Shown here: positions 1 to 64,000 of the stretch, piece after piece
Layout of the letters: each line of letters opens with the position of its first letter
How positions within the stretch are numbered: position 1 is the stretch's first letter
Assembly (NCBI GenBank): GCA_963749345.1
Contig: CAVVMO010000004.1
Location: 3,053,358 to 3,117,357 of the forward strand
Origin: an uncultured Bacteroidales bacterium
GTDB lineage: Bacteria > Bacteroidota > Bacteroidia > Bacteroidales > JAADJA01
Reading direction: 5' to 3'
Length of the DNA stretch: 64,000 bases
Translations under genes and position numbers: made by a program
The notes under the pieces: model-generated
The model's database searches: none
What the model was told of the DNA's origin: nothing
What the model saw: only the letters and a program-made list of their open reading frames with translations

Positions 1-118
1 AAGGAGAATTATTTTTATCCGTAAATCTTACCCAATATTTGTCAGGTGCAACCTGTGAAAATAGAATGGTGGATAACAGAGCCATTAATAGTAAGGTTGA
101 CATTCTTTTCATGATCAT
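1..118 (-). CDS. Partial CDS (5' end only) of a signal-peptide protein
   Basis: Reverse-complement translation from ATG at 118 gives MIMKRMSTLLLMALLSTILFSQVAPDKYWVRFTDKNNSP..., open to the window edge. It has a typical n-region and hydrophobic signal peptide. Confidence 0.35.
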   Translation of the reverse strand, partial: MIMKRMSTLLLMALLSTILFSQVAPDKYWVRFTDKNNSP

Positions 119-276
119 ATATATTAATTAAAGTTTGCAAAAATAAGGTTTTGAAACCAACCCACACTTCCTTTCAAGACCATTGATAGATTAAACATAT
201 AAACAGTGTAAGGCAAAATCAGTTCAAACTTATTTTTTTTCAGTAATTTTATTTTATAATTGGATTTTTTAAGATC

Positions 277-1227
277 ATGAAAAGAATCTATACCATAGGT
301 GAAACAGTTTACGATATTATCTTTAAAAATGATCAGCCTGTTTCGGCAAAAGCCGGTGGCGCTATGCTGAATACTTCAGTGAGTCTGGGCCGGCTTGGAT
401 TACCGGTTTCCTTTATTTCGGAAATAGGGGAGGATCTTCTTGGAATGAAAATTATTGATTTCCTGAATGAAAATAAAGTAGATACCCGATTCATCGATCG
501 GTTTAGCGATGGCAAAACTGCCCTTGCTTTGGCCTTTCTTGATCAAAATAAAAATGCCAGTTATTCTTTTTATAAGCTTTATCCGCATGAAAGGCTTACG
601 ATTGACCTTCCTGAACCGGATGCAGCTGACATTATTCTTTTTGGTTCGTTCTTTTCCATAACTCCAGAAGTCAGACCGGGATTAATTAACTTTATCAAAA
701 AGGCAGCAGCGAAAAATTCATTGGTTATTTATGATCCCAATTTCAGAAGACCCCATTTAAAAGATTTGCCTGTGGTAAAAGACCTGATCCTTGAAAACAT
801 TGGTCTGTCATCCATTGTCAGGGGTTCGGATGAAGATTTTGAACTTATTTTCGGTTGCAGCCATGCTGATGAGGCTTTTCAGGTTATCAGAAATTTTGGA
901 TGTAACTTTTTGGTATATACTCAAGCCCATAAAACAGTCGAATTCCGGTCGGATAAATTCAGGTTTTCATTGAACGTTCCCGAAATAAAACCTGTAAGCA
1001 CCATTGGTGCGGGTGATAATTTCAATGCCGGTATGATAATGAGCCTGTTCAGCAAAGGGATTAGCCATTTATCCCTGTCTTCGATGACTGTATCCGGTTT
1101 AAAGCATGCACTCAAAACAGCCATCGATTTCTCTTCCCATGTCTGTCAAAGTTTTGATAATTATATTTCACCCGATTTTGCAAAGAATTTTAAAAGTCGC
1201 ATTCAATCGTCTGAGCTGAGGAAATAA
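277..1227 (+). CDS. PfkB-family carbohydrate kinase (fructokinase/ribokinase-like)
   Basis: 316-aa ORF. N-terminal GGAMLNTSVSLGRLG and C-terminal GAGDNFNAG match the PfkB signature motifs. Confidence 0.8.
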   Translation: MKRIYTIGETVYDIIFKNDQPVSAKAGGAMLNTSVSLGRLGLPVSFISEIGEDLLGMKIIDFLNENKVDTRFIDRFSDGKTALALAFLDQNKNASYSFYKLYPHERLTIDLPEPDAADIILFGSFFSITPEVRPGLINFIKKAAAKNSLVIYDPNFRRPHLKDLPVVKDLILENIGLSSIVRGSDEDFELIFGCSHADEAFQVIRNFGCNFLVYTQAHKTVEFRSDKFRFSLNVPEIKPVSTIGAGDNFNAGMIMSLFSKGISHLSLSSMTVSGLKHALKTAIDFSSHVCQSFDNYISPDFAKNFKSRIQSSELRK

Positions 1228-1284
1228 GGAAAATGTTTTCCTGTGAGCCTGGTTTTCTTACAGGCAGTTGGGAAGGCGAATCCG

Positions 1285-2595
1285 CTACCTTTTCACTATT
1301 TTTTCGTTAAGTATGCCTTTGTTGGTTTGAATTTTGACAATATAAATTCCTGGAGTAAGATGCTTAACATCTAATTTTAGGCTCTGCTGGCTAAAAATTT
1401 CACTTCGAAAGACCGTATTCCCCCGAAGATCGGCAATTTCAGCGGTATGTATTGAAGTTCCTGGTTTGCATTCAATTACTATTGCATTACCAACAGGATT
1501 TGGAAATATTCGTACATTTTTGGTAAAAATTTTACCCCAACCCGCAGCCAGGCCTGAATAGTGGTAAGTGGCTCTTGTATTCACCGAATCCAGATCAGTC
1601 CACCAGTAATAGTTGTATCCAGTCAACATGTGCCTGAAATAAAGGTCGGTGTCTTTAAGAATTGAAGGAAGGAGCAGATCGGATAGGGTATAATCGTTAT
1701 TGTAAAAGTATTCATAACGGTCCAGGATTTCACCATAATTGTTCTGAATCTGTACCTGTGTTTTTTCTGCAAGATTGTTGAAGCCATCCCAAACCCATGC
1801 AGTTGTATCACTTAGGTGCCAGTCTTCGTCCCACCATGTATAATTGAGAAGGGAAACGAGGTTCAACGAATCATTGTAAAAATACTCATATTTGTATGTG
1901 TTCATCCACTCACTATTTTCCCACCAAACTGCTGCAGCTCGGCTGAGTATTTTGCCCGTTGTATCGTATTGGTAGTAATCTATCTGTTGATTAACCCATT
2001 GGTTTCCTGACCAATGGTAGTTCATGACTTCGCTCAGGAATCCCCATTCATCATAAGAGTAATAGTAGATCGCCCAGTCAGTCCATTCATCAAGGTGAAT
2101 TTTAACAAGCAACTGTGTCAGGAATCCGTTTTCATCATAATCCCAGGTATTGTCCCACTGGTAAGCCCAAACACCAGAAACGCAATGCTTCTGCACCATG
2201 TTCGTTACCCTGCCAAGCGAATCGTTGGTATAATCTTTTTGCACAAGATGCATACCGTTTGTCCCGCCCTCATATTGCATTCTTTGCAGAATATACCCAA
2301 CAGAATCGTACGCGTATGTGACTCTCATATTAGTTGTCCAGGAATTTATTTCATCGTCTGGAATTTCATAGATTGTGGAATCGAGCCTGTATGTGCCGTT
2401 GCTTTTAAATAATGATGGAGAAGTACCTGTTGGTTCGGAGATAGTTGCGTCGCCTGGGAAAAACACTATCTGTCGATCAGGCTGATTCACGTAAAATTTT
2501 GTTCCTGATTGACCTGAAGTATGAGGTAAATTCTGGCTACTGAGAAGGGAGAATGAAAAAAGTACCAGTGCTGAAAAAAGTATTTGTTTTGACAT
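1285..2595 (-). CDS. Secreted repeat protein with T9SS (Por) C-terminal sorting domain
   Basis: Signal peptide MSKQILFSALVLFSFSLLSSQ. W/Y-rich repeats (YD/RHS-like appearance). C-terminus ...RIFPNPVGNAIVIEC...LTPGIYIVKIQTNKGILNEKIVKR is typical of a T9SS CTD. Confidence 0.7.
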   Translation of the reverse strand: MSKQILFSALVLFSFSLLSSQNLPHTSGQSGTKFYVNQPDRQIVFFPGDATISEPTGTSPSLFKSNGTYRLDSTIYEIPDDEINSWTTNMRVTYAYDSVGYILQRMQYEGGTNGMHLVQKDYTNDSLGRVTNMVQKHCVSGVWAYQWDNTWDYDENGFLTQLLVKIHLDEWTDWAIYYYSYDEWGFLSEVMNYHWSGNQWVNQQIDYYQYDTTGKILSRAAAVWWENSEWMNTYKYEYFYNDSLNLVSLLNYTWWDEDWHLSDTTAWVWDGFNNLAEKTQVQIQNNYGEILDRYEYFYNNDYTLSDLLLPSILKDTDLYFRHMLTGYNYYWWTDLDSVNTRATYHYSGLAAGWGKIFTKNVRIFPNPVGNAIVIECKPGTSIHTAEIADLRGNTVFRSEIFSQQSLKLDVKHLTPGIYIVKIQTNKGILNEKIVKR

Positions 2596-2766
2596 TTTAT
2601 TAATTGTTAAAATGTTAAATACCAGAAAGAATTATCTAAACAAAAGTAAGAAATCTAAAATGAAATGCTGCAATGGATTGAAATATTTAAGAGGAAAAAG
2701 TATTTATTTGTTCTACTTTTAACCTTTAAATGCTGATGCTGTTATCCCAAGAAATTTCGTTGAATA

Positions 2767-3288
2767 TTAATCATTCCCAATTAATTTCTGATAGAGCATG
2801 TAATTCTCCCGGTCAAAACAAACGAAAATGACTTTAGTAATTGATGCTGGCTGGTTCAGAAATGTTTTTACCTCATTAACTGCAATATTTGCAGCTAAAT
2901 CTTTTGGAAATCCGTAAATGCCCGTGCTTATGTTTGGAAATGCTACTGATTCAAGTTTATATTCACCTGCCAGGCTCAGGCTATTCTTATAGCAATTTTT
3001 CAAAAGGACTTCTTCGTTGCTTATACCTCCGTGCCAGATGGGTCCTACGGTATGAATGATGAATCGTGCAGGTAAATTGTAACCGCTGGTTATCTTTGCC
3101 TGGCCGGTATCGCAGCCATTCAGTTTTCTGCATTCGTCCAATAACTTTGGTCCGGCAGCCTGGTGGATTGCACCATCCACCCCGCCTCCGCCAAGCAGGC
3201 TTCTGTTGGCGGCGTTCACAATGGCATCAACCGTTAACTTTGTAATGTCACCTTGAATTACCTCGATTCTGTTCGTGGCTATATCCAT
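2767..3288 (-). CDS. Macro-domain protein (O-acetyl-ADP-ribose deacetylase, YmdB-like)
   Basis: 173 aa. [35 protein letters not shown] and ISTGIYGFP are canonical macro-domain motifs. Confidence 0.85.
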
Positions 3289-4633
3289 CTTTCTTTACAA
3301 TAAGCTGGCCTGTTTGATATCCGGTTACTCTTATGGCTATGTCTTTATCAATAAATCCTGCTTCTGCCGTAGCATCGTAAATGTCACCATCAACCCGTAC
3401 CTTACCGGCTGGCCTCAAGATGGTATGGGCAACTCCGGTTTTCCCAATCATGTTTTTATACTGTGAATCGGACGATGTAAATCCCTCATTTGATTCCTGT
3501 ATCGAATCCAAAGCAAGGTGGCCAAAGGTGGTCGACGTTAAGAGTTTTCTTCCAAAATAAAATGAAAGGACGATGGCAAGAAATCCTGAAATCACCACGA
3601 TAAAGAATGATTTTATCAGGCCGGTCAGCATAACTCCTTCAAAGTTGAATCCCATATTGTTGGTCATGCTCAATGTAAGTCCGGCAACAACAAAGATGAT
3701 CCCTAAAATACCGGGTATTCCAAACCCGGGTATGACAAAAATCTCAACGGCCAGTAAAATTACACCGACAATAAAAAGGATGATTTCCCAGTGTTCAGCC
3801 AGGCCTTCGATATAAAGCGGTGCAAAATAAAGCAAAGCAGCCAATACTGCGGCTGCTGAAGGAAACCCGATGCCGGGTGTCTGCATTTCGAAATAGATTC
3901 CACCGATGATGATCATAATTAAAATACCACTCACAAACGGGTTGATAAGGAACCGGATGATCTTATCCGAAACGGTTAATCTTTGTTCAATAATTTTGTA
4001 ATCTTTGATTTTGGCAATGTCAAGTACTTCCTCCACCGATTCGGCAATGCCTTCGCAATATTTGTATTTTAAAGCTTCATTGGCAGTAAGTGTCAGCACA
4101 TTTCCTGTATCGTTTATTCCTTCAATATAGATTCGGGGATCGACCATAGCCTGGGCGATATCAGGGTCTCTTCCCGATGATTCAGCTGTTGAACGCATCA
4201 TCGACCGCATATACGACTGGTATTTATCGGGTAAGGGTTTCCCGGTCTGATCGACTACCGTGGCTGCCCCAATATTTGCTCCTGACCGCATGTAAATCGA
4301 ATCACAGGCAATTGAAATCAATGCCCCGGCGGAGGCTGCATTGTTATCAATAAAAACCCAGACAGGAATATCAGAATTTAATATTGCCGTCCTGATGGAA
4401 TCGGCTGCATCCAGCAAGCCACCATAGGTGTTCATATGAATGAGGATAAGGTCGGTTTTAAGGTCCTTTGCCTCCTTAAATGCTTTTTTGGTCTTATGCC
4501 AGACAGGGGGTGCTATTTCTTCCTTGATATCAAATTTGTAAATAATGAATGTTGTATCGTCTGCATGAATAATTTGCGCAGATAAAGAAATCAAGTTGAG
4601 GATAAAGAACAATCTTAAGAAACTTTTTAGCAT
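3248..4633 (-). CDS. NfeD-family membrane-bound ClpP-class serine protease
   Basis: Signal peptide, ClpP-like N-domain ([26 protein letters not shown]), multi-TM middle, and a C-terminal NfeD OB-fold ([28 protein letters not shown]). Confidence 0.75.
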
Positions 4634-4719
4634 AAGATTAATGGTATTTTAGTGTTGTTTTCATTAATGACTTTATTATTATAATTCTTTTGTGTCTATA
4701 AAATGCTTATTACCTTTAT

Positions 4720-5517
4720 TTACTTAAAATGAGATTTAATCACATCTAACAACTCATCTTTAATATAGGGATTGGTGGCCACTAACTCACCACCAAAAAT
4801 GTAATCGTCAGAACCTGAGAAGTCACTTACTTTTCCTCCCGCTTCCTGCACAATTAAAACACCGGCAGCAACATCCCAGGGGCTTAACCCATACTCATAA
4901 AAGCCTTCAAACCTGCCACAGGCGGTATAGGCCAGATCAACTGCCGCAGAACCGAGCCTCCGCAACCCATGGGTGTTTTCCATCAGGTGCTTGAACAAAA
5001 CTATGTACTCGTCTAATCTTCCATAATCATAATAAGGGAAACCTGTTGCGAGGAGGCTATCCTTTAGACTTTTTATTTGCGAAACCTCTATCTGGTGGCC
5101 ATTCAGAAATGCGCCGCCATTTTTCCAGGAATAAAAACATTCCTGGAGGTTGGGTTCATAAATCACCCCTATAACCACATTATTCTGTTGCATCAACGCT
5201 ATGCTGATGGAGTACAGGGGAACATGATGAATGAAATTGGTTGTCCCATCGAGTGGATCGATTACCCAATTGTAATTGTCCTTTTTCTTTAGTTCCTGGT
5301 TTTCCTCTGCTATAAACCCAGCTTCGGGTAGCAGCAAATGCAACTCTCTAACCAACCTTTGCTCGGTGGTTTTGTCGACATACGTCACAAAATTATTCAG
5401 CCCTTTGGTTTGTATATCCGATTCCTTAATTTTTCTGATTTCTGTTTTAAGAAAATTTCCGGTAATCCTTGATACATTCACCACCTGCTTTGTCAACAAT
5501 TCAAGATTTAACATCAT
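4720..5517 (-). CDS. Inositol monophosphatase family protein (SuhB-like)
   Basis: WVIDPLDGTTNF and WDVAAGVLIVQEAGG motifs. 265 aa. Confidence 0.85.
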   Translation of the reverse strand: MMLNLELLTKQVVNVSRITGNFLKTEIRKIKESDIQTKGLNNFVTYVDKTTEQRLVRELHLLLPEAGFIAEENQELKKKDNYNWVIDPLDGTTNFIHHVPLYSISIALMQQNNVVIGVIYEPNLQECFYSWKNGGAFLNGHQIEVSQIKSLKDSLLATGFPYYDYGRLDEYIVLFKHLMENTHGLRRLGSAAVDLAYTACGRFEGFYEYGLSPWDVAAGVLIVQEAGGKVSDFSGSDDYIFGGELVATNPYIKDELLDVIKSHFK

Positions 5518-5911
5518 TTGAATCTGTTTTTACTTACCGTTGCTGCAAATCGAATACTCCGGTAACATTCATTCATTTCGCAAAGATACAACAGTGTTTT
5601 GTCATTTCAGGAGGGTTTTGTTTCATCGGTGGTTATTATTTTGAAAGAGGTTATTTTATAGTATCCGACGTATTTCAGTAACCCATGATTAATTAAATCC
5701 AAAAAATAGCAAACCTGAATGGCTAATTTGTCGTAAAAGATTATTGAATCGTTTTCTTGATAAAATTCGAACAGAAAGAAAAAATACCTTTTTAACAATT
5801 TGGATTTTGTTCCTTACGCATTGTAACTTGGTATTGACTCATAAAAACTGGACGGATTATTCATGATTCGTGGATCGCAATTTGAAAAATAGTTTATCCC
5901 AATACGACTAA

Positions 5912-8900
5912 ATGAAAAGCGGGCGTAAAAAAGCAAATCATACCCCAAATAAAAATTCGGTAGGTATTACTGAAGTTAGGGAACTTCTTGATGCACTCCG
6001 GGAGAGTGAAGAAAAATACAAACAGCTTCAGGAAAAAGTTCCCATCGGTTTATACAAGAGTACCCCTGCCGGGAATTTAATTTACGCAAATAGTTGGACC
6101 GCGAAAATTCTGGGTTACGATTCGCCGGAAGAATTAATGATGGTGAATACCTATGACCTTTACGCCGACCCTAAAGTAAGAGCGGATGCTATCAAATCAT
6201 TAACAGAAAAGGGTTTTCTTAATGACACTGAAGTTCGGTTAAAGTGTAAAAACAAAAACGAAATTTGGGCAGTAATTAATGCCAAAACGTTTTATAAAAA
6301 TAATGTTCCGGAATATTTCGATGGATATATCTATAGTATTACTGAACGAAAAACAGCACTCGATCAACTTAAAGAAAGTGAAGAGTTGCTCCAGGTCCTG
6401 TCTCAAAATCTGAATAGTGCTTTGTTTATTATTAATTCAGATGGTTTCTTCCACTTTGTCAATCCCTCAATGTTAGAAATTACTGAATATTCACGTGAGG
6501 AATTGATCGGAAAAAGATTGTATGAGATTGTCCACCCTGATTACGTTGAAATGGTTAAATCAAGAGAGCTTAGCAGGCTCATGGGCAAGGAAGTCCCAAA
6601 AAAATATGATTTTATCATCACCACAAAAAAAGGTACCAAAAAGTGGATAGAAATATCAGTCACAAGGCTTGTTCAAAAAGGTCAGCCTTTATTAATGTGT
6701 TTGGGAAAAGATATAACCAGGCAGAAGGATTCAATGGAAATGATCAGGACAAGCGAGCAGAAATATAAAACCCTGTATTCATTTTTCAGATTGATGGCAG
6801 ATAATGTGACGGATATGATCTGGGCAAAAGATTTAAACGGTAAATACATTTTTACCAATAAAGCGATGTGTGAGAAATTGCTGATGGCGAAAAATGTTGA
6901 AGAGCCTATCGGAAAGACTGATATGTTTTTTGCTGAACGGGAAAGGAAGAATCATCCTGAAAATAAAGATTGGCATACTTTCGGTGAGATTTGCGGAAAT
7001 ACCGATAAGGTTGTAATCAAAAGTAAAAAACCTGAACATTTTGATGAATACGGAAATGTGCGTGGTAAATTTTTATTCCTGGATGTCATTAAAGCTCCGT
7101 TCTGGGACGAAAGCGGACAGATGTTTGGCACAGTAGGAAGTGCCCGTGATGTAACAAAGGAGCGGGAGATTGAATCGGAACGTCAGCGGTTTGAAAAGTT
7201 GCAATCCGTCATGTACCGAATCAGTGCAGCGTCAGGAACCACAGGAGACCTGAAAGAACTCATCACCGCAATCCGCAGCGAACTTGGAAATGTAATTGAT
7301 ACTACCAACTTTTATGTGGCATTATACAACAAAGAGAAAGATGAATTGAACCTGCCTTTTTTTATTGACGAAAAAGACCATTTTACTAAATTTCCGAAAG
7401 GTAAGTCATTAACCTCCCTTGTCATCAGTCAGAAAAAATCAATGTTGCTTAAAGGTGATAATTTCAAAGAGCTTGAAGACTCGGGCTATATAGATCCTCT
7501 GGGAACACCGTCAAAAGTTTGGTTAGGTGTGCCACTTATGGTAAAAGAAAAAATTATTGGCGCCCTGGTCATTCAAAATTACAAGGATGAAAAAGCTTTC
7601 AGCAAGAAAGAGCTTGAACTGATGGAATATGTGTCGAGCCAGATAGGTTATGCCATAAGCCAGAAGCAAGCAGATGAAAAACTCAAGGAAAATGAGAAAA
7701 GATTGAGGCAGATCATCGATACAGTTCCCCATATGGTATTTGCTAAAGACAAATATGGAACTTTTCTTCTGGCAAATAAAGCTACAGCCGAAGCCTATGG
7801 TTTGTCTGTTAAGGAAGTTGAAGGACAGAAACAATCAGCACTGCATAAATGCAAAGAAGAATTGCAGAAATTTGAGCATGATGATACGTTAATATTTGAA
7901 AACAGGCGATCTTCCATTACAACAGAAGAAAAGTTTACCGATAACCTGGGTGAAAAGCATATGCTGCAGACAATTAAAATTCCGCTGCATAATGGGAAAA
8001 ATGAAGGAATGGGCATATTGGGTGTTGCGATTGACATCACCGAAAGAAAAAAATCAGAAATTGAATTAAATATTGCCAAAGAAAGGGCTGAAGAATCTGA
8101 CAGATTAAAGACTGCTTTCCTGGCCAATATGTCGCATGAAATCCGCACTCCAATGAACGCCATCATTGGATTTTCAGAATTGCTGGATGATCCGGAAATG
8201 ACCTCTGAGAACAGAAAGGAATTCATCCGGTTAATAAGCGAAAGCAGTAAAATGCTTTTGAACTTAATAGAAGATATTATTGATGTGGCAAAAATAGAAG
8301 CAGAACAGTTGAAGATTGTTCAGGCTCCCTGTCATATCAACCAAATATTGGATGAATTATGTAGCTATTTCACACTTGAACTGAAGGAAACAGCAAATAC
8401 AAAAATCAAAGTTAGTGTCAACAAGGGTAATGAAGATCCAAAATTTGCAATTATTACAGATCCCCTCCGGTTTAAGCAGGTGATGAATAATTTGATTGGC
8501 AATGCCTTGAAATTCACTTATCAAGGCGCAGTTGAATTTGGTTATGAAATATTGAACAAAAAGTTTGTTCAATTCTATATTAAAGATACAGGTATTGGGT
8601 TGCCACCTGATAAACTAGGAGTTATATTCGAGCGATTCAGGCAGGCAGAAGAAAGCACAACAAAGGGTTATGGTGGAACTGGTTTAGGCCTGACAATTTC
8701 CCGAAAGTTGATCGAAATGCTGGGTGGTAAAATCTGGGTTGAATCTGCGTTAAATGTGGGAAGTGCATTTTATTTTACATTGCCCTATATATTGGCAAAA
8801 GGAACTGATAAAACGAAACCTTTTGCAGGAAATTCAGGTAAAAATGATTGGACCGGGAAAACAATTGTAGTGGCCGAAGATGAAAACTCTAATTTCGAAT

Positions 8901-9214
8901 TGCTGAGAGTTATTTTAGCCAAAACAAATGTTACTATTTTCCGGGCAAATAATGGTAAAGAAGCGGTTGATTTGTGTTTGAAGAAAAAAGTTGATATGGT
9001 ATTAATGGACATTCGAATGCCTGTGATGAACGGTTACGAAGCGACGGAGATTATTAAAGGCCATGATCCTGATTTGCCTGTTATTTCTCTTACGGCCTAT
9101 GCATTACCGGATGACAGGGAAAAAAGCCTTCAGGTAGGTTGTGATGACCATATATCCAAGCCAATAAAACCAAATGAACTGATTGAAAAAATTAGCAGGT
9201 ATATGAAAAAATAG
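5912..9214 (+). CDS. Hybrid sensor histidine kinase/response regulator with multiple PAS domains and a GAF-like domain
   Basis: H-box ESDRLKTAFLANMSHEIRTPMNAIIGFSE, G-box GYGGTGLGLTISRKL, and a receiver (VLMDIRMPVMNGYE ... ISKPI). Confidence 0.85.
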   Translation: MKSGRKKANHTPNKNSVGITEVRELLDALRESEEKYKQLQEKVPIGLYKSTPAGNLIYANSWTAKILGYDSPEELMMVNTYDLYADPKVRADAIKSLTEKGFLNDTEVRLKCKNKNEIWAVINAKTFYKNNVPEYFDGYIYSITERKTALDQLKESEELLQVLSQNLNSALFIINSDGFFHFVNPSMLEITEYSREELIGKRLYEIVHPDYVEMVKSRELSRLMGKEVPKKYDFIITTKKGTKKWIEISVTRLVQKGQPLLMCLGKDITRQKDSMEMIRTSEQKYKTLYSFFRLMADNVTDMIWAKDLNGKYIFTNKAMCEKLLMAKNVEEPIGKTDMFFAERERKNHPENKDWHTFGEICGNTDKVVIKSKKPEHFDEYGNVRGKFLFLDVIKAPFWDESGQMFGTVGSARDVTKEREIESERQRFEKLQSVMYRISAASGTTGDLKELITAIRSELGNVIDTTNFYVALYNKEKDELNLPFFIDEKDHFTKFPKGKSLTSLVISQKKSMLLKGDNFKELEDSGYIDPLGTPSKVWLGVPLMVKEKIIGALVIQNYKDEKAFSKKELELMEYVSSQIGYAISQKQADEKLKENEKRLRQIIDTVPHMVFAKDKYGTFLLANKATAEAYGLSVKEVEGQKQSALHKCKEELQKFEHDDTLIFENRRSSITTEEKFTDNLGEKHMLQTIKIPLHNGKNEGMGILGVAIDITERKKSEIELNIAKERAEESDRLKTAFLANMSHEIRTPMNAIIGFSELLDDPEMTSENRKEFIRLISESSKMLLNLIEDIIDVAKIEAEQLKIVQAPCHINQILDELCSYFTLELKETANTKIKVSVNKGNEDPKFAIITDPLRFKQVMNNLIGNALKFTYQGAVEFGYEILNKKFVQFYIKDTGIGLPPDKLGVIFERFRQAEESTTKGYGGTGLGLTISRKLIEMLGGKIWVESALNVGSAFYFTLPYILAKGTDKTKPFAGNSGKNDWTGKTIVVAEDENSNFELLRVILAKTNVTIFRANNGKEAVDLCLKKKVDMVLMDIRMPVMNGYEATEIIKGHDPDLPVISLTAYALPDDREKSLQVGCDDHISKPIKPNELIEKISRYMKK

Positions 9215-9260
9215 ATCTTTTTACTATGGCAACAGCTATCTTCATTTTATAGATTGTGCA

Positions 9261-12170
9261 ATGTTTCGGAAATTTTATTTTATAAGTTTTGTTTTTTTAT
9301 TTGGGGTGAAGTCTTTTGCTTTTTCAGCTTCAGCTGATAGCAGAGGAGATATCGACAGCCTGTTAAAGTTATTACCCTATTACAATTCAACTCAAAAAGC
9401 CAATATTCTATTAGAGTTATCTCAGCAGTACCTTTCATTTTCAATGGATTCATCCAGAGAGTATGCATTAATGGCTTTAGCTAAGGCCAAAGAACTTAAA
9501 GATCAGAATTTGATTGCAGAAGCTTACAAAACACTTGGCAATATATATTATTATCAGGGAAATAATAACAAGGTGGTTGGCTATTATGATTCCAGCCTGG
9601 TTGCTTATACCATGATGCATGATTCAGCCGGTATGGCCAAAGTATGGAATAATCTTGGGCTCATTTACCAGCATCTGGGAAATTATCAAGTTTCGATTGA
9701 TTATAACCTTAAATCGCTTAAGTATAAAATGAGTATTAACGACTCTGTTGGGATCATTAGCTCTTATAATAATATTGGTTCAATCTATTACGACCTCGGA
9801 GAGTATATTAATTCTCAAAACTACTTTCTGAAGGCGCTTAGAATTTGTGAAAAATTACATAGTTACAAGTATTCCCCGGGTATATTGAATAATCTTGGAT
9901 TGATAAACCAGGAATTGGGTAATTATGAAAAGTCAATTGAATATCTGAATGAATCTTTGATTGCTTGTGAAAAAAACAACGATCAAAGAGGAACCGCAAC
10001 TGCCCACCATAATTTAGGGAAAGGCTTTTTTCTGCTTGGAGACTTTCAAAAAGCGAGTTACCATTATTTCACAGCAATTAAAATCTACGATATTGTCGGT
10101 ATTGAAAATAGCAATACAAATAATAATATAGGACAGTTTTACATCGAATTGGATTATAATAAACAGGCATTGAAATACCTTTACCAGGCTTTGGAAATTG
10201 CTAAAAAAAACAATCAATTTACAAGCCTTCGTGATATTTATAATAACCTTTCTGTTGCTTATGAAAGGCTTGGTCAGTTTGATAATGCTTATTCCAATTA
10301 TATCCTCTTTAAGATATACGATGATTCAATCAGAAACGAGAAGTTTTCCAGCCGCCTTGATAACATTCAATACGAGTCTTTACTTGATCGTAAACAGAAA
10401 GAAATGGAAAACCTCAACCTGGAAACACAATTGATGCTTGCAAATAAAGATTCTGCAATCCGTAACAGAAATTACGTTATATACTCATTTGTTGCAGGCA
10501 TTATTTCTATCCTTGCCATCACGATTGTTTTGCTGTTTATGTTCAGGAATAAAACCAAAGCAAATAAATTATTAAAGGAGCAAAATGAAGCCATAACCAG
10601 ATCGGAGAAGGTTATTGTCGAGATCAATAAAGCCCTTACACAAAATGAAGAAATGTTGCGCAGCGTATTTAATGCTTCACCCTCTTCCATTTTTGTTATT
10701 AACCAGGAATCTACTATTATTGATTGTAACCAAACCTGCCTTGCCATGCTTGGAGCAATAAATAAGGATGACATCCTGAATAAGAAAATCGATCAGTACT
10801 TTGTATCCGACCAGTTAAGTATTGCCAGGGATCGCTTTAACATGGCTTTTGAAACCGGGATATTTGAAAAAGATGAGTATTCACTTATCAGGAATGAAGG
10901 GTCGACATTTAATGCTGAAATTACCGGAGGATTAATTAAAGACAACACAGATAAATATATTGCCTGTGTGTTGATCGTTACCGACATTACTGAACGTCTT
11001 CATTTCATTGAAAACCTCAAGCATGCGAAAGCTGAAGCAGAAGAATCCGATCGGTTGAAGACGGCTTTCCTTGCCAACATGTCGCACGAAATCCGTACCC
11101 CAATGAATTCGATAATCGGTTTTTCAAATTTATTGAATGAAGCGGATATAAAACCGGATAAAAAAGAAAATTACCTTCAGCATATCCTTCAAAGCAGCAA
11201 ACTTTTGCTTAACCTGATTGACGACATTATTGATATTTCAAAAATTGAAGCAGGCCAGATCAACATTAACCCGGTGAGCTGCAATATCAATGAAATAGTG
11301 AAAGAAGTGTTTTTGTCCACCCGGGATACAAAGAAGAATGATAAAATTGAAATGCGGTTAAATCTTCCGGCGGACAGTGATGGGTATTCATTAAAGACCG
11401 ATCCTTTTAGGTTTAAGCAGATACTCAATAACCTGCTGAGTAATGCCCTGAAGTTTACTGAAAAAGGATTTGTGGAATTAGGTTACTATATCAGGAAAAA
11501 CGAAGACAAATCCACAATCGAATTTTATATTAAAGATACGGGAATTGGAATTCCGAAGGATAAACAAAGTGTTATCTTTGAAAGGTTCAGACAAATAGAT
11601 GATTCAAAAACCCGGCGATTTGGCGGAACCGGCCTGGGGTTATCCATTTCAAAACGATTGGTCGATCTTTTGGGCGGAAGCTTTTGGCTGGAATCAGAAA
11701 TAAACAAGGGTTCAATCTTTTATTTTTCATTACCTTATGAGAATGGGCGGCACGCAGAAATTATTCAGGCAGAACCGTTCAATGGCATTAAGTACGATTG
11801 GAAAGGCAAAACCATTCTGATTGCCGAGGATGAAAATTCAAATTTCGAACTTCTTAAGGCTTCAATTGGTCGAACCAAAATAAAAATCATCAGAGCAATG
11901 AATGGGGATGAGGCTGTTGAACTTGTTAAAAAGAACGACCATATTAATCTGGTGTTAATGGATATCAGGATGCCTAATCTGAACGGTTATGATGCAACAC
12001 GCCAAATTAAAATGTTAAAGCCAAAACTCCCTATTATTTCAATAACGGCCTATGCCATGACGGAAGATGAAACCAAAAGCCTTGAAGCAGGATGTGATAT
12101 GTATATTTCAAAACCAATCCGACCGTCCAATCTGCTGACTTTATTAAATGAATTTGTAGGTTCAGATTAA
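9261..12170 (+). CDS. TPR-repeat, single-TM, PAS hybrid sensor histidine kinase/response regulator
   Basis: Signal peptide, TPR-like repeats (NNLGLIYQHLGNY, NNIGSIYYDLGEY ...), and a TM segment. H-box ESDRLKTAFLANMSHEIRTPMNSIIGFSN, G-box FGGTGLGLSISKRL, receiver VLMDIRMPNLNGYD. Paralogous to the upstream kinase. Confidence 0.85.
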   Translation: MFRKFYFISFVFLFGVKSFAFSASADSRGDIDSLLKLLPYYNSTQKANILLELSQQYLSFSMDSSREYALMALAKAKELKDQNLIAEAYKTLGNIYYYQGNNNKVVGYYDSSLVAYTMMHDSAGMAKVWNNLGLIYQHLGNYQVSIDYNLKSLKYKMSINDSVGIISSYNNIGSIYYDLGEYINSQNYFLKALRICEKLHSYKYSPGILNNLGLINQELGNYEKSIEYLNESLIACEKNNDQRGTATAHHNLGKGFFLLGDFQKASYHYFTAIKIYDIVGIENSNTNNNIGQFYIELDYNKQALKYLYQALEIAKKNNQFTSLRDIYNNLSVAYERLGQFDNAYSNYILFKIYDDSIRNEKFSSRLDNIQYESLLDRKQKEMENLNLETQLMLANKDSAIRNRNYVIYSFVAGIISILAITIVLLFMFRNKTKANKLLKEQNEAITRSEKVIVEINKALTQNEEMLRSVFNASPSSIFVINQESTIIDCNQTCLAMLGAINKDDILNKKIDQYFVSDQLSIARDRFNMAFETGIFEKDEYSLIRNEGSTFNAEITGGLIKDNTDKYIACVLIVTDITERLHFIENLKHAKAEAEESDRLKTAFLANMSHEIRTPMNSIIGFSNLLNEADIKPDKKENYLQHILQSSKLLLNLIDDIIDISKIEAGQININPVSCNINEIVKEVFLSTRDTKKNDKIEMRLNLPADSDGYSLKTDPFRFKQILNNLLSNALKFTEKGFVELGYYIRKNEDKSTIEFYIKDTGIGIPKDKQSVIFERFRQIDDSKTRRFGGTGLGLSISKRLVDLLGGSFWLESEINKGSIFYFSLPYENGRHAEIIQAEPFNGIKYDWKGKTILIAEDENSNFELLKASIGRTKIKIIRAMNGDEAVELVKKNDHINLVLMDIRMPNLNGYDATRQIKMLKPKLPIISITAYAMTEDETKSLEAGCDMYISKPIRPSNLLTLLNEFVGSD

Positions 12171-13066
12171 ATTTTTTCCTGATTCAAAAATTTCCGGCTC
12201 AAATGCTGAACTGCTATCCCGCAAATAATCAGGAACAGGCCAATAATGGTTGAAAGTAAAATTTTTTCCCCTATCACACTTCTGATTACTATTAACGAAA
12301 TAAAGGGGGAAAGGTAAACTAAGTTGGATACCACGGCAGTGTTAGAGGAAAGCTTCAGAGCCTTAAGCCACAGGACATAAGTCAAACCCATTTCAAACAA
12401 GCCGATATATAACGCCCCTGTTAATCCTTTGAAGCCAATTAAATTGAATCCTGAAAAGCACATCAATGCGATAAATACATAAGCTGTCCCAAAAACGAAA
12501 TTCATAAACAGTTTTATTACCTCATCCCGCTGATCCTTCAAATTGAATATCCAGAACAACGCCCAAAAAACGCTGCTTCCAATAGCCAGTGCCACTCCCA
12601 AAGGTTCTTTAAACTCAAGTGTGGTGACTTTACCCTCGGTTGAAATAATTATGATTCCTGAAAAGCTGACAAGAATTGCAATAATGCTCATCCAATGAAT
12701 GCGTTGTTTCAATAAAGGTACCGAAAGCAAAACCAGGATGATAGGCCAGATGTAATTCAATGTGCCGGCTTCCTGTGCTTTAAGCAGTGAGTAGGCTTTA
12801 AATAACACAAGGTAGTATAAAAACGGATTGAGTATGCCCAAAAATGCTGAATGCATCAGATCCTGCTTAGTAGTCTTTTTTAGTAAGATTAATTTTCCCT
12901 GAATGGTTAGAATGATAAACAAAATTATACAGGAGAATAATGATGCAAAAAACAAAAGCTGGAAATAATCAAGATATTTCAGGGAAATTTTAAATGCAGA
13001 AGCCATCGTTGACCAAAGCAGGATTGTAACTATCGCATACAGGTATGCACGTTTTTGGTTGGTCAT
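12167..13066 (-). CDS. DMT-superfamily (EamA-like) transporter
   Basis: 299 aa with about 10 hydrophobic helices arranged as a duplicated EamA pattern. Its stop codon overlaps the stop of the convergent kinase gene (ttaa at 12167-12170). Confidence 0.75.
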   Translation of the reverse strand: MTNQKRAYLYAIVTILLWSTMASAFKISLKYLDYFQLLFFASLFSCIILFIILTIQGKLILLKKTTKQDLMHSAFLGILNPFLYYLVLFKAYSLLKAQEAGTLNYIWPIILVLLSVPLLKQRIHWMSIIAILVSFSGIIIISTEGKVTTLEFKEPLGVALAIGSSVFWALFWIFNLKDQRDEVIKLFMNFVFGTAYVFIALMCFSGFNLIGFKGLTGALYIGLFEMGLTYVLWLKALKLSSNTAVVSNLVYLSPFISLIVIRSVIGEKILLSTIIGLFLIICGIAVQHLSRKFLNQEKI

Positions 13067-13104
13067 GCTTTAACAATGATGATTAAATGACAAATAAATG
13101 AGCT

Positions 13105-13791
13105 TCAAAATATTTTATCAAATTGATTCGAGATGAAGCCATAAATAAAAACTATTTTGTTTCGAAGTTCATCTTTTAATATCCGGTTCAAAATCTGACT
13201 AATGAATTCGTGATGGACATCCTTATACAACACCCAATAGTCCTGCAGGCCTTGCAAATGATAAGAATAGGATGCAAAATAAGTATTGGGAAATTTGATC
13301 AAACCCGAAATCCTGTATATGTGCAAAGGTGCACTAATTACTACGACAGTATCGAAGTTGTACCGGCTAATGATTTTTTGTGCTTCCCACCAATTGGTTA
13401 TCGTATTATATGATGCCGAATCGTAAATGATATCTTTAGGGGGAACGTTGTGTTCAATCAGGTAATTTTTCATCAAATGAGGTTTTCCTTTCCAATACCT
13501 GTAATCATAACCTCCCACGCAGATAACTTTTTTTATTCTGCCGGTTTTGTAAAGTGTAACTGCCTTTCCTGCCCTGTTTTTACTATCGGCACCAAGTATT
13601 TTTCCATCCTCATCATAGTCGCCGAAAAACAGGATACCTGCATCACCTTTCAGATTTTCAGGCTGTCTGTTTACAAAAGAACGGACATGATTAAAATAAA
13701 TATAAACAGCCACTATATCAACCAGGAGGACAAATATGAATATCCCGGTGAATAGAAGAAACCCTTTTATTTCTGATCTAATCCTTTGCAT
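13105..13791 (-). CDS. DUF218 (YdcF/ElyC/SanA-like) membrane-anchored protein
   Basis: N-terminal TM, then GILFFGDYDEDG...KKVICVGG...VVVISAPLHIYR, which resembles the DUF218 Rossmann-like core. Confidence 0.55.
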   Translation of the reverse strand: MQRIRSEIKGFLLFTGIFIFVLLVDIVAVYIYFNHVRSFVNRQPENLKGDAGILFFGDYDEDGKILGADSKNRAGKAVTLYKTGRIKKVICVGGYDYRYWKGKPHLMKNYLIEHNVPPKDIIYDSASYNTITNWWEAQKIISRYNFDTVVVISAPLHIYRISGLIKFPNTYFASYSYHLQGLQDYWVLYKDVHHEFISQILNRILKDELRNKIVFIYGFISNQFDKIF

Positions 13792-13823
13792 TTACCGGTA
13801 CAAACTTAATTTAAATTTACATT

Positions 13824-15194
13824 TTAAAAAAGGTAACCGATTCCAATATACAATCCATTTTTACCATCACGATTATCCAGTGCGATTCCATAATCGGCAG
13901 CAATTACAAAGTTCTCGTTAATAGCTATTCTGAGTCCACCACCAGCAGCCCAATGCAGAGATTCGTCTCCTTTGGAAAAATGCTGAGCAGATTCTGTATC
14001 TGTTTCGTTCGATTCAAAATCAATCTTCCTGATAACAGTCCCAACGTCAGCGAATGCATTCAACCCAAGGTAAATATTTTGATTCCAGAGGGTAGTCTTT
14101 AAAAATTTCCATCGGGCTTCCAGGTTTCCGTAAGCAATTCCGTCGCCAACCACCCTGTTTCGCAAAATCCCCCGGATCGTTTTTTCTCCTCCGAGTCCGT
14201 CGGTGGTGGTTGTTTTAGCATATGAAGAGATCATATAGGGTTGCATATAAAATGGCACTTTCCCGGCAATGGTTCCCTGGTATCCAAGCCGGTAAACAAA
14301 ACTCAGCTTATCTTTTACAATAGTGAAATATTGACGGTGTGTGATGGCAATCTTAATGTATGAAAAGTCTTTGTTCCCAAGAATTTCAGGTGCCATAAAC
14401 AACAGGACTTCTGTCCAAATTCCTTTCATGGGATTAGCTTCAGTGGACCGCGTGTCAAATATGAGGCCAGCTTTGAAATAGGGAATTTTCCCGCCATTTT
14501 TTTCATTCTCCCCAATGATTCCCCAATTGATATAATTATCATACAACAATGCCGTATCAGGTAATTTTTCTGAATCATTTTTTCCTTTATTCAACTTATC
14601 AATATTTACTGTTGAAACACGGGTATCAAAATAGCCCAAACCTCCAAGCCATAAGAACTTTTTTGTATATAGTTTGCCCTGTAAATCAATCGTAAATCTT
14701 GTAAATTTCCGCTGATGACGGTAAAATACCCGTGAGATATATTGTCCATTTTCGTTTGAATCATCCTCTAAATCGGGATTATAAATTACATCATAACCAT
14801 TGAATCCATAAAAATCCAAAGCCTGTTGAGTGAGATAGCTCAGGTCTGCTGTAATCCTGAGATTGTATGGAAGGAGATACTTCGAATCAAAAAACAACTG
14901 ATTAATTCCGCTGCCTTTTGTCGTGCGGGATATTTCGGAGTATAATGAGTATTTGTAATCGGGATACAATGTTCCATCGCCATAATTGTATAAGTCAAGC
15001 AATACGCCATACTGAAATCCCATATCAGAATTATACCCAATTACCGGGAAAGGATTCCAGCTGAGCCCTTTCTTTTTTTTCTCTTCCTTTTTTCCGGGAA
15101 TACTATCGTTCGAATTTTGACAATTGATGGTGCTTTCCTGCGATAGCATGAACAGGAAGACGATTAGAAATGTGAACTTTATCATATTTTTCAT
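13824..15194 (-). CDS. Omp85/surface-antigen-like outer-membrane beta-barrel protein
   Basis: Signal peptide, alternating beta-strand pattern, and C-terminal ...NGLYIGIGYLF ending in F, typical of an OMP beta-signal. Confidence 0.55.
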   Translation of the reverse strand: MKNMIKFTFLIVFLFMLSQESTINCQNSNDSIPGKKEEKKKKGLSWNPFPVIGYNSDMGFQYGVLLDLYNYGDGTLYPDYKYSLYSEISRTTKGSGINQLFFDSKYLLPYNLRITADLSYLTQQALDFYGFNGYDVIYNPDLEDDSNENGQYISRVFYRHQRKFTRFTIDLQGKLYTKKFLWLGGLGYFDTRVSTVNIDKLNKGKNDSEKLPDTALLYDNYINWGIIGENEKNGGKIPYFKAGLIFDTRSTEANPMKGIWTEVLLFMAPEILGNKDFSYIKIAITHRQYFTIVKDKLSFVYRLGYQGTIAGKVPFYMQPYMISSYAKTTTTDGLGGEKTIRGILRNRVVGDGIAYGNLEARWKFLKTTLWNQNIYLGLNAFADVGTVIRKIDFESNETDTESAQHFSKGDESLHWAAGGGLRIAINENFVIAADYGIALDNRDGKNGLYIGIGYLF

Positions 15195-15420
15195 TGGCTG
15201 AATTTTGATATTGTTATTAATTCAAATTTCATTGTATAAAGATACTTCAGTTATTTCAAACAGAAACGGCAACAAAAATTCACGAGGTCATAAATTAGAA
15301 ATATTGAGTTCATTGAAGTCACATTCTTTCAGATATCGGAATTATAAAATAAAAGACAGGATTCAAGTTTTAAATTTGCAAAAATTCATAGTTTTGTCCC
15401 TGATTTAAAGAACAGACTTC

Positions 15421-16365
15421 ATGAAAAAATTAGCCGTTGTGGCTTTCGGTGGGAATGCCCTTTTACAGTCAAATCAAAAAGGGACAATAGATGAGCAGGA
15501 GAAGAATGCTTTTGAAGCCAGTAAAAATCTGTTGAATCTGTTAAAGAATAACTACAACATAGTTATCACACATGGAAATGGACCGCAGGTTGGTAACATT
15601 TTATTATCCGACCAGGCAGGCAGCAAAATGCATGGATTACCGCCAATGCCTCTCGATATTTGCGTGGCTTATTCTCAGGGTTTTATTGGTTACATTATTG
15701 AGCAGCAACTGAGAAATGTGCTGGAAGCAAACGACATGGACCGGGATATCATGACCATCATTACCCAGGTGCTGGTGAACAAAGATGATCCTGCGTTTGA
15801 AAAACCGACAAAACCGATCGGACCTTATTATTCAAAGGAGGAGGCTCAGAAAATCATGAAAGAGTCCGGTTCTGTTTTTGTCGAAGATAAGAAAAGGGGT
15901 GGCTGGAGAAAAGTAGTTGCATCCCCAAGGCCCCTGGTAATAAGCAATAAAAAGTCTATTGAACAGCTTGCCCGAAATGGGCAGATTGTAATTGCAGTGG
16001 GAGGCGGCGGAATTCCGGCATTCTATGTTGAGCCCAACAAATTGCAGGGTATTGATGCAGTAATAGATAAAGATCTTGCATCATCCTTACTTGCAAAACA
16101 GATCGGAGCGGATAAATTATTTATCCTTACCGATGTAGCTAAAGTTTGCTTAAATTACAATACTCCTCAGGAAAAGGTGATTGACCGAATGACGATTGCT
16201 ACAGCAAAAAAGTACCTTATTGAAGGTCAATTTGCAGAAGGAAGCATGGCACCAAAAATACGTGCGGCAATTGATTTCGTTGAAAATACAGGCAAAGACG
16301 CAATCATCACCAAAACCACTCTGCTTGGTGTGGATGATGGTGGTACCAGAATAGTAATGGTCTAA
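15421..16365 (+). CDS. arcC: Carbamate kinase
   Basis: KLAVVAFGGNALL, ITHGNGPQVG and VAVGGGGIP motifs. 314 aa. Confidence 0.9.
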   Translation: MKKLAVVAFGGNALLQSNQKGTIDEQEKNAFEASKNLLNLLKNNYNIVITHGNGPQVGNILLSDQAGSKMHGLPPMPLDICVAYSQGFIGYIIEQQLRNVLEANDMDRDIMTIITQVLVNKDDPAFEKPTKPIGPYYSKEEAQKIMKESGSVFVEDKKRGGWRKVVASPRPLVISNKKSIEQLARNGQIVIAVGGGGIPAFYVEPNKLQGIDAVIDKDLASSLLAKQIGADKLFILTDVAKVCLNYNTPQEKVIDRMTIATAKKYLIEGQFAEGSMAPKIRAAIDFVENTGKDAIITKTTLLGVDDGGTRIVMV

Positions 16366-16414
16366 TTATAATTAAATCTAAAATCGTAAATCATTTATCT
16401 AAATCATAAATCGT

Positions 16415-17416
16415 ATGGGTTATAATCTCAGAAACAGACACTTTTTAAAATTATTGGATTTCACTCCGGAAGAAATTAAGTTCTTGCTCAGTTTATCGGC
16501 AGACCTTAAAAAAGCTAAGTATTCAGGCACCGAGCAACCCAGGCTTAAGGGAAAGAATATCGCATTGATCTTTGAAAAAGCTTCAACCCGCACCAGGTGT
16601 GCATTTGAAGTGGCTGCCTTCGATCAGGGTGCACAGGTTACTTATCTGGGTCCTTCAGGTTCACAAATTGGCCAGAAGGAAACCATGAAAGATACAGCAC
16701 GTGTTCTTGGCAGGATGTATGACGGCATAGAGTATCGTGGTTACGGTCAGGAAATTGTTGAGGAACTTGCTCAATATGCGGGTGTTCCCGTCTGGAATGG
16801 TCTCACCAATGAATTTCATCCCACTCAAATTCTGGCTGATTTTCTTACCATGACAGAACATTCAGATAAACCGCTGAATCAAATTTCATTTGCATATTGT
16901 GGTGATGCCAGGAACAATATGGGGAATTCACTGATGGTTGGCGCTGCCAAGATGGGTATGGATTACAGGGCTGTAGCTCCAAAATCCGGGCATCCCGACA
17001 AAGCCCTGGTGAAAAAATGCCTTGACATGGCCAAAACAACAGGCACGAAGATCACCATTACTGAGAATGTTGCTGAGGGTGTTAAAGGAGTAGATTTCAT
17101 TTATACCGATGTTTGGCTTTCGATGGGGGAAGACGCATCACTCTGGGCAAAAAGGATCAAGGAGATGCTTCCTTACCAGGTAAATGCTAAAATGCTTAAA
17201 AAGACAGGAAATCCAAAAGTAAAATTTCTGCATTGCCTGCCTGCATTCCACAACAGGGATACAAAAGTGGGGGAGGAGATTTATCAGAAATATGGCATTG
17301 ACGGCATGGAAGTAACTGAAGAAGTTTTCGAATCAGAAGCATCTATCGTCTTTGACCAGGCTGAAAACAGGTTACATACCATAAAGGCTGTTATGGTTGC
17401 AACGCTTGGAAGCTAA
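16415..17416 (+). CDS. argF: Ornithine carbamoyltransferase
   Basis: [13 protein letters not shown] (STRTR), [14 protein letters not shown] (ornithine-binding DxxxSMG) and HCLPAFH. The SMG motif argues for OTC rather than putrescine carbamoyltransferase. Confidence 0.9.
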
Positions 17417-17447
17417 TAAGAGATCAAAACTTTTAAAGCGAAAATAC

Positions 17448-17831
17448 ATGCGTGTTACAGGAGAGAATAAACTCAGAAACCTTATTGTGGTTGGGGATAA
17501 AATCCTGATCAAACCTGTGAAGCATGATTCCAAATCCAAGGGCGGATTATTGCTTCCTCCGGGTTATAAGGAGAAGGAAGATGTGCAGTCGGGGTATGTG
17601 ATCAAAGTTGGACCCGGATATCCGATCCCTATACCTGCAGACGATGCTGATGAGCCCTGGAAAAAGTCTGATGAAAAGATTAAGTACATTCCACTACAGG
17701 CAAAAGAGGGCGATTTGGCGATTTTTCTTCAGAAAGGAGCTGTTGAGGTGATTTATGAGAACGAAAAGTATTATATCGTTCCTCAGTATTCTATTCTATT
17801 GCTTGAAAGGGATGATTCGCTTTTTGAATAA
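17448..17831 (+). CDS. GroES/Cpn10-family-like small protein
   Basis: I start at the ATG at 17448 rather than the longer track ORF. VGDKILIKP...KGGLLLP...GYVIKVGPG...AKEGDLAIF follows the GroES strand pattern with an insert. Confidence 0.5.
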   Translation: MRVTGENKLRNLIVVGDKILIKPVKHDSKSKGGLLLPPGYKEKEDVQSGYVIKVGPGYPIPIPADDADEPWKKSDEKIKYIPLQAKEGDLAIFLQKGAVEVIYENEKYYIVPQYSILLLERDDSLFE

Positions 17832-17850
17832 AATCATGGATAATCAAAAA

Positions 17851-17878
17851 AACCTTCAATTGACTTGAAGGTTTTTTA
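17851..17878. terminator. Bidirectional rho-independent terminator hairpin
   Basis: aaccttcaa(17851-17859)/ttgaaggtt(17865-17873) form a 9-bp perfect stem with a 5-nt loop. It is flanked by an A-run upstream and a T-run downstream. Confidence 0.7.
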
Positions 17879-17879
17879 T

Positions 17880-17929
17880 GTGATCCCGGCGGGATTAGAA
17901 TCTGCGACCCTATGCTTAAAAGACAAGCA
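17880..17929 (-). pseudogene. Degenerate 3' half of a tRNA (anticodon-arm-like CTT/Lys loop, mutated T-arm, acceptor 3' strand), possible att relic
   Basis: The reverse complement reads tgctt-gtcttttaagca (5-bp stem, 7-nt loop) ...gcagattctaatcccgccgggatcac. Compared with a canonical gcgggttcgaatcccgc T-arm there are three substitutions, and there is no 5' acceptor strand or D-arm. Confidence 0.45.
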
Positions 17930-18246
17930 CAGAACAGTTCATTTTTGACTTAGTCAAACAAGGTTTTACTAAGCAAGATGCAAAGAAAATCCTAAAGCAG
18001 TTACTTCAGGAAGAAAGTAAACACAGGGATGTATTCGTTTTTAAAACACCTGATTAAGGTGTTTTTTTAAATTTTGTTTTCAAATTAAGCGGTAATTTTG
18101 AGCACAAAATACTTAAATGAGTTTGTCAAAACATAAAAATCCATTTTTGAGGCACCGTGAAACTCATTTTTTTCTTTACAATATAAGCGCCTGATTGGCC
18201 ATAAGCACTTTTGAGATTATAGAATTTATAATGTGAATAATTTCAA

Positions 18247-19146
18247 TTAGCTAAATAATTTCAATCCCCAGCTAATACAATTCAGCACCCCATCGTGCTT
18301 TGCAATGGCATTTGAAGGAACCGGAACCACATTTTCCCGGCCAAACAAATTCTGAAAATCAGAAATTGCCTTTTCATCGAGTTTTTTAGTATTAAAAGTT
18401 GGAAGGAAGATCAGTTTCCCGATTTGAAGGTAATTAATGTAGAAATTTCCATCGTAATCTTTATGCGGAATAACAGCTTTTATTGTTAATCCACTTGACT
18501 TTATTGTTTCCCGGAACAAACGGAGCTTTCGGGAAAAATGCAAAGGGTACAAGCGATTTGGTTTATCATCGTTGATCAGCACTTCTTTTTCGCTGTAAAA
18601 TCTCACCATGCCATCTGCATGGCCATATGTATCAGCAGGCAAACGGGGAATGATGACAACATGTTTGACCCGAAAGTCCTCTTTGATTTGATTGATGATA
18701 ATTTGCTTTTGCTCCGGAGTCACCTTATCAAGTTTTGAAATCGGTAGTCCAAGGTTTTCAGTAAATACTTTTTCAGTCAGTATCACTTTATCTTTTGATG
18801 TAATTACATTCCCGCCATCAAGGATTAATTTACTTGGTTTGATTTTAAATCCCAATTCTTTGATCCCGTTTTGCGCTATCACCTGGTCAACATCACTCCT
18901 GCTTTTCTCATGTTCTTTTGTCCTGAGGTAATCTGGATCGTAACTATATTGCAGCAAGGTTTTCTTATCGATTTGAATGGGCATATAATCCCGGCACCAG
19001 ATATCCTTGGTTCCGTTTAACAACCTTGGCTCTATGCATTTATCCCTGAGTGCTTTTTCGAGCCGTTTCCAAAAAGGTTTGAATTCCTTCTTTTCTGATA
19101 GCTGGCTGCTGAAAAAGACGGTGTTAGTTTCGCTATTTGTTATCAT
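18247..19146 (-). CDS. Agmatine deiminase / PAD_porph-family (guanidino-group-modifying enzyme fold) protein, short form
   Basis: DIWCRDYMPIQ, LILDGGNV, GHADGMVRF and the C-terminal catalytic-Cys context GVLNCISWG. 299 aa. Confidence 0.55.
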   Translation of the reverse strand: MITNSETNTVFFSSQLSEKKEFKPFWKRLEKALRDKCIEPRLLNGTKDIWCRDYMPIQIDKKTLLQYSYDPDYLRTKEHEKSRSDVDQVIAQNGIKELGFKIKPSKLILDGGNVITSKDKVILTEKVFTENLGLPISKLDKVTPEQKQIIINQIKEDFRVKHVVIIPRLPADTYGHADGMVRFYSEKEVLINDDKPNRLYPLHFSRKLRLFRETIKSSGLTIKAVIPHKDYDGNFYINYLQIGKLIFLPTFNTKKLDEKAISDFQNLFGRENVVPVPSNAIAKHDGVLNCISWGLKLFS

Positions 19147-19738
19147 TGAGTCGATCCTGCCAGATTTGTTTTATAGATTGACCTATTTTTTTGAACTCTT
19201 CAAAGGTGAATTCATCGGTCTTCGCATTATTGCACCAGTAGCAAGCCATTACTGTATTTTCAGGAGTGTATTCAAAATTGGAATCCAGCCGGTCAACTTC
19301 AAGTGTCCATCCACGGTAGTTTTTTTTACGCAATTTATGAATTGCACCCAACTCTTCAATTTGCTTTGTTGTAATTCCGCAATAAGCACAAGTATCGGAA
19401 TCAGTTAATGCTTTGAATTTTTCTTCTGGGAAAATTTTACCGAACATTACTTGTACATAATGTCGCTGAAGCTCGCCTATCAAGGTTTTGTTTTCATTAT
19501 TCCATTGTACAATGGCTTTCTCAATTTCAGCGATTGGATAATTTCTGATTGGATAATCTGGTAATTCCTGCCAGTATTCAGTTGTGTAAAGGTTAACGAG
19601 TTCTTGCGCAATCTTATAATTTTCAAAATCGGATAGGTTTATTTGATGTATCAAATTGCTGCTGATCTTGTCGAAAAGGTAAAGCACCAGTTTTGTCCTA
19701 AAGCTATCGTTAGCTTTGATTCTGTACTTTGAATTCAT
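19133..19738 (-). CDS. HNH-like zinc-finger nuclease-fold protein with a non-canonical active-site motif
   Basis: C-terminal CAYCG...WTLEVDRLDSN...ACYWCNNAKTD, i.e. CxxC...D-R (where D-H is expected)...N...CxxC-N-x-x-K. I prefer the ATG at 19738; the track ORF starts at a TTG at 19798. Its stop overlaps the downstream PAD-like gene by 14 nt. Confidence 0.5.
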   Translation of the reverse strand: MNSKYRIKANDSFRTKLVLYLFDKISSNLIHQINLSDFENYKIAQELVNLYTTEYWQELPDYPIRNYPIAEIEKAIVQWNNENKTLIGELQRHYVQVMFGKIFPEEKFKALTDSDTCAYCGITTKQIEELGAIHKLRKKNYRGWTLEVDRLDSNFEYTPENTVMACYWCNNAKTDEFTFEEFKKIGQSIKQIWQDRLNDNK

Positions 19739-19868
19739 ATGGGAAAATTTTGATCCAAATGTATTAATATTCCCAGTATATTTACGGCGATTTATCAAGC
19801 ATGATATTCTTTCAGCCTTTCAGAAAATTAATTCTTAGGGGTTATAGTAACTGTAAATAGACATAATT

Positions 19869-20465
19869 GTGAATATCAAGGAGATTACCGATAATGCTTT
19901 ACTTCTTGCTGTTAAGAGATCAAAGAGGAAGAAAATTGCAGGGAAAATTCCAAATGGGGATTTTCAAAAACTGCATGCACTCCGGGCACGTGAATGGGTG
20001 GAGGCTTTGGCCGAAACTTTCAGAAAATACTATGATGAATTGAAAGAACCTAATGTCCGTGTGTTTTCGAAGTATAGCAACTATAACCGCAAAGATTTCG
20101 GACTTAACGAGCTCCTTTTCGATATTTCCGTTGTTAAAACTGCAACCATCCAGTCTCCCCGGCATAAAGAATTGACCTACATCGAAAAAGCCCTCTGGAT
20201 CGTGGAATCAGAAATGGCAAATGATACCCGGCAATTGGTACTTGATTTCAGCAAGCTTGTGATGGGCGATGCGGAGAATAAGTTGTTTGTGGGACCACTG
20301 AGTGAAGAAATTTTTAATTTTATACCACAGCTATGTGCTGTTGCCCGGAACTGCAACGGATTAGTTCATCTGTGTCTTGTTCCTCATCCTGAAAAATGGG
20401 AAAAAGATGAAACTAAGTTAAAGATGTGGTTTTTTGAATCTAACAAGTTTATTGAAATAAATTAA
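19869..20465 (+). CDS. Hypothetical protein, first gene of the five-gene operon
   Basis: 198-aa ORF with a GTG start, 16 nt upstream of the helicase gene. No motif recognised. LLFDISVV...WIVESEMAND could be a PD-(D/E)xK-like core, but that is speculative. Confidence 0.45.
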   Translation: MNIKEITDNALLLAVKRSKRKKIAGKIPNGDFQKLHALRAREWVEALAETFRKYYDELKEPNVRVFSKYSNYNRKDFGLNELLFDISVVKTATIQSPRHKELTYIEKALWIVESEMANDTRQLVLDFSKLVMGDAENKLFVGPLSEEIFNFIPQLCAVARNCNGLVHLCLVPHPEKWEKDETKLKMWFFESNKFIEIN

Positions 20466-20481
20466 TAAGAAACAATTAGGA

Positions 20482-23400
20482 ATGCCCAAAATTTACGACA
20501 ATATAGAAAACCACTTGACGCAGGGTCTTAATGAAACTTTAGAAGTATCGCAAAGAACGGATTTTTGCGTAGGCTATTTTAATTTAAGGGGTTGGAAAGA
20601 AATTGCAGATAAAATTGATTCTTTATCAGGATCAATCATAACAGAGGGTAAAGATGATATTCATCGAATTTGCAGACTTTTAGTAGGAATGCAAAAACTG
20701 CCTGTGGATATGCTCCGCGATTATTTTAAAACAGAAGAAGATCATCTGCTGGATCAAAACGAAGCAGTAAAACTCAAAAAAAGATTAGCACAGGAATTTA
20801 AAGATCAGCTTACTATTGGGATGCCTTCAGATGCTGATGAATTGGCTTTACGCAAATTGAGTCAGCAAATGAAAGATAAAAAAGTTGCTGTAAAATTACA
20901 TTTACGGTATCCCTTACATGCAAAACTTTATTTGGCTTTCAGCAATGATAAAAGAGTACCTGTAGTAGGTTTTTTAGGCAGTAGCAACCTCACTTTAGCC
21001 GGACTTGCAAAACAAGGGGAATTGAATATTGATGTATTGGAACAGGATGCGGCAAATAAACTATCAATATGGTTTGATGACAGATGGAATGACCGATGGT
21101 GCATTGATATAACCAATGAGTTAATTGAGATAATTGATAATAGTTGGGCAGCGGACCGCTTGGTATCACCTTATCATATTTACTTAAAAATGGCTTATCA
21201 TCTTTCACAGGAAGCCAGGGCCGGTTTAAATGAATTTAAAATACCTGTTGTTTTCAGACAAGAACTTTTACCATTTCAACAAGCAGCAGTTTTAATTGCA
21301 GCAAAAAAACTTAATAGTCGCGAAGGAGTCTTTATTGGTGATGTTGTGGGTTTGGGTAAAACAATTACAGCATGTGCATTGGCGAAAATATTTGAAGAAG
21401 ATTTTTTCTATTCTACACTTGTCATTTGCCCCCCGAACATAAAGCAAATGTGGAATGGATATATCAACAGGTACGATTTAAAGTCGAATGTAATTTCCAT
21501 TGGTGAAGTGCAAAGAAAACTTCCAGACTTGCGACGATATAAGCTTGTTATTATTGATGAAAGTCATAATTTACGAAATGATCAGGGAAGTCGATATCGT
21601 TCAATAAAAGCCTATCTTGAAGAAAATGACAGTAAGGTTATTTTACTTTCAGCAACTCCTTATAATAAATCCTATCTGGACTTATCAAATCAACTTCGCC
21701 TTTTTATATCTGATGATAAGGATTTAGGCATTAGCCCTGAGAACTACATTAATAATATTGGAGGTCAAGTGCAGTTTTCAGCTTTGCACACCGAAACTTT
21801 CATTCGTAGTATTAAAGCATTTGAAAAAAGTAATTATGCTGATGATTGGCGTGAATTAATGCGGCTTTATCTTGTACGTCGTACCCGAAGTTTCATTAAG
21901 GATAATTATGCTGAATTCGATCCTGTTAAAAACAGGAAATATTTAACTTTTTCTGATGGGACTCGTTCTTATTTCCCTGATAGAATACCTAGGAAAGTTG
22001 AATTTGATTTTGACCCAAATGACCCTAAAGACCAATATGCAAAATTGTATTCACAAAATGTTGTCGATACCATTAACGGTCTTGATTTGCCGCGCTATGG
22101 TTTAGGAAACTATATTGTTCAGAACCCTGTTATAAAACCTACTAAAGAGGAAGAAGTAATCATTGCCAATTTATCCCGTGCCGGTAAACGCTTAATGGGT
22201 TTTTGCAGAACTAACCTTTTCAAACGGCTTGAAAGTAGCGGTTTTTCTTTTTTAATTTCGCTAAGCAGACACATATTACGGAACTATGTTTTTTTCTATG
22301 CTATTCAGAATAAATTACCAGTCCCAATTGGAAAAAACATATCACAAAACCTTGATGATTTCCTTGATGATGAGGATACAGATAATAATGGAGAAAATGA
22401 AAATATAATCAGTTTTATTCTTGATGAAAAGCAATACTTGAAAAATGCTTCTAAGGTTTACGATCTTTATTCAAGTAGTAAATTAAAAAAGCAATTTGAT
22501 TGGATCAGAAGTGAATTTTTTTCTACCGCCTTGCTCAAACAGCTTTCAAATGACAGTAATGAAATCACAAAGATTTTAAAGATTGGTCAGGATTGGAATT
22601 GTGATGAAGACAGAAAATTGAATGCATTGTATAAATTACTTAGCGAAAAGCATAAAAATGAAAAAGTCCTGATTTTTACTCAGTTTGCCGATACTGCAAT
22701 TTATATTGCTGATCATTTAAAATCAAGAAAACTTGAAAATCTTGAACACGTCACTGGAAATAGTGAAAACCCAACTGCATCAGCGTATAGATTTAGTCCG
22801 ATAAGCAATAAATTTCCTTCAACCAAAGATGATATCCGGATTTTGGTATCGACTGATGTATTAAGTGAAGGTCAGAATTTACAGGATGCCCATATCATTT
22901 TAAATTATGATTTACCCTGGGCTATTATCAGGCTGATTCAGAGAGCCGGACGTGTTGACCGTATCGGGCAAAAAGCAGAAGGAATATTCTGTTATTCATT
23001 TTTGCCGGAGGACGGAATTGAACAAATTATTAATTTGCGGCATAGACTCACAAGCCGGATTCGTCAAAATGCTGAAGTGGTGGGCTCCGATGAAGTTTTC
23101 TTTGATGGTGATCCAATTAACATAGAGGATCTTTATAACGAGAAAGCCGGAATTTTAGATGAAGAAGAAGACAGCGAAGTTGATTTATCTTCCTATGCTT
23201 TTCAAATCTGGAAAAATGCAACAGACGAAACACATGAATTGAAAAAAACAATTCCTAATCTCCCTAACGTAATTTACGCTACAAAACAAAACTTGTTAAG
23301 TCCGGAAAAAGAAGGAGTCGTGGTTTATACACGAACTTATGATGAAAATGATATTCTTGCATGGGTTGATACCAATGGCAATATTATTACACAATCGCAG

Positions 23401-23838
23401 TTGACAATTTTGAAAGCTGCTGCTTGTAATTCTGATGTTGACCCGTGCTATAAAATTTTTAATCATCATGAGCTTGTTAAAAAAGGCATTGAATATATTC
23501 GTGATGATGAAAAAAACACCGGAGGATCACTGGGGAAAAGAACCGGGGCGAAATACAGGGTGTATATGCGGCTCGACAGGTATTGCAAAGAATTTGAAAA
23601 TACATTATTTGTGAACGATGCCTTAAAAAAGGCAATTGATGATATTTACAAATATCCTTTTAAAGAATTTGCCAGGGAAACATTGAATCGGCAATTAAAA
23701 GCCGGTATTTCTGACGAAGATCTTGTCAACCTAGTCGTTTCATTGCGGGAAGAAGATAAACTTTGTATTGTAAATCTGGACGAAATGCCCAACAAGGAAC
23801 CTCAGATTATTTGCTCAATGGGATTAAAAAATAAATAA
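20482..23838 (+). CDS. PLD-family nuclease domain fused to an SNF2-family helicase
   Basis: N-terminus has LHAKLYLAF...GFLGSSNLT (HxK...GSxN PLD motif). SNF2 motifs: VVGLGKTITA (I), VIIDESHNLRN (II), LLSATPYNK (III), STDVLSEGQNLQDA (V), IQRAGRVDRIGQ (VI). Confidence 0.85.
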   Translation: MPKIYDNIENHLTQGLNETLEVSQRTDFCVGYFNLRGWKEIADKIDSLSGSIITEGKDDIHRICRLLVGMQKLPVDMLRDYFKTEEDHLLDQNEAVKLKKRLAQEFKDQLTIGMPSDADELALRKLSQQMKDKKVAVKLHLRYPLHAKLYLAFSNDKRVPVVGFLGSSNLTLAGLAKQGELNIDVLEQDAANKLSIWFDDRWNDRWCIDITNELIEIIDNSWAADRLVSPYHIYLKMAYHLSQEARAGLNEFKIPVVFRQELLPFQQAAVLIAAKKLNSREGVFIGDVVGLGKTITACALAKIFEEDFFYSTLVICPPNIKQMWNGYINRYDLKSNVISIGEVQRKLPDLRRYKLVIIDESHNLRNDQGSRYRSIKAYLEENDSKVILLSATPYNKSYLDLSNQLRLFISDDKDLGISPENYINNIGGQVQFSALHTETFIRSIKAFEKSNYADDWRELMRLYLVRRTRSFIKDNYAEFDPVKNRKYLTFSDGTRSYFPDRIPRKVEFDFDPNDPKDQYAKLYSQNVVDTINGLDLPRYGLGNYIVQNPVIKPTKEEEVIIANLSRAGKRLMGFCRTNLFKRLESSGFSFLISLSRHILRNYVFFYAIQNKLPVPIGKNISQNLDDFLDDEDTDNNGENENIISFILDEKQYLKNASKVYDLYSSSKLKKQFDWIRSEFFSTALLKQLSNDSNEITKILKIGQDWNCDEDRKLNALYKLLSEKHKNEKVLIFTQFADTAIYIADHLKSRKLENLEHVTGNSENPTASAYRFSPISNKFPSTKDDIRILVSTDVLSEGQNLQDAHIILNYDLPWAIIRLIQRAGRVDRIGQKAEGIFCYSFLPEDGIEQIINLRHRLTSRIRQNAEVVGSDEVFFDGDPINIEDLYNEKAGILDEEEDSEVDLSSYAFQIWKNATDETHELKKTIPNLPNVIYATKQNLLSPEKEGVVVYTRTYDENDILAWVDTNGNIITQSQLTILKAAACNSDVDPCYKIFNHHELVKKGIEYIRDDEKNTGGSLGKRTGAKYRVYMRLDRYCKEFENTLFVNDALKKAIDDIYKYPFKEFARETLNRQLKAGISDEDLVNLVVSLREEDKLCIVNLDEMPNKEPQIICSMGLKNK

Positions 23839-23841
23839 ATT

Positions 23842-26800
23842 ATGTTGAACATAGATACTACCAGAAAGCATTTACAGGCTTTTGATTTTAAAACACTTTT
23901 TATTGAGGAAATTGGTTGGAACAAACCCACCAATAAAAACGCAGTTGCTTTTAAAACAATAGAATGTAACTATTATCGTACGGCTATTTCTGAACTATCA
24001 GGGGCTGTGGTTTACGAAATTACCTCCTCAGAAGGGAAAATACCAGATGCAAAAGAACGAGCCTCTATTAGCAACCTAATTCAGAAAATTAATTTTGAAC
24101 ATATTCTCATATTTGTTGATGCCCAAAGAACACAATCTATTTGGAGATGGATAAAAAAGCAGGATAAGAAATCGTTGCCCAGAGAGCATTATTTTTCCAG
24201 AGGTCAATCCGGCGATTTATTCATTTCAAAATTGGCAGGTCTTTTTGTCGATATCAGCGAAATTGAAAATGATATCACCATAACCGATGTCGCAAAAAAA
24301 ATTCAGATTGCATTAGACATTGAAAGGGTTACAAAAAAGTTTTACCGCGACTATCAAACTCAGTTTATCTCCTTTCTTGACTTGATAGAAGGAATTGATA
24401 ACGAAGCCGACAAGCATTGGTATGCTTCAGTTATTTTAAACCGTTTAATGTTCATTTATTTCCTTCAAAAGAAAATGTTTTTAGATAATGGTAATGCAAA
24501 TTATCTGTCCGATAAATTACAGCACTCCAAAGACCAATTTGGTAAAAATAAATTTTACGACACCTTTTTGCATAAGCTATTTTTTGAAGGTTTTGCAAAA
24601 GCCGAAACACAAAGAGATGCAACTACAAACAAACTTATTGGAAAAATTAAATATTTGAATGGCGGCTTATTTTTGGTACACAAGATAGAAAAGAAATATC
24701 AAGGCAAAATCAAAATTAAAGATAATGCATTTGAAAATCTTTTTAGTTTGTTTGATAGTTATAGCTGGACATTGGACGACACACCGGGAGGTAAAGACAA
24801 TGAGATTAATCCTGATGTATTGGGTTATATTTTTGAAAAGTATATCAACCAGAAAGCATTTGGGGCTTATTACACACGTACCGAAATAACCGAATACCTC
24901 TGCGAGCAAACTGTTTACAAACTTATATTAGACGAAGTAAACGAACCTGAAATTGACCCTGATTTATTGAAAAAAGCAGGTCTTGATAAATATGGAAAGG
25001 CAAAATATTATATAAGCATTGCCGAACTCCTGTTAAATTTAGATGCTGCCACTTGCAAAAAACTAATTACCGGTGAAAATGCAGTATTGCCCAACTTGAG
25101 TTTGCTCGACCCTGCTTGTGGTTCAGGAGCTTTTTTAGTGGCGGCAATGAAAACACTTATAAATGTGTATTCAGCTATTCTTGGGAAAATAGAATTTCTG
25201 GGTGATAAAAAATTGATGGAGTGGAAAAAAGAAATTGAGAAAAACCACCCCAGCATAAACTATTACATAAAAAAGCAGATTATTACCAACAATCTGTATG
25301 GTGTAGATATAATGGAAGAAGCTACTGAAATAGCTAAATTACGTTTGTTTCTAGCATTGGTATCTAGTGCCCAGACCGTTGACCAATTGGAACCCTTACC
25401 AAATATTGATTTTAATATTATGAGTGGTAATTCCCTGATTGGTTTGATGCGTGTTGACGAAAGCGAATATAATAAACACCAAAAGGAAGATTTGTTTAAG
25501 AAAAGTTATCGCGAATTGGTAAACCAACGTGAAGCTGCAATCCGGGCATATAAGTCTTTTGAAAACTCGAACGAAAATGTTCAAGTTAAGAAAGAAAGTA
25601 TTGAACGTATGGAAACCGAAGCGAATGAAATTTTAAATATAATGCTCGGCCATGAGTTTAACAATTTAGGCATTAAATACGAGCAAATAACTTGGGATGA
25701 TAAAAAAAACAAAGAAGGCAAATCCATAAAACGCAAAATAAATCTTGAAGATATAAAAGCTCTTGAACCTTTTCACTGGGGCTATGAATTCTCAGAAATT
25801 TTCAGAAAGAAAGATGGTTTTGATGCAATCATTACAAATCCGCCTTGGGAAATATTTAAACCTCAAGATAAAGAATTTTTTGCTCCTTATTCTAACACGA
25901 TTAAAAAAAATATTCAATCAATAAAAGAATTTGAAAAAGAAAAAGTTGAACTGCTAAAGAATGAAAATATAAGAAAATTGTATTACAAGTATCTTAGCAA
26001 CTATCCACATCTAAGCCAATACTTTAGAAGTTCGCATCAATTCAAAAATCAAATTTCTATTGTCAACGGTAAAAAAGCAGGTTCTGATATAAATCTTTAC
26101 AAACTCTTTGTTGAACAATGTTACAATCTTATAAAGAAAAAGGGTTACTGCGGGATTGTCATACCAAGCGGTATATACACTGACTTGGGTACAAAGCAAC
26201 TCAGAGTATTGCTCCTAAATCATTCTGAAATACTTAATCTTATTAGTTTATCAAATGAAAGAAATTTGTTTGAAGGTGTAATGCACAATTTCAAATTTTG
26301 TTTGCTAACGTATAAAAAAGATAAACCGAAAGATTACTTTAAAGCTTCCTTTAGAATTTATGTTCATGAATCTGTTAGTCCTCAAGAGTTGGATAGTTTT
26401 CTTGAAAGTGATGAATTCAAATTAAAGATTCCGATTAAAATTGTGAAAGAATTTGCACCTGAATCTCTTTCAATAATGGAATTCAAAGAAGAAATTGATT
26501 TAACTATAGCAAATAAACTTATTGCTTTTCCTATGCTTGGTGAAATTGTTCCTGATTCATTCAAACTTTCACTAAATAGAGAATTTGACATGACAGGAGA
26601 TAGCAAATTATTTCAAACTACACCTAATAAGGGAAGTTTAGTTTTATACGAAGGTAAAATGATTCATCAGTTCACGCATCAGTTTAGTGAAGCACAATAC
26701 TGGGTAAATGAAAAAGATGCGCGTAAATCAATTATAGGTAAAAACGGAACCGATAATGGGCAGAAACTAGAATATCAAGAATATAGAATTGGAACAAGGG

Positions 26801-27345
26801 CAGTTGGGGGCAGTGCAAATGAGAGAGGTTTAATTGGAACAATTCTTCCAAAAAATATTTTTTGCGGAAATTCAATACTCGTAAATACAAGTAGAGATGA
26901 TAATGATTACTTGGAAAACAAAAATAAACTTCTGCTTTTAGGATTTTTAAATAGTTATCCCATTGATTATTGCATACGGCAAATGGTTGCTACTAACATC
27001 AATATGTTTTATATTTACCAATTACATATTCCACGATTAAAACTCAAAGATAAATGGTATCAAGCCATAGTGGAAAGGGTTGCACAATTAATATGCACCA
27101 CCAGTGAGTTTTCAGAGTTATGGGAAGAAGTAATGAAAAGTAAATGGTGCGAAAAAGTTGCCGCCACCCAAGAATATGAACGCAATAAACTTAGGGCAGA
27201 ACTGGATGGTATCATTGCCCATATTTACGGATTAACTGAAGAAGAATTTTCATATATTCTTAGTACCTTTCCTATTGTGCCACAACCGCAAAAAGTGGCC
27301 TCGCAAAATGCTTACAGGGATGTTTTAAATGGATTAATAAAATAA
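23842..27345 (+). CDS. Large Eco57I/type IIG-like N6-adenine DNA methyltransferase with C-terminal specificity region
   Basis: LLDPACGSGAFLVAAM (motif I), AIITNPPWEIFKP (NPPW motif IV), and the C-terminal ...IYGLTEEEFSYIL tail common in this family. 1167 aa. Starts 3 nt after the helicase stop. Confidence 0.85.
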   Translation: MLNIDTTRKHLQAFDFKTLFIEEIGWNKPTNKNAVAFKTIECNYYRTAISELSGAVVYEITSSEGKIPDAKERASISNLIQKINFEHILIFVDAQRTQSIWRWIKKQDKKSLPREHYFSRGQSGDLFISKLAGLFVDISEIENDITITDVAKKIQIALDIERVTKKFYRDYQTQFISFLDLIEGIDNEADKHWYASVILNRLMFIYFLQKKMFLDNGNANYLSDKLQHSKDQFGKNKFYDTFLHKLFFEGFAKAETQRDATTNKLIGKIKYLNGGLFLVHKIEKKYQGKIKIKDNAFENLFSLFDSYSWTLDDTPGGKDNEINPDVLGYIFEKYINQKAFGAYYTRTEITEYLCEQTVYKLILDEVNEPEIDPDLLKKAGLDKYGKAKYYISIAELLLNLDAATCKKLITGENAVLPNLSLLDPACGSGAFLVAAMKTLINVYSAILGKIEFLGDKKLMEWKKEIEKNHPSINYYIKKQIITNNLYGVDIMEEATEIAKLRLFLALVSSAQTVDQLEPLPNIDFNIMSGNSLIGLMRVDESEYNKHQKEDLFKKSYRELVNQREAAIRAYKSFENSNENVQVKKESIERMETEANEILNIMLGHEFNNLGIKYEQITWDDKKNKEGKSIKRKINLEDIKALEPFHWGYEFSEIFRKKDGFDAIITNPPWEIFKPQDKEFFAPYSNTIKKNIQSIKEFEKEKVELLKNENIRKLYYKYLSNYPHLSQYFRSSHQFKNQISIVNGKKAGSDINLYKLFVEQCYNLIKKKGYCGIVIPSGIYTDLGTKQLRVLLLNHSEILNLISLSNERNLFEGVMHNFKFCLLTYKKDKPKDYFKASFRIYVHESVSPQELDSFLESDEFKLKIPIKIVKEFAPESLSIMEFKEEIDLTIANKLIAFPMLGEIVPDSFKLSLNREFDMTGDSKLFQTTPNKGSLVLYEGKMIHQFTHQFSEAQYWVNEKDARKSIIGKNGTDNGQKLEYQEYRIGTRAVGGSANERGLIGTILPKNIFCGNSILVNTSRDDNDYLENKNKLLLLGFLNSYPIDYCIRQMVATNINMFYIYQLHIPRLKLKDKWYQAIVERVAQLICTTSEFSELWEEVMKSKWCEKVAATQEYERNKLRAELDGIIAHIYGLTEEEFSYILSTFPIVPQPQKVASQNAYRDVLNGLIK

Positions 27346-27352
27346 ATAGTTT

Positions 27353-28552
27353 ATGATAACAAATATTCATATTAAGAATTTCAAGGCCATAAAAGATACA
27401 GGAAATTTAAAACTTAATCCAATTAGCTGCTTTATTGGTTACAACGGCTCTGGGAAAAGTAGTTTGCTGGAAGCGCTGTTGACTTTCAAAGAAATGACAA
27501 CTGAAAATCTTGATAAGGCACTAGACCGTTGGAAAGGGTTTGAAAACATTCAGTACAAAGGTGTAAGCAGAAGTAAGGTAATTCATAAAAAGTTTCTTTC
27601 AGATGCTGCTGTTGAAATTTTCAATCAACCTATTTCTTTCAAAATAAAATCAACCTCAAAAAAAGAAAAAAAAGGAACAAGAAAAAACTACATAGCCGAA
27701 GCTTCTCTTACAAAATTATCGAATGGTGAAAAGATAATTTTTTTAGAAGAAAGTTTTACTTACAAAGCTGAACGCGATTTTGTTTATAATCGTGACTGTG
27801 ATGGTCAATTATATTATAGCGATAAAAACAAAGCAGCATATTCAGATGACAGTAAACATTTTAAACTGGCAATGAATAAAAGTTTATTCAGTGATCAAAA
27901 TTTGCCACATGAAATAGCACAATGGCAATTTTTGCGAATGAACCCCGATGTTATGGGTGAACCATTCCCTCAAAAAAGGACCTCTGGTTTCTTACCATTA
28001 AACATTGATGGTTCCAATGTTGCAGAATATTTATTGAGTATTAAGGAAACAAGTTTGCCTGCTTATGAAAGTATTCTAAACACTATGGTTTCAACTGTGT
28101 TGCCTTATGCAAGTGATTTACAGTCAGAACTTACTTCATCTGTTGACCGTAAAATATTTTTAAATTTAACAGAGAAAAACTACAAAGTTCCCGGTTGGTT
28201 ACTTTCCACAGGTACTTTAAGAATAGTTGCATTGCTGGCGGTGTTACGTCATCCGCAACCTGCACCGGTTGTTGTAATTGAGGAATTGGAAAATGGACTT
28301 GACCCCCGGACTATCAATTTAGTTGTAAATGAAATTAGACTATTTACAAAAAAGACGGGCTCACAAGTAATATTTACAACGCATTCACCTTATCTGCTTG
28401 ACCTGATGAATTTGAAAGAAATAGTTTTTGTAGAAAAAGTTGATGGGAATGTTAAATTCTCAAAGCCTTCTGATAACGAAGATTTAGCAATATGGGCAGA
28501 AAAATTTACTCCCGGCAAGTTATATACAATGAGTCGTTTAAATAGCAGATAA
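27353..28552 (+). CDS. ABC/AAA_21-type ATPase (OLD/AbiL/PARIS-class ATPase architecture)
   Basis: Walker A GYNGSGKSSLLEAL, signature-like LSTGTLR, Walker B VVVIEELENGLDP, H-loop FTTHSPYLL. Confidence 0.75.
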   Translation: MITNIHIKNFKAIKDTGNLKLNPISCFIGYNGSGKSSLLEALLTFKEMTTENLDKALDRWKGFENIQYKGVSRSKVIHKKFLSDAAVEIFNQPISFKIKSTSKKEKKGTRKNYIAEASLTKLSNGEKIIFLEESFTYKAERDFVYNRDCDGQLYYSDKNKAAYSDDSKHFKLAMNKSLFSDQNLPHEIAQWQFLRMNPDVMGEPFPQKRTSGFLPLNIDGSNVAEYLLSIKETSLPAYESILNTMVSTVLPYASDLQSELTSSVDRKIFLNLTEKNYKVPGWLLSTGTLRIVALLAVLRHPQPAPVVVIEELENGLDPRTINLVVNEIRLFTKKTGSQVIFTTHSPYLLDLMNLKEIVFVEKVDGNVKFSKPSDNEDLAIWAEKFTPGKLYTMSRLNSR

Positions 28553-28555
28553 TTT

Positions 28556-29152
28556 ATGAAATACGGATTTATTTTTGAATGCCATTTAGATGGTCCTGAC
28601 TTCAAAGTAGTGAAACATATTGTTGAAAATTGGGTGAATCAGAAAATTCAATTTGAGCCTGTTACTTTAGGTGATAAAGGGTCACTTCTTGAACAATGTA
28701 CTGATAGTGTAGAAATGCTGTTGAGAACAAAATGCGATAAGGTTTTTATTGTTTGGGATTTAATGCCAAAATATGCCAACTGTAATTGCATAGTTGAAGA
28801 AAGAAATTTAATCAGGCAACAACTAATTGATAAAAATATTCCTCTTGTCAATGTTGAATTTATTGGCATTGTCCATGAATTGGAAAGTTGGTTAATTGCT
28901 AACGTATCAGCGATTGAACGAGTCTTATCAACGGTAGCTCATCCTATTAACATTGCAAATATTCGCTATCCTGACAGGGATAGAAATCCGAAAGGGAAAT
29001 TGAGAAAAATATTTTTACAAGAAAGAGGATTTGACTACAATGATTTAGATTATGCATTAAGAATAATTCAAAATGTCCAAAGACCGAAAGATTTGAAGAG
29101 GAGTGTTTCGTTTAAAAGGTTTTATCTTAAATTAACTGGTACACAATTATAA
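28556..29152 (+). CDS. DUF4276-like (Toprim-like) small protein partnered with the ATPase
   Basis: Starts 3 nt after the ATPase stop. YGFIFECHLDG (acidic E near the N-terminus), VFIVWDLMP, and ELESWLIAN resemble my recollection of the DUF4276 pattern. Not verified by HMM. Confidence 0.45.
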   Translation: MKYGFIFECHLDGPDFKVVKHIVENWVNQKIQFEPVTLGDKGSLLEQCTDSVEMLLRTKCDKVFIVWDLMPKYANCNCIVEERNLIRQQLIDKNIPLVNVEFIGIVHELESWLIANVSAIERVLSTVAHPINIANIRYPDRDRNPKGKLRKIFLQERGFDYNDLDYALRIIQNVQRPKDLKRSVSFKRFYLKLTGTQL

Positions 29153-29188
29153 CTAATATTTTTATTGGTTTATCCTTACTAAAATAAC

Positions 29189-29218
29189 TTTCGACTCTTT
29201 AATTATTCCCAGTCGAAA
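29189..29218 (+). terminator. Possible operon-end hairpin
   Basis: tttcgact(29189-29196)/agtcgaaa(29211-29218) form an 8-bp stem with a 14-nt loop, 37 nt after the last operon stop. There is no clear T-run. Confidence 0.25.
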
Positions 29219-29391
29219 CTTTAGGTAAGGTGAATAAAAATGGAAAAATAATGTTCAAATGGAAGAAAGTTATTCCTAAAAACAACCATGATTAAGCAGC
29301 AACTTGGCAATCCGGAAATATTAAACTTAAAGAAAACGGCATTTTTATGCAGCAGAAAAGTCCCTGCTTCCCCCCGCTGCCGCGCGATTGT

Positions 29392-29554
29392 ACCTAAAAT
29401 CCGCATGTCTTTGACTTACTTATTACAAATATCAAGTTGCATATAGCTTTTAATAATACAATTTATTTTTATGCTTCACCTTTTGAGGTGATGAATAATG
29501 TTATAAACACTCAGTTTTTACTGATACTTCAAATTTGACATGCGGATTTTAGGT
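29392..29554. repeat. 18-bp perfect inverted repeat pair enclosing 127 bp of AT-rich DNA (MITE-like or invertible-segment-like)
   Basis: acctaaaatccgcatgtc (29392-29409) and its exact reverse complement gacatgcggattttaggt (29537-29554). Confidence 0.6.
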
Positions 29555-29650
29555 TGTATCGCTGGGTTTTAACATACCTCCTCCTTCTTCTTTAATTTTT
29601 ACAGGCATTTACCTGGATTAAAACTTCTTTCTTTATCTTTGAACCTTATA

Positions 29651-29731
29651 TTGAGGGCCACCGATAAAGAAACAGATAAGATGGTTTATGAACTCTACGG
29701 GCTGACAGAGGAGGAGGTGAGGGAGAATTAA
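29651..29731 (+). pseudogene. Orphan C-terminal remnant of a type IIG/Eco57I-like R-M protein
   Basis: Translates to LRATDKETDKMVYELYGLTEEEVREN*. The same ...YGLTEEE... tail ends the intact methyltransferase at 27345. There is no upstream coding body. Confidence 0.4.
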
Positions 29732-29763
29732 AATCATTAAAGAATGAATAAAATATTACCCAT

Positions 29764-31908
29764 ATGAAAATTAGCCAAATTATCGACAAAATTGACGAAA
29801 AGCAATTGTTTGTTCCAGCCTTCCAAAGAGAATATGTTTGGAAAAGACAAAATGCAAAGGATTTAATCAATTCCCTGATAAAGGAATATCCTACAGGTAC
29901 TATGCTTACTTGGGATACAAATAGTCCGCCTGAATTAAAAGGACCTCACAAATACGATGAGCGTCAGGGAACAGTGAAATTAATCTTAGATGGCCAGCAG
30001 CGTATTACTACTTTGTATATGTTGATCACTGGTAAAATACCACCCTATTATAAAGAAGCAGAAATATTACAGGATGCCCGCAATCTTTATGTAAATATTG
30101 AAACCATGGAACTCGAGTATTATAAAAAGACAACCATGGAAAACAATCCGCTTTGGGTTAATATCACTGATATATTTATGGGTAAAGTCAGATTACGAGA
30201 CGTTGTTGAAAAATTAGAGACCCAGAAAGGTAGTCAAAGAATTTCGCGCGAACTGGAAAATGTAATAGATGATAACATTACAACTATTCAGAAAATAAAA
30301 GACAGAGATTTTGTCGAACAAATTATTCCAACAAAAGCAAGGATTAATGAGGCTATCAACATTTTTTACATTGTTAATGCCAGCGGAGTTAATCTAACGG
30401 ATGCTGAATTGGCGCTTGCTCAAATTTCAGGTTATTGGCCTGATGCACGAGAACAGATAAAGGCGAAATTAAGACAACTGGAGAAAGATGGTTGGGTATT
30501 TAATCTTGATTTTATGATGTATGTTCTCCTGGGTGTTCTTTACAATCTGGGATCAAAAATGGAGAAATTGCATCCAAAAGAAAATTTTCCAAAAATCAAG
30601 GAGGCCTGGGGTCAATTAGAAAGTGATACGCTCGATTATGTTTTTAATATCATGAAGAGTCAGGCTTTTATTGATCATACCAAGGAAATAAATTCAGTTT
30701 ATGCGCTTATCCCTATAATATCTTTTGCCTTTAATAAAGGGAAAGGTAGGATGACGCAGATTGAAATAAAGAAAGCAATTAAATGGTTCTATTTTTCACA
30801 AATAAGACAGAGATATGTTAGTCAGTTGCCTCAAAAACTTGACAGAGATTTACGTATTGTAGCTTCCGATCCTAATCCTTTTGATAGTCTTATTGCTGTA
30901 ATTCAATCAGAAAGAAAACTTGAGATTGATAAGGATGAATTTATTGGCGCAGGTGTCAGCCATCCGTTATGGGGTCTTATGAAATGGTATTTTAAAAGCA
31001 AGAATGCTGTTTGCCTTAGCACAGGCATTTCTATCAGAAAGAATATGGGTAAAAAGTATGACCTGGAATATGATCACATTTTCCCTTATTCCGTCCTTAA
31101 AGAGAATGGATATAATATCAACAATAAGATTAAATATTCATTCGCCCAGGAAATAACCAACAGAGCTGTTCTAACCACAGTTGCCAACCGGACTAAAGCG
31201 GCAAAATATGCTGATGGGTATTTGCAGGAAGTTAAGAAGAGTTTTCCAGAAAGCTTAAAACTCCAATGTATTCCAGAAGACGAAGAACTTTGGAAATTGG
31301 AAAATTATGAAATCTTCATTGAGAAAAGAAGAAAACAACTTGCTAAAGAACTCAATAAATTTTTAAATGATTTCACAGAAACACAGCAAAAAGAAGTTAA
31401 TGTTGATGTTTACGACATGATACAGGCCGGTGAAAACCATAGCGTGGAGTTTAAAACCTCTCTCCGGTATGACATGAAAGAAAATAATGTCAACAAGCAA
31501 ATTGAAGATGTAATCATTAAAACAATAGCAGCATTCAGTAACGGGCAGGGAGGAACTTTAATAATTGGTGTAGATGACGACATGGAAATAATAGGATTGG
31601 AAAATGATTATAACACTTTAAAAAATGGCAGTAAAGATGAATTTGAACTTCATTTACGTAACTTAGTCAATAATGCCTATGGTGTAGGATTTGCTGCAAA
31701 CAATATAAAAGTAACATTTCCCGTGATTGAGGATAAGGAAATTTGTGTAATTGAAATAAAACCCGGAAACAAGCCTCTATATACTGTTATAACAGATAAG
31801 TATAATATTAAAAGCGAAAAATTCTATTTAAGGAGTGGCAATTCTTCACCAGAATTACCCCCTCGTGAGATACCGCTGTATGTAAGAACTAGGTTTGATG
31901 TGCTATAG
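29764..31908 (+). CDS. GmrSD-like type IV restriction protein: DUF262 (ParB-like NTPase) + DUF1524 (His-Me/HNH-like) + C-terminal AlbA_2 (Schlafen-type) domain
   Basis: LFVPAFQREYVWK and ILDGQQRITTLYML (DUF262). LEYDHIFPYS...NRAVLTTVANRTKAAK (DUF1524). GENHSVEFKTSLRYD...IAAFSNGQGGTLIIGVDD (AlbA_2). Confidence 0.8.
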   Translation: MKISQIIDKIDEKQLFVPAFQREYVWKRQNAKDLINSLIKEYPTGTMLTWDTNSPPELKGPHKYDERQGTVKLILDGQQRITTLYMLITGKIPPYYKEAEILQDARNLYVNIETMELEYYKKTTMENNPLWVNITDIFMGKVRLRDVVEKLETQKGSQRISRELENVIDDNITTIQKIKDRDFVEQIIPTKARINEAINIFYIVNASGVNLTDAELALAQISGYWPDAREQIKAKLRQLEKDGWVFNLDFMMYVLLGVLYNLGSKMEKLHPKENFPKIKEAWGQLESDTLDYVFNIMKSQAFIDHTKEINSVYALIPIISFAFNKGKGRMTQIEIKKAIKWFYFSQIRQRYVSQLPQKLDRDLRIVASDPNPFDSLIAVIQSERKLEIDKDEFIGAGVSHPLWGLMKWYFKSKNAVCLSTGISIRKNMGKKYDLEYDHIFPYSVLKENGYNINNKIKYSFAQEITNRAVLTTVANRTKAAKYADGYLQEVKKSFPESLKLQCIPEDEELWKLENYEIFIEKRRKQLAKELNKFLNDFTETQQKEVNVDVYDMIQAGENHSVEFKTSLRYDMKENNVNKQIEDVIIKTIAAFSNGQGGTLIIGVDDDMEIIGLENDYNTLKNGSKDEFELHLRNLVNNAYGVGFAANNIKVTFPVIEDKEICVIEIKPGNKPLYTVITDKYNIKSEKFYLRSGNSSPELPPREIPLYVRTRFDVL

Positions 31909-32107
31909 ATCTTAATAATTTCTCAAAAAATTTCAATTTTGGATGGCCGTGGAAAGAGGGGAGCTTACATATCAATTAGCAATGTTTCTTTCTGTTTCGT
32001 CGAAAATCATTTAATTTGTTTTAGATTCTTTTAGCTTTGAATCACCTATTATAAAAGGGTATCTGGCTTTGGACATCTATAATTATGCAAAATTTATGCA
32101 AATAAAA

Positions 32108-32129
32108 AAGGTTGCATTTCTGCAACCTT
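32108..32129 (-). terminator. Minus-strand rho-independent terminator immediately 3' of the tRNA fragment
   Basis: aaggttgca(32108-32116)/tgcaacctt(32121-32129) form a 9-bp stem with a 4-nt loop. On the minus strand it is followed by ttttttatt. Confidence 0.5.
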
Positions 32130-32147
32130 CGAAACTTTCTTATTTTC

Positions 32148-32171
32148 TGGTGATCCCGGCGGGATTCGAAC
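32148..32171 (-). pseudogene. Isolated tRNA 3'-terminal 24 nt (T-loop, T-stem 3' strand, acceptor 3' strand, CCA)
   Basis: The reverse complement is gttcgaatcccgccgggatcacca. The upstream bases (aatag) cannot pair as the T-stem 5' strand, and no D-arm or anticodon arm follows. Confidence 0.55.
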
Positions 32172-33103
32172 TATTTCATTATAACCCTATTATTCAATAT
32201 GTTACAACCTTGTAACTTTATAGGTCACCGAATTGGAATTTCTCCAAAGTAGTGGTCAGTCTGTCGAAGAACGAATTGCTAAAGTATTGTAAAAGTAAAT
32301 AAATTAAACGAAATAACCTAATTATTTTTGAACTATTTTATGTTAATTTCTTCAAAAAATTAATGAAATTATCAAGAGGATCATATACATATTTCATAGT
32401 GCAAAACTAAATTTATTCACGCATTTGTGCTTAGATAGATAAATATACAATTTAACTGAGATTATCTGTGTATTGTTGTTTATGCATGCTCAAAATAGCC
32501 TTATTGCATTTAGTAATCCATTAATATAAAACCATTCATTTTAAAGCCTTTTTTGCCAAGTTGGTACTTTATCCCATACAACCTAAGATCGTCGTCATTA
32601 GCTTCCTTATATTAGCCTACAATTGTCCTGATTGACATAATCCTGCACAGAAAGAACCTTTACCTTGTAAACAACTCTTCAACCTGTCAGCAATTTTTAA
32701 TAAAGGCAATAGAGGCATGGAAAATACTGGACTAACCTATGCTTTATGAGAAAGGCAAATGCCTCTTTTGGCTTTATGATTAGCAAGAAAAAAGACGATA
32801 GGTAGGCAGGCGGGCAAGCCAAATTATTTTATACTTTAGCAATAATCTGCCGCAAGGCAGTTAAAAAGAGGGAATCAAAATAATTTTCTTTTTACTTGCT
32901 AAAAAAATTGATGACGTTATCTTTGTTTACAAGGTGAAGGGGCGAATTAATAACAGAATCAAATTGATTCAAATATTAGAAACAGTATAAATTACAAAAA
33001 CATGCATATTATTATAAATTTGATTAATATTTTTACAGGAAATTAAGAAAGATTATAAATGAATCATATAAAGAGTTAACTAATAATTCAAAACAACATT
33101 AAC

Positions 33104-36100
33104 ATGGTACTAAAAAAAACGATAATAATATGTTTGTTATTGATGGGATATTGTTTTTGTTTTAATGCACATGCACAAATTACTACTACAGGACCAATAC
33201 CATCTAAAGGCACATATAGGGGAAAAATAAATAAAATGAGTAAATCTCAGGTAGTAATACCAAACGTGGACTCGTACTTATGGAGACATGGATGTGCACC
33301 GACATCCGTAGGCATGGTGATAGCTTATTATGATGAAAATGGATATCCAGATTTATGTGAGGGGACATTAGCGGAAGGAGTAAAACAAGCAATTGCAAGC
33401 GATGCACATTATAGCGATTATTCCCAGCCATTAGATCCAAAACCTGATCCAATTATACCAGATAAATCTGAACTTGGGGGAGCGCATACATCAAATTGTA
33501 TTGCAGACTTTATGGAAACTTCATGGAGTATTGAAAACTTACATTATGGATGGACTGGGGCGAATAAAATTGAAGAGGGTTTTATTGAATACGTTAGCTA
33601 CAAAAATAATAGTTATTATATGAAAACTTCGACTGAAATTTTTTCATATGGGACTTGTTGGGAATTGTACAAAAATGAAATAGATAATAACAGACCGGTG
33701 GTATTATTTGTTGATTCTGACGGAGATGATCAACCTGATCATGCTGTAACAGGGATAGGATATGATGAAGCAATAGGGGAATTTGCAATTTATGATACAT
33801 GGGATCATGATGTGCACTGGTATGAATGGCATGAAATACTACCAGACATACCATGGGGAATAGAGGAAATATACACATTCCAAATAGAACACAAAGAACA
33901 TTATTATGATTTAAAGGTATTTCTTGAAGGACCTTTTTCTGGAAGTAATATGAGCACAAATTTAAATTCAATAATACCATTAAAGCAACCCTATAACATA
34001 GCTCCATTCAATTACAATGGAAACGAAAGTGTTACAACAATACCGAACCAAAATATTGTTGATTGGATTTTAGTCGAAATACTGGAAAGACAAATAGCAG
34101 GAGAAGATACTACTTTTGTGTTAAGAGCCAGAAAAGCAGCGTTTTTGCTGAACAACGGAGAAATAAAAGATTTAGATGGAACAAGTATGTTACTTTTTAC
34201 CGACATTCAATTAATAAACTGTTTTGTGAGAATAAAACATCGAAATCATCTGCAAATAACATCTTCTGTGCCTGTTACGCAAATTGGTGACATTTCTAAT
34301 TATGATTTTACAACGAGCGCGGATAAAGTAATGGGGGGATTATATTCTGTAAAGCAATTAGCAACCAATATATGGGGTATGATAGCGGGAGATGGAAATG
34401 CTAATAGACAAGTAAATAACATGGATAAAGATGATGTATGGATTTTACAAAATGGTTTAACTGGATATTATGCAGGCGATTATAACTTAAATGGAGCTGT
34501 TAACAGCACAGATAAAGAAATTAATTGGGAACAAAACAGTGGCAAAGGCACCGATATTTTTGAAAACTACACAGTATATGAATGTCCAAGTTCATTGAAA
34601 GATGGGAGGGACGGACAATCCTATTTAACAGTGCAAATTGGAACTCAATGCTGGATGGCTGAAAACTTAAATGTTGGGAAAAGAATACAGGTAACAGAAG
34701 ATATGACTGATAATGGAATTATAGAAAAATATTGTCTTGATGACGATACAACATATTGTGATAAATACGGAGGTTTATATCAATGGAATGAGATGATGCA
34801 ATATATTACTCAAAATGGTACACAAGGTATTTGTCCTCCAGGGTGGTATATCCCTTCAGATGATGATTGGTGTACTTTGACAACATATATAGATGCAACG
34901 GTTGATTGTAATATAAATGGATGGAGTGGAACAGATGCTGGGCTTAAGATGAAAAGTACAAGTGGATGGTATTCTAATGGAAATGGAACAAATATTTTTG
35001 GATATACCGTCTTGCCAGGATCATACCGGCAAAATAATGGAGTTTATGGGCAACATGAACGCTATGCCTACTTCTGGACAAGTAATATTTATGATGCAAC
35101 ACAGGCTTATAAACGTTATTTTTATTATGATAATAACGCTGTTACGAGAAGTTATACTCCCAAGAATAGCGGATATAGTATTCGATGTTTAAAGGGTATT
35201 CCACAAATTGAAACAACAAATGTTTATAATATTACCCAAAATACTGTAACAATTGCAAGCATTATTACTGACCAGGGGGCTACGGAAATTACTGAACGAG
35301 GAGTGTGCTGGAGTACATCAAAAAATCCACTTTCATCAGGGACGCATACTTCAGATGGAACCGGAACAGGAAATTTTACAAGCGAGATAACAGGATTAAT
35401 TGCAAATACTCATTATTATGTACGGGCTTATGCAACGAATACAGCTGGAACTGCTTATGGCAAGGAACTTGTATTCGTAACAATTCAAGGAACATCGCAA
35501 AGTTGTACAAATGACCAAACAGTGATATATGAAGGACTGATATATAATACTGTTCAAATCGGTAATCAATGCTGGTTAAGGGAAAATATTAATATAGGTA
35601 TAATGATAGATGATGACAGCATACCTAAGAACAATGGTATTATAGAGAAATATTGCTATAATAACGCACAAAACAACTGTATTATATATGGCGGGCTTTA
35701 TCAATGGAGTGAAATGATGCAATATTCGAATTTACCAGGGGCACAAGGTATTTGTCCACCAGGATGGCATCTACCAACGGATGGAGAATTTTGCTCCTTG
35801 ACTCAATTTATTGATCCATCGGTAAATTGTAATTCAACAAGTTGGAGCGGTACAGACGTGGGTTTAAAAATGAAAAGCACAACAAGCTGGAATTCCGGAG
35901 GGAATGGGAATAATGCTTCCGGATATACAGCATTAGCAACAGGTTATCGTACTGACAACGGTAGTTTCAGTAGTTTAGGAACCCTTAATAATTTGTGGAC
36001 AACAACCCCTTACAATAGCACTTATTCATATGCACGTAGATTGGGTTCATCCAATTCTAATATTATGCGTAGTTATTTTAATAATGAGTATGGAAACAGT

Positions 36101-37048
36101 GTGCGTTGCTTGAAAAGTGTACCAATAGTAATCACTGAAAACATTATTAATATAACTGAAAATACTGCTATTGGCATCGGCGGAGTGACAGATGAAGGGG
36201 CTACTGAAGTCAATGAACGGGGAATTTGCTGGAGCACTTCACCAGATCCTGATATAACAGAACTTCATACTTCAAATGGAGCAGGAAGTGGTACGTTTAA
36301 TATTGAAATTACTGGTTTAAATTTAAATACGCACTATTTTGCAAGGGCTTATGCAATAAACAATGCTGGAATTGCATACGGTAACGAAATAGAATTTACA
36401 ACAATTACAGGTACAGCTCCAACATGTGCAGGAATTCCATCAGTAAATTATGAGAATCAGATATATAATACCGTTCAAATAGGCGCACAATGCTGGCTAA
36501 GGGAAAATCTGAATGTTGGATTAATGATAAATGCAACAAATCAGACTAATAATAATCAGAAAGAGAAATATTGTTATAACAATGACCCAGCCAACTGTGC
36601 TATATATGGGGGACTTTATCAATGGGATGAAATGATGCAGTATTCGAATTTTCCCGGGACACAAGGTATTTGTCCTACAGGCTGGCATTTGCCGACAAAT
36701 GCTGAATGGTGCACCCTTACATCATATATTGATCCAACAGTAAATTGTGCCTATATTGGATGGACTGGTACAGATGTCGGGATTAAAATGAAAAGCACAA
36801 CAGGCTGGAGCGGAAATGGTAACGGAAGCAATGCATCAGGATTCAATGTGCTACCATCTGGAATGAGTAACCTTAATAATAACTTTTATAATTTAAGTAT
36901 AAGTTCAATGTTTTGGTCATCAAAAGTAAACATGAATACTAATACTGTAAAAGTATGGCAATTAAACGGATCAGACGCACAACTATATATACAATCCACT
37001 GACGATTATGATTATGGATATAGTGTGCGGTGTGTCAAGAATCTATAA
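33104..37048 (+). CDS. Large secreted multidomain protein: papain-like/C39-like cysteine peptidase domain, shared beta-rich module with dockerin-like Ca-binding repeats, 3 FISUMP (TIGR02145-type) domains interleaved with 2 Ig/Fn3-like domains
   Basis: Signal peptide. WRHGCAPTSVGMVIAYY...DHAVTGIGYD (Cys/His pair). GDGNANRQVNNMDKDDV and GDYNLNGAVNSTDKE (dockerin-like). Three repeats of ...TVQIG.QCW[ML][AR]ENLN...YGGLYQW.EMMQY...GICP.GWH[IL]P...S[IV]RC[LV]K. Confidence 0.8.
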   Translation: MVLKKTIIICLLLMGYCFCFNAHAQITTTGPIPSKGTYRGKINKMSKSQVVIPNVDSYLWRHGCAPTSVGMVIAYYDENGYPDLCEGTLAEGVKQAIASDAHYSDYSQPLDPKPDPIIPDKSELGGAHTSNCIADFMETSWSIENLHYGWTGANKIEEGFIEYVSYKNNSYYMKTSTEIFSYGTCWELYKNEIDNNRPVVLFVDSDGDDQPDHAVTGIGYDEAIGEFAIYDTWDHDVHWYEWHEILPDIPWGIEEIYTFQIEHKEHYYDLKVFLEGPFSGSNMSTNLNSIIPLKQPYNIAPFNYNGNESVTTIPNQNIVDWILVEILERQIAGEDTTFVLRARKAAFLLNNGEIKDLDGTSMLLFTDIQLINCFVRIKHRNHLQITSSVPVTQIGDISNYDFTTSADKVMGGLYSVKQLATNIWGMIAGDGNANRQVNNMDKDDVWILQNGLTGYYAGDYNLNGAVNSTDKEINWEQNSGKGTDIFENYTVYECPSSLKDGRDGQSYLTVQIGTQCWMAENLNVGKRIQVTEDMTDNGIIEKYCLDDDTTYCDKYGGLYQWNEMMQYITQNGTQGICPPGWYIPSDDDWCTLTTYIDATVDCNINGWSGTDAGLKMKSTSGWYSNGNGTNIFGYTVLPGSYRQNNGVYGQHERYAYFWTSNIYDATQAYKRYFYYDNNAVTRSYTPKNSGYSIRCLKGIPQIETTNVYNITQNTVTIASIITDQGATEITERGVCWSTSKNPLSSGTHTSDGTGTGNFTSEITGLIANTHYYVRAYATNTAGTAYGKELVFVTIQGTSQSCTNDQTVIYEGLIYNTVQIGNQCWLRENINIGIMIDDDSIPKNNGIIEKYCYNNAQNNCIIYGGLYQWSEMMQYSNLPGAQGICPPGWHLPTDGEFCSLTQFIDPSVNCNSTSWSGTDVGLKMKSTTSWNSGGNGNNASGYTALATGYRTDNGSFSSLGTLNNLWTTTPYNSTYSYARRLGSSNSNIMRSYFNNEYGNSVRCLKSVPIVITENIINITENTAIGIGGVTDEGATEVNERGICWSTSPDPDITELHTSNGAGSGTFNIEITGLNLNTHYFARAYAINNAGIAYGNEIEFTTITGTAPTCAGIPSVNYENQIYNTVQIGAQCWLRENLNVGLMINATNQTNNNQKEKYCYNNDPANCAIYGGLYQWDEMMQYSNFPGTQGICPTGWHLPTNAEWCTLTSYIDPTVNCAYIGWTGTDVGIKMKSTTGWSGNGNGSNASGFNVLPSGMSNLNNNFYNLSISSMFWSSKVNMNTNTVKVWQLNGSDAQLYIQSTDDYDYGYSVRCVKNL

Positions 37049-37084
37049 ATTAATTTTTGAAATAATTAAAATTATATTTAAGGA

Positions 37085-37282
37085 TTACTTTCTTTCCTTC
37101 TTTCTTTTATGGGTTATTAAGTACTGATCGTACATCTTCATAAGCCACCAGATGATTGCCAAGAATGAAATGATAAGTGTTAACCACTTATTTATTGCAA
37201 CCTTGTATAACCATTCGTTGATGTTCAGGTAGAGGGCGGTTGCGTTGGAACCAATGCCAAATAGATTAAAAAGCAGTTTCAT
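37085..37282 (-). CDS. Small membrane protein (holin-like size and topology)
   Basis: 65 aa with a hydrophobic core LTLIISFLAIIWWLM and a basic tail KRKKERK. Assigned by context only. Confidence 0.3.
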   Translation of the reverse strand: MKLLFNLFGIGSNATALYLNINEWLYKVAINKWLTLIISFLAIIWWLMKMYDQYLITHKRKKERK

Positions 37283-37284
37283 AA

Positions 37285-37900
37285 TTATAACAATGACCAG
37301 GAACCATTTATAATTGTACCATTATTATGACCAACTGAATCGTATGCAATTGAACCAGCACCTTCATTTAAGAGGTATTGAGCTTTTCGATTGGTAAGAT
37401 CTGTGATTAAGATATTATCTATAAAAGCAGATAAGTTCTGCATATTTTCAGAATCAGATGCGATACGAAAACCCAATGAATCAGGCAATGATAATACAGG
37501 AGACTGATTAAGAGAAAAAACATCATGATCAAGAACAGCTGAAAATAATCCTCTGGCGTTGGTAACAAAAATTGTATGCCATTGCCTATCATCATTAAAT
37601 GCAAGGGTTAATTCAATTTTAAGTTCACTCCCTTTATACAACTGGACATATAGGGTGTTTATATCAATTGCAATTCCGATTTTATTGTCGGTTTTTGATA
37701 GACAAGAGTTCATGAGGTAATTGAAGCCAGAAACAGGAAAAGAATTGATTTTAAATGCATTTCAAAGCTGAAATCATTGTTGTGATCGAGGTAAGTGGTT
37801 AAAGGATCAATAGAGATATAGCCATTGCCAGTGAACTGAAGGCAATAGTCATTGACAGGAGTGACCTTGGACTTGCGGAAGATAGATATTTGGTTTTTTA
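37285..37900 (-). pseudogene. LamG/concanavalin-like domain protein, disrupted
   Basis: The C-terminal frame (37285-37713) has ...LNEGAGSIAYDSVGHNNGTIINGSW. An upstream frame (about 37741-37900) reads ...CLQFTGNGYISIDPLTTYLDHNNDFSFEMHLKS, which is a LamG start. The two are not in one frame. Confidence 0.45.
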
Positions 37901-37915
37901 GTGATCATAGGACAT

Positions 37916-37951
37916 CCCCCTGACCTCCCCTCAAAGGGGGGAAGTTAGTTA
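37916..37951 (-). repeat. GC hairpin repeat, copy 1 (directly follows a minus-strand stop codon)
   Basis: The minus strand reads taa-cttCCCCCCtttGAGGGGaggtcaggggg. It is homologous to copy 2 at 40061-40098. Confidence 0.5.
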
Positions 37952-38742
37952 CGGTTTGCATAGATGACACCGGATTGAAGCTGGATGGTAGTGAACCTGC
38001 CGGTTAAGGGCTGGTCGGTGGACTTGATGGTTTTTGCCGGTAAGATTATCCCGGGCCAAGATATCAACCGTTCCATTTTTCAACCGGGAAAAAACTGCAT
38101 CTTTACTGATGGTTATTGTATGCCAGTCACCAGTGTAAATCTGTGTGTCGTCAATTCTAGAGCTGACCATTTGGGCTGAAAAGTTTGTTTGGATTTCTCA
38201 TGTTTTTATGTGTTTATATATTATTCCACTTATTCTTTTAGATGTATGGTTTTGTATAGAATTCGTAATGACTGTTATTTAAATGATTGATCAGTAATTG
38301 TTCTTTTTGACGGGCAATGTAAAGGATGTTCTTTAAAATGGAACGGTGTATTGCAGGGTCAATGCCTGAAACAATTGAGGGATCAATTAACTCCGCTGCC
38401 TTTGCAGGATCGGGAGTGCTGTATTGGGCTGTTTCAAATAACTGCTGGTTATAAAGCAGGTATTTGACGTAATGGGCAATGAAGGGTTTGATGTATTTGT
38501 CAATCAATGAAGCATAATTGGGACGGAATTGGTTGAAATTTCAGTTATAAAATGATTCACCTAAAATTGGGATTAAATAAGATGTTTATTACCAATATCA
38601 ATCATGTCATCCTTGATGAGGTTTTCATCAATGTTGGTGATGTAGGCGAGGGAGATGATGTCGGATTTGGAGATTAATCATGATGACCTCCTTTCCCACC
38701 ACACTTCGAGGCTCTCCGCCCACCTCAGGCAGGTGACCCATG

Positions 38743-48787: not shown

Positions 48788-49939
48788 TTATTTTTTAGAT
48801 TCAAATTGACTATAAAAATCAGCTATTATTTCTTTCTTTATTGAATGAAGTTCTTCAACCTTAGCTTTACTTGTGACTCTATCACCACCATGATAATTAA
48901 CAATATGCCGTTCCCATCCTGAAGTATAATCTGTAAGATTTTTTTCGAATGTCTTACGAGAATCATCATCAAAAACTGCAATTCTAGAGTCTACAAGTTT
49001 CTTTATTTCCTCTTTAAGATTATCAATTTTTGTATTAATATTTTCAATATCTGATTTCAATTGAGTAATTTTGGAATTAAGAATATTTATTTTGGTTTCA
49101 GTTTTTCTAGTAAGCAATTTAGGATTTAATCCAGTTAAAAATGTATCTAAAAGCATACCCCATACAAAATAAGCACCAAATCCAAGTAAAATGATAGCTC
49201 CAAATGTTCCTAAAATATTATCTATTAGATATTCATTAAAAGGGGGCAACTCAGAGAGTAAAGATTCTTGACTATATATCTGTTTTTCGACAACAAAAGC
49301 GATAACAACATCTAATATGAAAACAAAAATTAATATTGAAAGAAATGCAGTCCACTGCTTTTTTTGCTTGTATTCATGAATTAAAAATCCAATTCCAAGC
49401 GGTAAAACAGCAAGAAGAATTGAAATAATCTTTAAAATAAAAGGTAAAGTAACGAAATTGTCCCAAAGAGTTGGAAGGGTTGCCTGAATATCATCTTGCA
49501 TTTGATTTGTACTTGATCTGACAAGAGTACCAACAACTCCGGATAATGTCAGCCCATAAAAAAGAAACAATGCTATACCTAATATAACCACTATACTGCC
49601 AGAAATTATCAAGGTTAAATTATTCTTTTCAATATCTATTTTTGATAATTCTTCTAATAGTTTATTCTTTTCTAATTCTTTAGAATTAATTTCATTCTCT
49701 TTATAATCTATTAATCCTAATTGCTGATTTATGTTTTCTTGAATAGAATCTGTTATTTTTTGTTTAGCAGAGTCACTAATTTTTGTATGGTCATTACAAA
49801 CAATTTTTAATTTATCCCTAAATTGATGAAAATTAGGGTAAAACTTAGTTGCTTCGCGGTATCCTCTTGTATCAAAATGTATATCAGAGGATTTATCGTC
49901 AGCAGAAGTTGGCAAATTTTCATTATTTAAATTTTCCAT
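48788..49939 (-). CDS. Hypothetical coiled-coil / 4-TM / coiled-coil membrane protein (first gene of the cassette)
   Basis: From ATG 49939. N-terminal coiled coil (KENEINSKELEKNKLLEELSKIDIEKNN), four hydrophobic helices, and a C-terminal coiled coil (INILNSKITQLKSDIENINTKIDNLKEEIKKL). Confidence 0.45.
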   Translation of the reverse strand: MENLNNENLPTSADDKSSDIHFDTRGYREATKFYPNFHQFRDKLKIVCNDHTKISDSAKQKITDSIQENINQQLGLIDYKENEINSKELEKNKLLEELSKIDIEKNNLTLIISGSIVVILGIALFLFYGLTLSGVVGTLVRSSTNQMQDDIQATLPTLWDNFVTLPFILKIISILLAVLPLGIGFLIHEYKQKKQWTAFLSILIFVFILDVVIAFVVEKQIYSQESLLSELPPFNEYLIDNILGTFGAIILLGFGAYFVWGMLLDTFLTGLNPKLLTRKTETKINILNSKITQLKSDIENINTKIDNLKEEIKKLVDSRIAVFDDDSRKTFEKNLTDYTSGWERHIVNYHGGDRVTSKAKVEELHSIKKEIIADFYSQFESKK

Positions 49940-50065
49940 TAAAATATTATTTGGGATCAAAATTGAATATAAAAGTCAAAGAAACAATTAAATAATTGAA
50001 ATCAAAAGTACATAATTTGTATAGAACAATTTGCCGAAAGTGTTATTTTCATAATGTTCCAATTT

Positions 50066-50293
50066 TTAAAGGGAATTAATATTTAAGTACTTTACACATT
50101 TTTCAATTAATAATGTGATATTTTTCGCAGATTGATGAAAATAAATAATACTAGGGGATGTGCTGTCAGATTGTAAGTTGGACGGTTCAAGATAACTTTC
50201 AGAAAATTGCAGTTTTTTATGAAATCCACGCAGTTTTTGAATTTTTACTTTGCTAATATTATCTAAATGTTTGCTTTCAGTTTGAGATGGCAT
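50066..50293 (-). CDS. Small hypothetical protein
   Basis: 75-aa ORF. Its ATG lies 2 nt after the upstream gene's stop. No motif recognised. Confidence 0.3.
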   Translation of the reverse strand: MPSQTESKHLDNISKVKIQKLRGFHKKLQFSESYLEPSNLQSDSTSPSIIYFHQSAKNITLLIEKCVKYLNINSL

Positions 50294-50295
50294 TA

Positions 50296-50721
50296 TTAAA
50301 TTTTTTTAAAGCGTTTTCTGTTGTTGACCGTTCTGGAATTAATTAATATTCCCTTTTTAAATTCAAGGAATAGGTCATCTTCGTAGATTGAACCATAACC
50401 CATGTGAACGTAAAGAAGCTCTTTACCTTCGGGAATTCTTACTTCACCCGTGAACCAACTGGCAAATACTTCCTTCTGACCAGGGAAAAAATAATCTAAT
50501 CCTACTGTTCCTTTTCCATTGATGTGGGCTTCGAGTTCGATTAAATATAGCTTGTTTTCTTTTACTTCCCAAGTGCCAACATACCCAGTCCAGTTAGCAG
50601 TAGAAGGTGCAAAAAATTCTGGTTTTTCTTCAAGCTGATCGAGGTACATCTCTAATGGCAAATATGCCATTTTAAGCATTTTACCGTTGTAATAAAGTCG
50701 TTCGTAAATTTGAGCGGTCAT
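50296..50721 (-). CDS. Hypothetical protein
   Basis: 141-aa ORF with normal composition. No motif recognised. Confidence 0.45.
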   Translation of the reverse strand: MTAQIYERLYYNGKMLKMAYLPLEMYLDQLEEKPEFFAPSTANWTGYVGTWEVKENKLYLIELEAHINGKGTVGLDYFFPGQKEVFASWFTGEVRIPEGKELLYVHMGYGSIYEDDLFLEFKKGILINSRTVNNRKRFKKI

Positions 50722-50738
50722 AGAAAATTAATAAACTA

Positions 50739-52400
50739 TCATTCGGGAACCTGTGTTTCGTAAAGTTGATTAGATAACCAAATATTATTTTTATCAATAT
50801 TATTTTCTTCTGAATCTAATGAAAAATCAGAATCCAAATATCCATTCACTCCAGCAAAGGATGACCATTGAGCTTTATCTGTAATATTAATCAAACCATC
50901 ATGATTGCCATCACCAGCAACCATTCCCCATAAACCCGGTTCAATTTGCACATAACCATTCGATCCTCCAAATACTTTATCAGAGCCAGTAGTGTAATTA
51001 TAAGCAGAAGACCCATTGTTTAATGTTAAAAAATTAGAAGACAATATACCCAAATGATTCCTGTGATATATTACCACAAAAAGTTGATTTGAGAGTGTAA
51101 CTGTAAAGTGCAAATTACTTGTACCATCTAAGGCAACTATAGAGCCATCTTTGAGTAGAAATGCTGCTTGCTGGGCAACTCTTGTCGCTGCCGTCGCAAC
51201 ACTTGCTTGTTGAGCGTCTCTCAATTCAACCAATAACCAGTCGACTACATTGCTGTTTGGAATCGTAGTCACGGATTCACTTCCCTGGTAATTCCAAGGA
51301 TCAGTATTATAGGGTTGTGATAAGGGTAAAATTGAATTAATATCTGTTCTCATTTCAGTAGATTCAAAAGCACCTTCAAGGAATACTTTTAAATCAAGGG
51401 TTATGCTTTGCGGAATAGTTGGTGTCTGTATTTCTATATCACAAATCAAAGGTAAATGATCAGACATTAAGTAAATGGCTTGTAAAACGGAATCGGGAAC
51501 ACTGGTATTTAATGGTGGTGCATTAATTGCCACGTTCAGGTGGTTGCCATCATTTCCAATAGGAATCATTGTATTTGGAATATAGGTGACTCCATTATTC
51601 CCAGATAAGACATCACCAGTAAATAAATTGAAATCAAACCTATCATCTAAACCACCTGTTGCTCCTCCATTGATTGAGACAGTTCGTGTGCTTTGAGTAT
51701 GGATTTCCGGATGTGTAGGATCATCTTGCCAAGCAAGGGCTGGCAGAACATCAATTAAAGGATATAAACCATCATTGATTAAAGAACCGTATGCTGGTTC
51801 GGCGGAGGTATATAAATTTAGATCACCTGTAAAGAACATATTTTCAATATTAGGCATTACGTTAACGTGAGCCTTGTATTTTAAAACTTCCGCAAGACGT
51901 TGCTGCACGTTTGTTGAACCAGTGCTGGCTTTAAGGTGCGCTGAATATAGATAAAGAAAGGTTGTATCGCCAGAGGGAAAATTTACCGATGCCATGTGAT
52001 AAAGCACATATTCGTTAATTAATCTGAGTGCAGTTTGAATGGTATCCTGTGAATAAAGAACAAACTTTGTGCTATCGTAAAAAAGCATGTGGTCAGTATC
52101 CGGGCCATCTATGAACTGCGCTTTATTAAATCTGTGACTTCCATAAACATTTAAAGCATCTTGTAATATTGTAATTGCACCGGCATCAGAAAGTAACTCG
52201 TTTACTAAAATGATGTCGGCTTTTACATACTGATTGATTGTTCTCAAATAGACCTCCCTACCATATCCGGCATTTGGGAAATTCAAAATGTTATAGTGCA
52301 TTATTCGGACTGTATCCTGGGCATTGATTTTAGTTGAAAATATTACCAGGAGGAGGAGAAATGATAGTTTTATCAATGATGCTGTCTTACGCTTGTTCAT
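50739..52400 (-). CDS. Secreted endonuclease/exonuclease/phosphatase (EEP) family protein with the shared beta-rich/dockerin-like module
   Basis: Signal peptide. RIMHYNILNF, LVNEL, FTGDLNLY and MSDHLPL are EEP motifs. The C-terminal half, LKVFLEGAFESTEM...PYNTDPWNYQGSESVTTIPNSNVVDWLLVEL...GDGNHDGLINITDK, is paralogous to segments of the 33104 and 53024 proteins. Confidence 0.75.
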   Translation of the reverse strand: MNKRKTASLIKLSFLLLLVIFSTKINAQDTVRIMHYNILNFPNAGYGREVYLRTINQYVKADIILVNELLSDAGAITILQDALNVYGSHRFNKAQFIDGPDTDHMLFYDSTKFVLYSQDTIQTALRLINEYVLYHMASVNFPSGDTTFLYLYSAHLKASTGSTNVQQRLAEVLKYKAHVNVMPNIENMFFTGDLNLYTSAEPAYGSLINDGLYPLIDVLPALAWQDDPTHPEIHTQSTRTVSINGGATGGLDDRFDFNLFTGDVLSGNNGVTYIPNTMIPIGNDGNHLNVAINAPPLNTSVPDSVLQAIYLMSDHLPLICDIEIQTPTIPQSITLDLKVFLEGAFESTEMRTDINSILPLSQPYNTDPWNYQGSESVTTIPNSNVVDWLLVELRDAQQASVATAATRVAQQAAFLLKDGSIVALDGTSNLHFTVTLSNQLFVVIYHRNHLGILSSNFLTLNNGSSAYNYTTGSDKVFGGSNGYVQIEPGLWGMVAGDGNHDGLINITDKAQWSSFAGVNGYLDSDFSLDSEENNIDKNNIWLSNQLYETQVPE

Positions 52401-52472
52401 AGTATGAAAAATAGAAAGATAAAAATAGATAAAGTAATAATAGGATATTAAACTATTTTATAAATTAGCACG

Positions 52473-52727
52473 GTGAAAGTGACCAAAGATAATTTCAACG
52501 ATTTATCACTAAACCAGAAGGGTAGTCTTCTGTTTCCTAATGGCACATATATAGCTGTCAGGGATTATTACAATTATAAGGTTCAACTTTACAGTTTATG
52601 GGGATTTTATGTAGAGGTTTGGTATCATCCAAAGTTGAACAGAATTGATAAGATTGAAGTGTTGGAGAATGAAAAGAGCTTAAACTTATATCTTTCGGAT
52701 ATTGAGATAATGGATTTGTTGAAATGA
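52473..52727 (+). CDS. Small conserved-looking hypothetical protein
   Basis: 84 aa with a GTG start. The ...YSLWGFYVEVWYHPKLNRIDKIEVLE... pattern resembles small proteins I recall as common in Bacteroidota. Confidence 0.4.
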   Translation: MKVTKDNFNDLSLNQKGSLLFPNGTYIAVRDYYNYKVQLYSLWGFYVEVWYHPKLNRIDKIEVLENEKSLNLYLSDIEIMDLLK

Positions 52728-52861
52728 AAAAGTTGTTGTCAGATTTTATCTACTTGATTTTTCCCAGGGATGATGATAAGGATTATTCCTGGGGATTTAT
52801 CCTTGCATTTGTTTCAATCCTGGGCGGTCTTATTGCGTTTGTGGTGTATATATCAGAATAA
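52724..52861 (+). CDS. Possible 45-aa single-TM peptide
   Basis: ATGA overlap with the upstream stop. MKKLLSDFIYLIFPRDDDKDYSWGFILAFVSILGGLIAFVVYISE*. Not in the ORF track because it is shorter than 60 aa. Confidence 0.3.
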   Translation: MKKLLSDFIYLIFPRDDDKDYSWGFILAFVSILGGLIAFVVYISE

Positions 52862-53023
52862 AAAAACCGGCGAAGGGTTAACTCTACCGGTTCCATACCA
52901 AATTTTGAGTAATAAATTACTCGTTCCAAAGATACGAAAATTATGTGAATAAAAAACCGGGATGCATTTATATAACCCTGTTTGATTAACTCTTTATTAT
53001 TTAATATAATTGAGAATTTTAAA

Positions 53024-56000
53024 TCAATCCTTTACGCATCGAACCGCAATCCCAACTTCTTTAACACATCCATTTTTATATATTTGAGGATTACCAGCAT
53101 CCAGTCTTCTGAACCATGAATTATCAGTATTATAAGGATCAATAGTAGAGGTATAAAAATAACTACCTACATTTATAGCCAAAAATCCTGAGGTATTCCA
53201 AAAATATCCCGATAATAATGCTTCAAATCCTGAGCTACCTCCTTGTAATAATTGTGTGCCAATATTTGTTCCTTGCCAGCTTTGTAATAATATATTGTTG
53301 ACTGTGGGATCTAAGTAATTAGACATACTAAACCATTCAAGATCAGATGGTACATGCCAGCCATTTGTGCAAATTCCTTTTGAACTTTCAATGGTTGAAT
53401 AATTCATGAGTTCATTCCACTGGTATAATCCTCCATAAGTGACGCAATTGGATGCATTGTTATCATAACAGTACTTTTCGAAAATACTATTGTTAGTTTG
53501 ATTAGTCGTACTGTTTATCATTGTTCCTATATTCATGTTTTCTGACATCCAACATTGTCCACCTATTTGGACGGTGTTATAGTTTTGTCCATCGCGGGTA
53601 TCATTGAGAGGATCGCCACAAGACCAAGTGGGTGGCGGCGAATCTTTAATACATCGTACTGAGAAGGGATAGACTTTATGGTAATAATCACTTAGAAGAT
53701 TTTCTTCGATGAAAAATAATTCCCTGGCTCTTGAATCATTTGTATTAAATTCCGTTGAAGACCAATAAAAGGTTTCTTGGCCTAAATTTACAAAATTATT
53801 AAGACTATTACGATAGCCGGCAGGAAGGGCAGTAAATCCACTTGCATTAGTTGCACCTGTATTTGGTGCTTGCCAATGAATTGTTCCTGCTTCCTTCATT
53901 TTCCCACCAGCGATATTATCTCCCCCAAGAAAACCAGATAAAAGCGTCCATTCAGAATCAGTTGGTAAATGCCAACCTGTCGGGCAAATGCCCTGCACTC
54001 CTTCCTGAATTGTGTATTGCATCGTTTCATTCCACTGGTACAAACCACCATAAGTATCACAATTAATTGCATTATTGTCATAGCAGTATTTTTCAATAAC
54101 TGCATTATTATTCATTTCATTAGCACCCGAGATCATTGTGCCGATGTTCAGGTTTTCTGCCATCCAACATTGCTCACCAATTTGTACAGTGTTGTAGGTT
54201 TGGCCATCGCGAGTATCATTAAGGGGATCGCCACAACCCCAAGTTGGAGGTGGGGAATCTTTTATACATCGAATACTAAACCCACGAACCTTTTCGTAAT
54301 CATAACGGCCTATAGTCGTGAAATCGTAGCGCAAAAACCTACCATATACGATACTCGTGTTGTATTCAGTGGAGTGCCAAAAGTAAGCGTTGTAACCCAG
54401 AGTGGTGAACGTACCATCGATGTTGCGATTGCCACCGGGAAGTGCAGTGAAACCTGAATTATTTGTTCCATTACCACCAGAATTCCATCCCGTTGGGCTT
54501 TTCATTTTAGTTCCTACATCCGTTCCACTCTGTCCCGTTGAATTGCAATTCACCGTTAGGTCAATAAATTGGGTTAATGTACATAATTCTTCATCTGTGG
54601 GTACATGCCAATCATTGGGGCAAATACCTTGCGTTCCCTCCTGTGTGATGTATTGCATCATTTCATTCCATTGATATAAACCTCCATAAGTATCGCAATT
54701 GCTTGTATTATCAGCGTAGCAATATTTTTCAATAGTAGCATTATTGTTTTGAGTATTACTTCCTGGTATCATGTTACCTATATTCAGGTTCTCTGCCATC
54801 CAGCATTGCTGTCCTATTTGAACGGTATTGTAAGTTTGGCCGTCGCGGGTATCATTGAGAGGATCGCCACAAGACCAGGTGGGAGGGGAAGTGTCTTTAA
54901 TACAACGCACATTAAAACTGGTCATCTTATTGAGATCGTATCGACCTGCATTGGCATCACCATATCCTAACCTCAAGTGCCAAGCATTACTAGAGCCTAT
55001 TTCAGTAGAAGTCCATATGCTACCAAAGTAACCTAAATCGCCAAAATAACCAGTGTTATCACCAAAACCACCCGGAAGGGCAGTAAAGCCGCTTTCATTA
55101 GTTGCACCTGTATTTGGTGAGTTCCAATGCAGATACCCAGACTCTTTCATTTTGCCTCCAGCCACAGCATCTCCACCAAGATAAGTTGTTAAAATAGTAT
55201 ATTCAGCATTCGTGGGGATATGCCAACCAGTCGGACAAATTCCTTGTAATCCTTGTTGCGATGAGTATTGCATCATCTCGTACCATTGGTAAAGACCTCC
55301 ATAGGTATCACAATTAGCAGAACTGTTATTATAACAGTATTTTTCTATTATTTCATTATTGGTTGAAACAGTACCACCCGGTATCATATTGCCAATATTT
55401 AGATTTTCTGCCATCCAGCATTGCTCTCCGATTTGTACGGTGTTGTAGGTTTGGCCATCACGGGTATCATTTAGAGGAGCGCCACAGCTCCAGGTGAGAG
55501 GAGTATCTTTAACGCAACGAACACTAAAACCATCATTATTACTACTTTCGCCACGTGCTACTTGTTCAGTGTTAAAACCCAATCCTCTGGCCCAAGCATA
55601 TGTCGAGTTATACTGTGTTGAAGACCAGTAATCGGCAATTTCACTCAAACTGTTGAACCCACCACTGCTGATCCGATAACCAGCTGACAAGGCTGTAAAA
55701 CCTGAGGCATTTGTTCCATTACCACCCAAATTCCACCCTGATGTGCTTTTCATTTTAGTTCCTGCATCTGTTCCATTCAATCCTGTTGCATTGCAATCTA
55801 CAGTAGGATCGATAAAGTGCGTTAATGTGCACCATTCTGTATCCTCGGGAACATGCCAACCAGTAGGGCAAATACCTTGCGAACCTTGCTGTGTAGTATA
55901 TTCCATTATCTCATTCCATTGGTACAATCCACCATACGTGTCACAGTTATCCGTATTATTGTCGTAACAATATTTTTCAATAATACCATCGTTTGCCATA

Positions 56001-58453
56001 TCATTTATACCTTGTATTATTGTACCAATATTCAAATTTTCCGCCATCCAACATTGATCTCCTATCTGGACGGTGTTGTATGCTTGTCCATCACGGGTGT
56101 CAACCAAAACATCCCCGCAATCAAAAGGGATTTTAGTTGTAAAATTCCAAACCGAACCCTGGGTTGAATCGCCATAAATATCATAAGCAACAATTTTCCA
56201 ATAATAAGTTGTGTTAAGGTTCAGCAAACCGGAATTCCAGGTATTACCAATAAAGTTTGTAGCAATCAGCGATGGAATCGCAGCAGTTCCAAAATAGATG
56301 TTATAAGTAAGATCGTCTCCATCGGGATCGGAACAAACCCATAATAGGTTGATGCTTGTTTCAACACCCGATGCACCATTTTCCGGGATTGGGCCGGAAG
56401 GTGCGGCAGGCGGATTGTTGGGAACATAATCGGTCTTTAAACAACGAACTGATCTGCCGGAGGCACGTGCATAAGTACCGGTATTGAAATTAAAAGAATC
56501 AAACTGAACTCCCCTTGCTCCAGTAGCGTTGATAGTAGTTGTCCAGTAATTTCCCCACGAACCTGCGTTTGAAACATTGCCTGCACTTTCGCTGCGCCAG
56601 CCTGCTGCCGGTAGTTTCAGCAGTGAATTAAAGGCGTCTGTACGGTTTGTCCATCCTGTAGTGGCTTCCTGCCATTGGGTGAGGGAAGGAATGTTCCATC
56701 CATCCGGGCAGGGATTGTTGATGTTAGTGGTTTCCTGCCACAGATTATTATTTTGCGGGTTGCGCCAGTCATACGGGTCATCTTCTGTAATGATGAAATC
56801 GCCATGTCCGGGGACATCGGAAGAAGAAAGGACATTTGTGGTCGAGCTTGTCCTGATCTGGTGTCCATCGATCAATCGTCCCCATTGAAATAATTCTCCA
56901 TAGCTTAGCGGATCGTTATATGCAGTTGCCACCTGGCTTGCTCCAAGGTTCCTGTCTAACCAGCATTTATTGTTGAATTTGACAGTGCCGTATTCCAATC
57001 CATTAAACATAACAGATGAAGAACTACAAATAAATAATGGCACAATTGTATCTCTCACAGGATAGCTGCTTTTACCTGCGTTTGGTTCCCATTTCACAAC
57101 CTTGTCGTCCATATCCACCTGTGTATCCATATTGAAGTCGCCTTCATAATAGCCCGTGAGATTTTGTTGCGGCAGCCAGACATCATTTTTATCACGGTTA
57201 TCAATCTGACCGCTGGCATTGGCATCGGCAGCAATCATGCCCCAGATTGTTGAAGAAAGCTGTTTCTGTCTCAAAAAACCACCCAGGGCCTGATCGGCCG
57301 AAAGGGTGAAATCGTAGGAAAAAACTCCGGCTGATTCGACCAGTGGAATGGCAGAAATTATCGAAAGATGATTCCGGTGATGGATACGGATATAAAAACC
57401 GGTCGTCATTTTTGTTTCGATTGTGAGATTGCTTGTACCATCAATATCTTTGATTAACCCATCTTTAAAAAGAAAACCCGCTTTACGACCCATTACTTCG
57501 AACCTGATTTGATTACCGTCGTTGTAAGGTTTTAATATATCCACAAGCACCCAATCTACAATATTCGATGAAGGAAAGGAGGTGACCGATTCAGTTCCGG
57601 CATAATTCCAGGGAGCGGTGTTATAGGGTTGGTTTGTTGGTAAATGTCCTAAAACATTTAGAAAAGGGGTCATTTGTCCATTGTAGTAGGGGCCTTCAAT
57701 AAATACTTTTAAATTTAGTTGTGCCGTTGGGTTGCAATATGGGTCATTATGCCAGGTACATCCAGTAATAGTACCATGATTATTATTGGCTGATGCATCA
57801 TAGGTTATTGTACCTATGCCTTCATTAAAATGCCACAAACCAACAGTATTTGCATCTAATGAATAATTGGGACAAGGGGGTGCAAAATTTGAAGAATACA
57901 TCACAAAATTTGAGATTCGTACCTCATCGAGGTAGCCACTAAACCTTTCATTTGGTTCAACAGGATGAAATCCAAAGTTTAATGTACTGTTTGTAGGCGA
58001 ACTACAAACTGGCCCGGTGTAATTAGCCGTGCCATCATTAATGCCATCAACATAAATTTTGAGCGTTCCTACTGCATAGGTTACAGCTAAATGTTGCCAT
58101 ACATTTAAGGTCAACCCATTTGCAGATATTGCTTGTCCCATTGGTGGATTGGGATCTTCAATGCTTCTACTTACAGCAAAATAAATCCGATTATCTGTCC
58201 ATATAGATAATTGTATTGCAAATGATCCATCATACGATTGAGGCCAAAATGAAAAAATACGCCCAAGATGGTTTCCATCAGGTTTTATCCAGCATTCAAA
58301 TGTAAAACTATTGGTAGATCCAAAGTTAGGATAAGCAGGAACACCACAATCCACTTTGCTGGTAACTCCGTCAAAATACAACACGGAATTTGATTGGGAA
58401 AAGGATGTTAATGCAAATAAAATGGTTAAAGTTGAAAAGGTAATTTTTTTCAT
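53024..58453 (-). CDS. Giant secreted protein: LamG-like domain, shared beta-rich/dockerin-like module, FISUMP domain, Fn3-like domain, then five tandem FISUMP domains
   Basis: Signal peptide. LamG-like FTFECWIKPDG...LDEVRISN. GQIDNRDKNDVW and GDFNMDTQVDMDDK. Six [SNA][VI]RC[LIV]K domain ends, and the junction PP(P)TW[SG]CGDPLNDTRDGQ.YNTVQIG.QCWM[AS]EN[LM]NIG is repeated. Confidence 0.85.
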   Translation of the reverse strand: MKKITFSTLTILFALTSFSQSNSVLYFDGVTSKVDCGVPAYPNFGSTNSFTFECWIKPDGNHLGRIFSFWPQSYDGSFAIQLSIWTDNRIYFAVSRSIEDPNPPMGQAISANGLTLNVWQHLAVTYAVGTLKIYVDGINDGTANYTGPVCSSPTNSTLNFGFHPVEPNERFSGYLDEVRISNFVMYSSNFAPPCPNYSLDANTVGLWHFNEGIGTITYDASANNNHGTITGCTWHNDPYCNPTAQLNLKVFIEGPYYNGQMTPFLNVLGHLPTNQPYNTAPWNYAGTESVTSFPSSNIVDWVLVDILKPYNDGNQIRFEVMGRKAGFLFKDGLIKDIDGTSNLTIETKMTTGFYIRIHHRNHLSIISAIPLVESAGVFSYDFTLSADQALGGFLRQKQLSSTIWGMIAADANASGQIDNRDKNDVWLPQQNLTGYYEGDFNMDTQVDMDDKVVKWEPNAGKSSYPVRDTIVPLFICSSSSVMFNGLEYGTVKFNNKCWLDRNLGASQVATAYNDPLSYGELFQWGRLIDGHQIRTSSTTNVLSSSDVPGHGDFIITEDDPYDWRNPQNNNLWQETTNINNPCPDGWNIPSLTQWQEATTGWTNRTDAFNSLLKLPAAGWRSESAGNVSNAGSWGNYWTTTINATGARGVQFDSFNFNTGTYARASGRSVRCLKTDYVPNNPPAAPSGPIPENGASGVETSINLLWVCSDPDGDDLTYNIYFGTAAIPSLIATNFIGNTWNSGLLNLNTTYYWKIVAYDIYGDSTQGSVWNFTTKIPFDCGDVLVDTRDGQAYNTVQIGDQCWMAENLNIGTIIQGINDMANDGIIEKYCYDNNTDNCDTYGGLYQWNEIMEYTTQQGSQGICPTGWHVPEDTEWCTLTHFIDPTVDCNATGLNGTDAGTKMKSTSGWNLGGNGTNASGFTALSAGYRISSGGFNSLSEIADYWSSTQYNSTYAWARGLGFNTEQVARGESSNNDGFSVRCVKDTPLTWSCGAPLNDTRDGQTYNTVQIGEQCWMAENLNIGNMIPGGTVSTNNEIIEKYCYNNSSANCDTYGGLYQWYEMMQYSSQQGLQGICPTGWHIPTNAEYTILTTYLGGDAVAGGKMKESGYLHWNSPNTGATNESGFTALPGGFGDNTGYFGDLGYFGSIWTSTEIGSSNAWHLRLGYGDANAGRYDLNKMTSFNVRCIKDTSPPTWSCGDPLNDTRDGQTYNTVQIGQQCWMAENLNIGNMIPGSNTQNNNATIEKYCYADNTSNCDTYGGLYQWNEMMQYITQEGTQGICPNDWHVPTDEELCTLTQFIDLTVNCNSTGQSGTDVGTKMKSPTGWNSGGNGTNNSGFTALPGGNRNIDGTFTTLGYNAYFWHSTEYNTSIVYGRFLRYDFTTIGRYDYEKVRGFSIRCIKDSPPPTWGCGDPLNDTRDGQTYNTVQIGEQCWMAENLNIGTMISGANEMNNNAVIEKYCYDNNAINCDTYGGLYQWNETMQYTIQEGVQGICPTGWHLPTDSEWTLLSGFLGGDNIAGGKMKEAGTIHWQAPNTGATNASGFTALPAGYRNSLNNFVNLGQETFYWSSTEFNTNDSRARELFFIEENLLSDYYHKVYPFSVRCIKDSPPPTWSCGDPLNDTRDGQNYNTVQIGGQCWMSENMNIGTMINSTTNQTNNSIFEKYCYDNNASNCVTYGGLYQWNELMNYSTIESSKGICTNGWHVPSDLEWFSMSNYLDPTVNNILLQSWQGTNIGTQLLQGGSSGFEALLSGYFWNTSGFLAINVGSYFYTSTIDPYNTDNSWFRRLDAGNPQIYKNGCVKEVGIAVRCVKD

Positions 58454-58555
58454 AATGATTTGTATTTATAGCCCTCAAATTTAGTAATATATTTCTAATA
58501 GAAAAAAAATTAAAAGGTGCAATGTGATTTTAAGGCAGGTTATAAGATTGAAAAA

Positions 58556-58897
58556 CTAAATTGATAATTTAAAATCTTTTTGCAACCGATGCCTGTCTTT
58601 TTCTTCGGAAACAAACAATATCTGTATGAGTTCTTCATTTGGCTTCGAGACGGCTACTATCGTCGCCTCCTCAGCCTGACCCTTTTGCAGTTGCTTTATA
58701 AGCCACCTTTTAAGGGTGATTCTTTCTTCAAGGGTATTGATATTGATAGCCTCTTTGACGTCTTCCAGGTAAACGTATTCACGTTTTTCGGTTATGTTGT
58801 GATGGGTGTTTAGCTCAACAAACAGGCGAGCTGCTGTTTTCTTTTTTTCTTCCTGTCCAGAGAATACACCTGAGCGTCTTGCAAATTTAGGATTCAT
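58556..58897 (-). CDS. Hypothetical protein (mobile-element context)
   Basis: 113-aa ORF. No motif recognised. Confidence 0.35.
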   Translation of the reverse strand: MNPKFARRSGVFSGQEEKKKTAARLFVELNTHHNITEKREYVYLEDVKEAININTLEERITLKRWLIKQLQKGQAEEATIVAVSKPNEELIQILFVSEEKDRHRLQKDFKLSI

Positions 58898-59068
58898 GAT
58901 TATATTTTAATCAAAAATGAAAGGGCAAGGTAGAAAATTCGATTGAGAATATAGGATTTGGAGATAAATAGTTTAGAAGGATTTTGGAAAGGGGGAATGT
59001 TTAGAATTAGTATTTTATATGAAAAAGGACGATATTATCTTTGTATCATTAATTTTAATATAATAAAT

Positions 59069-59353
59069 ATGCATTACGAACTATTAACGAGGGCTGATCT
59101 GGAGGAGTTCAGATCGTCATTGATTGAAGAAATCAAGGGTATACTTAATGAGAAGCCACAACAAGAAAAATGGCTTAAAACAAGGGAGGTTATGAACCAA
59201 CTGAAATGTTCAGTAGGGAAACTACAGACCCTTAAAAAAAGCGGATTGCTTGAATATACCAAAGTACAGGGTACTATCTATTATGCCGCAGATAGTATTA
59301 TTAAACTGATGCACGGCAAGGGTGAATATGATAAAAAATATTTTAATAACTAA
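59069..59353 (+). CDS. Excisionase/MerR-like helix-turn-helix protein
   Basis: From ATG 59069: MHYELLTRADLEEF...WLKTREVMNQLKCSVGKLQTLKKSGLLEYTKVQGTIYYAADSI, the typical Bacteroides mobile-element HTH pattern. Confidence 0.55.
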   Translation: MHYELLTRADLEEFRSSLIEEIKGILNEKPQQEKWLKTREVMNQLKCSVGKLQTLKKSGLLEYTKVQGTIYYAADSIIKLMHGKGEYDKKYFNN

Positions 59354-59611
59354 ATGGTAAATATGAAGGTAAAGACAGAATTAACATTAGATTTTTTACA
59401 AACGAGAAACCTGAATGGATATTCAGGAGAAGAATTATTGAATTTATATTGTGATTTTGTTCTTAAATTAATTGCAAGATTAAGGATTGTTTCCGGTACT
59501 GGGGGGCCTGCAATGCAAAGGGTAAGTGAAGAATTATTCAAAGCAAAGTATTTATTAGTCCTTATAGATGATGGGGATTATCAAAATCAAGATTATGATT
59601 ATAATATGTAA
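59354..59611 (+). CDS. Hypothetical protein
   Basis: 85-aa ORF starting immediately after the upstream stop. Confidence 0.3.
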   Translation: MVNMKVKTELTLDFLQTRNLNGYSGEELLNLYCDFVLKLIARLRIVSGTGGPAMQRVSEELFKAKYLLVLIDDGDYQNQDYDYNM

Positions 59612-59649
59612 GCAGGCAATATATAATAAACAAAAAACCAGCTAGAGGA

Positions 59650-60834
59650 ATGGAGAAAAACAATATAATACAGATTGAAAAAATAGAAGATTATTTACGG
59701 ATACACTATGAGTTTAAGTTCAACGTGGTACTGAACAAAATAGAATACAAAAGACGCTCAGGAACTGATTACATACTAATGACAGATTATTACGAAAATT
59801 CCATATTGAGAGAATTACTAAAGAATGATATAAAATGTTCGCAACACGCCTTAAGAAATATACTATACTCTGATTTCAGCAGGAAATATGATCCTTTTAT
59901 GGAATATTTTAGTTCATTAGATCCATGGGATGAAACGACTGATTACATTAATGAACTTGCACAAACGGTAAACACCACGGACAATGAACTGTGGCAGCGG
60001 GTGTTTTGCAAGTGGATTGTCGCAGTTGTAGCATCTTTATTGGATAATGATGTTGTCAACCATACTGTACTGATATTTAGCGGGCCGCAAGGAATCGGGA
60101 AAACATCATGGATGCTTAACTTGATCCCAAAAGCCCTGGGTGACTATATTTATTCCGGTATGATAAATCCGAATAATAAGGATACATTGATACAACTGAG
60201 TGAATGTATGCTAATAAATATGGATGAACTGGAAAACATGAATCGCACGGAAATAGGAAGTTTTAAAGAATACATCACAAAAAAAGTGATTAGATTTAGA
60301 AGGCCTTATGGATATAATAGTGAAAACTTCACGCGCAGGGCGTCTTTTATGGGATCATTGAACTCATCACAGTTTTTAAACGATCTGACAGGGTCAAGGC
60401 GATTTCTTTGCTTTTTGGTAAAGGAAGTTAATTATAAACACGAAATAAATATGGATAATGTCTATGCACAAGCCTTGCATCTTTATAATAGAGGTTTCCA
60501 TTATTATTTCAATGAAAATGAAATAGAGGAAATGACTAAAAACAATGAAGAATATCAAATAAGAACTGCAGAAGAGGAATTGTTACTAACGTGGTTTGAA
60601 CAAGTGCCTGTAGAACAGGCAACTAATTTTTATACCGCCACAGATATAATGACTAAACTAGCAGAAAATAGCAAAATGTCGGTTAATAATGGTAGTTTAA
60701 TGTCAATGGGCAAAGCACTGAGGAAGCATAATTTTATAAGGACAAAACGCAACGATAGATATGTGTATGCTGTTAGAGCCAAAAATTATGGGGAAGTAGA
60801 AAAAGAAACCAGACAAAAAAGGAAGGTGGTATAG
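59650..60834 (+). CDS. VirE/VapE-family P-loop NTPase (primase-associated, mobile-element replication/transfer)
   Basis: VLIFSGPQGIGKTSW (Walker A) and LINMDELENM (Walker B). The size and context are typical of Bacteroides mobilisable elements. Confidence 0.65.
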   Translation: MEKNNIIQIEKIEDYLRIHYEFKFNVVLNKIEYKRRSGTDYILMTDYYENSILRELLKNDIKCSQHALRNILYSDFSRKYDPFMEYFSSLDPWDETTDYINELAQTVNTTDNELWQRVFCKWIVAVVASLLDNDVVNHTVLIFSGPQGIGKTSWMLNLIPKALGDYIYSGMINPNNKDTLIQLSECMLINMDELENMNRTEIGSFKEYITKKVIRFRRPYGYNSENFTRRASFMGSLNSSQFLNDLTGSRRFLCFLVKEVNYKHEINMDNVYAQALHLYNRGFHYYFNENEIEEMTKNNEEYQIRTAEEELLLTWFEQVPVEQATNFYTATDIMTKLAENSKMSVNNGSLMSMGKALRKHNFIRTKRNDRYVYAVRAKNYGEVEKETRQKRKVV

Positions 60835-61242
60835 AATGAAATATGGGTAAGGTAGGTAAGTAATTATTCCATAAATGATTTAATATAGTTGATTGATTAT
60901 ATTAAAACATTAGTTTATATAAAATTATGTTACCTTACCTTACCTACTTACAAATGCTATTTTTTAATTTTAATGTGATAAAATAACCAGCATTTTCAAG
61001 CATGGAAGTAATAATGACAGGACAATCCCTCTTTACAAGGGGGATTGTTTTATTTTATATGAAGAGTAAAAGATTTCATTAATTCCGCTTAACCATCCTA
61101 CCGTTTTCTGCTTCGCAACAAAATATTTGCCCTTATTCTTTTTAAATGAAATAACGTTATATATTTGCTAAATTCATTAGCATGTAGAATCTGAATTATT
61201 TCATTGTAGTTTATTTTAATTTGAAGTATAATAATTAAACGT

Positions 61243-63651
61243 ATGGGCCGCAACGAAGCTGAAACCAGGTTTTACCTGATCGATCCGGTATTAAGGGAAA
61301 AAGGGTACAACGATATACAAAGGCTTAAGCTGGAAACTCCTGCGCCTGTGGAACCAATAGGAGCAAAAGGCCGGAGGAAAAAGGGAGCAGGTCGGACGGA
61401 TTATTTGTTGTGTGTTCAGGTTGGTGACATGCCCAGGCCTTTACCTGTAGGAGTTTTAGAAGCGAAGAAAGAGGACGAAGACCCGCTCAAGGGGATGCAG
61501 CAGGCCAAAGGATATTCCGACTGTGAACGGTTTGATGTAAAATATGTTTTTGCCACCAATGGCCATCTTTATGGTGAATTTGATCATTTTACAAGTTTGC
61601 AAAAGGGTCCTTATCCATTTGTTGAATTTCCGCCTCACCCTGACCTCTGTGACCGATATGCACGGGACACAGGCATAAATATTACTTCCCCGGAATCTAA
61701 AATATTGTTCATGCCCGACAGCCCCGCATGGTCGCAATCGCGTTACTACCAGGATGCGGCAATCCGTGCAGCGTTTGAAAAAATACTCTTATGCAGACAA
61801 AATAATGAACCAGCACGTGTATTGTTATCATTAGCCACCGGTTCCGGTAAAACCATAATTGCAGCGAATTTGCTTTGGCGTTTGCACGAAGCTGAACAAT
61901 TGCCCAAACCGGCTTTATTCATTTGCGACAGGGATGAACTCCGTGAACAGGCATACACCAAGTTGACAGCAGCTTTTGGTGATAATGTCCGCATTGTAAA
62001 ATCAGTGAGGGGTGAGAACACAGCCCGGAATGCCCGCATCCACATCGCCACTTATCAGACACTTGGGTTGGATGATGAAACAGCGGAAGAACAGGTTGCC
62101 AGCTTTTTAACAGAACATTATCCGGAAAATTCTTTTAGTGTTATCATCATCGACGAATGTCACCGCTCTGCCTGGGGCCGTTGGTCGGAAGTTCTGAAAA
62201 GGAATCCCGATGCCATACACATTGGTTTGACAGCCACTCCTCGGGAATTGTATGAAAGAAAAGATGCTACGCCGGAAGATAGTGAAATAACGGCCAATAA
62301 CCTGAAATACTTTGGTAAGCCGGTTTATGAATACACCCTGGTTGAAGCCCAGGAAGATGGCTATCTCGCTGCTTGTGAGATAATGAAACGCAAAGCCTCA
62401 ATTGATTCACGGGTATTCACCAAACAGGAGATATTAGATGCAAAAGCAATAAACATTAAAACCGGCAAACCGTTAACAAAGGAAGACCTTACCAAAGACC
62501 AGTATACAGGTAAAGATTTTGATGATGAAATTTTCATTGAGTTACGCACTCCGGCCATGTGTGCCGACCTCTTTAAGCTGTTGTGTCTGAATGGTGGCCC
62601 CGAACAAAAGGTGATTATCTTTTGCACACGTGAAATTCATGCCGACCGTGTGGCCATGTACATGAATAATCTTTATGTAAACTGGTGCAGGGAAAAAGGT
62701 AAAACCCCGAAAGACCATTATGCCTTTAAATGTATGGGTGGAGCCAACAATGGTTCGGATATGATTGAACCCATGCGTGGCTCTGGTGAACGTGCTTTCA
62801 TTGCCTGTACGGTCGATTTGCTGGAAGCAGGTGTGGACATTGAGCGCCTCAATGCTGTGGTATTTTTCCGCTACCTGAAATCTTCCATCAAGTTTTATCA
62901 GATGGTAGGACGTGGTACACGCATCCATGAAGAAACGAGGAAATATAAATTCTGGTTGTACGATTACACCGATGTAACTGAACTTTTTGGAACCGACTTT
63001 ATTTCTAAACCTCCTCGTCCTGGCGGTGGCGGTGGTGCTGAAGGACCAGGAGGAGGTGGTGGAGAAGGTCCGGGTGAAGGTCCTGTAATCGGTGAAGTCC
63101 AGGGTCATCAGGTAAGGGTAACTCCCAAAGGCCGCTTCATTCTCAGCAGCCGTGATGGAAAAGACGTAGCCATTCCGGTGGATGAATACCGCGCAGAGGT
63201 GATCAGGAGGGTAATAAGTGAAGCGCACACTTTCGATGATTTCCGTAGGCTCTGGATCGAAACCCAGCAACGGCAGCAGCTGATTAAGCATTTGCTCGAC
63301 GCCAATTTCTCACCTGCTGTCATACAGGAAATGGATAAAATGACCGATTACGACCTGTTCGATTTCTTTGGGCATTACGGCTATAAAACACAGGCGCTGA
63401 AACGTATTGAAAGAGGGAACAACTATATTTCCAATAATGCCAATTGGTTTGATCAAATGGATAAAAAACCGGCCATAGTTCTTAAAGGGCTTGGTCACCA
63501 GTTTGCGCTGGGCGGTACGGATGCCCTCGAAACTCCCGCCCTCTGGGAAGTACCCGAAATTAAAATAGCAGGCGGTTTGGATGCTTTGAAGTTATTGGGT
63601 TCCCCCGGCAAAATAATTAGGAATGCTAAAGAAAGGTTGTTTGCAGCATGA
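61243..63651 (+). CDS. hsdR: Type I restriction enzyme R subunit (EcoEI-like C-terminus)
   Basis: N-terminal NEAETRFYLIDPVLREKGY (HSDR_N), LATGSGKTIIA (motif I), IIIDECHRS (DECH), QMVGRGTR (VI), and a C-terminal region resembling the EcoEI R C-terminal domain. Confidence 0.85.
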   Translation: MGRNEAETRFYLIDPVLREKGYNDIQRLKLETPAPVEPIGAKGRRKKGAGRTDYLLCVQVGDMPRPLPVGVLEAKKEDEDPLKGMQQAKGYSDCERFDVKYVFATNGHLYGEFDHFTSLQKGPYPFVEFPPHPDLCDRYARDTGINITSPESKILFMPDSPAWSQSRYYQDAAIRAAFEKILLCRQNNEPARVLLSLATGSGKTIIAANLLWRLHEAEQLPKPALFICDRDELREQAYTKLTAAFGDNVRIVKSVRGENTARNARIHIATYQTLGLDDETAEEQVASFLTEHYPENSFSVIIIDECHRSAWGRWSEVLKRNPDAIHIGLTATPRELYERKDATPEDSEITANNLKYFGKPVYEYTLVEAQEDGYLAACEIMKRKASIDSRVFTKQEILDAKAINIKTGKPLTKEDLTKDQYTGKDFDDEIFIELRTPAMCADLFKLLCLNGGPEQKVIIFCTREIHADRVAMYMNNLYVNWCREKGKTPKDHYAFKCMGGANNGSDMIEPMRGSGERAFIACTVDLLEAGVDIERLNAVVFFRYLKSSIKFYQMVGRGTRIHEETRKYKFWLYDYTDVTELFGTDFISKPPRPGGGGGAEGPGGGGGEGPGEGPVIGEVQGHQVRVTPKGRFILSSRDGKDVAIPVDEYRAEVIRRVISEAHTFDDFRRLWIETQQRQQLIKHLLDANFSPAVIQEMDKMTDYDLFDFFGHYGYKTQALKRIERGNNYISNNANWFDQMDKKPAIVLKGLGHQFALGGTDALETPALWEVPEIKIAGGLDALKLLGSPGKIIRNAKERLFAA

Positions 63652-64000
63652 TAAAAGAAAAGAAATATTTAAAAGAAATATGTGAACTTATTATGGGACA
63701 ATCACCATCAAGTGATTCTTATAATAATATTGGTAATGGTTTGCCTTTTTTTCAAGGTAAGTCAGAATTTGGGGAAATTTTTCCATCAGCTGTGAAATGG
63801 TGTACTTCGCCAAAAAAAATTGCCTTACCAGGTGATATTTTAATTTCTGTTAGAGCTCCTGTTGGGCCTACTAACCTTGTTAAAGAGAAATGTTGTATTG
63901 GAAGGGGTTTGGCCGCAATTCGTCCAATACCCGACAAAATTGATAGAGATTTTTTATGGTTACAATTACAATATTTAGAGGATTATATAACTGGTAAGGG
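63648..64000 (+). CDS. hsdS: Type I restriction-modification S subunit, 5' part (runs off the window)
   Basis: ATGA overlap with the hsdR stop. MIKEKKYLKEICELIMGQSPSSDSYNNIGNGLPFFQGKSEFG...GDILISVRAPVGPTN...GRGLAAIRP matches the usual first target-recognition-domain pattern. Confidence 0.65.
   Translation, partial: MIKEKKYLKEICELIMGQSPSSDSYNNIGNGLPFFQGKSEFGEIFPSAVKWCTSPKKIALPGDILISVRAPVGPTNLVKEKCCIGRGLAAIRPIPDKIDRDFLWLQLQYLEDYITGK

Follow-up and report, generated by a model that had tools for sequence, protein, structure and literature searches.

The window, meaning the whole 64,000-nucleotide stretch of Bacteroidales DNA analysed here, carries a pair of overlapping genes that encode a short protein of the agmatine-deiminase fold and a protein resembling PacI-type HNH endonucleases, and that diverge from a defence operon (Table 1). 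The overlap between the two reading frames and the spacing of about 130 bp that separates the pair from the operon, both described in the earlier note, were reproduced from the ORF coordinates. The overlap is consistent with translational coupling, and it is not a chance feature of the window, because 40 of 53 related partner genes also overlap the deiminase start, as detailed below. The HNH reading frame can be extended to 19133..19798 from a TTG at 19798, giving 221 aa; the ATG listed in Table 1 is the start that agrees with homologues (e.g., L063 and P0172-P0290). A scan for promoters and terminators around the pair returned weak consensus promoter matches (12, against 7.3 +/- 2.9 expected) and no usable promoter positions. 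On the other side, genes for a carbamate kinase and an ornithine carbamoyltransferase run convergent with the pair, with a GroES-like ORF and ~400 bp in between, and the GC content drops from 0.40-0.42 to 0.36 at the boundary.

Table 1. Coordinates of the gene pair and flanking features within the window
Feature	Position	Strand	Remarks
Carbamate kinase	15421-16365	opposite to pair	NCBIfam arcC, 379.5 vs 358.25 cut-off
Ornithine carbamoyltransferase	16415-17416	opposite to pair	OTCase PRK04284, 574.7 vs 515
Deiminase ORF (PAD_porph/agmatine-deiminase fold)	18247..19146	-	299 aa, ATG start
PacI-type HNH (His-Me finger) endonuclease-like gene	19133..19738	-	201 aa from in-frame ATG at 19738
Overlap of HNH stop codon and deiminase start	19133..19146	-	14 nt; stop 19133-19135, ATG 19144-19146
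Divergent intergenic region common to pair and defence operon	19739..19868	.	130 bp
Defence operon	19869-29152	+	first gene starts with GTG at 19869

The deiminase matches the Pfam PAD_porph profile with E = 3.2e-24 and 86.2 bits (cut-off 25) over profile positions 71-318 of 321, and is called short here because the N-terminal part of the profile is missing. Its AF2 model (pLDDT 90.2) displays the predicted five-bladed beta/alpha propeller of agmatine deiminases; the top Foldseek matches of the model were the agmatine deiminases 1xkn, 6b10, 2cmu and 1zbr (E ~1e-15, TMq 0.66-0.72), and a search of the deiminase profile against PDB chains gave E = 1.7e-19. With catalytic positions mapped via alignment to 3hvm and 1xkn, D53, D/E172 and H176 were retained in all 152 relatives and C290 in 149, the other three having gaps at this position; the Cys/His/Asp triad, whose integrity had earlier been left as a point to check, is therefore intact. 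By carry-over from the H. pylori enzyme, we take these residues to be two guanidinium-binding aspartates, a histidine and a nucleophilic cysteine. The protein is predicted from its sequence to be catalytically active. It has the fold and the Asp/His/Cys motifs of AguA and the Porphyromonas peptidylarginine deiminase (PF04371; 1xkn, 6b10, 3hvm, 2jer, 4ytb), yet it is ~45-90 residues shorter at the N-terminus, has Asn rather than His before the catalytic Cys, and falls far under the cut-off of the NCBIfam aguA equivalog TIGR03380 (34.6 bits vs 381.8, with the match confined to residues 236-292).

Searches of defence and phage collections with the deiminase returned no families from PADLOC-DB 2.0.0 at E <= 0.01 and no match in PHROGs, and the ESM Atlas yielded only clusters named 'agmatine deiminase family'. 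Members of the family are mostly acidic (median pI 5.2-5.7), with the window's clade as an exception at pI 8.3-9.4. Among the longer relatives, 40 of 49 are fused to Sel1/TPR repeats, and single fusions join the deiminase to an ADP-ribosylglycohydrolase domain (ADP_ribosyl_GH, P0166) and to a PP2C phosphatase (P0167). The fusion in P0166 keeps alive the idea of an ADP-ribosyl-arginine substrate.

The upstream partner had been read as a degenerate HNH protein, in which Arg takes the place of the catalytic His of the D-H dyad. The sequence does contain the motifs CAYCG, LEVDRLDS and CYWCNNAKTD and the dyad is indeed D-R, but degenerate proved to be the wrong word: D-R characterises the active restriction enzyme PacI and is invariant in the HNH family, with R150, Y157, N161, N170 and four Cys found in all 120 homologues and D149 in 118. 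At 18.5 bits, the match to Pfam HNH (PF01844) stays under the gathering score of 21.4 and places the protein outside canonical HNH membership. The profile of its family (A4) instead matches PacI (3ldy) with E = 3.1e-14, profile positions 67-165 corresponding to PacI 44-139, and the two D-R dyads align. In common with PacI (3ldy/3m7k; His-Me finger group 20), the family has two CxxC zinc motifs around a beta-beta-alpha-metal core, D-R for D-H, a conserved tyrosine in the inter-strand (omega) loop and an Asn metal ligand; it thus displays the set of PacI-type features, namely no catalytic His, the loop Tyr, Asp/Asn metal ligands and two CxxC motifs. PacI itself is described as lacking the catalytic His and using the loop tyrosine instead (PMC5714182, PMC4081073), and as having no cognate methyltransferase (PMC5714182). 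The likeness to PacI is limited to a catalytic half of ~100 residues, whereas the N-terminal region of ~100 aa is different, and the HNH gene is coupled to a deiminase gene, an arrangement that has not been reported for PacI. Judged on these motifs, the HNH protein is not degenerate; it is a PacI-type endonuclease-like protein, with putative cleavage activity. Other matches are to PHROG endonuclease VII (E = 4e-10) and, weakly, to PtuA/PtuB in PADLOC-DB 2.0.0 (E = 2e-4 to 3e-3). The family is rare, with 2 of 301 sampled phylum genomes carrying it, which speaks against the earlier suggestion that the gene could be a common stand-alone homing-endonuclease remnant; the sole match outside the window's own genome in this sample stands alone, without a deiminase. 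The 200-aa HNH subfamily of the window's clade has a median pI of 6.0.

To place the pair in a wider context, we surveyed the partners of the deiminase in two independent sets, 80 genome loci and 80 metagenome loci, the latter without the relatives of 60-84% identity, and thus without the closest full-length ones (P0003-P0009). One of three partner families was represented on the same strand in 61 of the genome loci and 63 of the metagenome loci, and in 59 of the 70 metagenome loci with at least 500 bp of upstream DNA. The partners are AAG-like glycosylases (family A), PacI-like HNH proteins of the window's type (family B) and UDG-like proteins (family C). The short deiminase thus recurs next to the HNH-like gene, as the earlier note had asked, and even more often next to glycosylase-fold families: base-excision glycosylases make up about two-thirds of the partners, and the usual broad range of defence effectors is not seen. 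Unlike AguA, the deiminase adjoined no polyamine genes in any locus examined; its neighbours were DNA glycosylase or nuclease genes.

The family A assignment comes from structure prediction. Its model compares best with human AAG (1ewn; VIA Z 12.1, rmsd 3.1, 142 aligned residues), the next fold reaching Z 4.4, and the top nine Foldseek hits are all AAG, which identifies a predicted AAG fold; in sequence comparison alone, the best Pfam match was Pur_DNA_glyco at E = 0.005 (L035), and a profile search of the PDB gave noise. Family C is matched by Pfam UDG (L053, L066) and by PDB 2l3f (E = 1.4e-10), and has no invariant arginine. As background, deaminated bases are substrates common to the AAG and UDG superfamilies. 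Four of 300 sampled non-own genomes contain the AAG-like family, exactly the four that bear the deiminase, each copy lying next to the deiminase gene; in 28 of 301 genomes, relatives of the UDG-like family are present with no deiminase.

The gene arrangement recurs as well. Of the 53 related loci in which a partner gene lies upstream, 40 show an overlap with the deiminase start, 27 of these by a 4-nt ATGA, nine have a spacing of 0-20 nt, and four lie further away. Outright fusions join the deiminase to an AAG-like protein (P0161, P0168) or to a PacI-like HNH (P0170). Deiminases that are 84-93% identical to one another nevertheless carry different partner families. Small ORFs directly downstream of the deiminase, without Pfam match, recur in four to five loci; the window has none.

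Restriction-modification, defence, toxin-antitoxin or mobile-element genes lie within two ORFs of the deiminase in ~31 of 80 loci, a count from manual reading without a control set, which bears out the proximity to defence genes proposed earlier. In L176 and L180, the deiminase sits between hsdR and hsdM; in L179, it adjoins thymidylate-synthase-like and Dam-like genes; and some loci have transposase or integrase neighbours. The deiminase is patchily distributed (present in 5 of 24 genomes of the same genus and 6 of 301 phylum genomes), and the window's genome holds a broken second copy together with two longer PAD_porph genes elsewhere. Close relatives, on contig 5 of G000 and in G001, G012 and L001, are truncated or broken and have no partner.

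At the genomic level, these comparisons show that the pair represents an accessory module, widespread and complete in itself, in which a conserved deiminase is co-translated with an interchangeable DNA enzyme or at times fused to it, and that this module is patchily distributed, decays to pseudogenes, often lies amid restriction and defence genes and does not belong to polyamine or arginine catabolism. It is probably an undescribed two-enzyme module with an anti-phage function. The earlier note knew of no described system with this pairing, and the open-access papers and bioRxiv main texts that we searched likewise contain no description of a deiminase paired with an HNH nuclease or glycosylase.

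Our best guess at the mechanism, a tentative one that we regard as possible rather than probable, is a two-step attack in which the deiminase acts on a nucleobase, normal or modified, before the partner excises or cleaves. In the first step, the deiminase would hydrolytically deiminate a nucleobase group of the amidine or guanidine type; candidate targets are canonical bases, whether within DNA or in the nucleotide pool, and hypermodified phage bases, e.g., of the archaeosine-type 7-deazaguanine kind. The partner would then excise the deiminated product or cut at it, destroying the invading DNA; in the window's version, the PacI-type nuclease would do the cutting. Such a scheme would work like APOBEC3 cytidine deaminase plus UNG2, the eukaryotic antiviral route of base deamination followed by excision, in which an amino or imino group is removed from a base and a glycosylase then generates abasic sites. 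The analogy is only one of working, since the deaminase folds are unrelated: APOBEC3 has a zinc-dependent CDA fold, whereas the deiminase is a predicted Cys-dependent beta/alpha propeller.

The recurrence of the partners in both sets of loci, the gene overlaps and the three partner fusions support this scheme, as do the predominance of base-excision glycosylases among the partners, the restriction of the AAG-like family to deiminase-bearing genomes in the sample, the conserved catalytic residues, the defence-type neighbours and the patchy distribution. The different partner families found beside closely similar deiminases also suit a model in which both enzymes act in turn on one substrate better than a model of partner-specific recognition. 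Against it, we know of no guanidino-modifying-superfamily enzyme that acts on a nucleobase, the retained two-Asp guanidinium-binding site resembles that of arginine and agmatine enzymes, and most deiminases outside the window's clade are acidic, unlike DNA-binding enzymes. The Sel1/TPR, ADP-ribosylglycohydrolase and PP2C fusions point to protein substrates, and both the UDG-like relatives without a deiminase and the lone PacI-like HNH of the phylum sample also tell against it. A further-reaching claim would make the short deiminase the first guanidino-modifying-superfamily enzyme to act on nucleic-acid bases, on guanine-, adenine- or cytosine-type groups or a hypermodified phage base, its product being handed to an AAG-like or UDG-like glycosylase or a PacI-type nuclease in a bacterial deaminate-then-excise antiviral pathway independent of APOBEC/UNG; we consider this unlikely.

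Glycosylases have precedents in phage defence. Brig1, a UDG-like glycosylase, is reportedly anti-phage and directed against modified bases. Getz et al. (bioRxiv 10.1101/2025.10.29.685425) document that glycosylases acting on their own defend against phages by attacking modified bases; Brig1/Brig2 (UDG-like) and Dag1/Dag2 (helix-hairpin-helix) are small, occur in defence contexts and attack modified phage DNA, and families A and C of the module share with them the property of a glycosylase fold, predicted in the case of A. The systems published there are single proteins, to which the module adds a deiminase, and the accessible text of that preprint does not report the AAG fold as a defence glycosylase and has no occurrence of 'deiminase', 'AAG' or 'alkyladenine'.

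The main rival of deimination followed by excision is an enzymatic toxin-antitoxin or abortive-infection system of type VII-like character, which we rate as unlikely. Type VII systems use an enzymatic antitoxin, as in HepT/MntA, and PanA is a promiscuous antitoxin domain; with both, the module has in common two small overlapping genes, a constant member combined with many unrelated partners and a patchy occurrence. The glycosylase or nuclease would be the toxin, and the deiminase would restrain it, for instance by converting a DNA-binding Arg to citrulline, until infection breaks this control. The architecture fits two co-transcribed small genes that are prone to decay, the known partner-deiminase fusions are compatible with it, and the active site appears built for guanidinium, i.e., arginine. 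Most deiminases are acidic and most HNH and UDG-like partners basic, with the charges reversed in the window's clade, where the deiminase is basic and the HNH subfamily is not; net charges are anticorrelated in family B pairs (rho -0.72, n 13) and family C pairs (rho -0.70, n 9), kin among them not being independent, but weakly so over all 48 pairs (rho -0.20, p 0.18). To our knowledge, no known antitoxin is a deiminase. The fusions to Sel1, PP2C and ADP-ribosylglycohydrolase domains are to protein-directed partners, and PPAD offers a precedent for peptidyl-arginine deimination within PF04371, being the sole characterised peptidyl-arginine deiminase of that family according to the accessible text of bioRxiv 10.1101/2020.07.16.207027. 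The lasso-peptide deiminases of Harris et al. were also considered as a precedent and dropped, as the accessible text places them in PF03068 and not PF04371. What weighs against an antitoxin role is that three unrelated partner folds go with deiminases as alike as 84-93% identity, which is hard to square with recognition of a specific partner arginine, and that the UDG-like family offers no invariant arginine to modify.

Whether a nucleobase deiminase or a citrullinating antitoxin, the enzyme would represent new biochemistry. Should the module prove to be a defence or toxin system, a Cys-dependent guanidino/amidino hydrolase would join the enzymes of nucleic-acid conflict, among which no member of this class is known, and would form the fixed centre of a family in which DNA glycosylases and a rare nuclease type are exchanged. 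PacI-like nucleases, so far represented by an orphan restriction enzyme, would gain a biological context, and the AAG fold would be shown to serve a purpose that is apparently not repair.

Distinctly unlikely, in our view, is that the deiminase is an effector or sensor directed at arginines in phage or host proteins, with the DNA enzyme as an independent co-effector, e.g., by stripping arginine-rich proteins that protect DNA or by reversing an arginine modification. The Sel1/TPR, ADP-ribosylglycohydrolase and PP2C fusions, the arginine/agmatine-type active site and the acidic surface of most deiminases would suit such a role; it leaves unexplained why the partners are almost only glycosylase folds plus one nuclease family, and why the AAG-like family is found only beside the deiminase.

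Doubtful to a still greater degree is a small-molecule role tied to DNA, in which a true deiminase of agmatine or a similar guanidino-amine would remove DNA-shielding agmatine or polyamine, or supply amines that cleave abasic sites. Among solved structures, agmatine deiminases come closest, and distant short relatives on phage contigs (L181, L186, L187) adjoin a phosphatidylserine-decarboxylase-like, i.e., pyruvoyl-decarboxylase-like, gene, so that shortness by itself leaves room for a small-molecule substrate. The aguA score far below cut-off and the missing first ~70 profile positions argue the other way, and a scan of 240 flanking ORFs contained neither an N-carbamoylputrescine amidase nor a putrescine carbamoyltransferase.

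It is highly improbable that the module is a selfish cassette in which the PacI-like HNH is what remains of a homing endonuclease and the deiminase is merely carried along: the patchy distribution, the pseudogene copies, the transposase or integrase neighbours and a GIY-YIG gene beside the phage copy L186 agree with this, but the active-site residues of deiminase and HNH are invariant, translational coupling has been regenerated with three unrelated partner families, and the HNH family is rare.

Least credible of all is ordinary catabolism, with the 299-aa protein as an arginine- or agmatine-pathway deiminase working with the adjacent carbamate kinase and ornithine carbamoyltransferase, for although both pathway genes lie less than 2 kb from the pair and score above their NCBIfam cut-offs, they are on the other strand and convergent beyond the GroES-like ORF, the carbamoyltransferase is of the ornithine rather than the putrescine type (280.1 vs 500 for the latter), the genome has its two longer PAD_porph genes elsewhere, and the GC content steps at the boundary. 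Homologues of the carbamate kinase, the ornithine carbamoyltransferase and the GroES-like ORF occur in none of the 80 related loci, and the deiminase has no conserved linkage to genes of the agmatine/arginine deiminase pathway in these loci, the 240 flanking ORFs scanned containing no carbamoyltransferase, carbamate kinase or N-carbamoylputrescine amidase. A metabolic role is therefore unlikely, in agreement with the earlier view that the pair is not a metabolic arrangement; the related loci carry DNA-enzyme partners instead. Thousands of ~280-aa 'agmatine deiminase family proteins' in Bacteroidota are probably mis-named.

Examination of the window confirmed the observation of the earlier note: the stop codon of the HNH ORF and the ATG of the deiminase-fold ORF share positions 19133-19146, giving the claimed 14-nt overlap, 130 bp separate the in-frame HNH ATG from the GTG of the first divergent gene, as had been estimated, and the core motifs CAYCG, LEVDRLDS and CYWCNNAKTD were all found in the ORF. 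GC content is ~0.40-0.42 around the carbamoyltransferase gene and falls to 0.31-0.37 across 18 kb to 33 kb. Pfam and NCBIfam searches revealed no arginine deiminase gene between the carbamate kinase, the carbamoyltransferase and the GroES-like ORF, the last encoding 144 aa with an extended N-terminus. On the other side, the 714-aa product of the GmrSD-like gene begins with a GmrSD domain and ends with one of Schlafen/AlbA_2 type, matches HNH_4 weakly, and is called HEC-05 by PADLOC.

Coordinates of the HNH-deiminase pair and its neighbours in the window
Feature	Position	Strand	Details
Carbamate kinase, ornithine-type carbamoyltransferase, GroES-like ORF	15421-17831	plus	directly left of the pair
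Deiminase-fold ORF	18247..19146	minus	299 aa, ATG start
HNH ORF	19133..19798	minus	TTG start; in-frame ATG at 19738 gives 201 aa
PLD-SNF2 helicase, Eco57I-type methyltransferase, AAA_21 ATPase, DUF4276 protein	19869-29152	plus	operon; first gene starts at GTG (19869)
GmrSD-like gene	29764-31908	plus	after the operon; Pfam, PADLOC

The 299-aa protein matches Pfam PAD_porph (E 3.2e-24) over profile positions 71-318 of 321 only. Its AlphaFold model (pLDDT 90.2; 20 relatives used as input) has as best structural matches the agmatine deiminases 1xkn, 6b10, 2cmu and 1zbr (E ~1e-15, TMq 0.66-0.72), with Porphyromonas PAD and DDAH ranking after them. In a profile-to-PDB alignment with solved agmatine deiminases, D-I-W-C-R-D53, D172...G-H176-A-D178 and N-C290 all line up; following the H. 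pylori enzyme, we take D53 and D172 to be the aspartates that bind guanidinium, H176 the histidine of the site and C290 its nucleophilic cysteine. Although it shares the fold and catalytic motifs of agmatine deiminases, the window protein falls far under the NCBIfam agmatine-deiminase equivalog cut-off (34.6 bits against 381.8). Among 152 relatives, D53, D/E172 and H176 are each retained in 152 and C290 in 149, the remaining three being gaps. The Cys/His/Asp triad, which the earlier note had singled out for checking, is thus intact, and on this conservation the protein is predicted to be an enzyme under catalytic selection rather than a scaffold.

The HNH protein falls under the Pfam HNH threshold; a profile of its family, comprising 16 members, matched the restriction endonuclease PacI in the PDB (3ldy, E 3.1e-14), with the V-D-R of the window protein aligned onto the V-D-R of PacI. 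Published accounts describe PacI as having an omega-loop tyrosine in place of an absent catalytic histidine, as containing Cys4 zinc sites and as lacking a cognate methyltransferase (PMC5714182, PMC4081073). The window protein matches PacI both in having D-R in place of D-H and in the loop tyrosine: four cysteines, R150, Y157 (within the loop that joins D-R to N161), N161 and N170 are present in 120 of 120 full-length homologues, and D149 in 118 of them. Because D-R is common to PacI and R150 is invariant in these homologues, the arginine of the dyad is best read as the family hallmark of a predicted active nuclease type, not decay. The description of this HNH protein as degenerate was therefore wrong, given the PacI profile match and the conserved D-R, Y157, N161 and N170.

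A deiminase scan with one genome per species recovered 566 relatives, and the best 80 of these 566 loci were analysed by clustering the ORF directly upstream of the deiminase, followed by wider neighbor clustering. Within this best-80 set, 61 loci carry a partner from one of three families, and four of the 19 loci lacking one contain no sequence upstream of the deiminase. Family A (31 loci, plus one also with B) has the AAG/MPG fold: its model (pLDDT 90.9) retrieved human AAG as all top nine Foldseek matches, and VIA-align against 48,161 chains gave Z 12.1 for AAG and 4.4 for the next fold. Family B, assigned by its profile match to PacI, is the PacI-like HNH (17 loci, two mixed loci, and L003, whose partner was absent from the gene-caller output and was added separately). 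Family C (10 loci, plus one also with B) belongs to the UDG superfamily: L053 and L066 exceed the Pfam UDG cut-off, and PDB 2l3f is matched at E 1.4e-10. In a second, independent sample of 80 loci from metagenomes, 63 have a partner on the same strand no more than 1.2 kb away (A 28, B 18, C 17); where 500 bp or more of upstream sequence is present, the count is 59 of 70. The survey proposed in the earlier note thus finds the short deiminase recurrently adjoining an HNH-like gene, as family B in both sets. The gene overlap also recurs: among the best 80 of 566, 40 of 53 upstream partners run into the start codon of the deiminase, and in 27 of these 40 the shared sequence is ATGA. Single polypeptides join an AAG-like domain to the deiminase in P0161 and P0168 (family-A profile E 2e-30 and 9e-14) and a PacI-like HNH to it in P0170 (E 2.4e-40). 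The AAG-like gene lies downstream, not upstream, of the deiminase in L004, L045 and L049 (Parabacteroides) and in L118; the L045 and L049 deiminases measure 283-295 aa and that of L004 393 aa, with a C-terminal extension. For the comparable extension of P0036, a 388-aa form, Pfam gave no matching family.

The partners of the short deiminase are interchangeable. On a FastTree phylogeny of 152 deiminases (118 labelled), partner type switches at least 30 times, compared with ~50 for shuffled labels, and below 60% deiminase identity partner-type agreement is at chance level (~0.36). Deiminases 92.9% identical have an HNH partner in L150 and a UDG-like one in L144, and those of L055 (UDG-like) and L069 (AAG-like) are 84% identical. 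Viewed from the partner side, five of 300 other genomes spread evenly over the phylum carry the short deiminase (E <= 1e-30); the AAG-like family occurs in four, every copy directly adjoining a deiminase, whereas UDG-like relatives occur in 28, none adjoining one. In this sample, therefore, family A is associated with the deiminase exclusively and family C facultatively. The PacI-like family was found in one genome, as a copy standing alone.

Collectively, the data show a self-contained accessory module in which a guanidino/amidino hydrolase, predicted to be active, is coupled stoichiometrically to a DNA enzyme that can be exchanged. We class it, from sequence, as a probable conflict module built on a nuclease or glycosylase, whose constant enzyme has no precedent. 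PADLOC 2.0.0 contains no corresponding model, and the literature searched, with subscription journals and preprint supplements lying outside, held no description of a gene of the deiminase fold being coupled to one for a DNA glycosylase or HNH protein, in agreement with the earlier note, whose author knew of no described system of this kind. There is a real chance that its chemistry is categorically new.

As a tentative mechanism, somewhat short of an even chance, the deiminase would act first on a nucleobase and the DNA-enzyme partner after it. We favor such sequential action because the partners are two glycosylase superfamilies and one nuclease type, not a broad effector range, and because the speed with which partners are swapped points to a shared substrate more than to partner-specific recognition. 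AAG and UDG share deaminated bases as a substrate class, PacI-type nucleases extrude bases, and the superfamily chemistry, C=N to C=O with ammonia release, is formally the same as base deamination. Against this, we know of no guanidino-modifying superfamily member that acts on a base, and in the PDB profile alignment the active site is arginine- or agmatine-like. Sel1/TPR repeats follow an N-terminal short deiminase domain in ~40 longer relatives of 556-668 aa (P0123-P0160, P0163, P0165; 40 of 49 longer relatives), and single fusions involve an ADP-ribosylglycohydrolase (P0166), a PP2C phosphatase (P0167) and a metallo-beta-lactamase/RMMBL domain (P0164); the Sel1/TPR, ADP-ribosylglycohydrolase and PP2C fusions suggest protein substrates, which counts against a nucleobase. 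Charge also counts against it: most deiminases are acidic (median pI 5.2-5.7), and HNH and UDG-like partners basic. These charges lean toward the main rival, a rather unlikely enzymatic-antitoxin design in which the deiminase would restrain a DNA-damaging partner. Charges are reversed in the window's clade (deiminase pI 8.3-9.4; 200-aa HNH subfamily median 6.0). The net charges of deiminase and partner vary inversely among B pairs (rho -0.72, n 13) and among C pairs (rho -0.70, n 9), related pairs being non-independent; across all 48 pairs, however, similarly non-independent, rho is only -0.20. In favor of sequential action on a base, published work shows lone glycosylases protecting against phages whose guanines, cytosines or thymidines are modified (bioRxiv 10.1101/2025.10.29.685425).

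Homologues of the carbamate kinase, ornithine carbamoyltransferase and GroES-like ORF occur in 0 of the best 80 of 566 loci, which bears out the reading of the pair as a non-metabolic arrangement, and neighbor clustering found no other gene family in more than five of these 80. Pfam scans of 240 flanking ORFs gave housekeeping genes mixed with defense-type neighbors, the latter lying within two ORFs in 31 of the best 80 of 566 loci by manual reading without a control set. They include GmrSD, type I R-M subunits, Mrr and Gabija-like AAA_15/UvrD pairs, as well as AbiV, AbiEii, SIR2-STALD, REase-ARP, PIN and RES toxins, and integrases or transposases. In L021 (2387-6837), the module directly follows a Gabija-like pair (AAA_15/AAA_21 ATPase and UvrD-like helicase) and precedes type I R-M genes; in L015 (2504-7170), a long 389-aa deiminase form comes directly after such a pair and ahead of such genes.

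Distribution is patchy: the window's protein found a deiminase in five of 24 same-genus genomes, copies in two congeners being truncated and without a partner. A second copy in its own genome (contig 5, ~4598-5491; L084/L194), 78% identical, is disrupted by five stop codons and lies in two different frames, with no partner gene detectable in ~1.3 kb upstream. Among viral or prophage contigs, five of 17 deiminase loci have an AAG-like partner. Type I restriction-modification operons in L176 (2988-9507) and L180 (3171-6882) show the order hsdR - deiminase - hsdM, with a YhcG PD-(D/E)xK nuclease gene next after the deiminase in L176. A 359-aa relative in L179 (1327-4064) follows thymidylate-synthase-like and D12-class adenine methyltransferase (Dam-like) genes, a neighborhood of the type known for phage DNA-modification genes. 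Distant short deiminases (24-27% identity) directly adjoin a phosphatidylserine-decarboxylase-like gene (phrog_12670) in L181 (5851-7594), L186 (1066-2611) and L187 (5234-6906), and in L182 the deiminase lies between terminase and portal genes.

Follow-up and report, generated by a model that had tools for sequence, protein, structure and literature searches.

A putative recombinant restriction-modification-like locus with a linked ABC ATPase/Toprim module in an uncultured Bacteroidales bacterium

Gene content and domain architecture of the locus

Within a 64,000-nt stretch of contig CAVVMO010000004.1 of an uncultured Bacteroidales bacterium (assembly GCA_963749345.1; the window, to which all coordinates refer), five intact open reading frames follow each other on the forward strand: g1 (19869-20465, 198 aa, GTG start), g2 (20482-23838, 1118 aa), g3 (23842-27345, 1167 aa), g4 (27353-28552, 399 aa) and g5 (28556-29152, 198 aa). 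The co-directionality and near-zero spacing described in the original prediction were reproduced, with gaps of 16, 3, 7 and 3 nt by ORF coordinates which suggest that g1 to g5 are co-transcribed; scans of the window for sigma-70, terminator and Bacteroidetes -7 motifs returned chance-level results. Every motif claimed for the locus was found, the domain calls agree with Pfam and PADLOC profile searches, and the motifs of g2 to g5 are 90-100% conserved across homologues (n=89 for the g2 set). Most likely, the locus is a bacterial anti-phage gene cluster of restriction-modification (RM)-like character.

The g2 product is an N-terminal PLD/HKD nuclease of the NgoFVII type fused to a SNF2-family translocase, as indicated by the Pfam domains RE_NgoFVII (above cutoff)/PLDc_2, SNF2-rel_dom and Helicase_C and by the best PADLOC model, 'HKD+Snf2' (E 8.5e-46). 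The motifs H146-x-K148, G166SSN, GLGKT (290-294), DESH (359-362) and QRAGRVDRIGQ (820-830) are embedded in a protein evenly conserved along its length, with relatives of 52-91% identity spread over many phyla, and g2 is presumed to be the ATP-driven restriction subunit. The adjacent g3 encodes an Eco57I-type N6-adenine methyltransferase (Pfam Eco57I 5.6e-25, MmeI_Mtase, N6_Mtase), in which an N-terminal domain (aa ~1-366; DUF7814 just under the Pfam cutoff) precedes a gamma-class N6-adenine methyltransferase domain with DPACGSGAF (423-431) and NPPW (666-669) and a target-recognition region at aa ~800-1040, where variability peaks in the conservation profile. This protein, of a subtype designated type B, is presumed to be the modification and specificity subunit.

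The ABC-type ATPase g4 (Pfam AAA_21 3e-29, AAA_15, SMC_N) matches the PADLOC model HEC-01A over nearly the full length (E 9.4e-46) and possesses Walker A (29-36), the signature residues S285/G287, Walker B (I309-E-E311) and H344 of TTHSP, besides a hypervariable insert at aa ~76-175 of the conservation profile. Taken alone, the window copy of g5 scores 25.4 bits for DUF4276, under the Pfam cutoff of 30.2, while 16/16 members of its family match DUF4276 (best E 1.5e-15); its matches to the PADLOC HEC-01A/B models are weak (best E 1.8e-5), and no NCBIfam match was found. Conserved in g5 are E8, D15, D68, E110 and K146, the four acidic residues being invariant. DUF4276 has been assigned to Toprim (PMC12065111), and g5 is presumed to be the nuclease partner of g4, the two genes constituting, by their profiles, a PADLOC candidate HEC-01 and a Mad3/Mad4-like pair.

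The leader gene g1 had no match in Pfam, PADLOC or NCBIfam, and its AF2 model (pLDDT 95.3) had no significant match in PDB or BFVD. It belongs to an unannotated family of 691 representative clusters with the invariant residues E81, D85, E113, E115, D126 and K129, and is probably a restriction-endonuclease-like accessory protein. A five-component unit including g1, as had been envisaged, was not borne out, as g1 occurs in 0/159 related loci, while its nearest homologues stand at the head of type I RM operons and other relatives are solitary. Thus, g1 is an unrelated add-on, a separate accessory gene recurrently heading restriction operons, and judging from gene content it is likely to be dispensable for the system.

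Neighbourhoods of the core pair and of the ABC/Toprim module

A g3-type N-domain is encoded immediately 3' of g2 in 71/80 loci, or 71/74 informative ones (contig ends account for six of the nine exceptions), and g2 and g3 are a very widespread pair. In the usual architecture, type A, a small DprA-like gene, c2 (DNA_processg_A/PsyrA-like), comes last, with unrelated genes embedded in between; elsewhere the slot between methyltransferase and c2 is filled by KilA-N, YhcG, RhuM, DUF3800, KAP NTPase and other genes. Synechocystis pSYSX carries a g2 homologue (48% identity) and, downstream of it, slr6050, which has the N-domain (41% identity) and methyltransferase core in common with g3. The slr6050 product is tentatively M.Ssp6803IV with the motif GA(m6A)GGC, and its deletion failed to segregate (PMC6105098), the phenotype that would be expected if an active restriction system lost its methylase; the tie to the upstream helicase is one that we infer.

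Type IIG enzymes of the Cj0031 and M.Ssp6803IV (slr6050) kind resemble g3 in joining a DUF7814 N-domain to an Eco57I domain; their loci are type-A-like, without g4-g5, and the enzymes are annotated as single-chain type IIG with the helicase-nuclease partner left aside. A PLD+SNF gene neighbouring such enzymes has been remarked upon, and its partner termed 'homologous to Cj0031' (PMC9881135). On a rival model, g3 would be a complete single-chain type IIG/IIL enzyme with its nuclease in DUF7814, as in Cj0031 or MmeI-type enzymes, and g2 auxiliary or separate rather than its cognate restriction subunit, which we consider unlikely. Residues 2-366 of g3 do match PADLOC REase_MTase_IIG (E 1.5e-122; 1060 bits over the full length for the type-A enzyme of locus L001), relatives bear database names such as 'type IIL MmeI' or 'type IIG', a weak MmeI_hel match is present and the N-terminal lobe has an alpha/beta fold that would suit a restriction-endonuclease core. 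However, Pfam detects neither MmeI_N nor another nuclease family, a structural match is absent, the aligned strand positions for (D/E)xK tentatively show ExT or WxK, and the 71/74 adjacency to g2 is left unexplained. For DUF7814, inspection of structure and alignment yielded neither a fold match nor a clear PD-(D/E)xK triad, so that g3 may be a type IIG nuclease in its own right; as the sole part of the methyltransferase kept across subtypes, the domain is the probable coupler of g2 and g3.

The expected linkage between the helicase/methyltransferase and ATPase/DUF4276 pairs was recovered in homologous neighbourhoods, with g2-g3-g4-g5 present again in about 30 metagenome loci (16 complete; ~13 further short contigs with the g3 3' end abutting g4), three genomes (L032, L033, L073) and one cyanobacterial plasmid, pANACY.05 of Anabaena cylindrica, where the same four genes are annotated helicase-related, DNA methyltransferase, ATP-binding and DUF4276. 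The type-B four-gene block is found in Bacteroidota, in Myxococcota and on this plasmid; Calothrix plasmid4 carries g3-g4-g5 without g2. Yet the linkage is one-sided rather than symmetric: g4-g5 stands behind just 3/80 g2 relatives in genome loci, and also occurs solitarily or with other methyltransferases, whereas about two-thirds of close g4 relatives, in a g4-side sample biased by search patterns, lie directly behind a full-length g3-type methyltransferase plus g2, at 7-25 nt gaps or overlaps and in three phyla. Linkage to g4-g5 is a feature of the full-length g3 relatives (47-70% identity), and the pairwise divergences of g2, g3, g4 and g5 correlate (r 0.50-0.92, n=9). Within the ingroup of a neighbour-joining g4 tree, built like all trees here without support values, the deep branches are all g3-linked and solo copies are nested inside.

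Nevertheless, about 12 close g4-g5 pairs are solitary in unrelated contexts and 2-4 stand behind other Eco57I-type methyltransferases, so that g4-g5 behaves as a mobile cassette, and the module is missing from 3/6 informative type-B methyltransferase loci (L021, L065, L072). A possible but doubtful explanation is that independent systems are stacked here, with g2-g3 a self-sufficient RM system, g4-g5 an autonomous HEC-01/PARIS-like defence (abortive infection or nuclease) riding the embedding slot, g1 a third independent gene and co-transcription an economy of defence islands. PADLOC HMMs divide the locus along these lines, HEC-01 is by definition a cassette nested in a different system, Hma, many unrelated genes occupy the same slot elsewhere, g4-g5 is rare among g2 loci, and one locus (L105) has both g4-g5 and c2, as an insert predicts. 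On the other hand, such stacking does not readily account for the fixation of most close g4 relatives behind one methyltransferase subtype across three phyla, the linked deep g4 branches, the persistence of g3-g4-g5 in Calothrix or the near absence of c2 alongside g4-g5 (2/~35 loci versus 38/80 g2-seeded loci, the latter all type A), and MADS provides a precedent for integration. A clean split into separate systems is only half reflected in the data: HMM libraries resolve the locus into components that are also found apart, and the block of five genes is seen nowhere else, but the four-gene block does recur.

Mosaic origin and downstream remnants

The g2 ORF has 81% nucleotide identity to the type-A locus L001 over exactly 20482-23837 and falls inside a clade of type-A loci in the neighbour-joining tree, while the best nucleotide match of g4-g5 is the type-B locus L088 (80-84%), ending at 29151. 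Downstream, 28 codons on the forward strand (29288-29371) align by tblastn with the N-termini of DprA-like c2 proteins (68-75% identity, E 5.6e-9); homology ends at ~29372, and the remainder of c2 was not found anywhere in the window. By these matches the locus is a chimera of a type-A g2 with type-B g3-g5 and a c2 stump downstream. The original prediction, right about the linkage of the two pairs in other genomes, had overlooked c2, its remnant and the recombinant origin.

The chimeric g2/g3 pairing might be non-functional, and in the extreme case the locus would be a decayed mosaic in which type-A g2 and type-B g3 are incompatible, c2 is destroyed and at most orphan methylation is left. The chimeric origin, the c2 stump and the remnants at 29372-29760 fit such decay, which is nevertheless quite improbable given five full-length ORFs with all catalytic motifs intact and the absence of c2 from most type-B loci anyway. 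In addition, exchanges of partner between A and B are seen repeatedly across the g2 tree (L017, L021, L066, L093), so mixing seems to be tolerated.

A patchwork of remnants lies at 29372-29760. Twelve nucleotides past the c2 breakpoint begins a 179-bp element (29384-29562, no strand assigned) whose 26-nt inverted-repeat arms (29384-29409 and 29537-29562) are 88% complementary and have 127 nt between them; the 18-mer core of the repeat is unique to its two sites (0.07 chance matches expected), and the element is possibly a MITE or insertion scar. A forward-strand reading frame at 29654-29731, which ends in RATDKETDKMVYELYGLTEEEVREN before its stop codon, gives 16-22 aa matches to the conserved C-terminal motif ELDxLVAxLYGLTEEE (E ~1e-5, the search space being small) and, short as it is, is tentatively read as what is left of the 3' end of a further Eco57I-type methyltransferase gene. 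The following forward-strand gene (29764-31908) encodes a GmrSD-family protein (DUF262, HNH-like; Pfam GmrSD_N 1.8e-30 and C-terminal SLFN_AlbA_2 (Schlafen) 8.5e-19; PADLOC HEC-05 1.3e-46) and represents a type IV-like defence gene of its own, outside the operon. GmrSD genes are located directly 3' of g5 in L090 and L093, too.

Relation to named systems and proposed mode of action

No named system was called at curated thresholds, in line with the expectation that the locus fits no canonical class. A SNF2 helicase, an Eco57I-like adenine methylase and a PLD nuclease domain are also found in class 1 DISARM, and domain-level matches to DrmD, DrmMI and PLD (DrmC-like) could suggest a minimal or degenerate version, which is very improbable. 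As previously noted, the core DrmA and DrmB/DUF1998 are absent from the locus, and equally from the neighbour genes scanned in related loci, DrmD reaches 134 bits where the curated cutoff is 610, with all scores sub-threshold, PLD is fused to SNF2 and the top PADLOC models are 'HKD+Snf2' and a type IIG methyltransferase rather than Drm. On the absence of DrmA/DrmB and the low DrmD score, DISARM membership was rejected.

Mechanistic analogy for g2 is provided by NgoAVII/CglI, SauUSI-type and type ISP enzymes, which combine PLD and an SF2 motor for ATP-dependent cleavage; in CglI, however, nuclease and motor are separate proteins, and SauUSI is modification-dependent with its own recognition domain, whereas recognition at the present locus is presumably delegated to g3. 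In MANTIS/Gao_RL (BREX-related type 2), an asymmetric-site N6-adenine methyltransferase similarly directs a dimeric PLD + SF2-ATPase, MtsD, and a second ATPase is required, but that system has at its centre MtsA, an AAA+ protein of the DUF499 family, and MtsB, a small DUF3870 co-regulator, both absent here; g2 scores 120 bits against the MtsD-type NCBIfam model (cutoff 1100), and the second ATPase of the locus is ABC-type with a Toprim partner.

The g4-g5 pair resembles HEC-01 (Hma-embedded candidate 01; PADLOC; Payne et al. 2024 preprint), a two-gene cassette of ABC ATPase and TOPRIM (DUF4276) defined within Hma (SNF2-PD-(D/E)xK helicase, m5C methylase, ATPase) and regarded as autonomous, whose representative gave zero protection in E. 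coli assays; unlike HEC-01, g4-g5 of the window type is fixed behind one N6-adenine methyltransferase subtype. In the methylation-associated defence system MADS (mad1-8; Maestri et al.), an N6-adenine methyltransferase likewise occurs alongside Mad3, an ABC-type ATPase, and Mad4, a DUF4276/Toprim protein, and the best NCBIfam matches are MAD3 for g4 (117 bits versus a cutoff of 420) and MAD2 for g3 (51 versus 720). However, the mandatory mad6-8 (a kinase and others) are absent from the locus, and MADS is devoid of a PLD-SNF2 subunit. Both mad3 and mad4 are needed for MADS defence, and the essential mad5 can be deleted only along with mad2 or mad3. In PARIS (AriA/AriB) and OLD/Gabija, too, a Toprim nuclease is under the control of an ABC ATPase, but AriB is DUF4435, not DUF4276, and g4 matches AriA at a generic AAA_21 level only (E 4e-28). 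The trigger of PARIS is an anti-restriction protein, pointing to a 'guard of RM' logic.

Taken together, we favour, with a probability of roughly 0.6, the reading of the locus as a recombinant copy of a widespread, previously uncharacterised ATP-dependent RM-like system with a linked ABC/Toprim module. In this system, the self mark would be adenine methylation set by g3 at a short asymmetric site, and g3 would, through its variable target-recognition region, double as specificity subunit, while the SNF2 motor of g2 would translocate along DNA and its single-HKD PLD domain cut once dimerised, the two proteins probably being coupled via DUF7814; methylation-dependent self/non-self discrimination is likely. 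As regular third and fourth genes of the type-B methyltransferase subtype, g4-g5 would most likely be a second, ATP-gated nuclease arm acting with the g3 complex, as Mad3/Mad4 in MADS, or alternatively a guard firing upon inhibition of the core according to PARIS logic; for functional coupling of g4-g5 to g2-g3 as such the odds appear even. A type-A g2 was joined to type-B g3-g4-g5, and the terminal DprA-like gene of type A was cut down to its stump. The four-gene combination is recurrent in several bacterial phyla and was previously uncharacterised.

Anatomy of the operon and related systems

The five genes lie on the plus strand exactly where the original prediction had placed them, as the leader g1 (19869-20465), g2 (20482-23838), g3 (23842-27345), g4 (27353-28552) and g5 (28556-29152), with intergenic gaps of 16, 3, 7 and 3 nt. 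Its domain calls were upheld by Pfam profile searches, which assign to g2 a PLD domain of the NgoFVII type ahead of SNF2 and Helicase_C, to g3 an Eco57I/MmeI_Mtase/N6_Mtase methyltransferase with DUF7814 in the N-terminal third, slightly under the Pfam cutoff, and to g4 an ABC-type ATPase (AAA_21/SMC_N); DUF4276 of g5 is matched by 16/16 g5 homologues, the window copy alone being under the cutoff. The catalytic motifs that it had listed (PLD, SNF2, methyltransferase and ABC) were all found intact, as were Toprim-type motifs, in g2 to g5, and are 90-100% conserved among homologues. Along the homologue profiles, conservation of g2 is uniform, g3 has a variable segment at aa ~800-1040, the location of target-recognition domains, and g4 carries a hypervariable insert at aa ~76-175. 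G+C content is 32-36% at about 20 to 33 kb versus 38-43% on the flanks, which fits the expectation for an acquired island; tRNA and Rfam scans of the whole window were empty and gave no clue to an integration site, and scans for promoters, terminators and the Bacteroidetes -7 motif all remained at chance level.

Against the curated NCBIfam cutoffs none of the operon proteins qualified for a named system; DrmD, DpdE, MAD2 and MAD3 were the best matches under cutoff, and a sequence search of solved structures returned only generic helicase or ABC matches for g2 and g4 and none for g3 and g5. Class 1 DISARM, MADS, MANTIS, Hma and PARIS, each compared through PADLOC and NCBIfam, are rejected for absent core genes or scores under threshold. 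For DISARM, the DrmD model NF038317 scores 133.7 bits versus a cutoff of 610, the DrmA match covers a generic helicase C-domain only (E 8e-14) and a DUF1998 or DrmA-type gene is found neither among the window ORFs nor in the neighbourhood. MADS is matched by its mad2 and mad3 models only among nine ORFs scanned (MAD2 50.7 bits versus 720, MAD3 117 bits versus 420), and the mandatory MAD6, MAD7 and MAD8 are without match. For MANTIS, the BREX-related type 2 system, g2 matches the MtsD-type model NF042964 in the helicase C-region only (120.3 bits versus a cutoff of 1100), and the locus lacks the DUF499 AAA+ protein MtsA and the small co-regulator MtsB (DUF3870). For Hma, the HmaA match is partial (aa 562-831, E 6.7e-21) and the methyltransferase of this locus belongs to the N6A gamma-class; PARIS, whose AriB is a DUF4435 protein, is set apart by g5, a DUF4276 protein without AriB match.

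Two likenesses are closer. g4 matches the HEC-01A ABC ATPase almost throughout (PDLC04175, E 9.4e-46; aa 2-398 align to positions 6-360 of a 363-position model), and g5, which starts 3 nt past g4, weakly matches a HEC-01A-labelled model (E 1.8e-5) and the best HEC-01B model (E 2.5e-5), so that by these profiles g4-g5 is a member of HEC-01, a PADLOC candidate system of which the published representative gave no protection in E. coli. g3 matches the type IIG models PDLC03628 (408.7 bits, aa 2-366) and PDLC03613 (190.9 bits, aa 387-1148); within g3, no nuclease Pfam family and no clear PD-(D/E)xK triad was detected as an endonuclease site, and an AF2 model of its N-domain (aa 1-400, pLDDT 81.7) found no fold match in the PDB. 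From this comparison we infer that the g2-g5 locus would represent an uncharacterised ATP-dependent, methylation-based restriction family, of which type B, the operons with full-length g3-type methyltransferase, would be a subtype with a fixed ABC/Toprim pair.

Distribution of the g2-g3 pair and of g4-g5

The search for g2 homologues yielded at least 8000 scored candidates, with relatives of 52-91% identity in many phyla, and of 73-91% in several phyla among the 120 matches listed. A protein with the first ~366 residues of g3 lies directly downstream of g2 in 71 of the 80 g2-seeded genome loci, or 71 of 74 informative ones, six of the nine exceptions being contig ends; the window pair, with its 3-nt gap, matches this definition of a PLD-SNF2 protein plus a DUF7814 methyltransferase. 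Beyond the N-domain of ~366 residues the methyltransferase differs from locus to locus. Among environmental bacteria, few helicase-nuclease/methyltransferase combinations are as abundant as the g2/g3 pair. Databases name g2 relatives 'helicase-related protein' and g3 relatives 'type IIG/IIL' or 'DNA methyltransferase', and the adjacency has had no more than a passing mention, among the inversion contexts tabulated in PMC9881135. Our literature search found no publication on DUF7814 and none characterising the pair. In phage genomes the g2 relatives were all remote, and g4 relatives were absent.

ORF clustering of the related loci brought out a gene that the original prediction had missed, c2, a DprA-like protein of ~150-210 aa (DNA_processg_A in Pfam, PsyrA/ShosA-like in PADLOC) which usually follows g2 and the methyltransferase in what we call type-A operons, and which is their regular last gene (L001:19169-19633, L051:16714-17349 and 36 other loci). 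The type-A methyltransferase matches PDLC03628, a type IIG model of PADLOC, over its full length with 1060 bits. Type-A operons are an embedding hotspot: between g2, the methyltransferase and c2, loci L001-L080 carry riders such as KilA-N, YhcG/DUF1016, RhuM, DUF3800, ParA-like, GxxExxY-like, deaminase-HATPase_c_4 and KAP NTPase genes, and on Synechocystis pSYSX the rider is VapBC. Such 'embedded genes' have previously been described for Hma and other systems.

Type-B methyltransferases are full-length g3 relatives of 42-70% identity, and c2 accompanies them in L105 only, plus as a fragment in L128. Among the 80 g2-seeded loci, g4-g5 follow g2/g3 in the same order only in L032 (Lunatimonas), L033 (Aquiflexum) and L073 (a Polyangium MAG), and three of six informative type-B loci of this set are without them (L021, L065, L072), so the pair is frequent but not obligatory. 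Seen from g4, with a g4 alignment as the seed for 79 metagenome loci, a sample biased to the query clade, the complete g2-g3-g4-g5 block is present in 16, three more are cut within g4, and in about 13 short contigs a g3-type 3' end abuts g4; some 12 close g4-g5 pairs occur by themselves in unrelated surroundings, and in two to four loci a different Eco57I/TaqI_C methyltransferase lies upstream. The window order of a full-length g3-type methyltransferase with the ABC ATPase and DUF4276 genes right behind it, at gaps of 7 and 3 nt, is shared by L088-L125 and others, by L032, L033 and L073, and by Anabaena cylindrica pANACY.05, one of two annotated plasmids that supply cultured examples, where genes annotated as helicase-related, DNA methyltransferase, ATP-binding and DUF4276 show 53/51/41/35% identity to g2-g5. 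The other, Calothrix NIES-4101 plasmid4 (L174, 5558-10802), has g3-g4-g5 homologues and no g2, the gene upstream being a D5_N/DUF3854 primase-helicase of replication. In the g4 tree, which like that of g2 is a neighbour-joining tree without support values, all deep ingroup branches are linked copies and the solo copies are nested. Mirror-tree correlations among g2-g5 are positive and carry little weight, with nine non-redundant loci and many g5 lost by a crude ORF caller. Linkage of g4-g5 to g2-g3 is one-sided but real.

The window copy and its surroundings

Identity of 81% at the nucleotide level to the type-A locus L001 spans 20482 to 23837, exactly the g2 ORF, and the best nucleotide match of g4-g5 is the type-B locus L088 (80-84%), stopping at 29151, the end of g5. 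The window g2 falls within a clade of type-A-partnered members, and the g2 of L088, L089, L094, L032 and L033 form another clade; switches between A and B partners are seen elsewhere in the g2 tree too. Downstream of g5, 29288-29371 on the plus strand codes for the N-terminal 28 residues of c2 (68-75% identity, E 5.6e-9), after which homology breaks, and the remainder of c2, sought across the window, was not found. An element of 179 bp with 26-nt inverted-repeat ends, unique in the window, follows 12 nt past the breakpoint (29384-29562) and is possibly a MITE or the scar of an insertion; next come what may be the 3' remnant of a further methyltransferase gene and then a GmrSD/Schlafen gene. 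Taken together, the window operon is a natural type-A/type-B recombinant, for which the simplest history would be replacement of a type-A methyltransferase segment by type-B g3-g4-g5 with subsequent loss of c2. As such, this copy documents module swapping at gene boundaries in these systems.

Conservation of the five-gene order, raised by the original prediction, stood for g2-g3-g4-g5, which recurs elsewhere, and failed for g1, which is present in 0 of the 159 related loci. g1 has no match in Pfam, PADLOC or NCBIfam. Its family, without annotation or Pfam model, comprises 691 representative clusters at 50% identity, and E81, D85, E113, E115, D126 and K129 are invariant in it. The very confident AF2 model of g1 (pLDDT 95.3) has a novel-looking fold without significant match in the PDB or BFVD; weak fold matches to NucC, DUF4365 and other restriction-endonuclease-fold proteins make a PD-(D/E)xK theme suggestive only. 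The three closest homologues (L081, L167, L168; 57-60% identity) are first genes of type I operons, two of them sharing 4 nt with the start of hsdR and the other lying ahead of an acetyltransferase-like gene and hsdM-hsdS; remoter homologues are solo or on mobile elements, and domains fused to longer family members were uninformative. On this context g1 is treated as an accessory gene found repeatedly at the head of restriction operons; its product is possibly a nuclease, and it is probably dispensable.

GmrSD-family type IV-like genes lie directly after g5 in the window (29764-31908) and in two related loci (L090:11774-13477, L093:11881-13959). The window gene is extended by a Schlafen/AlbA_2 C-terminus, and the Bacteroidetes-type -7 motif TATCTTTG at 29634 is a possible promoter dedicated to it. 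An ORF of 221 aa on the minus strand (19133-19798), divergent from g1 and starting with TTG, shows weak HNH and PtuA/PtuB-like matches (E ~1e-3); its overlap with the end of a PAD_porph (agmatine deiminase-like) gene is 14 nt. Further downstream, the product of 33104-37048 (1314 aa) combines three Fib_succ_major domains with a Peptidase_C39-like N-terminus, which suggests a host of the Bacteroidota/Fibrobacter type. A stretch of 2.5 kb (~41450-43940) has no ORF of at least 90 aa and lies beside a strong GC skew (0.23-0.37 at 43-47 kb), and G+C is very low (27-30%) at ~47000-50000; tandem repeats were absent across 29-48 kb.

Proposed mechanism and implications

PLD and SF2 modules together constitute motors of ATP-dependent restriction, as in MtsD and SauUSI. 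Judged from sequence and gene context, the g2-g5 locus has an RM-like function with a probability of roughly 80%. In such a system g3 would mark self DNA and recognise unmodified sites, its DUF7814 domain would provide the coupling to g2, and g2 would translocate and then cut.

An experimental anchor is found on Synechocystis 6803 pSYSX (L175, 43696-51129), where a g2 homologue and an embedded VapBC pair are followed by slr6050, a methyltransferase of the type-A family. slr6050 (M.Ssp6803IV) has tentatively been assigned GA(m6A)GGC methylation, its deletion would not segregate, and no connection to the upstream helicase was drawn by the authors (PMC6105098). We read the failure to segregate as the mark of a cognate restriction partner that is active, which could explain the reported 'essentiality'.

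For the second half of the locus, DUF4276 is established as Mad4 of MADS and as a Toprim domain in which metal-binding residues are conserved, and ATPase-Toprim pairs of the PARIS type act as effector modules (PMC12065111). Defence by MADS requires mad3 and mad4, and the essential mad5 can be deleted only along with mad2 or mad3. In this locus g4-g5 would serve as an additional nuclease arm that is integrated with g3, or else as a guard firing once the core is blocked, and the chances that the pair is functionally coupled to the core at all appear evenly balanced. A more far-reaching and rather doubtful proposal is that g2/g3 form a chassis with a swappable third part, c2 in type A and g4-g5 in type B, the latter being obligate and docked on the methyltransferase; if true, this would amount to a dual-nuclease, dual-ATPase restriction complex and would explain the recurrence of Mad3/Mad4-like pairs in methylation-based defences.

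If g2/g3 are indeed a two-subunit ATP-dependent restriction system, thousands of loci would be re-annotated, the 'essentiality' of slr6050 in a model cyanobacterium would be accounted for, and the role of the ABC-ATPase/DUF4276 pair in methylation-based immunity would gain a tractable second case after MADS.
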